DNA from: Psammoneis japonica
Lineage: Eukaryota
Length of the DNA stretch: 20,550 bases
Direction: 5' to 3'
Assembly: GCA_008632985.1 (NCBI GenBank)
Contig: QPGO01000099.1
Span: 289,679-310,228, forward strand
Position numbers and translations under genes: made by a program
Part shown: one piece after another, positions 1 through 20,550 of the stretch
Layout of the letters: each line of letters opens with the position of its first letter
Numbering within the stretch: the first letter of the stretch is position 1
The notes under the pieces: generated by a model
Told to the model about the DNA's origin: nothing
Databases searched by the model: none
The model's input: the letters and a program-made list of their open reading frames with translations, nothing else

Positions 1-4
1 TGCT

Positions 5-751
5 TTAGTCATCAATGTCAAGCCATCGTGGGCGAAGTTGACCATGCGGTTCTGAAGCTGCACCACAACTGCTTTGTAATGTGAAAGAGTATTGTGGCAG
101 TACCCCTTGTGTTTCCGAAATCAAAGTTGTGCAAGACAAACCGAGTGACTCTGGATGTAGCCAATCGTCGTCATCCTCCTCTTCATTCGACAGGGGGACA
201 TTATACAAGCATTCTTCGGAAGCTCTGGCAGCAATTTCATCAACCGCCGCCAACTGTTTGGCAATGGCTTTAGAATTCTTGGAAATTACCATGGAAGCTA
301 GCATTAACTCTGCCGGATCGTGAATACCTTGCTTTCGTTGGCTCTCTTGCTCATCCAACACAAATCGAATAGCTACCTTTCGTGTCTCTGAACCGCTGTA
401 GTGAATAAATCTCTCTAACCCACGTATACAGAAGCTGTTGTAGTCCAGTGTATTCTCTCGTGCGCTCTGTATAATGTCTCGGCATTCCTGGTGGAAGAAC
501 GCGTAATCTTGACGAGAATAGCACGTCCTGATGATATCTTCCGGCGTTTTCCTGTCGACAATGTGTGTCTCGTAGGGACCGTCCGCAAATCGAACAACCT
601 TGTACGAAGGACCGTCGGATAAGAAATCTATCTGTCTTGGAGGCATGCTTTGATAGAAATGGAAAGGCTTTGGGATAATGGCGAGTCGATTCTGCCGTTG
701 GGTGACAATTATGGTGTTGTGATGGTTAGTTGTGTGCTCGATGCTCGACAT
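5..751 (-). CDS. Diatom-type uncharacterised protein of the 'VxF...Y...RGLE...VLxEQxxQ...DP' family (start ATG at 751, or the shorter one at 646)
   Basis: Open frame contains VVRFADGP, CYSRQDY, CIRGLERF, VLDEQESQRKQGIHDP and AKQLAAVDE, the same motif order as the ORF at 2832-3479. The track start at 841 is GTG, so the first ATGs (751, 646) were used. Confidence 0.75.
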   Translation of the reverse strand: MSSIEHTTNHHNTIIVTQRQNRLAIIPKPFHFYQSMPPRQIDFLSDGPSYKVVRFADGPYETHIVDRKTPEDIIRTCYSRQDYAFFHQECRDIIQSARENTLDYNSFCIRGLERFIHYSGSETRKVAIRFVLDEQESQRKQGIHDPAELMLASMVISKNSKAIAKQLAAVDEIAARASEECLYNVPLSNEEEDDDDWLHPESLGLSCTTLISETQGVLPQYSFTLQSSCGAASEPHGQLRPRWLDIDD

Positions 752-925
752 AAGTACTCGTAAGCGTTTCCCGTTTCCCGGGTCTTTTGAAATTTTGCTG
801 TTCGCGGGCGTGTCCGTTGGAGACTCCGTTTTGCATACCACTTGTCCTCATACTCGTATGATATATTTTTCTGATTGCGGATGGTCGCGACTCCAAACAA
901 GACTGACAACGCGTTTTTTGTTCGC

Positions 926-941
926 GGTTAGGGTTAGGGTT
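926..941 (+). repeat. Short interstitial telomere-like (TTAGGG)n motif
   Basis: GGTTAGGGTTAGGGTT read directly, upstream of the minus-strand gene at 5-751. Confidence 0.6.
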
Positions 942-1489
942 GAGAGCGAAATGCACTCGCAATAGACTAACTCAACCATGCGGCATGAGGAATAGGAAAT
1001 CTTGCTCCACGAAGCGGAGGCCCTCGCATCATTGCAATCGATTGAAGTGTTTGTACAATTCGTGATAGAGTGCAGCGGTGCGTACGAAGGATGGGATTAG
1101 AGCTGGGGCTTATCGACTTGAAAGAGTGGGTTCTTGGATATGGAGACAGCAAAACGAAATAATTGCAAGAGCCATTATGTGTAGACCGTTAAAGTAGTAA
1201 GGGGATAGGCATTGTTAATGGTTTGAATGGCTTCCACTCTGCTACCAGCGGCGCCAGAAAGGCGGATTCAGCCTAGCCAGCATGGGTGCGAAATGCTCGG
1301 TCTCTACTCCTAGCTAGAGAGTAGATGTGACGCAACATTCAAACACGCAACACGCACTTCGACGCGCGCAGTGCAGAGCGATTGCCTATTCTATCATCGA
1401 CGGTCGATGATCGACGATGATTATTCTGACGTGACAGTCGTTAGCCCTGCAATCGAATACTCGTAAACGAGACTGATTCTGTTCGAATA

Positions 1490-2166
1490 ATGGCTGTTAT
1501 GTGGCGCTTGTTGCGTCTTTTTGGTCGCGGATCATTACTTCTTCTCGCAAGCCACTGCTGTGTTGCCCATGGGCTCGCTCCTCCCCAGATTTCTGTCAGG
1601 AAAGCTTCCTCCATGCTAGATGTAATGAAGCTTGCGGATTTACGTTACGATGAATGGATTTCAGGCAAGTTTGACACGAGCCGCGATGCGTTTCGGGCAG
1701 CGACCGCTGAACTCGTTGAGGAACGAAAAGCTGATGCTACGGTGTTTCTGGCTGAGCTGGGAAGGGTAACCGTGGGTGCTGCTGAACTCAGTGCATTGGA
1801 GCTACAAGGGGCCCTAGCATCAAAAAACTTGGCGCTCTATGTAACGGATGTCGTGACGGCTCAAGAGCATCGTCGCAAAGGCGTTGCTCGAGCCCTTATG
1901 GATGCCATGGAGAAAAATGCCAGTCAGCAAGGTGTGAAGTACTTGCTTTTGCACGTGGAGGATACAAACGTCGCGGCGCAGCGCTTTTACGAAAAGGCCG
2001 GTTACACAGTAGATATGCCATCTAAGCTGAAATTGCTGGACAACGACAAACTTGCTGAAAATTCAGGAACGCAGGGCAGGTGCTGTTGAACAAGAAAATG
2101 CAACCAGCAAAAGCTACAAAAGGTGGTCGAGCGGCTGGAGGTAGGGGCTTTCAAAAGACGTCGTGA
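1490..2166 (+). CDS. GNAT-family N-acetyltransferase with N-terminal signal/transit-like peptide; apparent 1-nt frameshift near 2075
   Basis: Contains YVTDVVTAQEHRRKGVARALM (acetyl-CoA binding R-x-x-G-x-A), LLLHVEDTNVAAQRFYEKAGY and a hydrophobic N-terminus. The frame stops at 2089, but adding one base at gcagggcagg gives GTQGQVLLNKKM...GGRGFQKTS* ending at 2166. Confidence 0.85.
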
Positions 2167-2831
2167 TATACAACGACAAGTTAGGGAGACTCGTTGAAAG
2201 CTTGAAAGAAAGGGTGCTATGTGGAACGACTTTTGCAGTTTCTAGCTACACTCGCTTGTGACAAACACGATGAATTGCTGAGCTTACTCTCTCAAGACGC
2301 AGTACTGTTTGCCAGGAGACGGTGGAAGCTGCCATTCAGTCTTAGATTCGACTGATGATGCACGCATACACGCATACCTCTAGAAAGAGGTCGGAGAAGA
2401 GCAAGATGGTCATTTAGCATCCGGCAAAGATTGGCTTGGCTGCTTCAACGCATGCAGCTAAACTGCAGAGCCACCAGTTTTAGTTTTTAGTTAGAATTTT
2501 TGACAAGTTGGTAATTGTCGATGGAATTTATTTCGTTTTGCGCCATTGGTCTTGACACGCCTTATCTTCAGTTGACACGCCGTGTTACCTGTAACAGAAG
2601 GCGTGATCGGAGATAGCAAGGGACCAAAAAAATGGTGGGAAGGCCGTTCCAGTCATGTTCCTTTGATGTGCATCAAAATTTCAACCTCAAAATATATATT
2701 TCGATCTGAATATAAAGAATAAATTTTGTATTAAATAACACGATTAAATATTACCTAATTACCGTATAAAATATATCACAAGAAGACTCAACGCACATTT
2801 TGAAATCGTGGAGAAGGGATCAAGAAACGAG

Positions 2832-3479
2832 ATGCGGCAGGTTGCCACATTTCTCACCGTGTTTGTCCTTTCGACCATGCTGAAGAAAAAATCGAGGCGT
2901 TCCATCACTCCAGAGACGCCAATGATGTCTCCCAAAAAGCAGATTGATCAAGACCGTGTGGTGACAAAAGGTAGAGTGCGTTTCAGTTCGGAGTCCACTC
3001 AGCTAAAGGTGATTCCGAGGAGAACCCCGTTGGAACAGAGAGAGTGTTGGTTCACCGCACATGACTACGCGTGTATCAAGAGACGCAATCAAGCTGCTAT
3101 TAACAGTGCCAAGAAAGGGATGTTCTTTGAGACTGAGTACGAGACCATTCGGGGTCTTGAAAAATTTATTTGGTTTGCCCCCAACGAGAAGCAACAACGA
3201 CGAAAAGCTACCATTGGACGGATTCTGAGTGAACAGAAACGACAGAAAGCGCTTGGTATTAACGACCCGAGTATGATTAAGGTGTTGTCGTCCATATACT
3301 CCAACTGGGAAAAAGATAAGGCTCTTGAGCTTGCAGCGGAAGACGAAACTGGCGTGTTAGAAACCAGAGAACCGAAGTTTCCGAGTTTCGAGAAGATGGT
3401 CGTCGTCGCAAATTGTGTCGAGAATGCGATTGAGGCATTCGCGAGTAACGCATTTGAACGTCGTACTATATGGTTGTAG
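2832..3479 (+). CDS. Second member of the diatom 'VxF...W...RGLE...LxEQxxQ...DP' family
   Basis: Contains RVRFS, CWFTAHDY, TIRGLEKF, ILSEQKRQKALGINDP and ALELAAEDE. First ATG is at 2832; the track start at 2808 is GTG. Confidence 0.8.
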   Translation: MRQVATFLTVFVLSTMLKKKSRRSITPETPMMSPKKQIDQDRVVTKGRVRFSSESTQLKVIPRRTPLEQRECWFTAHDYACIKRRNQAAINSAKKGMFFETEYETIRGLEKFIWFAPNEKQQRRKATIGRILSEQKRQKALGINDPSMIKVLSSIYSNWEKDKALELAAEDETGVLETREPKFPSFEKMVVVANCVENAIEAFASNAFERRTIWL

Positions 3480-3623
3480 ATACAATATGCGAGGCAAGAA
3501 ACGGCGAAGAGGCCACAGAAAATATTATTCATATGTGAAAAATGTAAACTGAGAAGAACGCTCTATACTACTTGAAGATTTTGTACAGTCAAGCAGACTC
3601 TCTCGAACCGCGTCTAGTACATA

Positions 3624-5762
3624 TTAGCTATGCTGAAACGCAACAGCTGCTGCTCTAAATGGTGCAGCTTGAAGCATTGTAGTTGGTCGATCCAGCCACT
3701 TAGATTCTTTGGATGCTTCCCAGACGACGCCAAAAACTTTGGTACTGAGGTTTGTCAATCCCCTTGCTTGCAGTGAGGATAAGGTAAAAAGAAAGTTATT
3801 CGAAACAAACTCCAAGACAGTTTGACACAACGCTTCGTCATTTTCCTTGACAATCGGAGCCCAGTAGCGAAAAATATTGACGAGGAGATTCTTGAGTCGA
3901 TACACTTGGCCTTCCGTTGCAAACTCCATGGCTTGGTCCAAGAAGTCAATTTGAGCCGCCTTGGCTGCTACGTCACTGCTAGCGTCAAGTATCGGAATAG
4001 ACACAGAGTCGAGGCATTCACGAATGTATTGGACCAGTCGTACCCTCAGTCGAGTCACACTACGACTATTTGGCCTTATACCAAACACCCAACGACAAAA
4101 TGAGGATATCGCCACTGTCTGGCTTGTCGAATATAAATTGTAGGCGCCCAATTCCAAAACTTTGACAACGGCGGCAACCAAAATCTTGTCGATGACTTGT
4201 TGAAGAGGTGATGCATCCTCCGATTCGTCCTTGTCGTTGTCTGAACTTTTCAACATTTCTAACCAGTCGAGTTGTGGGTGCTGTTTCTCGCCGAAATGCA
4301 AAGGATTCAAGTCCGAGCACATTTCAACGCGGACTAGCACACCCAACAGATCGGCAAAACTAAGAGACGCAAAGCACTGCTTGTATTCATCTGGATAGTG
4401 TTGTCGCCATTCCTCAAATACGCCAAAGAGACTTGACGTCGACGTGTAATCCTCGCTCAGTTCCTCCTTTGCGACATGAAGCGCCTCTAAAAGCGCAGTC
4501 CGTCGCTCTTCCTGGTCCTTTTCTTCATTCGAAGAGAAACCATTACTCGAGTAGTAGTCTTCCAGTGAGAAGCTCTCGTCCGTTTGTTGCTTTTCCCATT
4601 CTTGTCGACTCTGGCGTCGCTGTCGTGCGCGCTGTTCTCGTTGCAGCGCTTGTTGTGATTTGACATCTCTACCGAATTCATCGACTTGCGTCGCCACTTC
4701 TCGCGCTGGTATTTCTACTTGTTTTCCCAATACGCGGTCCAGTAACTGTGCCTCGGATAACGTCGCAATGACATCTGCCTGCCATTCTTGCAAGTGCTGC
4801 GGAGAAGAGATTTCGGTTTCGAGTTCCAACAAAGCTTGCTGCACCGGCTGTACTTTGGATTGCAGTTCTCGTAAGGCCCCTACCCACGACGCTAGTGTCA
4901 GACGGAGCTGCTGATAATACTCCAATGCCTTACCACTCTTGTCGAGTTCTTGTTCGTGTCGTTGTAATTCTGACCTTGTCTGCTGCAATTCCACCATGCG
5001 AACATCGTGAGCTTGTTTTATATCGTCCTGTTGGTTTCTCAAGTGACCCAGCGTCGATTCTACTTGTTGTTTCAATTGACTGAGCTTGTTCGAGGCGTCA
5101 TCGTTTGTGTTTGGTATGGCTTTGGAAGGTAGAATTCCTGCACGACGAGCAACTTGCGCCTCCCAATCTTGCGCTTCAGCATTACTATCGTCGGCAGCAA
5201 GAAAGGTTTGCTGCGGTTCCAATTCCATTTGCTCATGACTTTCATTCTGGTCAAAATTAATCGCCTCTTCTCCTGCCAGAATGACTGGCTCTGTCTCTTT
5301 AGCGGTGGAGAGAGGTATGTACGAAGGGAGAGACGTGCCTCCATCAGCTTCTACGTCTCGCGTCTCGGTACGTTGCTCCTCCGCTTCGTTCTTCTTTTCA
5401 ATCTTTTTCTTTTTGAAACGTTGCTGCGACTTGAGCTTCTCCATCGCTTCCTTTCCATACATGTCAGATTCGACGGCTTCGACGGTTTCCTCTTCAGCTT
5501 CAACAGTTATTTGTGCTCCGCCATAGCCCATACCGCCTCCTTTTCTCTTTTTCTTTTTCGTGGGTTCTTCTGTATCCAACTCGAACGAAATTTTGGAGGG
5601 AACTTTGGCTTTCTTTCGCCCTGATTTTTTGCTCTTTTGGACAGGACGCTTTACCACTACGATTTCATCTTCGGAAGACGACGCACCATCTTTATCATCA
5701 CCACTACTAGTTGACGTCGTCACGACTTTCTTCTTTTTCGGTCGTTTTGTGGGTCGAAACAT
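3624..5762 (-). CDS. GC-rich sequence DNA-binding factor-like (GCFC2/PAXBP1 family) spliceosome-associated protein, 712 aa
   Basis: Uninterrupted ORF from ATG 5762 with a Lys/acidic N-terminus including KISF, then WEAQV, a coiled coil, VDEFGRD and FEEWRQHYPDEYKQCFASLS. These resemble GCFC-domain proteins. Confidence 0.8.
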   Translation of the reverse strand: MFRPTKRPKKKKVVTTSTSSGDDKDGASSSEDEIVVVKRPVQKSKKSGRKKAKVPSKISFELDTEEPTKKKKRKGGGMGYGGAQITVEAEEETVEAVESDMYGKEAMEKLKSQQRFKKKKIEKKNEAEEQRTETRDVEADGGTSLPSYIPLSTAKETEPVILAGEEAINFDQNESHEQMELEPQQTFLAADDSNAEAQDWEAQVARRAGILPSKAIPNTNDDASNKLSQLKQQVESTLGHLRNQQDDIKQAHDVRMVELQQTRSELQRHEQELDKSGKALEYYQQLRLTLASWVGALRELQSKVQPVQQALLELETEISSPQHLQEWQADVIATLSEAQLLDRVLGKQVEIPAREVATQVDEFGRDVKSQQALQREQRARQRRQSRQEWEKQQTDESFSLEDYYSSNGFSSNEEKDQEERRTALLEALHVAKEELSEDYTSTSSLFGVFEEWRQHYPDEYKQCFASLSFADLLGVLVRVEMCSDLNPLHFGEKQHPQLDWLEMLKSSDNDKDESEDASPLQQVIDKILVAAVVKVLELGAYNLYSTSQTVAISSFCRWVFGIRPNSRSVTRLRVRLVQYIRECLDSVSIPILDASSDVAAKAAQIDFLDQAMEFATEGQVYRLKNLLVNIFRYWAPIVKENDEALCQTVLEFVSNNFLFTLSSLQARGLTNLSTKVFGVVWEASKESKWLDRPTTMLQAAPFRAAAVAFQHS

Positions 5763-7251
5763 GCTGATTCGGTACAAATTCTTCTTCACCTAAATAATCA
5801 CGAGAAGCATAGCTCAGTTTTTATTCACACAGACAACATGAAGCGAAGGATCATTGTGTATGTTGCGGGTTGCGGGCGGGTTTCAGGTTATGCGGTATCG
5901 TCTGCGGTGTGCTGCTAATTCTGGAGCTCGGACCTCGACAAAGAAGACGTCATCGGTCATCGGCGGCAGTTTTTTTTTTGCTACCGTAGAGCCTACGGCG
6001 GAATTGGTAATCCGATAGAGAGTACCAAGTTCCTACCCAAATTTTTACATACGATATAATGGTATTAATTCTACTTAGGTACACAAAAAAGATAGTGATT
6101 GAGAAATTTAGCAACGGTCACGACACAACAAATCTCCCATCTCTTCGACTTTTGCGCTCTCTCACAACTCGTCGTCTGCACGATGTGTTGTTGTTTGCCA
6201 AGCCTGAATGCCGTTATCGCCAAGGATGGCTCGCCCTTCCTCTGGATTGAGACCTTGCATTTGTTTGGCATTCCACAACTCATTTTGCTTGATGGCGTGT
6301 TGTCTCTAGGTGGCGTAGGTGTTGCCAGTTAAGTCCAGAGGTCGGGGCAAATCGAATGCGTCTCTCCGGCCTTGAGTCCATGTCACTCTCGTGTCTTTGA
6401 GCGTAGGAAGTTGCCTGTTCGCTTGACCCGTCAGGTCACGGCTGTTGAAACAGACAGCGGCGTTCGTCTGCGAAGCAGCAAAAGCTCGCCGAGCAGATCA
6501 TACTGTTGACGGAACACAGGTTTGGGGTTCTGTCGTATCAGTGGCATGATACGGTAAGTCTTCACTCGTAGGGAGTGTTGATTTAGAACGCGGTTGACTC
6601 GCAAGTTTTCTTGTTGTCTCCGTAGTACGTCCCCCCTTTTACTTTTTTTTTGTGATATTTTGTCACTCTGAAGATACGTAAAAGCTTGAGCGCTATCTTT
6701 TGATGACGCTCTTGAGGCAATGTTACCCTACGCTACCAATTTATATCAACTTTTGATATTGGTGTGTCTCAAATATTTGAAACACGCTTTGAACCTTTAC
6801 AGTAGATGTAGAAATACTTAAAGTACGACATAGCAATCTTTATTGGCGTGTTATTCATTCCGTGCGTACGTCAATGTGGACTGCGATGGCGGTCGTAGCG
6901 CTTGCAATGTCATCGCACACTTTAAACATGGGGTCCGCGACGGGGCATTCGTTACAGCGTGTTGTCGTTGATATGTGCTGGACTATTTCGGCGCTGATCG
7001 CCTGCATATTTTTATCGATTCGTCGTATTCACTTGTTGTTCGGGAGGAACAGAAGAATGCCGACTCTATGGATTCCGCTTGATCCTGTCAATGCACTTCT
7101 GTTTAAAATTCAAGCACAAAAACCAGAGGAAGCAGCGCAGAGCTACACATTACAAAGTCCATTAAAGATCAATTATGAAACAAATATACAGTAATATGAA
7201 GGAAAGTAGAAGCTGAACCGATCCTCCTTGAGCTGTCCATCCTTTTGTCGC

Positions 7252-10200
7252 TTAAACAAGGGGAGTCGTCTCAGTTTCTACTTCATTCTGCTGAGCATAT
7301 GCCACCTTGATATCTACAACGTTCATACAACCTGGCCATACCTCTCTCCACGCAGCTCTCATTTCGTGGCTTAGTTCAGGATGGTACCTTTCGAATTCCA
7401 CCGGGCTTCCCGCAAAACAAACGAGAACGGCATTGACCGAGCTACTAATGATTCCAAACAGGACACTGGTCAATACCAGCCCGACAAGCACGCCAATTCT
7501 ATCGTGTGCGATACAAATAAGAAATGAGCAAGGAAACAAACAAGGCAAACGAGCTTCCACTGGAAATTAGAACTTACGCAAACGCCTTTGCCGTCGCTCC
7601 CTGCAAAGCTTCTCTGTCGCCATTGATAAAGTTAAATCCTTCCAAATCTTCCACCAAAGACCCAAAGACCCCGGTGCAGCCTCCAATTACCAGACTAACC
7701 ATGAGTAAAATGTTTGGGATCAAGTCGTCCGCCACAATCTGCGCCCAGCCTCGCTTCTCAAATAGCTTCGTGGCATGGTGACCGGCATCAAGCAAGCTAT
7801 ATCCATACAATCCAACATAGGTAAAAGCAACGGATTAAAATATGCCGCCAAATTGTCCGCCACGGAAGCAATGCAATTTTGAATACACGACAGGCACTCG
7901 TGCAAGCACATGAGAGCCGTGTCGTCCACTTGGTTGGGACGGAAAAAGAGCGAAAACTGACGAATGAGACGGACGGGTCCGACAAGAAGGCTTCCAAAGC
8001 AAATGGATCCAAAGTACAAGGAAATTGAATACAAGACATTCCTTGTAGGAGTTCCGTCGCAAAATCGAGCATGTTCCTTAAACCACCAACAACCAATCGT
8101 CCCGGCCACCGAAACTTGGACAATATTCTGAACAGCAAACCGTGAAAATAGAGGATTAGATGAATCGAAACTCCGTACTGAGACACAACAATCGTAAACA
8201 ATATTCTTACCAATAGCACATGAAATGTCCAATAGTAAGAAATGGCAAGCATGGTGTACAGAAATATTGTAGCCTGTTTACCAATGACAAGATCGCCAGT
8301 TTCAATGGCGTCGTATACACCCACAACAACAAAGGTGTAGTAAATGGACCAACCCAACGCCAATCCTTGAAAGAAAAATGAAATTAACACGGTTCCAAAG
8401 TTTTCTCGGATAGCACTGAGCGCCGTCAGCAGATTCGCCGTGGCAAAGGGGATACGGTCCCAAACGACAAAGGTATAACCAACACTCAGTGCAAGGGCAA
8501 TGATTCCGGTAATGGGAACAATATTCTTTGGGCTCAGACCAATCCCAATGGTTCCCCAGCAAAAGCTCAAACCAATCGTCAGAATGAGCGCCACTTGAAC
8601 CACACGACGAGCAAACACTGCCATGAGCCACAAGACGAGCGACGACACGGCAATTGCAAAGGCCCCGCAGAGACAAGCCACATAAATGACATTTGCATAA
8701 GCCACCGTCACGTGTAAAGGATCATCGTCGTCATCAATTGAACCGTTCCTTCTGCTAAACGCGTCGGGACCATACATGGAACCCAAGTACACCATGCCAA
8801 TCAAGTGCAAGACAAACAAGACTGCAAACAAGACATCCCTGCAAGCCTTGGGCTGTTGCGTACCCTTGGATTCTTCCATGTAGATTTGTGCCGACTGCTG
8901 TCGCATATTCATCTTTCGGATGGATTGCGCCGATCGCTTGTGCCTACCGGACGATGATGATTCCTTGTTGGCTTGAATCAAGTCCTCAGGGACACCACCA
9001 CCCTCTTCCACAAAGTGCCCCAAGCTACGGGGTGTGTGAGGAGAAAACGTCACACCACGAGGATCCTCACCACCGCCGGGATACGATGACGGACCACTAT
9101 TACTTCCTTTGCGAAGGACCGATGCCGGAGGAGGAGTCATGGTTGCCGGAGACAAGCCCGGCGGAATGCCCATGGTTGTGTGAGGCGAAACCTGTTGGTA
9201 GGTTTGTACAGGAGACTGTGGGGGTGTCCTTCGGCTCCCACTTGTTGGTCGCTGCGGCGAAAAGGCATTGGCCAACGACATGATTTCGCCGCGAGGAGAA
9301 AACTGACTGCGAGGAGAATATTGCTGTCGAGGGGAGCTCTTTTCGGGAGTAATTCCGGCGGATGTTGGAGGCGGAACTGGCTGCTGCATGGAGCCGTACT
9401 GCTGCTGGATTTGTCCTGAAGCAGAAGAGGATCGTACCCGGTTGCTAGAGAACTGTTGGTTGCGGATACGACGAGAACCACCATTCTCCATAGGTGATGC
9501 GTCTACGGCCATCCCATCTTGATTTAAAATAGGAATGAGGGGATTGCCCGCAGGAGAAAGGGCGGGTGACTGACCATTCCAATATCCTACCATATCTGGA
9601 ACCGGTACGTTGGGATCACTCTGAACACGGTGATGCCCACGCATACGTTGGTGCGCTGGTGGACTCTGATACATTACCTGCTGCTGCTGTTGCTGCTGCT
9701 GTTGCTGCTGCTGTAACATATACTCCTGATACGTGGCTGGAGGATACAGTTGAGGAGGGATGGGGTAGCGCTGCTGCATCTGTTGCGCATAATATGGATC
9801 TTCCTGAGGATGTCCGTAGTAACGATAATCTTCACTGGTCGTTCGTCGATGGTGGTGATGGTGGCGCCGAGAATGATGACGTTCGCTTACTGCTTTCTTC
9901 CCAAACTCATTAGAAGCATACTGCTCTTCTTCCGTCAGCATGGGGCCCAAGTCTGAATTTGCTTTCTTACGCCTCCTCCTTCGCTCTGATTTACTAGACG
10001 TTCTGGTTGAGCCTCTGGAGTCGACCGCAGCAACTGGAGGCCGCGCCGTAGCAGAGGGCCCAATGGTTTCCAGAATGGATGGCTGCTGCAGAGCTGTTGA
10101 TGGTTCTACGAGTGGCTTGGTAGGCGGATCCTCGCCTGCTGTGTCTTCACGGTTGTCAGTTTGCGGTGTTGCGGTCGAAGTTGACGCCGGCGAGCCAATG

Positions 10201-10280
10201 TTGTTCTGCGTCATGGTTGTTGCCTCGGGGAAAAGTTGCCGAGGCCCGGCGTCTTCTACCGCCACTCCTCCAGCCATCAT
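7252..10280 (-). CDS. Choline transporter-like (CTL/SLC44/Pns1) membrane protein with long low-complexity N-terminus. Exons 10280-8211, 8127-7578 and 7498-7252; apparent 1-nt frameshift at ~7830
   Basis: Contains CRDVLFAVLF, VWDRIPFATANL, YYWTFHVLL|NIVQVSVAGTIGCWWF, FGSICFGSLLV, AFTYVGLYGYS, LFEKRGW, IVADDLI and SSSVNAVLVCFA. GT-AG introns at 8210-8128 (83 nt) and 7577-7499 (79 nt) join these in frame. Confidence 0.88.
9678..9713 (-). repeat. (CAG/CAA)12 polyglutamine tract in the CTL gene N-terminus
   Basis: ctgctgctgctgttgctgctgctgttgctgctgctg on the + strand encodes Q12 on the minus strand. Confidence 0.9.
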
Positions 10281-10720
10281 GTCTCAGTCATGTGGGGTGG
10301 TGATGGCTACTACTTCGCAGTTATCACCCCCACACGACGGGATTGCCGGGAAACAACTCCGGCACGTTTGTGAATTCTTCCGCTTCATGTCGCGTCCCGC
10401 ATGCATCGTACTTGGATCGCGAGCGGAGTTTTCCCGCCAAAAATACCGGCAGACAAAATGAAATTTTCATATCGAATTTTTATTTATTTAGGACGGAGAA
10501 ACTTGACGTCGTAGTTCTTAAGTGATCTGGCGTGCTTTCCACGTGTACTTAATAAAAGAAATTTTTCGACCGTTAGATCAATGAATGATGTATTCGGATA
10601 TTAATAGATCACTTATTGGACAAACTTCCGCAAATCATTTCGGACCCACACTCGCGATCTCACTCTTCGCAGACCGGAAAGCTCACCCACCACAAAACGA
10701 CATGGCATTGACACGCGTTA

Positions 10721-13700
10721 CCAGCGGCCCTTCCCGGGCGCAGCAGCTCTTTGCTGCACCTTCTTGATGGCTTGTCAAGGGTCATTGATGGATGAAAAAA
10801 TCAAACGGCACTCTTTGTCTCTCGCTCGTTCGTCAATTTCAAAACTGAAAAGCTTTGAGTTTGCCACAACATTTTCGGTTGTCAGCCTTGCACAACAATG
10901 GCCGACATTGTTGCTGTTGCTCTCACATGGCTCTTCCCACAAGAAGTGTCCTCCTTTGATGTGTGCCAGCATTTCAAGTGTTGGTCTTAGATTGTTTCTC
11001 TCTCGACGATTTTTTGGTTTCCAGCGGCCAAGCTGTGCAACAACGTGGCGGCTGTGCCGACCAAACTCATTTTTCCATTTTTTTGTGTGGTGTCAAGGGC
11101 ATGTTCATCCTGTCTCTGCAGACTTTTTCAAGCAAACAGAACATGGAATGCATTGACATGGTTGGGAAATCACATCTGAGTTTTGTCACACCACTGGGGG
11201 CACAAAGGCGTGTTTGCAATGTCAAAACACGCAGATGAGAGCAATCAACCACGAGTGCATCAACTTCTCCAACAAAGGTGCAGACAGACAGACAAAAAAA
11301 TGTCATTCCAGACAAGGTCAAAAAGCAACAATGTGCTGACAATGGCGGAACAAATCTGTGCCCAAATGACACCCCAGCCCACTTTCGGAAGTTGAGAGCT
11401 TTCACAGTGTTCCGCGACATGGAGAGTGTTGGTCAGAGCTCTTTTGCAGTGGATCAACCTTGTCTCTTGACCACTCTCCATTTCTGCTTCTGGCTTCATT
11501 GCAATCCATTGAAGCTTGGGTGGGTCCCTCTGCCATCACCTTCTTGGGCTCGACTCCATCCTGCCGTGTTGCCCTGGATTCAACAGCAACACCAGCAGCT
11601 TTGCATCAGGCAACTTTCAAGACTGCTGTGGAGCCAGATGATCCATCAACCACAGACTTGGGTGGACAATGATGCTGCAGCACATCTCATGAACCTTGTC
11701 AAAATCAATCCCAAGTCCAAGGCAGGGCATGCAGCCAACTCGTGGCCACAAAGCAGGTGCCGGTGCCCCACAACCTCCTTGATTTTGTCTGGCTGGAGGC
11801 TGGGATTGGGGTGCCTTTTTGCATGTCCTCTCTCAAGATCATGGTCAATGGTGGCACCAGTGGCCCACAGGAAGTTGGTCCACAGTCAAGCCCTTGACTG
11901 GCATCATGGAAATGTCGTTGCTCCAAGGGCCTGGTCAGAATGCAGGGGTCTGTCAAAAAAGACTTTGAAAAAAGACATTTGTGGCAGTGGCAATGCAAGC
12001 TTCTTGGGAGGTCTGGGCACACTGCATCAAAAGAAAAGAAAGATGAAGAGGAGGACCTTTTGACAGACAGCAAAGCCCATGTCAAACATGTGGGAGGCCC
12101 GCTGCACACGTGCAACAGCAAATCTTCCACCACAACAGTGTTGGAAGTCACCGTTTGACCTCTCACTGTTGTCAATGCTCCCCTGGACGTCAATGGATTG
12201 GTTGACAACATTTTGGAGTTGTTGTCTGAGAATCGCATTTTGGAGTTCTTGGCCATTGCACCCAAGCCAGCCAAAGAGGAAGAGGAGTGCAAGACAAACA
12301 GACCAAACAAAGAAGAAGCCAATGAAGCTGAAGGGGGAAATGCCTCAGAAAAGAAACCCTTGGGAGAATGATTGAACTCAACCTTTGACAAGGTTGGTGG
12401 CTTGGATGCCCAGCTGGACTCCATCATCCATTGTGTTCTTGCCAGTGGCGCCACCCCTGAAGCTGCCAAATGACTGGGCATCAACCATGTCCAAGGCATT
12501 CTTCTGAGTTCTGAGTGGGCCTCCTGGTTGTGGGGTGACCTTGTTGGCAAGAGAGTTGGCAACCTTGTCAGGTGCCCAAGAACAAATTGTCAACGGCCCT
12601 AAAATTCTTGATGAACTCATTCCGAAAAGCAAGTCCAAGCCCTCTTTGCTCCTGCAGAACAGAAATGCAAACAAGCTGGCAACATGTCTGCTTTTTTCAC
12701 ATTGTTGCTCTCAATGAAATGGACGCCATTGCCAGAAAGAGAGGCAGCGTGACAAGCAACATGGCTGGAGTGTGTGGCAGCATTGTCAACCAACTGTTGG
12801 CCATGACATGGATGGAGTCCAAGAGGCCAACAATGTCCTCATTGTTGGACTTGTGTGAATCAACCTGATCTGCTGGATCCAGCGTTGTTGCATCCTGGTT
12901 GACTGGAAGTGCATCTTTGGGCAGAATTGCCTGATGATGCTGGCAGAAAAGACATTCTTTGAGCTCATGCAAGGTCAACAAAGGAGGCAGGAGGAGTCAG
13001 CAAAGATGCCCAAGCATGTCTTGAAGACCTTGGCAAGAAGGGATTGCCTGTCATCACAGAGCACTGCACTGGAGCTGAACTTGCAGAGGCTTGGTGCGGA
13101 GTGCTGCAAGCTTTGCCTTGGCATGCACCACAGTGCAGCAGGATGATGATGGTGCCAATGGTGTTCTTGCAGTCAAAGACCTCAATGATGCCTTGAGAGA
13201 AGTTCGGCCAGTCCTTGGGAAGCAAGATGAAGTTTTGAAGGCAAGATGTCCTCATGGCACTGGCCTTTGCTCTTCTTCCATGAAGCGAGTCCTCTGTGAT
13301 CTTGATCAAATTTGTTGCACTGCCTTTGAGATCTTTCACTTTGGAGTTGGCAGAGTCAATGCCACCAGTTGGTGGTGGCACTGGAAGCAGGTGTGGAGCC
13401 ACTGCGCTTGCCACCCAGACTGCTGGCTGCCAAAGCTTCCTCTCGACTGGAGCATCAGAATTTGTTTGCTTTGCTACAGCACTGGACTTGCTGGTCGATG
13501 GGGGCTGGACAGGCTGCTGCTCTGGCAGAAAAGTTTGTGGAAGCCTGAGAAATGCCCGGGTCTCTTCCAGTTCTGAAGGACATTGACCAAGTTTGTGCGG
13601 GATCTGGACCCAATGGCTGCAGTGGCGCCATGATTTCCACTCTGCGGGCACTGCTGCAAACTCCACCTGGAACATCCACTGCAGCCAAGGCAGGCAGTCA

Positions 13701-13990
13701 GTCCAAGGTGACTGAAAAACACTTTCGAGTCATTGCTGCCACATCAATGTCCAATGCTGCCTGCTCTGTTTTGAATGAGTGCTTTGTCCAAACAGTTGCA
13801 GTTCCCCAGCCAGTTGGATCTGAATCAATGGCACAGCTGCTGCGGGATAGTTTCAGTGCAACTGAGAACATGTCCTCGACCCTGGACGAGGACAAAGTCA
13901 ATGCCATGGCAGATGCCATGAACAACTTGTTTGAGAATGGTGCAGGCGTCAAATTGGCCCTGCGCTTTGTCGAAAAGGCCATTGCCGTGG
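10721..13990. other. Hypermutated domain A: TpA almost absent, CpG depleted, TpG/CpA enriched
   Basis: Manual scan finds only 4 TA dinucleotides in ~3.3 kb (10988, 12600, 13475, 13848) and none in 10990-12599. Flanking DNA has TA on nearly every line. Confidence 0.92.
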
Positions 13991-14124
13991 TTACCATGGA
14001 ACAAAGTCACCTCGCGAATGACGCAGACTTGAAACGTTCACGATTGCACGCCCTGGAAGAAATGATGGAGGACTGCCTCAGCAACGAAGCTGTTGCAAAC
14101 GAAGTTTGCGATGCAACATTCTAG
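11419..14124 (+). pseudogene. Degenerate NSF/Sec18-like (vesicle-fusing) AAA+ ATPase gene, possibly with a bipartite plastid-targeting leader
   Basis: FDKVGGLDAQLDSIIHCVLAS..PEAAK*LGINHVQGILLS/GPPGCGVTLLARELA (12384-12561), IVNGPKILD, HIVALNEMDAIARKRGS (Walker B), SIVNQLLA/MDGV..NNVLIVGL, NQPDLLDPALLHPG*LEVH (second region of homology), EHCTGAELA/GLVRSAASFALA, a degenerate D2, and TAG at 14122-14124. Multiple TGA stops and frameshifts. The 5' start is tentative. Confidence 0.9.
12503..12516 (+). repeat. 7-bp tandem duplication (TCTGAGT x2) frameshifting the gene just before the Walker A motif
   Basis: cttctgagttctgagtgggcctcctggttgtggg; removing one copy restores GILLSGPPGCG. Confidence 0.85.
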
Positions 14125-14388
14125 TAAAACTGCTGTTGCTGCCACTGGTGACATAAATACTACTCCGCTATCCTGACACTGTATTTGACATGGTTGTAGC
14201 TAGAAGAGTTATGGAAGCTGCAATGAGGCCATTTCTCAGAAAGGAATGACACGGATTCATGGCAGCTCCAAAAAATATTGACTCGTCATGCTAAAATGGG
14301 CAGGTAGGGCAAAGGCGTCGAAGGCCTTGTATTCAAAATGGAATGGGCAGATTTGTAGCGCATGAATAAGTAGAAGAAACAGGATTAT

Positions 14389-15530
14389 TTACTCCTTGCC
14401 GGCTTTGGAGAGATCCACAGGAAGTAATCGGCGTTTGAATTCGGCCACCAATTCTTCGTGGGTTCGCTTTGGTTGACCAACATTCAAATAGTACTTGGCC
14501 AATTCATCAAACTTTCCGTTGAGAACCAATGTTCCCACTTCCATTGTTCCAATGCCGTCAAAGATGAGGGAATCGTTCGCAGCGTGCTTGTCCAAATTCT
14601 TCAAAAACAAGTCGGGAAGTTGATACCATGGTAGACCAGGCTCTTCGTGGTGTTCAATGTGGTATCCAGTATTGAAGTTGAGAGAGTTGGAAGGACAGTT
14701 GATGCAGCTCATGGCAGTCTTATAGTTGTTGCCGTAGTCCTCGGGATCAACGAAAATGTGTTCCTTGAAGTTTCCTTGCATCAAACCGAAACTGATAAAG
14801 ATCCACGGAAGAATCAAAGTGAACATGGCGGCGATTGGGCTGTTCATGTAGGCATAGGAAAGAATAGCAACAAAAGTGACCGAGCCTGTAAGAGATTGCA
14901 GTGCCAAGCCAGGCTTGTTCATTTGCATAAGTCGGAATGGCAATTCCAAGTTACCAAACGACCAGAAACGGAACATGTACTTGAAATGATTCCACTTGGA
15001 GGAGCGATCATAATCCATAGTGGAACTCATGTCGTGAGGAGCAACATTGTCAACTGCATGATGCATACCAATGTGGTGAGGGTAGTAGAGGCCAGGAGGA
15101 ATACCAAACATGACGCAAATACCAGCCTTGAAAACGTGGTCCAAGAAACGGTAGGTCGAGTTGAAAATGGAACAATGCGAAATGAAGTGCAATGCCAACA
15201 CGAAAGATCGTCCCCAGCACTTCATATGAATAGCTGTGTATGCAACTCCAAGAATGATTTGTTGGCTCACAGGTAGAAGATTGTTTTGTTCGATGTAGTA
15301 CAACATAACGGCAACTGGCAAACTGGTTGCAAGAATGTTCATGCCACGTAAAAGATTCCTAGGTTTCGGCGATCCTTGCGTCGAAGAAAGGTCTCCACAA
15401 CCCAATCTTCCAAGAACTTGGGAAAGGTGAATAGATGTTCCCGATGCTTTTGCTCATAATCAACGTAGTTGAGAGTCTTCTTGTTTAGAAGTTTCGCCTT
15501 GGTCGATGGTCGGACATCGGCAGCAACCAT
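14389..15530 (-). CDS. Membrane fatty-acid desaturase-like protein with three His boxes; apparent 1-nt frameshift at ~15344
   Basis: Contains HFISH, YYPHHIGMHH, GNFKEHIF and FNTGYHIEHH plus TM segments. The upstream ORF 15530-15339 (MVAADV...LGIFYV) joins MNILATSLP if one base is added at tacgtggcatgaac. Confidence 0.85.
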
Positions 15531-15874
15531 TTCTTGGTCGAAGGACTTTTCAGGAGCCTTGCAAATTAACTATAGCCTTCTTATTTACGATTTCTGTCGA
15601 AACGCCTCAAAAATACAGTGTAAATACGAACAGAGAATCAACAACGGAAGTGATCTCCACAAAGCCAACGCCCAATGCCAAGCAATGCAAGAGTCGCGAG
15701 CGAAGGTTGTCGTGAAAAAAAAATTGGGAAACAATAAATCGGTGTTCGCAGAAACTTGACTAGTTCGACTGATTGTTTTTGCCCAACTTCCCACGCGTTG
15801 CAACACGACAGACAAGCCGACAAACGACAATGGCGAAGAGCCGATGCGGCCCCGTTCTTGAAAACTGCCGGTCA

Positions 15875-15952
15875 GTGGCTAAAAGAATTTTGCATGCAAG
15901 TTGATAGCACTACAATTGAGTTCGTACTTCTATTAAAAAAACTTTTAGCCAC
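15875..15952. repeat. 11-bp perfect inverted repeat (GTGGCTAAAAG / CTTTTAGCCAC) at the border of hypermutated domain B
   Basis: Arms at 15875-15885 and 15942-15952. The match extends imperfectly inward (aatttt vs aaaaaa) and outward (CAGTGG.. vs CTGTGG..). Confidence 0.7.
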
Positions 15953-17599
15953 AGGAACAAATTGAAGAAGATGTGGACCCGGGCTGCTGCAGGAACATGT
16001 TTCTCTCCAAAATTCATCAAAGGCAAATTGGCCTTTGCAAAGTTCTGCTCATTCCTTCAAAAGGGGGCACCGGGTGAATTCCTTAGGAAAATGTGATTGC
16101 ACCCACTTGATGCATGCCATCAAGCCATTGTTGACAAAATTGCCAACAAAAATCTTGGCAGCATTTGGGGTGTCAGCCCAACCCCAGCACTTGGCCCTTT
16201 CGTTTGACAAGGGGTGACTTGATGCTGAGGCTGGCGGTGTTGTTGAAAACTGGAGCAAGGAGAAAGTGCCAAATTTGCATCCACCAGAAAGTCGTGAAGA
16301 CTTGCGTGGCAATGACTTCTTGAGTGTTGGTCTTGTCGCCCTCTCGGTCTCAAAGCCAACACAGAGATTGATGCTTTTGACAAGACACTCAATGTTGCAA
16401 ACAAACTTTGTGTTCTGAAGAAAAAGGAGAGTTGGCAGTGTGACAGCAAGGACAATGATGAGCTGACTTGCAGTGCTTCCACTTCTCAGGGTCTTTCCCA
16501 CTTGGACAGCTTGAGCTCACCTCCAAAATTCAGCTCATCAAAAAAACTCTCTCAGATGGAAATGGCGACAGTGTTCCCAGTTGGCTTTGCATTGACATTG
16601 ACAAGCGGCTCTCCTCAAACAGTTGTTGTCAGCTCAAAATGATGTTGTTGAACATGTTTGACATTTTCAAGCAACGTGTGGCATTGGTTGTTTCTGAATT
16701 TTTCTGAAATTTTTGATTTGTTGTCTTCTGTGTTGATGCTGAGTGTAAATTTGTGTTGTGCGAGCACCACTGTTGCTCATCCGATGTTGTGCCCAAGGAT
16801 TAAAAATGGCCAACAAAGTTGCAATGACTTTGGCGTGGACCAATCAAAAGTGCACTCACTTTGTGTGGACATGCCCAACTTCCCCAGATGGCCTGGAGGA
16901 AGTGTGCCACATCTGCATGGACTCACAGTGAGATTTCACATGACATTCACCTTCTTGCATCTGGATCAGACTTGTCATTGTTCTGCAGATGGAGTGGCAA
17001 CAAAATGGTTTGCATGGTTGTTTGAGTTGCATGCTGATCAACAGAAGCAACTGTCAACAATCAACCAACCACAACTCTGGAGCAGCACGATGATGGAGTG
17101 ATGATGGGGGCAGCACTGCCTGCAAACTCTTGCTTGTTTGCAAAGACAGGAATGGGAAGATGTCAGTGCAATTGTTCACTCAGCCAAATTTCAAGTGTTG
17201 TCTCTCTAAGAAGAAATGTCTTCTTGACATCCATTGAAGTGTTGCAGCAATGGGTGGCTTGCTCCATCCAAGCTGTCTTTAGATGCCATTGGGCACTGTG
17301 TGCTTGTGCTGGACAATGTCCCACAACAGCCATTGCCTGAGCAGAATTCATCCAAACTGCAAAGAAAAGCTGCCTTTGTCAAAGTGCACAACTCTCAAGA
17401 TCTGGAACAGCTTCATGACTTTTTGCATGAGGAGATCAACAAAATGTTTGTCTTGAGATGTTGCAACACAAGAGGCGCCAAAATCAACTGTCAACTTGCA
17501 GCTGTTCAGATCATGGAGTTGAGCAAGAATGGTGTCAGAGCTTGGAGTCAACAGAGCATTTAAAACTTCAGCTCTAGAAGAAGCTCAAATGAAGGCTTT

Positions 17600-18420
17600 G
17601 GACAGAGCATTGCCACAGACTTGCAGCGTGTCATTGGTGACGGAAATTGCCAGCAGCAGTGCACTGTCAGCAATTGTGGTTGTTCCTGTGAAGCCATTGG
17701 CTGCAGTGGGAGTGAGGGTTTGTTTGCCACTGCCGGCCTTCCTTTTGACAACAAAACCTCCATGCTGTTGTCATTGAGTGCACCGGTGAATGTGCTGCCA
17801 CGGCTGCCGGCTCCCAGCATCAGCAAGGAGTTGCCACCTGATGGCAAGTTGGGGATGTGCCGCGCCCGCCATGCCTGAAAGTTTGTCCAGTGATTTGACC
17901 AAGCTGGAGAGGAACAGGCTCAAACCACCACCCACATCAAGGCTGGAGGCATCAGGGATCTGGTTTGATGCCCCACTTCCCAGGCTGATTTGCAGTGTCA
18001 AGTTGTTGACCTGTGCCAATGTCCCCACTGTCCAACGTGCCAAAAAGCCCCACAAAGTTCAATGAACCAACACTCAAGTGTTGCCCATTGTGTTGACTTG
18101 CCCATTGGTGGTGGCATTGTCAATGTGCATCTCCCCCGCAAAGGACAGCTGCCCGCCAGATGCGCTGAGTTGCCCACAAAGACCTCGGCAGCAGAAAAAC
18201 TGTTGCCTGATCCAATCATCATGGTTGGTCTGGCAGTGTGCATGGTGTTGCTGGAGAATGGCACCGCATCACTGAGTGCCACTGTTCCACCAGAAATCTT
18301 CCAGTTGGCCCCATGGCACAATCACCATTGCTGTTGTCATTGCCCCAATGGACATCCGTCATTCTGCAGGCGGCAAAGGCAGAACTGAAAGCGGCAAAGC
18401 TGGTTGCAGCCTGTGGCCAT
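17600..18420 (-). pseudogene. Relic of a bacterial-type secreted protein with an autotransporter-associated beta-strand (PATR) repeat
   Basis: Minus-strand fragments across frameshifts: TDVHWGNDNSNGD..GANWKISGGTV, IGSGNSFSAAEVFVG, LGSGASNQIPDASSLDVGGG, GGNSLLMLGAGSRGSTFTGALND and KAGSGKQTLTPTAANGFTGTTTIADSALLL (17740-17651). The last fits the PATR pattern K.G.G.LTL...N.(Y/F)TG.TT(I/V)..G.L.L. Confidence 0.75.
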
Positions 18421-18825
18421 GCTTGGTGTCTCAGAAGTCATTTTTGTCATTTGTCAATTGCACTTTTCCAAGATCAAGCATGCCTGCTTTGAACAGGCCT
18501 TGACCTGTCATTGGGACAGTGGTGATGGTGAATGGGAAGGTGGCAAGAACCGCCAGAGTGTTGCAAACCAGCTGGCCCATCAGATGTCCTCAAGAATCAT
18601 GATGCCAAGAAGAAGAGGCCCCATCAAAGGTGCAGAAGCTGCCCACATGTGAGGGCAAAAGTGCTTGCAAACACAACTGCTTGCAATGATGTGGGTGTCT
18701 TTTCACCAAGTTTTCTTTGGACCAAAGATTTGCGTCAATGCTCCGTTGCACTTTGGGGCCACTCCTTTGCCCCAGCGGGGGTGCAAAGAGTTCCTTGCAC
18801 TCTTCAGGGCAATGAGGGCTGCACT

Positions 18826-19670
18826 TTAGAATTTGCACTGCTTGATGTTCCAACAGCCGATTGTGAGCATCACAGCAATGAAGAGAGTGCAGCTCTGTGC
18901 TGGCTGCCATGGATCAAATTGAGCATGTTGGGGTGGCTGCTGATGTCTTGGCCAAGCCCCATTGTGCTGGACACTGAGCCGTCAAGGGCATGGGTGTTTT
19001 TGCCAATCATGGTGCAGTGCATCATCCTGCCCAACTCTCCTGGTCATGGCAGAGTCATGCACAGTGGCACCACCATCCCATGGCAAATGGCCGCTGCGCC
19101 AATGCAAATGCCAAAGGGCTGCCAGCCTTCATTGAATTCAGGCAGCTTGGGCTGAGCCTTCATTGAATCCAGGCAGCTTGGGCTGAGAGTTTGCTTCGCC
19201 ATCAATGGGGGCAAGAACCCCATCAACTCTTGCACCTGCACCGCTTGATTGATGAGGAGCATCAAATCAGGGCTGTTGAAGGTCATGGCAGAGATGTTGC
19301 CCTGTGACCAAAGGCTGGCCATTCCCAGTTTCTGCTCACTGCTGTTGTAAATCCAAAGGCTGCAATTCTGAAACAAGAGGGCAAGCCACTTGCCATCATT
19401 GGAGGAGCCGATGAAGCATGGCGGCACTTCACCTTTGGGTGAGAATTCGTGCAGCTCATGCAGCATTTTGGCATCCAGCACAAAGACCTTGGTGCATCCC
19501 TGCAAAGGCCAAGAGTGGTGGCCTTCTGAGCGCTGTTGGCAATTTTCTCATGTTTGCTCTGGGTGCAGTTTCCTTCATCATCTGTGTTGAAGATTGCCAC
19601 ATTGCTGCTGGTGCAAATGGCAACCTGCCACCATGCATTGCTGGTGTCTGTCTGACAGCTCTGCCCAATC
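18826..19670 (-). pseudogene. Relic of the C-terminal part of a bacterial (Planctomycete-like) ABC-2 transporter permease with a beta-propeller-like extracytoplasmic region
   Basis: Fragments QVAICTSSNVAIFNTDDEGNC, LAFAG, KVFVLDAKMLHELHEFSPKGEVPPCFIGSSNDGKWLALLFQNCSLWIY, SQGNISAMTF, VVPLCMTLP*PGELG and DPWQPAQSCTLFIAVMLTIGCWNIKQCKF* (TAA at 18828-18826). The family assignment is from recalled resemblance, not a search. Confidence 0.55.
19124..19185. repeat. 31-bp tandem duplication (1 mismatch) inside the permease relic
   Basis: agccttcattgaattcaggcagcttgggctg (19124-19154) followed by agccttcattgaatccaggcagcttgggctg (19155-19185). Confidence 0.9.
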
Positions 19671-20550
19671 ATTCAAAATGATGCCCTTGTTGTCAACATC
19701 TTGCGTTGTTGCTGCATGCAATTCGCACAGAAAATTGCAAAAACCCAGCAACAGCAATGCCCCAAAATCAACCACAAACTGCATCCAGGGTCAATGTGGG
19801 TGAACATCCCTGCTCATTGCTCACCACAAGATGCGCATGGTGTGTTTTGTTGCATGAAAACTGGCCAACAGCATTGCCGGCAGCACACCACTGTCAGCAT
19901 TGAATGCCGCATGAAAAGCATGGGGACAACTCTTCTGTCGCATTTGTCTGTCTGTTGCCCAGCTGCACTGCATCTGTCAACAGTTTTTTCTGATGCACAT
20001 TTCTTCCACCTGTGGCATCCCCGCTGAAGCTTGTGCTCAGCCACCTTCACTGGCAGCATCCCCATTTCTCCCTTTCTCGTGTTCACAACAAGTTCTTCAA
20101 AGCCGCCAACCTGCGCACCTGCAGAGATTGCAACCACAGCAAGTGCACCTGCCTTTCTCTCCATGTCATCTTGAGGGTCACCTTCATGCCAAGCACTCTG
20201 TGCCTTGGACCACCCTCAATGCCAACATTGTTGCTTCCGCCCTCGGCAGACCGGCTCCAGTCCCAGGCGGGACTCCGTGTGACATTTGGCCCACAGAATT
20301 CTGTGCATGTGAACTCCGCAGTAAATTTGTCAAGCAATGAAAATGCAAATGATCGTCAACAGAAAAAGAGGCAATTTTACGAACCTGTCTCCTCCTCCAC
20401 ACTTGCAGCACATCACAAACAGCTTGCCCAGGTGTGTTCTGCAGACATCAAAGAATGCATCCAGCACACTCTGCTTGCTCTTCCTCCTCTCCCAGATGAC
20501 CCCATCTTCTGTCCTCTGAAGCCCCCTTTTGCTCTTGGCTCTTGGCAGAT

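Follow-up and report, generated by a model that had tools for sequence, protein, structure and literature searches.

The window analysed here, a 20,550-nt stretch of contig QPGO01000099.1 of the diatom Psammoneis japonica, contains two domains nearly devoid of the dinucleotide TA, with genes of normal composition between and around them, as a sequence-only reading of this DNA had stated. Upstream of domain 1 lies a choline-transporter-like gene (7797–10280, minus strand; PF04515) of normal composition, divergent from the pseudogene of that domain and covered by a spliced X2 contig. An intact fatty-acid desaturase gene (14392–15453, minus strand; PF00487, E 1.2e-22) is located between the two domains and is matched by a 1297-nt X2 contig at 14390–15669; it has 77 homologues, the best at 80% identity and the best named ones from Nitzschia sp. 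Nitz4 and Amphora coffeaeformis. This gene and the adjacent intergenic DNA are TA-normal, and a high-copy repeat at ~6113–6900 is normal in both TA and CG.

Domain 1 contains a pseudogene (11101–14127, plus strand) of a diatom NSF-like ('vesicle-fusing ATPase') AAA+ protein, identified by Pfam AAA, tblastn, frameshift-aware alignment, and the source names of its homologues. The Pfam AAA match spans 12508–12714 (E 1.3e-6), and the frameshift-aware alignment with P0088 has 14 frameshifts, 8 in-frame stops, and 384 identical codons among the 756 aligned. The start of the pseudogene is uncertain (ATG at 11101 or 10898), the alignment being confident from 11656. With a broken diatom NSF-like AAA ATPase gene as its content, domain 1 was ruled out as a transposon. 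The RIP-like genome defence put forward as a candidate in the sequence-only reading would here have a host-type gene as its target.

The content of domain 2 (15947–20550, the window end) is less distinct. The Pfam search of this domain gave no family at its curated cut-off, and no viral relatives were found. Two overlapping open frames (19047–19672, minus strand) show language-model features like those of N-terminal β-propellers of the WDR35/IFT140/VPS11 type (scores, 0.93–0.95; recognition below the threshold of the tool), and the sequence homologue search with these frames found none; they may represent the remnant of a minus-strand gene, which we regard as a lead only. Since domain 2 lacks a homologue, the argument for its mutational origin is its composition.

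Contigs built from a public run cover both domains at the word depth of the flanks (~55), i.e. at single-copy depth, and bridge the domain borders (9719–10803 and 13000–15696). Contigs at haplotype depth (31–35) carry indel variants inside domain 1. The run shares its sample with the assembly, and hence supports the assembled sequence but is not independent of it. Parts of domain 2 additionally match extra contigs at a likeness of at least 80%, with bin depths of 100–270 vs ~55. Neither domain has a second copy within the window, in which the repeat search found just one 31-nt tandem pair.

Depletion of TA and CG within bounded domains

In the region 10721–13990, TA occurs 4 times (observed/expected ratio, O/E, 0.02), CG 56 (0.27), TG 360 (1.72), and CA 333 times (1.67); the corresponding counts in 15953–20550 are 11 (0.04), 66 (0.23), 538 (1.86), and 503 (1.76). 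The flank 1–10720 has 462 TA (0.63) and 642 CG (1.06), and the flank between the domains, 13991–15952, has 76 TA (0.51) and 86 CG (0.88). The recount reproduced exactly the domain TA counts given in the sequence-only reading, and confirmed the low CG and the excess of TG and CA noted there. From the flank frequencies (0.0424 TA and 0.0574 CG per base), ~139 TA and 188 CG are expected in the first region, and ~195 TA and 264 CG in the second. The gain in TG + CA (+227 and +386) approximates the loss of TA + CG (266 and 382), and thus the total of pyrimidine–purine steps is conserved, as expected if transitions took place only inside such steps. All eight trinucleotides containing TA are reduced to 0.00–0.11 of the flank level, and the loss of CG is stronger beside A/T (0.18–0.24 of the flank level) than beside G/C (0.36–0.47). 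The gains in TG and CA are about equal, indicating that both strands are affected, site by site; a runs test on the order of TG and CA (z, +0.9 and +1.4 in the two domains) shows no strand-coordinated clusters of either. The 17 residual TAs are non-random in context, with a 5′ T in nine, a 3′ A in seven, a 5′ A in one, and a 3′ T in none, a bias accounted for by none of the explanations considered below.

The borders of the domains, which could be placed to within ~100–140 nt, are sharp as the sequence-only reading had claimed, but their limits shift and those of the CG-poor cores differ from them. TA-poor domain 1 extends over 10615–14121, with six TAs in 3507 nt (at 10719, 10988, 12600, 13475, 13848, and 13992 only), and stops at the pseudogene stop codons, both of which supply the first TAs past the domain (14122 and 14125). 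The adjoining intergenic DNA is TA-rich, having 20 TAs in 10281–10614 and a dense TA run from 14154 on. TA-poor domain 2 runs from 15947 to the window end with 11 TAs. The CG-poor core of domain 1 lies at ~11060–13940 (37 CG in 2840 nt; ~0.013 CG per base vs 0.057 in the flanks), and that of domain 2 at 15923–20237 (59 CG in 4315 nt).

At the 5′ end of domain 1, the TA-free zone reaches ~450 nt past the CG-poor core. This 5′ zone (10615–11100), which probably corresponds to the pseudogene promoter and 5′ UTR, holds two TAs (Poisson P ~3e-7) with 24 CG, and is therefore TA-free in effect while normal in CG. In the last 180 nt of the pseudogene CG is also normal, with one TA vs ~5 expected; this deficit is weakly significant, which makes a decoupling of the two footprints at the 3′ end uncertain. 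A further CG-normal, TA-poor patch in domain 2 (20238–20380; 8 CG, 2 TA) overlaps a very high-copy repeat (bin depth, 22514; loose contig ends at 20256, 20303, and 20413), other copies of which differ here. The losses of TA and CG that had been read as one 'dual' hypermutation are both real, but with footprints differing in this way at the 5′ end of domain 1 they are more simply taken as two processes.

Substitutions at sites shared with intact homologues

The pseudogene was compared with 28 intact homologue genes over 2567 TA and 2691 CG site pairs, with 70688 TA pairs between intact genes as reference. Where a homologue has TA, the pseudogene has TA in 0.6%, TG in 30.2%, CA in 20.6%, and other dinucleotides in 47.4% of the pairs, vs 24.6, 15.6, 9.7, and 47.9%, respectively, among intact genes. 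At homologue-CG sites, the values for CG, TG, and CA are 5.3, 24.0, and 18.6% in the pseudogene and 24.7, 14.8, and 8.9% in intact genes, and none of the six pseudogene values is within the range spanned by the 28 intact genes. No dinucleotide besides TG and CA is in excess at the homologue-TA sites of the pseudogene, and the CG sites behave alike. The comparison with intact homologues suggested in the sequence-only reading thus reveals, for domain 1, the excess of TA→TG/CA; the converse case raised there, of source sequences equally free of TA, has no example among 63 homologue loci, all of which are normal in TA content (O/E, 0.28–1.25, with none below 0.28).

The same pattern appears in the encoded protein. 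Among 256 columns invariant in six homologues, the pseudogene retains 185 and alters 71; 34 of the latter are explained by single TA>TG/CA or CG>TG/CA steps (CG>CA, 15; CG>TG, 7; TA>TG, 8; TA>CA, 3; one double), giving replacements such as Tyr>Cys and Arg>Cys/His/Gln/Trp/stop. The other 37 changes are of different types and, together with the 14 frameshifts, indicate that the pseudogene copy is old. Its end state fits either a long slow process or bursts. At sites other than pyrimidine–purine steps, dinucleotide identity is 0.315 for the pseudogene vs 0.368–0.425 among intact genes; these same mutations, through their effect on neighbouring dinucleotides, account for much of the difference, and the background divergence is modest. 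An estimate from the end state puts the per-base loss of TA at ~40 times the background divergence or higher. The mutational loss of TA to TG or CA claimed from the composition is borne out in domain 1, where its origin by mutation, its direction, the restriction to TA and CG, the symmetry between strands, the sharp borders, and the excess over background are all evident from the homologue spectrum, the pseudogene replacements, and the domain limits. Altogether, the homologue spectrum, the normal flanks and desaturase gene, and the TA-normal homologues point to a local, DNA-level, two-strand, TpA-specific A:T>G:C hypermutation, accompanied by ordinary CpG decay.

Possible origins of the TpA loss

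We consider it probable that localised TpA hypermutation and a slower CpG decay have both acted on two units of this diatom chromosome. TpA would have been converted into TpG or CpA on either strand, nearly to completion, in unit 1 (the dead host NSF-like AAA ATPase gene with ~400–500 nt upstream) and in unit 2 (the 4.6-kb stretch of domain 2). In the core of either unit, CpG would in addition have decayed more slowly to TpG/CpA, presumably because 5-methylcytosine was deaminated within a domain that was methylated and silenced. An enzyme probably carries out the TpA step; the likeliest agent would be a DNA adenine deaminase with a 5′-T preference (ADAT2/TadA-like), whose product inosine would be read as G. 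Targeting may follow silenced chromatin or the transcription unit and not sequence composition, in a process possibly of the same kind as the TpA-only hypermutation of Bigelowiella natans. Because TA loss saturates fast and CpG decay is slow, TA-free, CG-normal margins would be expected where targeting spreads or is recent. Pol-eta-type WA>WG mutagenesis, a further idea of the sequence-only reading, does not fit: it needs A to be lost after A as well as after T, but AA and AT are not depleted (AA O/E, 1.32–1.33 in the domains vs 1.19–1.23 in the flanks).

In dinoflagellates and kinetoplastids, thymine is reported to be hydroxylated preferentially at TpA, and 5-formyluracil induces T>C mutations. 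If the T of TpA in silenced DNA were oxidised in a TET/JBP-type reaction to 5-hydroxymethyl- or 5-formyluracil, which would mispair with G, T>C could arise on either strand; since TpA is palindromic and the outcome strand-symmetric, A>G is indistinguishable from opposite-strand T>C in these data. Nevertheless, we think this thymine-side chemistry quite improbable, as the sole study of the signature prefers a candidate ADAT2-like deaminase (Mettrop et al., bioRxiv 10.64898/2026.01.13.699255). Concerning the targeting step only, and not the chemistry, the domains could instead be homeologues or dispersed duplicates that were paired with another copy and then mutated at TpA in a RIP-like manner, perhaps with a DNMT4/RID-like enzyme in recognition. 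Such homology-triggered targeting would be in line with domain 1 being a dead member of a gene family so widespread among the 63 homologue loci that a working copy elsewhere is plausible, with the extra contigs on parts of domain 2, and with the placement of diatom DNMT4, an enzyme of no known function, alongside fungal RID (Hoguin et al. 2023, PMC9998398). It appears unlikely, however, in view of the single-copy depth of both domains, the lack of a second copy in the window, the high-copy repeat that keeps normal TA and CG in the same window, the intact desaturase gene sitting between the domains, and the precedent of B. natans, whose NCLDV region is hypermutated although reported as single copy (bioRxiv 10.64898/2026.01.13.699255).

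The footprint of domain 1, which starts a few hundred nucleotides before the ATG and ends at the stop codon, and the absence of an intron-sized gap where the pseudogene could be aligned would also suit a retrocopy, formed by reverse transcription and insertion of a transcript hyperedited from A to I. This already disfavoured origin is extremely improbable: editing of a single strand gives TA>TG only, whereas TG and CA are both gained at homologue-TA sites and interleave without strand runs, the sequence after the stop codon lacks a poly(A) tract, and the footprint takes in probable promoter DNA. It is likewise very unlikely that modified bases misled the sequencing, base calling, or assembly, or that the DNA is foreign and natively TA-free, with selection maintaining this composition. 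The common sample of reads and assembly and the lack of a homologue of domain 2 against which mutational origin could be tested leave some room for them, but contigs from exact 31-letter words at a depth of ~55 yield the same domains and run across their borders, the haplotype-depth contigs show indel variants within domain 1, and the broken diatom gene that makes up domain 1 has TG/CA where its TA-normal homologues have TA or CG.

Relation to known systems

The sequence-only reading had taken the signature to be undescribed, but TpA-only local hypermutation has already been measured in the chlorarachniophyte B. natans (bioRxiv 10.64898/2026.01.13.699255). No diatom report of it was found in the literature searched, and the window would extend to diatoms a localised TpA-only process for which this 2026 preprint, on an alga unrelated to them, is so far the only report. 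Tentatively, diatoms and chlorarachniophytes might share a chromatin- or RNA-guided DNA editing, possibly ancestral to SAR, that erases TpA across silenced gene units including promoter-proximal DNA, turns silencing into irreversible inactivation of host genes as well as invaders, and has a footprint separable from CG methylation, given the TA-free, CG-intact margins. If TpA-specific hypermutation in diatoms is true, it would be no curiosity of one alga but a mutator or defence pathway widespread among eukaryotes, and diatom genetic tools and methylation mutants would make its enzyme and targeting signal testable. In domains of this kind, Tyr codons and TAA/TAG stops disappear and long open frames arise spuriously, which may mislead gene callers; such domains also bias estimates of the neutral mutation spectrum.

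Fungal RIP acts on duplicated sequence and is tied to the sexual stage. It resembles the present case in its local, near-saturating transitions at one dinucleotide, the wrecking of genes, and possible leakage into flanks; it converts CpA to TpA and so generates new TA, whereas the domains here have lost TA and are enriched in CA, the opposite direction, as rightly pointed out in the sequence-only reading. A-to-I editing by ADAR/ADAT with a 5′-U preference likewise targets the adenine after T/U and gives a product read as G, but acts on RNA, while the change here is fixed in DNA on both strands. Decay of CpG through 5-methylcytosine, with CG methylation in diatoms being DNMT5-dependent as described by Hoguin et al. 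(2023, PMC9998398), matches the CG>TG/CA changes on both strands in the domain cores, a likeness seen from sequence, but covers the CG part only and not the loss of TA.

The closest counterpart is B. natans, in which A>G or T>C changes, all of them at TpA, make up 230 of 231 mutations in two regions, with a rate of ~6e-7 per site and generation that exceeds the genome baseline ~1000-fold (Mettrop et al., bioRxiv 10.64898/2026.01.13.699255). According to the same preprint, the genome has 124 clusters depleted in TpA and enriched in CpA + TpG, and the targets are integrated viruses. Shared with the window are A:T>G:C transitions confined to TpA and giving TpG or CpA, seen here in the homologue-site spectrum; bounded regions in an otherwise normal nuclear genome; long-term TpA depletion with a gain of CpA + TpG; and, as far as the preprint describes its TpA-depleted set, many degraded, unannotatable sequences. 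B. natans is a rhizarian and P. japonica a stramenopile, and the mutation rate is measured in the former, whereas the latter offers the end state. To the ongoing, partial loss reported for the NCLDV region (Rho 0.45) the window adds a saturated state (TA O/E, 0.02–0.04); to the viral targets, a host-type gene unit with borders at gene-unit scale; and to an account whose main text does not mention 'CpG', a co-located CpG decay with a different footprint.

Composition and borders of the two domains

Recounting of the dinucleotides reproduced exactly the TA, CG, TG, and CA pattern that the sequence-only reading had reported for two domains of the window. The stretch 10721–13990 contains 4 TA (observed/expected ratio (O/E), 0.02), 56 CG (0.27), 360 TG (1.72), and 333 CA (1.67), and the stretch 15953–20550 contains 11 TA (0.04), 66 CG (0.23), 538 TG (1.86), and 503 CA (1.76); the two flanks (1–10720 and 13991–15952) are ordinary, with TA O/E of 0.63 and 0.51 and CG O/E of 1.06 and 0.88, respectively. 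From the flank composition, ~139 TA and 188 CG are expected in 10721–13990, and ~195 TA and 264 CG in 15953–20550. The gain of TG plus CA (+227 and +386, respectively) offsets the loss of TA plus CG (266 and 382), so that the total of pyrimidine–purine steps stays constant, which is the result predicted for transitions inside such steps. All eight TA-containing trinucleotides are reduced to 0.00–0.11 of the flank level, CG adjoining A/T to 0.18–0.24, and CG adjoining G/C to 0.36–0.47, with no depletion of AA and AT. The 17 TAs surviving in both domains have 5′ T in 9, 3′ A in 7, 5′ A in 1, and 3′ T in none; thus TTA and TAA are favoured and ATA and TAT avoided, the latter two being among the commonest TA contexts in the flanks.

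Based on TA positions, domain 1 extends over 10615–14121. Directly to its left, 10281–10614 contains 20 TA, and the TAs right after its end, at 14122 and 14125, belong to the two stop codons of the NSF-like AAA ATPase pseudogene within it, beyond which TA is dense. The CG-poor core of domain 1 (~11060–13940; 37 CG in 2840 nt) is narrower than the TA-poor span: the left margin (10615–11100; 2 TA and 24 CG) is TA-free yet normal in CG (Poisson P, ~3 × 10−7 for the TA count), and the final 181 nt of the pseudogene (13941–14121; 13 CG and 1 TA) show the same tendency at weak significance. The TA-poor span of domain 2 begins at 15947 and continues to the window end; the domain has a CG-poor core at 15923–20237 (59 CG) and a CG-normal patch at 20238–20380 (8 CG and 2 TA) that overlaps a very high-copy repeat. 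If a minus-strand gene is present in domain 2, this patch would be its upstream region, mirroring the 5′ zone of domain 1. A margin that is TA-free but normal in CG agrees with rapid loss of TA and slow loss of CG over footprints that only partly coincide.

Contigs of the public run X1, made from the same sample as the assembly (word depth, ~55), cover both domains at flank depth and span the domain borders at 9719–10803 and 13000–15696. This coverage is consistent with the TA-poor sequence being real, as support from same-sample, hence not independent, reads with the library type off record. In the pseudogene, half-depth contigs carry a 34-nt insertion at 11259–11263 (depth, 35) and a 112-nt deletion at 12109–12222 (depth, 31). 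These variants are probably haplotype differences, in which case the hypermutated domain is present on both haplotypes. Within a normal gene at 3790–4871, same-sample contigs differ from the window at 20–22 letters per 1.1–1.3 kb, consistent with ~2% allelic divergence.

Identity of the two domains

The sole match above a curated Pfam cut-off among 130 open frames of at least 45 residues in the two domains was that of 12508–12714 to the AAA family (E, 1.3e-6); matches to DUF4131, DUF3649, RBM39linker, PATR, and OFCC1 were weak, under the cut-off, and discarded. With the C-terminal frame, 13549–14121, as the query, phmmer retrieved from the full library 39 proteins at E ≤ 0.001, including full-length relatives of 870 and 966 residues named in their sources as "vesicle-fusing ATPase" or "SpoVK/Ycf46/Vps4 family AAA+". 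We placed the intact 870-residue homologue (P0088) on the window by tblastn and frameshift-aware alignment. Its residues 100–870 correspond to 11656–14121 on the plus strand. The aligned part is interrupted by 14 frameshifts and 8 in-frame stops, and has 384 identical codons out of 756. The presequence of P0088 matches 11179–11313 weakly (tblastn E, 0.66), suggesting that the pseudogene started at the ATG at 11101, with the ATG at 10898 as a likewise conjectural alternative.

At columns invariant in six homologues, the pseudogene retains 185 of 256 residues. Both invariant Tyr columns read Cys, and only 9 of the 29 invariant Arg columns are still Arg, 14 having changed to Gln (6), Cys (3), stop (3), His (1), and Trp (1), and the other 6 to Lys (3), Gly, Thr, or Met. 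Single TA>TG/CA or CG>TG/CA steps account for 34 of the 71 changes at invariant columns, and other changes for 37. Judged from its AAA homology with frameshifts, stops, and lost invariant residues, domain 1 is a defunct copy of a housekeeping-type diatom gene together with a few hundred upstream bases. A transposon as the identity of domain 1 is ruled out by the same homology to a broken AAA gene. Synteny was sought by tblastn with four proteins encoded nearby in the window against 63 loci encoding AAA homologues, without a match, and no Rfam family was detected in the window. Of the relatives of the C-terminal part of the pseudogene, the best-scoring is P0078 (461 residues; "hypothetical protein"), which carries the D2-domain fragment twice in tandem; this protein, from another organism, may likewise represent a copy that is rearranged or in decay.

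Between the two domains lies an intact fatty-acid desaturase gene (14392–15453, minus strand), the best matches of which are unnamed proteins at 80% identity. Its closest named matches are from Nitzschia sp. Nitz4 (67%) and then Amphora coffeaeformis, placing the host among the diatoms. On the other side of domain 1 lies a choline-transporter-like gene (7797–10280, minus strand). A contig of another run, X2, omits 79 nt (7499–7577) and 83 nt (8128–8210) bounded by CT..AC (GT..AG when read on the minus strand), which look like two short introns of this gene; their skipping suggests that X2, recorded as "DNA?", behaves like RNA. X2 covers the neighbouring genes and is blank at 10556–13890 and 15892–19226, a blank that is not evidence of silence.

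Domain 2 gave nothing above the curated Pfam cut-off in single frames or in six read-through frames with stops as X, no viral relative in a viral-contig scan, and no tblastx match to the DNA flanking the 63 homologue loci. A word-based search among longer proteins found no homologue of the frame 19047–19547 (minus strand). Two overlapping open frames in 19047–19672 (minus strand) are language-model look-alikes of N-terminal beta-propellers of the WDR35/IFT140/VPS11 kind (scores, 0.93–0.95, with recognition under the threshold of the tool), a resemblance that serves as a lead only. A coding scan in the purine/pyrimidine alphabet, blind to TA and CG transitions, was too weak and called the wrong strand for the intact desaturase. 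Domain 2 also contains a 31-nt tandem duplication at 19124–19185 (2 copies, 97% identical).

Substitution spectrum against intact homologues

The 63 loci, fetched from metagenomes, show ordinary TA content without exception (O/E, 0.28–1.25). The unmutated AAA family is thus not TA-free. In blastn searches, the pseudogene had no close DNA relative among these loci, the best identity being ~66% over long alignments (≥400 nt), with a few matches shorter than 100 nt at 78–83%. The spectrum was consequently taken from distant homologues by aligned codon, using the 35 loci with at least 550 aligned codons and a G+C content of 0.38–0.55, minus 7 that were >95% identical to another (28 loci in total).

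At sites where the homologue has TA (2567 pairs), the pseudogene reads TA in 0.6%, TG in 30.2%, CA in 20.6%, and others in 47.4%, versus 24.6, 15.6, 9.7, and 47.9%, respectively, with intact genes as the target (70688 pairs). At sites where the homologue has CG (2691 pairs), it reads CG in 5.3%, TG in 24.0%, and CA in 18.6%, versus 24.7, 14.8, and 8.9% in intact genes. All six pseudogene values for TA or CG and their TG and CA products fall beyond the values spanned by the 28 intact genes, and the secondary deviations (GT>GC, GA>AA, and others) are neighbour effects of the same changes. The TA and CG missing from the pseudogene were converted exclusively to TG and CA, in support of the mutational interpretation proposed from composition.

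Mode of mutation and comparison with known systems

The dead host-type gene unit has undergone near-complete, local, TpA-specific A:T>G:C hypermutation on both strands, with CpG decay covering a narrower core; the neighbouring 4.6-kb stretch shares this composition, and an intact gene of normal composition is located in between. Relative to the intact genes, TA sites gained ~15 points of TG and ~11 of CA, and CG sites ~9 and ~10. Editing of a single-stranded RNA that was then copied back into DNA is argued against by the gain of both products and by the order of TG and CA, which shows no strand-coordinated runs in the domains (z, +0.9 and +1.4; z in the flanks, −4.1, in line with coding-strand composition). 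These features favour mutation of duplex DNA one site at a time. The neutral intergenic DNA adjoining the domains is TA-rich, which excludes a mutation bias acting across the genome. Nor are repeats as such TA-free in this genome, since a high-copy repeat at ~6113–6900, intergenic between two minus-strand genes, has normal TA and CG (X1 bin depths, 6378 and 2742, with many rearranged joints). The targeting would track a putatively silenced unit rather than repeats.

The background divergence is modest: changes of other kinds affect 37 of the 256 invariant codons, and dinucleotide identity at non-pyrimidine–purine sites is 0.315, compared with 0.368–0.425 among intact genes, a gap due in part to the TA and CG changes themselves. 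We estimate that TA loss was at least ~40 times faster per base than change at other sites. The copy is not young, given its 14 frameshifts. The CpG component may reflect 5-methylcytosine deamination in putatively methylated, silenced DNA. In Phaeodactylum, loss of DNMT5a removes DNA methylation, and the diatom DNMT4, without known function, clusters with fungal RID (Hoguin et al. 2023, PMC9998398). The TpA component is presumably enzymatic, for which adenine deamination with a 5′-T preference would be the likeliest chemistry, and thymine oxidation at TpA a possible alternative.

The suggestion that the pathway is undescribed was not borne out, and that of a RIP-like genome defence is not established. 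In mutation-accumulation lines of Bigelowiella natans, Mettrop et al. (bioRxiv 10.64898/2026.01.13.699255, dated 2026-04-14) report that 231 of the 302 point mutations in the nuclear genome fell in two regions, one an integrated giant virus (~186 kb) and the other a virophage (~25 kb). Of these regional mutations, 230 are A>G or T>C, and every one of the 230 is at a TpA. The rate, ~6e-7 per site per generation, exceeds the baseline by a factor of about 1000. Only some lines showed the hypermutation, for which an ADAT2-like DNA adenine deaminase is proposed as a candidate. The words "diatom", "Phaeodactylum", "stramenopile", and "CpG" are absent from the main text of that preprint, the only description of the TpA-loss signature that our literature searches found, with no diatom report among them. 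The process in Psammoneis japonica may well be of the same kind as that in B. natans, and, within the literature searched, the present locus is the first indication in a diatom of this very recently described TpA hypermutation.

Follow-up and report, generated by a model that had tools for sequence, protein, structure and literature searches.

A dead NSF/Sec18-like gene copy in a diatom lies within an island probably rewritten at TpA and CpG dinucleotides

When a 20,550-nt stretch of diatom DNA (the window, meaning the whole stretch analyzed) was examined, a dead two-ring AAA+ gene copy was recognized inside a 3.5-kb island, and we consider it probable (about 0.85) that this island was rewritten by two context-specific transition processes. 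The gene, together with roughly 1.1 kb of upstream DNA, would form one island, in which both processes appear to have come near completion on both DNA strands. The zones of this island, and a second island given as context, are listed below.

10620..14121, no strand: TA-erased island 1; 3502 bases, 6 TA (o/e 0.03), TG o/e 1.71, CA o/e 1.63
11060..13840, no strand: CG-poor core nested within island 1; CG o/e 0.20, TA o/e 0.01
10620-11059 and 13841-14121: outer zones of island 1; CG o/e 0.89-0.90, TA o/e 0.07-0.12
15950..20550, no strand: TA/CG-erased island 2 (context); 11 TA (o/e 0.04), CG o/e 0.23

Island 1 contains 74 CG (o/e 0.34), 374 TG and 358 CA, and its flanks have normal TA density (o/e 0.76 and 0.84). 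The depletion is confined between abrupt borders, TA being dense until position 10614 and dense anew from 14122, with the edges resolved to about 100-130 bases. The erasure of TpA can be separated from the decay of CpG, as their borders differ: the TA erasure extends 280-440 bases past the CG-poor core on each side, and the two are uncoupled at these margins. The right outer zone has about 2 TA (mean 10.1 and minimum 2 in 18 relatives), which, taken alone, is within the relatives' range. Approximately 760 bases 5' of the probable gene start, apparently non-coding, are likewise TA-free. The GC fraction of island 1 is 0.49-0.51 (1-kb windows starting at 11001-12501) and is not above that of the neighbouring genes.

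When a fixed criterion was applied (600-nt window, TA o/e <0.15, GC <0.60, TG+CA o/e >1.4), 35 of 100 windows in the whole stretch were selected, compared with none of the 1690 windows taken from 80 related loci; no TA-free island was thus found in these loci, and the composition of island 1 is far beyond chance. Island 2 continues past the end of the 20,550-nt stretch and has very high contig depth in parts. A Pfam search of its six frames gave no match, the sole hit (PATR) being sub-threshold.

In the remainder of the window, Pfam analysis of the intact ORFs gave identities for neighbouring genes only, and Rfam gave no match across the whole stretch. Repeats of at least 40 bases were not found within the stretch, and its tandem repeats are limited to a CTG run and a 31-base unit. 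For the repeat at 5790-7796, a six-frame Pfam search yielded nothing above threshold, the one match being to a choline transporter at one end. A high-depth repeat 4 kb from island 1 displays no TA erasure. When the products of six neighbouring ORFs were compared with the 80 related loci (flanks up to 3 kb), no synteny match was obtained. Among the sequencing runs listed for the stretch, none is an RNA run. Contigs of a second run, X2 (given on record as 'DNA?'), leave out 7498-7578 and 8127-8211, with CT..AC at the ends, like spliced RNA; X2 cover is absent in bins 10506-13840 and 15842-19176, which is not evidence for silence.

The gene remnant in island 1 consists of the following parts.

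11771..14124, + strand: NSF/Sec18-like AAA+ pseudogene; profile columns 86-819 of 821, 10 frame segments, stop at 14122-14124
12156..13255, + strand: linker plus the first ATPase ring (D1) and its lid, the segment described by an earlier reader of this DNA
13552..14124, + strand: longest stretch still open (190 aa), from the C-terminal portion of the second ring

Relatives were found using the 190-aa open remnant, and the reconstructed frame was aligned with a profile of 23 related proteins across 693 codons (11771-14115), through both ATPase rings. Nine frame switches were observed. Because the profile coordinates run on without a break across all of them, the switches are considered indels and not introns. 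The relatives are 857-875 aa long and their first 117-130 residues have no aligned counterpart in the pseudogene; the missing N-terminal part would occupy about 11380-11770. The earlier note had placed the pseudogene at 12156..13255, which is indeed part of it, but it spans to the stop at 14122-14124 and starts at or before 11771.

All nine in-frame stops are TGA (11780, 11966, 12156, 12369, 12471, 12612, 12900, 12960 and 13546), with the alignment uncertain at 11966 and 12612, and six of the nine are on Arg-dominated columns. The reconstructed frame has no Tyr codon in its 693 aligned codons, whereas the relatives have 0.4-2.1 % Tyr over the same columns. Both features, which the earlier note had already described, are attributed to the regional composition (TA-poor and TG/CA-rich).

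The best solved match of one relative, P0003, is Sec18/NSF, in a single stretch spanning both rings (E-values of 8.6e-92 and 3.1e-90). Its residues 313-736 align to Sec18 residues 244-660 (E-value 8.6e-92), a tandem D1-D2 arrangement like that of NSF, and the relatives carry the source label 'vesicle-fusing ATPase'. When the full-length P0003, P0008 and P0017 were searched against sequence families, no CDC48_N / NSF-N type Pfam domain was found at E ≤ 0.001. The D1 consensus of the relatives has intact GPPGCGKT, ILDEMD and LLRPGR motifs, and the consensus of their second-ring P-loop is without GKT. The NSF-like identity proposed in the earlier note stands as AAA+ and NSF/Sec18-like, but canonical NSF is not the right consensus to read it against; the apt comparator is the diatom NSF/Sec18-like family. 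Judged by homology, the target is a copy of a gene from a diatom cellular family. In the six frames of 10500-14128, the only Pfam match was an AAA domain, with none to viral or transposon families.

The catalytic motifs of the first ring are recognizable yet dead (GPPGCGVT, LNEMD and LLHPG-stop), and their lesions are listed below.

12503..12516, + strand: tandem duplication of the 7-base unit TCTGAGT; frame switch just before Walker A
12517..12540, + strand: Walker A remnant GPPGCGVT; catalytic Lys to Val (GTG at 12535)
12704..12718, + strand: Walker B remnant; consensus IILDE to VALNE
12885..12902, + strand: Arg-finger motif; LLRPGR to LLHPG-stop (CAT at 12891, TGA at 12900)

The frame switch ahead of Walker A results from the TCTGAGT duplication, as a single copy would restore the frame GILLSGPPGCG, the consensus of the relatives. 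The Walker A Lys to Val replacement is a two-step change of neither CpG nor TpA type, and together with the nine indels it lies outside both transition processes. In Walker B, Asp to Asn at 12713 (GAT to AAT, preceded by C) is of CpG type and Ile to Val at 12704 (ATT to GTT, preceded by T) is of TpA type. Both Arg-finger columns are Arg in 20 of 20 aligned related proteins, and the column at 12900 is Arg in 44 of 44 loci.

All codons named in the earlier note were found at their positions, and 10 of its 14 inferences on ancestral residues are matched by the relatives: RR to HC at 12429-12434, Arg to TGA at 12156, 12471, 12900 and 12960, Arg to CAA at 12492 and to CAT at 12891, Asp to Asn at 12713, Thr to Ala at 12969 and Val to Ala at 12921. 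The Arg ancestry it assigned to the TGA at 12369 is contradicted, as this column is mostly Lys (K 27, A 6, T 1, R 1; 44 loci). The Tyr ancestry it proposed at 13065 (F 20, Y 1), 13247 (F 15, Y 8) and 13253 (L 6, F 6, Y 6, H 2, others 3) is ambiguous.

The direction of change was scored on 335 columns conserved at ≥80 % in 44 of the 80 related diatom-type loci. Conserved Arg is kept in 10 of 36 columns and has become Cys, Trp, His, Gln or TGA in 20 of 36; these 20, out of 26 changed Arg, are exact one-step CpG-decay products. Conserved Tyr is kept in none of four columns and is Cys or His in all four, and the remaining conserved residues are kept in 231 of 295 (78 %). When functional relatives were scored in the same manner (leave-one-out), the median retention was 97 % for Arg and 95 % for other residues, with 0-2 changes of Arg to C/W/H/Q/stop in each and no change of Tyr to C/H.

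The 94 changed columns comprise 32 CpG-type changes, 16 TpA-type changes, 16 other transitions, 15 transversions and 15 multi-step changes. Among 841 changes in the pooled relatives, the corresponding numbers are 36, 17, 201, 349 and 238 (Fisher odds ratio for the CpG/TpA excess 15.5, p = 2e-26). The classification prefers a CpG/TpA path wherever one exists, a bias that is identical in the control. The raw count of 48 CG/TA-type against 46 other changes in 335 columns would nominally refute the earlier note, which had proposed that equally frequent changes of other kinds would speak against its reading; such a test is ill-posed in the absence of a control. The same algorithm gave 53 CpG/TpA-type and 788 other changes in 13,962 columns of functional relatives, so that the per-column enrichment in the pseudogene is approximately 44-fold for the CpG/TpA class and 2.7-fold for other changes. 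As the other changes are also elevated (46/335 compared with 788/13,962 columns), the divergence is partly ordinary decay or lineage difference.

The changes are found on both strands, with 8 A>G and 8 T>C among those of TpA type and 11 C>T and 21 G>A among those of CpG type. They are also specific to the dinucleotide: the codon resulting from Leu to Pro is CCA in four of four cases, and that from Val to Ala is GCA in 5/5 with the 23-protein profile and in 2/3 with the 44 loci. Synonymous sites are not polarisable because the ancestral codons would have to come from relatives that are only about 50 % identical in protein sequence.

A mass balance was calculated over the same columns with the 26 loci of GC 0.44-0.56. 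Per kb, the relatives have 45.3 TA, 49.2 CG, 80.6 TG and 61.4 CA (sum 236.6), and the pseudogene has 2.4 TA, 16.6 CG, 119.5 TG and 95.5 CA (sum 234.0). The loss of 42.9 TA and 32.6 CG (76 in total) is thus matched by a gain of 73 TG+CA, with similar shares for TG (+38.6) and CA (+33.8). The Arg and Tyr losses together with this balance give the direction as CG to TG/CA and TA to TG/CA. Other dinucleotides that shifted are AT, GA, CC, GC and CT, probably as neighbours of the TA/CG conversions. The polarity obtained from the relatives, the nine frame breaks and the TA-free upstream DNA bear out the central claim of the earlier note, namely that a formerly normal gene was rewritten by CpG/TpA transitions and that codon bias is not the cause.

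That the gene is functional and avoids TA and CG (because its codon usage is extremely biased, because it evades nucleases or because TGA is decoded as an amino acid) is a nearly negligible possibility. It would agree with the exclusive use of TGA, mostly on Arg-dominated columns, and with the 190-aa frame open at the 3' end, but not with nine frame switches despite continuous homology, the loss of key residues from all three motifs (Lys of Walker A, Asp of Walker B, both Arg of the Arg finger), or the erosion of conserved residues other than Arg and Tyr to a level well below the relatives' median. In addition, flanking DNA with no assigned gene is equally TA-free. An assembly or sequencing artefact is extremely improbable. 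Run X1 is the sole DNA run covering the stretch and is perhaps the sample behind the assembly, and for this reason its support is not independent. However, its Logan contigs contain 0.88 of the sampled words and run across both island edges into genes of normal composition, and the changes obey codon logic against the relatives. The bridging contigs (records 6 and 7) have word depths of 60.6 and 55.7, similar to their neighbours, as is the contig depth over the island, although depth is no copy number. In the read comparison, no allelic difference was located inside the island among the 40 rows listed. General AT to GC pressure (through GC-biased gene conversion or regionally biased repair) without specificity for TpA is also very improbable. 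The net TA change is indeed A:T to G:C, but AA and TT are unchanged relative to the relatives (z +0.5 and -0.6), the island GC is not raised, the sum of TA, CG, TG and CA is conserved, and the AT, GA, CC, GC and CT shifts would be expected beside TA/CG conversions.

A retro-copy of a transcript that was hyper-edited by an ADAR-like enzyme and then reverse transcribed would account for the absence of a visible intron (the profile coordinates being continuous), and the TpA context agrees with the 5' U preference of ADAR given in the Discussion of bioRxiv 10.64898/2026.01.13.699255. It is nevertheless quite unlikely, as a single edited RNA strand predicts A>G or T>C alone and eight of each were observed, TG and CA gains are similar, and the TA-free DNA includes the bases upstream of the probable start. 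The alternative to which we give more weight, while still considering it unlikely, concerns the mutated base itself. 5-Hydroxymethyluracil (5-hmU) mispairs with G, and a modified thymine of this type within TpA would pair with G and yield T>C; since TpA is self-complementary, thymine-side and adenine-side outcomes look alike. In PMC11071213, 5-hmU in a dinoflagellate is described as enriched over repeats, and Steele and Rae 1980 are cited for thymine replacement favouring TA and TC contexts. The title of PMC11572971 likewise names a role of 5-hmU in transposon silencing in dinoflagellates. On the other hand, a base-resolution 5-hmU map in Breviolum, as also described in PMC11071213, has no such context preference, and the pseudogene has no TC depletion (TC z -0.2).

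We therefore return to rewriting by two transition processes. One would convert CpG to TpG/CpA in the central 2.8 kb, where methylation may be supposed; the textbook cause of this change is deamination of 5-methylcytosine. The other would convert TpA to TpG/CpA over the full 3.5 kb with abrupt borders, and its agent would be a locus-directed enzyme. Of the two, this TpA process is the rare one, and its signature is identical to that of the TpA-restricted A:T to G:C hypermutation in Bigelowiella natans. A DNA adenine deaminase acting at TpA (A to inosine, read as G) is a candidate for the chemistry at a little under even odds, with a thymine-side route given less than half that weight. The enzyme may have been aimed by a silent chromatin domain whose limits are the two neighbouring genes, to which we give a similar weight, or, more tentatively, by a duplicated segment whose ends are the island ends.

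One 2026 preprint (bioRxiv 10.64898/2026.01.13.699255) describes chromosomal DNA undergoing targeted A:T to G:C hypermutation in one rhizarian alga, and full-text literature searches found no such report for diatoms. The new elements here are the clean polarity with a control of 44 functional relatives and a mass balance, a TpA-erasure domain that is wider than the CpG-decay core and has separate borders, and the demonstration that DNA can be a target without being foreign or present in many copies. These findings are relevant to what guides the process, be it a chromatin domain or a duplicated segment, and to tracking down the enzyme, and a natural TpA-specific DNA adenine editor would interest base-editing work. 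In the wider interpretation, which we regard as an even bet, diatoms would have a locus-directed mutator that drives TpA to TpG/CpA to saturation with abrupt edges, in a domain independent of and wider than the CpG-decay core, which is presumably methylated. Its targets would extend beyond viruses, transposons and high-copy DNA, and it could obliterate a solitary copy of a cellular gene with an intact gene on either side. Along with its counterpart in B. natans, it would represent a genome-defence or gene-disposal system, shared or twice evolved within SAR and a chemical mirror of fungal RIP.

When the island was compared with known systems, the hypermutation restricted to TpA that affects integrated NCLDV and virophage DNA in B. 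natans (Mettrop et al., bioRxiv 10.64898/2026.01.13.699255) was considered. That preprint describes mutation-accumulation lines in which two regions acquired 231 new mutations, 230 of these being A>G or T>C changes confined to TpA, an approximately 1000-fold higher mutation rate in real time, TpA-poor and CpA+TpG-rich clusters genome-wide, and some TpA-depleted coding sequences bearing host-type domains. Both cases have A>G / T>C changes at TpA that give TpG / CpA on both strands in a bounded region beside normal DNA. They differ in the host (a chlorarachniophyte there, a stramenopile here) and in the extent of erasure, which is near-complete here (TA o/e 0.03) compared with the Rho of 0.45 given in that text for the B. 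natans NCLDV region. Moreover, only the diatom island combines the erasure with CpG decay in a nested core, and its target is a cellular gene copy in which no viral or transposon domain was detected (six frames, 10500-14128). The rate in B. natans was measured, whereas the island is known from its end state alone.

With respect to the gene, the relatives resemble the classical NSF/Sec18 clade of AAA+ proteins in matching across D1 and D2. They differ in that no NSF-N/CDC48_N Pfam domain was found in three full-length relatives and the second-ring P-loop consensus is without GKT, and the copy itself is dead. Methylation-driven CpG decay, as in vertebrates and plants, corresponds to the CG to TG/CA component (core CG o/e 0.20, 32 of 94 changes), but it covers the CG part alone, in a domain 280-440 bases narrower per side than the TA erasure. 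ADAR and APOBEC footprints in retroelements are similar in their deaminase-type clustered transitions with a neighbour preference. The substrates of these enzymes are RNA or single-stranded cDNA and their signature is confined to one strand, whereas both strands are equally affected here and the DNA upstream of the probable start is affected as well. For ADAR, the preference is for U before the edited A (bioRxiv 10.64898/2026.01.13.699255, Discussion), and RIP is described in the same Discussion as a homology-targeted C to T process.

As after RIP, a bounded segment with abrupt edges is riddled with context-specific transitions and its gene is killed. In Neurospora and other fungi, RIP is a premeiotic-style genome defence that makes TpA from CpA, and RIPped duplicates have abrupt edges. 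RIP is triggered by duplication, whereas the high-depth repeat 4 kb from island 1 is unmutated. The direction is also opposite to that of RIP, as TpA has been destroyed and CpA/TpG made (TA o/e 0.03, TG o/e 1.71 and CA o/e 1.63).

When the window was scanned for dinucleotides, two blocks were observed in which TA is nearly absent, CG is scarce and TG and CA are in large excess. Outside both blocks, o/e is about 0.9-1.3 for CG and about 0.5-0.8 for TA. The blocks and the coding features around them are as follows.

7797-10280: choline-transporter-like gene, listed frame
10620-14121: first block
11771-14124, plus strand: NSF/Sec18-like two-ring AAA+ copy, dead
13552-14124, plus strand: its sole long open remnant, 190 aa
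14389-15405, minus strand: fatty-acid desaturase frame, 338 aa
about 15950 to the window end: second block, running off the window

The first block contains 6 TA (o/e 0.03; at 10719, 10988, 12600, 13475, 13848 and 13992), 74 CG (0.34), 374 TG (1.71) and 358 CA (1.63). TA is dense up to 10614 and dense again from 14122, so that the right edge coincides with the stop codon of the AAA+ copy. TA o/e is 0.76 in the 339 bases to the left and 0.84 in the 267 bases to the right, the latter forming the TA-rich gap that separates the block from the convergent desaturase gene. The second block (TA o/e 0.04, CG o/e 0.23) has a sharp left TA border (15946, next TA 16084), while CG declines more gradually inside, and none of the six frames of 15950-20550 gave a protein domain. 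It also carries a 31-base tandem repeat (19124-19187), and over 19844-20500 the contig depth reaches an extreme of about 22,500. With an island defined by fixed limits (600-nt window, TA o/e <0.15, GC <0.60, TG+CA o/e >1.4), 35 of 100 windows here were islands versus 0 of 1690 windows of 80 related metagenome loci.

AAA+ ATPase pieces of the classical type are spread over all three plus-strand frames of 10700-13800, and 12849-13094, read with X at TGA, matched Cdc48/p97/NSF-type chains. With the 190-aa remnant as query, 23 longer proteins were found at E <= 0.001. Two of these come under the names of diatoms (Cylindrotheca fusiformis and C. closterium), and several carry the source label "vesicle-fusing ATPase". 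Columns 86-819 of their 821-column profile align to 11771-14115 in ten segments, changing frame nine times. Since the profile coordinates continue without loss over these changes, they are indels and not introns. The earlier note had placed the pseudogene at 12156-13255, which is indeed a homologous AAA+ segment but only part of the gene. Its label "NSF-like" is fair for the two rings, because the best solved-structure matches of a full-length relative (P0003) are Sec18 and NSF, each in a single stretch over both rings (E 8.6e-92 and 3.1e-90). No NSF-N/CDC48_N Pfam domain was found at E <= 0.001 in three full-length relatives (P0003, P0008 and P0017), and the family is a diatom-type relative, not canonical NSF.

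Besides the nine frame switches, the copy has nine in-frame stops, all TGA (alignment uncertain at two). One switch is a tandem doubling of the 7-base unit TCTGAGT at 12503-12516; a single unit would restore GILLSGPPGCG, the relatives' consensus. Walker A now reads GPPGCGVT, with its Lys gone, Walker B reads LNEMD (consensus LDEMD), and the Arg-finger motif LLRPGR has become LLHPG-stop. Not one of the 693 aligned codons specifies Tyr, versus 0.4-2.1 % Tyr in the relatives over the same columns. The copy at 11771-14124 is thus dead.

The direction of the changes was obtained from two comparisons. In the 23-protein profile, with 409 columns of >=70 % conservation in at least 6 relatives, 290 columns are unchanged. 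Arg was kept in 10 of 39; 22 became TGA (5), Gln (8), His (3), Cys (5) or Trp (1), and 7 became other residues. None of five Tyr was kept (Cys 3, His 1, Phe 1). The second comparison used 44 of 80 related loci with DNA, leaving out nine near-identical duplicates, loci with <500 aligned columns and those with <43 % identity to the pseudogene. Across its 335 columns conserved in >=80 % of the 44, the pseudogene kept Arg in 10/36 (20 now C/W/H/Q/stop), Tyr in 0/4 (all four now C/H) and other residues in 231/295 (78 %). When each functional locus was left out in turn, the median kept was 97 % for Arg and 95 % for other residues (minimum 75 % for both), Arg to C/W/H/Q/stop occurred 0-2 times per locus, and Tyr to C/H did not occur in any of the 44.

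Ten of the 14 sites that the earlier note had assigned to CpG or TpA decay agree with the relatives: RR to HC at 12429-12434, TGA at 12156, 12471, 12900 and 12960, CAA at 12492, CAT at 12891, D to N at 12713, T to A at 12969 and V to A at 12921. The TGA at 12369 does not, as the column is Lys (K 27, A 6, T 1, R 1) and CGA to TGA offers no explanation. The three putative Tyr sites are ambiguous: 13065, where 20 of 21 relatives have Phe, 13247 (F 15, Y 8) and 13253 (L 6, F 6, Y 6, H 2, others 3). A His at 13062 is likewise ambiguous (Y 11, H 9, K 1).

The changed conserved columns were then sorted according to the single step, starting at whichever codon for the consensus residue, that leads to the present codon. 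The 94 changed columns of the pseudogene comprise 32 of CpG type (C>T 11, G>A 21), 16 of TpA type (A>G 8, T>C 8), 16 other transitions, 15 transversions and 15 multi-step changes. The identical procedure gave 841 changes in 13,962 columns of the 44 relatives (36 CpG, 17 TpA, 201 other transitions, 349 transversions and 238 multi-step). The CpG plus TpA share is thus 48/94 versus 53/841 (odds ratio 15.5, p 2e-26). The earlier note had held that equally frequent substitutions outside CG and TA would refute its reading. In raw counts they are about equal (48 versus 46), but per column, with the relatives as control, the odds ratio is 44 for CpG plus TpA changes (48/335 versus 53/13,962) and 2.7 for the rest (46/335 versus 788/13,962). 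Once controlled, the two context classes exceed general relaxation about 16-fold. The codons chosen agree with this: Leu to Pro always gave CCA (3/3 in the 23-protein profile, 4/4 with the 44 loci), and Val to Ala gave GCA in 5/5 and 2/3, respectively (the third is GCT).

The two kinds of loss have nested borders. The CG-poor core of the first block (11060-13840; CG o/e 0.20, TA o/e 0.01) lies between outer zones (10620-11059 and 13841-14121) where CG is normal (o/e 0.89 and 0.90) and TA almost nil (0.07 and 0.12). TpA erasure is therefore not a mere follower of CpG decay, and it stops abruptly at its borders. The right zone by itself is only suggestive of CG-independent TA loss: its coding part has about 2 TA and 11.5 CG, versus means of 10.1 TA (minimum 2) and 10.4 CG in 18 relatives. 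The left zone (440 bases, 2 TA) is the clearer case. The core retains just two TA, and the one at 12600 (12600-12603) lies in an AAA codon after T, at a column where Glu is conserved among the 44 relatives; this fits GAA to AAA, and the TA looks newly made. If it is truly new, erased DNA can regain TA, a point relevant to any continuing activity of the process at this locus.

A six-frame search of 10500-14128 gave no viral or transposon domain, and no part of the first block is repeated within the window. In X1, the single DNA run containing the stretch (0.88 of sampled words, Logan) and possibly the source sample, contigs span both block edges into normal genes (record 6, 9719-10803; record 7, 13000-15696) at word depths of 60.6 and 55.7, akin to the neighbouring genes (about 50-65). 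Two contigs of about half depth carry indels, a 112-base skip at 12109-12222 (31.4) and 34 extra bases at 11259-11263 (35.4), and probably represent alleles of the pseudogene. TA occurs among the 34 inserted letters. The stretch 5837-7170 has a summed X1 contig depth of 3000-6000, where the genes nearby have about 55, together with numerous joints and loose ends, normal composition (CG o/e about 1.1-1.2, TA o/e 0.6-0.8) and no Pfam domain or Rfam match. It is a high-depth repeat spared by the TA-erasing process, which hints that the process does not simply track copy number, although contig depths are not copy numbers and X1 may be the source sample.

The desaturase gene between the two islands is intact and of normal composition. 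Its best named match is from Nitzschia sp. (67 % identity), with Amphora also among the matches, which fits a pennate diatom. As its listed frame is shorter than the relatives (about 345-400 aa), the gene probably extends further, to a true start or an intron beyond that frame. In the choline-transporter-like gene, contigs of a second run (X2) omit 7499-7577 (79 bases) and 8128-8210 (83 bases), with ends CT..AC, or GT..AG on the minus strand. These look like two spliced introns on that strand, and X2, though recorded as "DNA?", looks like an RNA run. The frame also includes 12 copies of a CTG/TGC triplet (9678-9714), where reads in the contigs seem cut.

Mass balance was calculated over shared aligned columns with 26 loci of GC 0.44-0.56, among 29 having at least 600 shared columns. 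Per kb, the relatives have TA 45.3, CG 49.2, TG 80.6 and CA 61.4 (sum 236.6) and the pseudogene 2.4, 16.6, 119.5 and 95.5 (sum 234.0), so that a TA+CG loss of 75.5 equals a TG+CA gain of 73.0. A general AT to GC drift would also remove TA, but among all 16 dinucleotides (24 loci) AA, TT, GG, GT, TC and AC are unshifted (|z| <= 0.6) and AG is slightly down (z -1.2). AT and GA are down and CC, GC and CT up, as would be expected beside converted TA and CG, which argues against such drift.

These comparisons show that two context-specific transition processes hit DNA of both strands in a bounded 3.5-kb segment, converting some 75 sites in every kb. For CG, the change fits deamination of methylcytosine, the established cause of such loss, methylation being presumed. 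For the TA part, an RNA-editing retro-copy would also bring A>G changes; it is unlikely because A>G equals T>C (8 and 8) and DNA upstream of the gene is affected too. A route through thymine instead of adenine would look the same, since TpA is its own complement. According to PMC11071213, 5-hydroxymethyluracil is located on repeats in a dinoflagellate, and an old report of its TA/TC preference is cited there that newer mapping did not recover; TC is undepleted in the pseudogene. The process might be aimed at this gene by a silent domain that the neighbouring genes delimit on either side, or by duplication of a segment with the same ends as the island.

The TA part bears the same signature as the TpA-restricted hypermutation of Bigelowiella natans (Mettrop et al., bioRxiv 10.64898/2026.01.13.699255), and our full-text literature searches found direct measurement of such TA change in that preprint only and none for diatoms. 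In that work, mutation-accumulation lines gained 231 mutations in two regions of integrated viral DNA, of which 230 were A>G or T>C changes, each located at TpA; the rates were about 1000-fold over background, in some lines only, and the authors propose an ADAT-like adenine deaminase. The present case differs in lineage (a diatom), in erasure to saturation, in the coupled CpG decay and in a target that is not foreign. The locus adds polarity with a functional-relative control, a mass balance, borders that are nested, and a cellular target that stands alone between two intact genes.

What the first reader, a model, noticed from the sequence alone, without database searches (positions are those of the whole stretch)
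17600..18420. Bacterial autotransporter-repeat (PATR) gene relic embedded in diatom DNA and hypermutated
Seen on the minus strand across frames the ORF track splits or misses: KAGSGKQTLTPTAANGFTGTTTIADSALLL, preceded by LGSGASNQIPDASSLDVGGG, LMLGAGSRGSTFTGALND and an N-terminal W..(N/D)..NG....GANW. Established: this architecture is typical of passenger-associated transport repeat (PF12951/TIGR02601) proteins, abundant in Planctomycetes and Verrucomicrobia, which are common algal associates. Inference: horizontally acquired bacterial DNA. Because it carries the same TA/CG scars as the host pseudogene, it is probably truly integrated rather than contamination.
Basis: partly seen in the sequence, partly recalled or inferred. 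Interest (0 to 1): 0.8.

Follow-up and report, generated by a model that had tools for sequence, protein, structure and literature searches.

The report
Dead bacterial-type adhesin gene fragment
A short, broken piece of a bacterial surface-protein gene sits inside an alga's own DNA, in a stretch where nearly every TA and most CG steps have been mutated away, so it is a real but dead trace of gene transfer.

Summary
On the minus strand, about 17,590-18,360, several reading frames together spell a decayed fragment (about 250-290 codons, 6-9 frameshifts, 0-1 stops by partner) of a bacterial "autotransporter-associated beta-strand repeat" (PATR, PF12951) protein. One repeat core is still recognisable (Pfam E 2e-5, 25 bits against a cut-off of 27; my own PATR model E 4.6e-6, the only hit among 645 frames). 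A frameshift-aware alignment to real PATR proteins scores 162-186. Shuffled DNA reaches at most 93, reversed proteins at most 106, and other parts of the window at most 78.

The best partners found are proteins of a Lentisphaerae genome bin and a Verrucomicrobiaceae genome bin, at about 31-33% identity. The donor cannot be named, and Planctomycetes could not be tested.

The fragment has 0 TA and CG at 0.29 of expectation, like the rest of its 4.5-kb block and like a second block that holds a Cdc48-like host pseudogene. Contigs of a public DNA run cover it at the depth of the neighbouring genes. It is therefore integrated DNA, not contamination.

The route is open: direct bacterial DNA, a copy of a resident gene, or a mobile vector.

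This scan has already noted the TA-erasing mutation on other pieces of this genome. It has not noted the PATR relic. "Diatom" was not verified here.

The parts
17590..18360 (-). Core of the decayed PATR-type beta-helix gene fragment. It is read across at least 4 frames, with 6-9 frameshifts and 0-1 in-frame stops depending on the partner.
   Evidence: Frameshift-aware alignments run 18,358->17,611 (P0007, 80/230 identical), 18,341->17,423 (L014 frame, 89/288) and 18,332->17,651 (L007 frame, 70/210). In 450-base tiles, the only four with signal lie at 17,326-18,450 on the minus strand and score 170, 114, 90 and 90. All the other 176 tiles score 69 or less.
17669..17740 (-). The one still recognisable PATR repeat core (KAGSGKQTLTPTAANGFTGTTTIA...).
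   Evidence: PF12951 at E 2e-5, 25 bits, residues 11-34 of the frame 17,588-17,770. TIGR02601 at E 0.01. My own model at E 4.6e-6. 128 BLASTP segments of 20 bits or more against 10 PATR proteins.
17766..17983 (-). Inter-repeat stretch in two frames: ...LGSGASNQIPDASSLDVGGGLSLFLSSLVKSLDKLSG..., then ...GGNSLLMLGAGSRGSTFTGALNDN.
   Evidence: It aligns with LIPDASTVTVGAGATLSL...IDGLSGSG...GANTLIVGNNNSTTTFSGTLKDN of the Lentisphaerae-bin proteins, with frameshifts placed near 17,839 and 17,766.
18001..18358 (-). Upstream part of the relic (GANWKISGGTVALSDAVPFSSNT...), weaker.
   Evidence: 22 BLASTP segments of 20 bits or more, rank 2 of 443 frames. Tile 18,001-18,450 scores 90. Frameshifts are placed near 18,323, 18,147 and 18,076.
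16000..20550 (.). TA/CG-erased block that holds the relic. It runs off the window's end.
   Evidence: Per kb, TA o/e is 0.02-0.06, CG 0.19-0.35, TG 1.76-1.98 and CA 1.55-1.94. The edge lies between 15,801 and 16,200.
10800..14000 (.). Second TA/CG-erased block with the same signature, holding a host-type pseudogene.
   Evidence: AAA relic at 12,508-12,714(+): Pfam AAA at E 1.3e-6, VCP/Cdc48/AFG2-like at E 1.6e-12.
14389..15453 (-). Intact fatty-acid desaturase frame with normal TA and CG, lying between the two blocks.
   Evidence: A 354-codon open frame. TA 34/kb and CG 39/kb. Atlas score 0.96 to FA_desaturase clusters.

Best explanation
This is a non-functional fragment, about 0.75-0.9 kb, of a gene for a bacterial surface or secreted beta-helix protein of the PATR ('autotransporter-associated beta-strand repeat') kind. 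It is integrated in the nuclear DNA of the alga.

Most likely course (inferred): a piece of DNA from an associated bacterium entered the chromosome, probably of the Verrucomicrobia/Lentisphaerae kind. It carried no start, no signal peptide and no membrane anchor, so it never worked. It then fell into a silenced, gene-poor block.

Shown: the genome's local mutation process has turned every TA and about 70% of the expected CG into TG or CA, and ordinary decay or small indels have added 6-9 frameshifts.

It does nothing now. Its value is as a record of a failed gene transfer and of what the TA/CG-erasing process acts on.

My odds:
- PATR-type relic, truly integrated and dead: about 0.85.
- Route, within that: direct bacterial DNA about 0.5, copy or captured piece of a resident bacterial-derived gene about 0.3, viral or other mobile vector about 0.1.
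For: - Family. PF12951 at E 2e-5. My own PATR model hits 1 of 645 frames, at E 4.6e-6. The top 3 of 443 frames in the BLASTP pile-up all lie here.
- Collinear alignment across frames. It scores 186, 167 and 162 to two frames of a Lentisphaerae genome bin and one of a Verrucomicrobiaceae bin, with 89/288, 89/294 and 70/210 identical. Controls: dinucleotide shuffles at most 93, reversed proteins 106, 73 and 93, non-PATR frames of the same bacterial loci 32-69, and other window tiles at most 78 or at most 69.
- Dead. It carries 6-9 frameshifts. The signal is confined to 17,326-18,450, while relatives are 1,300-2,100 residues long. No signal peptide, barrel or other domain was found in 127 frames.
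- Integrated. It has 0 TA in 771 bases and CG o/e of 0.29, the same as its flanks and block 1. The relatives' genes have 11-22 TA and 96-125 CG per kb. A 797-base contig of run X1 covers 17,033-17,834 at depth 52.1, against 55.7 for the contig over the desaturase gene.
- Not a high-copy repeat. Summed depth is 52-103 over 17,276-18,691, against 31,000-35,000 at 20,108-20,550.
- Composition fits a GC-rich bacterial source. GC of 63% minus about 90 CG per kb lost gives about 55%; observed is 54%. The TG+CA count also fits, at 239 per kb. A host-like source of about 55% GC fits as well.
Against: - The Pfam and NCBIfam scores are below their curated cut-offs (25 against 27 bits; 15.6 against 19.85).
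- The exhaustive search of 1.84 billion proteins with the best frame gave 3 hits at E <= 1e-3, and none is a PATR protein. One is a PKD-repeat protein with TLTVTAANGLTGTTT.
- Only 1 repeat core is recognisable where 2-3 would be expected.
- Part of the alignment score is composition: reversed proteins still score 73-106.
- Putting TG/CA back to TA or CG does not bring the codons closer to the bacterial proteins than a decoy change does: 15/163 against 15/95, 20/170 against 12/96, 13/121 against 9/68, p 0.65-0.96.
- Against a direct bacterial route: the same blocks hold host-type relics (a Cdc48-like AAA, and possibly an RBM39-like factor). The block therefore looks like a graveyard of gene pieces rather than one bacterial insert.
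- Identity to every relative found is only about 31-36%.
- Run X1 may be the sample the window was assembled from, so it is not independent.
Confidence: 0.75

Rival explanations
1. The fragment is a pseudogene copy, or a piece captured by a transposon, of a PATR-like gene that already lived in the alga's genome after an older transfer from bacteria. It was mutated because it was a duplicate or lay in mobile DNA.
For: - The two mutated blocks also hold host-type gene relics: an AAA at E 1.3e-6 that is VCP-like at E 1.6e-12, and an RBM39linker hit at E 5.4e-4 with TIGR01622 at E 0.0096.
- The RBM39-like frame, the PATR relic and a weak beta-propeller-like frame all lie on the minus strand.
- Earlier notes of the scan describe gene copies and a dead Helitron block with captured genes in this genome (unchecked).
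- Composition does not tell a host-like source from a bacterial one.
Against: - No note of this scan on 279 windows of the genome mentions an autotransporter or adhesin, and none has a look-alike of the fragment.
- Run X1 shows only 1-2 times single-copy depth at 85% likeness.
- No eukaryotic protein came up in the exhaustive search.

All three are weak. The genome itself could not be searched.
Confidence: 0.3
2. The fragment came in with a virus or another mobile element that carried a bacterial-type beta-helix adhesin gene. The block is the wreck of that element.
For: - PATR repeats occur in 31 loci of viral contigs.
- Giant viruses of green algae carry FhaB-like beta-helix and autotransporter-adhesin genes (PMC12906663, passages read).
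- In Bigelowiella the TpA hypermutation hits integrated viruses (preprint 10.64898/2026.01.13.699255; abstract and sections 8 and 12 read).
Against: - No viral family: 0 of 61 frames of the block hit PHROGs, and no viral or transposon Pfam turned up in 127 frames.
- With the relic as the confirming sequence, 0 of 86 viral stretches passed.
- Viral-contig PATR frames align worse (135 or less) than the bacterial ones (186).
- Many of those viral-contig hits lie at contig ends and may be host flanks of prophages.
Confidence: 0.1
3. Bacterial contamination or a chimeric assembly: the fragment is not in the alga's chromosome.
For: No listed contig bridges 15,696 to 16,039. Several alternative joints lie at 15,897-16,085. 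No long reads were examined.
Against: - The fragment has 0 TA and a 3.4-fold CG deficit, continuous with both flanks. This signature is shared with block 1, which one contig links to the desaturase gene (13,500-15,696).
- The bacterial relatives' genes have normal CG and 11-22 TA per kb.
- Depth equals that of the host genes.
- The frameshifts would be odd for a living contaminant.
Confidence: 0.03
4. Chance: a Gly/Thr/Ser/Ala/Leu-rich translation of TA-free DNA merely looks like a beta-strand repeat.
For: - Sub-threshold family scores.
- Single best BLASTP segments of the flanking frames (24-28 bits) lie within the window's noise, where an unrelated frame reaches 31.2.
- Reversed proteins score 73-106.
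- The Atlas scores are low, at 0.78.
Against: - z of 16-21 over dinucleotide shuffles, and 60-94 units above reversed proteins.
- The only outlier among 84 and among 180 tiles, including other TA-free DNA.
- Order and spacing of motifs match real proteins across four frames.
- 1 hit in 645 frames with my own model.
Confidence: 0.03

Closest known systems
Autotransporter-associated beta-strand repeat (PATR; Pfam PF12951, TIGR02601) proteins of Verrucomicrobiota. Here: two frames of a Lentisphaerae genome bin (L014 2,102 aa; L015 1,327 aa), one of Verrucomicrobiaceae bacterium UBA1938 (L007), and Opitutus terrae P0065.
   Same: - The repeat core K-x-G-x-G-(x)-T-L-T...N-x-F/Y-T-G-x-T-T-I.
- The stretch before it: IPDAS...V..G..L.L......L.G.G......L..G......TF(S/T)G.L.DN.GG....K.G.G.
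- Order and spacing are kept over about 290 residues.
- The G-x-G-x-QTL variant of the core also occurs in L014.
   Different: - About 31-33% identity only.
- One recognisable core instead of many. Intact repeats in that phylum score 45-58 bits; this one scores 25.
- 6-9 frameshifts.
- No start, signal peptide or C-terminal part.
- 0 TA and few CG.
- It lies in eukaryotic DNA.
TpA-restricted hypermutation of integrated viral and other foreign-derived DNA in Bigelowiella natans (Mettrop et al., bioRxiv 10.64898/2026.01.13.699255; abstract and sections 8 and 12 read).
   Same: TA is lost to TG/CA in sharply bounded regions while neighbouring genes are untouched. The authors report that TpA-poor coding sequences are enriched in domains of viral, transposon, bacterial or fungal source.
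   Different: - A different alga.
- Here CG is depleted as well (o/e 0.2-0.3).
- Nothing is known here about rate or enzyme.
- The block also holds host-type relics.
- The preprint's supplementary tables (S6-S9), which list the Pfam families, could not be opened, so I do not know whether PATR is among them.
Bacterial genes in diatom nuclear genomes
   Same: A bacterial-family sequence physically inside algal nuclear DNA.
   Different: The published cases are mostly intact, expressed genes. This is a truncated, frameshifted and hypermutated piece with no sign of ever having worked.
Repeat-induced point mutation (RIP) of Neurospora and other fungi (recalled; named in the preprint's discussion).
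   Same: Local, transition-only mutation that kills selected DNA and leaves neighbours alone.
   Different: - RIP makes TA (C to T at CpA). Here TA is removed.
- RIP needs duplicated DNA. This fragment is at 1-2 times single-copy depth.

Membership tests
PATR / autotransporter-associated beta-strand repeat (PF12951, TIGR02601) | At least one repeat that reaches the family model's curated score. | tested here: inconclusive
   PF12951 at 25 bits against a cut-off of 27, E 2e-5. TIGR02601 at 15.6 against 19.85, E 0.01. True E. coli repeats score 24-33 bits. My own model gives E 4.6e-6, 1 of 645 frames.
PATR / autotransporter-associated beta-strand repeat (PF12951, TIGR02601) | Similarity to the beta-helix between the repeats of bona fide members, in the same order. 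| tested here: met
   Frameshift-aware alignments score 186, 167 and 162 with 89/288, 89/294 and 70/210 identical. Controls reach at most 106 and at most 78.
PATR / autotransporter-associated beta-strand repeat (PF12951, TIGR02601) | Several repeat cores in tandem, 60-110 residues apart. | tested here: not met
   Only one core is detectable. The next best frame scores E 2.2. Two further degenerate cores are suggested by the alignments alone.
PATR / autotransporter-associated beta-strand repeat (PF12951, TIGR02601) | A complete secreted protein: signal peptide at the start, and a barrel or other anchor at the end. | tested here: not met
   No such domain in 127 frames. The signal ends at about 17,590 and about 18,360-18,450. 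The supposed N-terminal motif aligns to internal parts of the relatives.
TA/CG-erased (TpA-hypermutated) DNA of this genome | TA nearly absent, TG and CA in excess, with a sharp edge against normal genes. | tested here: met
   The relic has 0 TA, and TG+CA at o/e 1.92. Blocks against genes.
TA/CG-erased (TpA-hypermutated) DNA of this genome | Copies or alleles differ by transitions at the same dinucleotide (TG in one, CA in the other). | tested here: met
   Seven TG<->CA double differences among the 40 rows shown. Of all places, 191 of 230 are transitions. Whether the variants are alleles or paralogues is not known.
Horizontally acquired bacterial gene | The family is confined to bacteria, and the sequence nests among bacterial ones in a tree. 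| tested here: inconclusive
   All named relatives are bacterial, but the searches were seeded with bacterial sequences. No tree was attempted at 31% identity over a repeat. PF12951 was found in 84 of 151 and 29 of 151 genomes of two bacterial phyla.
Horizontally acquired bacterial gene | Physical linkage to host genes, shown by reads. | tested here: inconclusive
   A 797-base contig links the relic to its non-PATR flank, and depth matches that of the host genes. No listed contig crosses 15,696-16,039.

The most novel reading that the evidence does not exclude
The TA/CG-erasing process of this alga is a defence that recognises foreign DNA as such, not only repeats. On this reading a single-copy piece of bacterial DNA was caught and mutated to death soon after it integrated. 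The relic would then be a snapshot of how the cell filters incoming bacterial genes, and such relics could be used to measure the rate of failed gene transfer.
Probability: 0.2. Interest if true: 0.8.

Novelty: new member of a known kind. Interest (0 to 1): 0.45.

Why it matters
Bacterial genes in diatom-like algae are usually reported as working genes. Dead, partial arrivals are rarely documented, yet they are what a high rate of DNA uptake with a low rate of success would leave behind.

This fragment also bears on what the TA/CG-erasing mutation acts on, a process seen throughout this genome and in one preprint on another alga. It is low-copy and of a bacterial family, yet fully mutated. It sits beside host-type pseudogenes, so the trigger cannot be simple repeat number alone, nor foreignness alone.

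It also shows that ordinary domain scans miss genes in such DNA, and that frameshift-aware comparison recovers them.

Tried and rejected
- Word-index protein search with the best frame: 76 candidates, none at E <= 0.01 or <= 10.
- Exhaustive HMMER search with the best frame: 3 hits, none PATR.
- tblastn against plasmids: no match.
- Scan of bacterial genomes with the frame alone: 514 stretches, none confirmed.
- ESM Atlas on the inter-repeat frame: best score 0.78, a lead only; PATR clusters at ranks 5 and 22.
- Inter-repeat frame alone against 301 genomes: 1 genome matched.
- Metagenome scan: 5 loci, best alignment 162, no closer relative.
- Reversion test: does putting TG/CA back to TA or CG bring codons closer to the bacterial residues than a decoy GT/AC change? 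No enrichment, p 0.65-0.96. The relatives are too distant for this test.
- Phylum comparison with the best frame: 10 of 301 genomes against 1 of 301 (8 of 299 against 0 of 300 without the genomes I started from). I do not take this as a donor signal, because PATR is about 3 times commoner by genome, and about 5 times by match, in the first phylum.
- Composition as a test of source: a GC-rich bacterial source and a host-like source of about 55% GC both fit.
- NCBIfam, PHROGs and Rfam on the block: nothing beyond the items listed.
- Expression: no RNA holder was listed, so nothing can be said.
- The window's own genome is not held, so paralogues could not be sought.
- Literature: full-text searches found no report of a PATR-type sequence in a diatom or other alga. 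The searches were 'diatom' + 'horizontal gene transfer' + 'autotransporter' (16 papers, 12 listed, none on this), the PATR/PF12951 terms, and 'horizontal gene transfer' + 'diatoms' + 'bacterial origin' + 'pseudogene'. I saw listings and abstract starts only, except for the three papers cited as read.
Full report
**Setting**

The window looks eukaryotic.
- Positions 1-10,500 hold long open frames with ordinary dinucleotide content.
- Positions 14,389-15,453(-) hold an intact fatty-acid desaturase frame.
- Two blocks, about 10,800-14,000 and about 16,000 to the window's end, have almost no TA (o/e 0.00-0.06), little CG (0.18-0.35) and a large excess of TG and CA (1.55-1.98). Their edges are sharp at the 200-base scale.

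Earlier notes of this scan describe the same TA-erasing pattern on many other pieces of this genome (unchecked AI notes). One of them led me to a 2026 preprint on Bigelowiella natans. There, TpA-only hypermutation hits integrated viral DNA, and TpA-poor coding sequences are enriched in foreign-type domains (abstract and sections 8 and 12 read). I did not verify that the organism is a diatom. The window's genome is not held.

**The observation**

All the quoted peptides are present on the minus strand between 17,651 and 18,347, in four different frames.

Family models:
- Of 8 local frames, one (17,588-17,770) hits Pfam PATR at E 2e-5 and 25 bits. The cut-off is 27.
- NCBIfam TIGR02601 gives E 0.01, also under its cut-off.
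- In a scan of 127 frames of 45 residues or more from both blocks, this was the second-best hit. The best was an AAA ATPase fragment.
- Single true PATR repeats of E. coli K-12 score 24-33 bits, and no false hit appeared in that genome's six frames. Intact repeats in Verrucomicrobiota score 45-58 bits. So 25 bits is what a damaged single repeat would give.

Searches that failed or argue against:
- The exhaustive HMMER search of 1.84 billion proteins with this 61-residue frame gave only 3 hits at E <= 1e-3, and none is a PATR protein. They are an odd repeat protein, a peptidoglycan-binding repeat protein, and a PKD-repeat protein whose strand TLTVTAANGLTGTTT resembles the relic's TLTPTAANGFTGTTT.
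- Word-index searches, a plasmid search and a first genome scan found nothing.

**Getting real family members**

I aligned the frame with E. coli K-12 PATR segments and used that profile to harvest PATR proteins (1,654 at E <= 0.001 among 7,999 candidates, 120 listed). Most listed are enteric YfaL-type adhesins. Eight are long non-enteric proteins, one of them from Opitutus terrae.

Local comparisons of ten of the harvested proteins with every stop-to-stop frame of the window (443 of 30 residues or more):
- In best single segments, the PATR frame ranks first (32.0 bits). An unrelated frame follows at 31.2, and the neighbouring frames (27.7, 24.6, 23.9) are within noise.
- In the number of segments of 20 bits or more, the three top frames are all in the finding (128, 22 and 17). 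The best unrelated frame has 12, and a fourth local frame has 8.

**Frameshift-aware test**

I wrote a local protein-to-DNA alignment that allows frame changes (BLOSUM62, gap 7, frameshift 10).

Against the eight non-enteric proteins:
- The tile 17,576-18,526(-) scores 128, and the overlapping tile scores 115.
- The best of the other 82 tiles scores 78. The median is 49.
- Sixty dinucleotide-preserving shuffles of the relic give 58.1 +/- 6.1, with a maximum of 79.
- The alignments run from about 18,358 to about 17,611. They have 80/230, 70/210, 52/144 and 78/285 identical codons and 2-9 frame changes.

They were two Akkermansia, Verrucomicrobiaceae UBA1938, Rariglobus, a Lentisphaerae bin, and one alphaproteobacterium.

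Long frames from these genomes align better:

| Partner | Score | Identical codons | Frame changes | Stops | Window span |
|---|---|---|---|---|---|
| Lentisphaerae-bin frame L014 (2,102 residues) | 186 | 89/288 | 6 | 1 | 18,341->17,423 |
| Second frame of the same genome, L015 | 167 | 89/294 | 8 | 0 | 18,583->17,648 |
| Verrucomicrobiaceae frame L007 | 162 | 70/210 | 6 | 0 | 18,332->17,651 |

Controls:
- Other frames in the same bacterial loci score 32-69.
- Forty shuffles per protein reach at most 93, giving z of 16-21.
- The reversed proteins score 106, 73 and 93. Composition therefore explains part of the score, but not most of it.

The matched motifs come in the right order: IPDAS..., the L.G.G turn, ...TF(S/T)G.L.DN.GG, then the repeat core. 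The bacterial partner even shares the unusual G-x-G-x-QTL form of the core.

Extent and repeat count:
- With 450-base tiles the signal is confined to 17,326-18,450(-), at 170, 114, 90 and 90. All other 176 tiles score 69 or less.
- A PATR-core model that I built from 94 bacterial repeats hits 1 of 645 frames of the window, at E 4.6e-6. The next best is E 2.2. So only one core survives where two or three would be expected.

**What it is**

It is a fragment of about 250-290 codons of a protein family whose members here are 1,300-2,100 residues long.
- It has no start, signal peptide, barrel or other domain.
- It is broken by 6-9 frame changes.

In autotransporters the PATR motif sits in the beta-helical passenger and is reported to aid its secretion (PMC9977779, passages read). 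None of that machinery exists in an alga, and the piece is dead.

**Is it in the alga's chromosome?**

- Dinucleotides. The relic has 0 TA and 16 CG in 771 bases, with TG+CA at 239 per kb, like its flanks and like block 1. The genes of its bacterial relatives carry 11-22 TA and 96-125 CG per kb.
- Reads. One public DNA run of the same organism label holds 82% of the sampled words of 14,300-19,300. It may be the source sample, so it is not independent.
- Its contigs include one of 797 bases over 17,033-17,834, with 16 other letters, 5 gaps and depth 52.1. Another covers 13,500-15,696 at depth 55.7. That one ties block 1 to the desaturase gene.
- Summed depth over 17,276-18,691 is 52-103, so the relic is low-copy. 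The window's last 440 bases reach 31,000-35,000.
- No listed contig crosses 15,696-16,039, where several alternative joints lie, and no long reads were seen.
- Variant contigs differ from the window by 2-7% inside the block, but by 0.3% over 13,500-15,696. The changes are mostly transitions (191 of 230 places). They include seven TG-versus-CA double differences among the 40 rows shown, which is what independent mutation of one ancestral dinucleotide in two copies or alleles would leave.

Contamination or a chimera is therefore very unlikely.

**Where from, and by what route?**

All named relatives are bacterial.
- The best frame finds matches at E <= 0.01 in 10 of 301 genomes of the phylum that holds Akkermansia and the Lentisphaerae bin, against 1 of 301 Pseudomonadota. 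Leaving out the genomes I started from, that is 8 of 299 against 0 of 300.
- PATR itself is found in 84 of 151 genomes against 29 of 151, with about five times as many matches. My seeds also came from the first group. This is a lean, not a donor call.
- Planctomycetota could not be sampled.
- Viral contigs do hold PATR repeats (31 loci), but they align worse (135 or less). The block has no viral or transposon family.
- A metagenome scan found nothing closer.

The block is not one bacterial insert.
- Block 1 holds a Cdc48/VCP/AFG2-like AAA relic.
- Block 2 holds a possible RBM39-like splicing-factor relic at 16,632-16,799(-).
- There is a statistically insignificant beta-propeller-like frame at 19,047-19,547(-).
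- GC steps up from 43-45% to 51-56% at about 17,600 and stays there to about 19,550.
- The relic's 54% GC and its TG+CA count fit a 63% GC bacterial gene that lost about 90 CG per kb. A host-like source of about 55% GC fits too.
- Reverting TG/CA does not improve the match to these distant relatives.

I therefore commit to 'integrated, dead fragment of a bacterial-family gene' at about 0.85. I split the route as direct bacterial DNA about 0.5, copy or captured piece of a resident gene about 0.3, and viral or mobile vector about 0.1.

**Novelty**

Bacterial genes in diatom-type genomes are well known (recalled, not read here). The TA-erasing mutation is known to this scan and from one preprint. 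Three full-text searches found no report of a PATR-type sequence in an alga (listings only).

This is a new member of known kinds. It has one point of wider interest: a low-copy sequence of a bacterial family is as fully mutated as the repeats and pseudogenes around it.

Noticed in passing
window 12,508-12,714 (+): A fragment of a Cdc48/VCP/AFG2-type AAA ATPase (Pfam AAA at E 1.3e-6; PDB VCP-like at E 1.6e-12) inside the first TA/CG-erased block.
   Followed up: partly
window 16,632-16,799 (-): A possible relic of an RBM39/CC1-like splicing factor: RBM39linker at E 5.4e-4 and TIGR01622 at E 0.0096, at matching profile positions. No PDB hit. It is a eukaryote-type piece in the same block as the bacterial-type relic.
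   Followed up: partly
window 20,108-20,550: In the public DNA run, summed contig depth here is 31,000-35,000, against about 55 over the genes. Many contigs start near 20,249-20,314. This is the edge of a very high-copy repeat. It has no Pfam, PHROGs or Rfam match.
   Followed up: no
window 16,039-16,401, 17,033-17,834, 19,268-19,540, 19,511-19,832: The run holds variant contigs that differ from the window by 2-7% inside the mutated block, against 0.3% over 13,500-15,696. The changes are mostly transitions, with TG in one copy where the other has CA. This suggests two alleles or copies mutated independently, hence recently.
   Followed up: partly
window 17,600-19,550: GC content steps from 43-45% to 51-56% at about 17,600, which is the 3' end of the relic, and stays high for about 2 kb. 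Only the first 0.8 kb of this stretch is recognisable.
   Followed up: partly
window 19,047-19,547 (-): A 167-codon open frame with weak, non-significant beta-propeller hints (EML propeller at E 0.18; UTP4 at E 0.098). In TA-free DNA only TGA stops remain, so long open frames arise by chance.
   Followed up: partly
window 19,124-19,185: Two head-to-tail copies of a 31-base unit, 97% alike.
   Followed up: no
window 15,897-16,085: Several alternative joints in the run's contigs (skips of 76, 143, 443 and 488 bases) lie at the left edge of the mutated block. This points to structural variation or repeats at the boundary.
   Followed up: no
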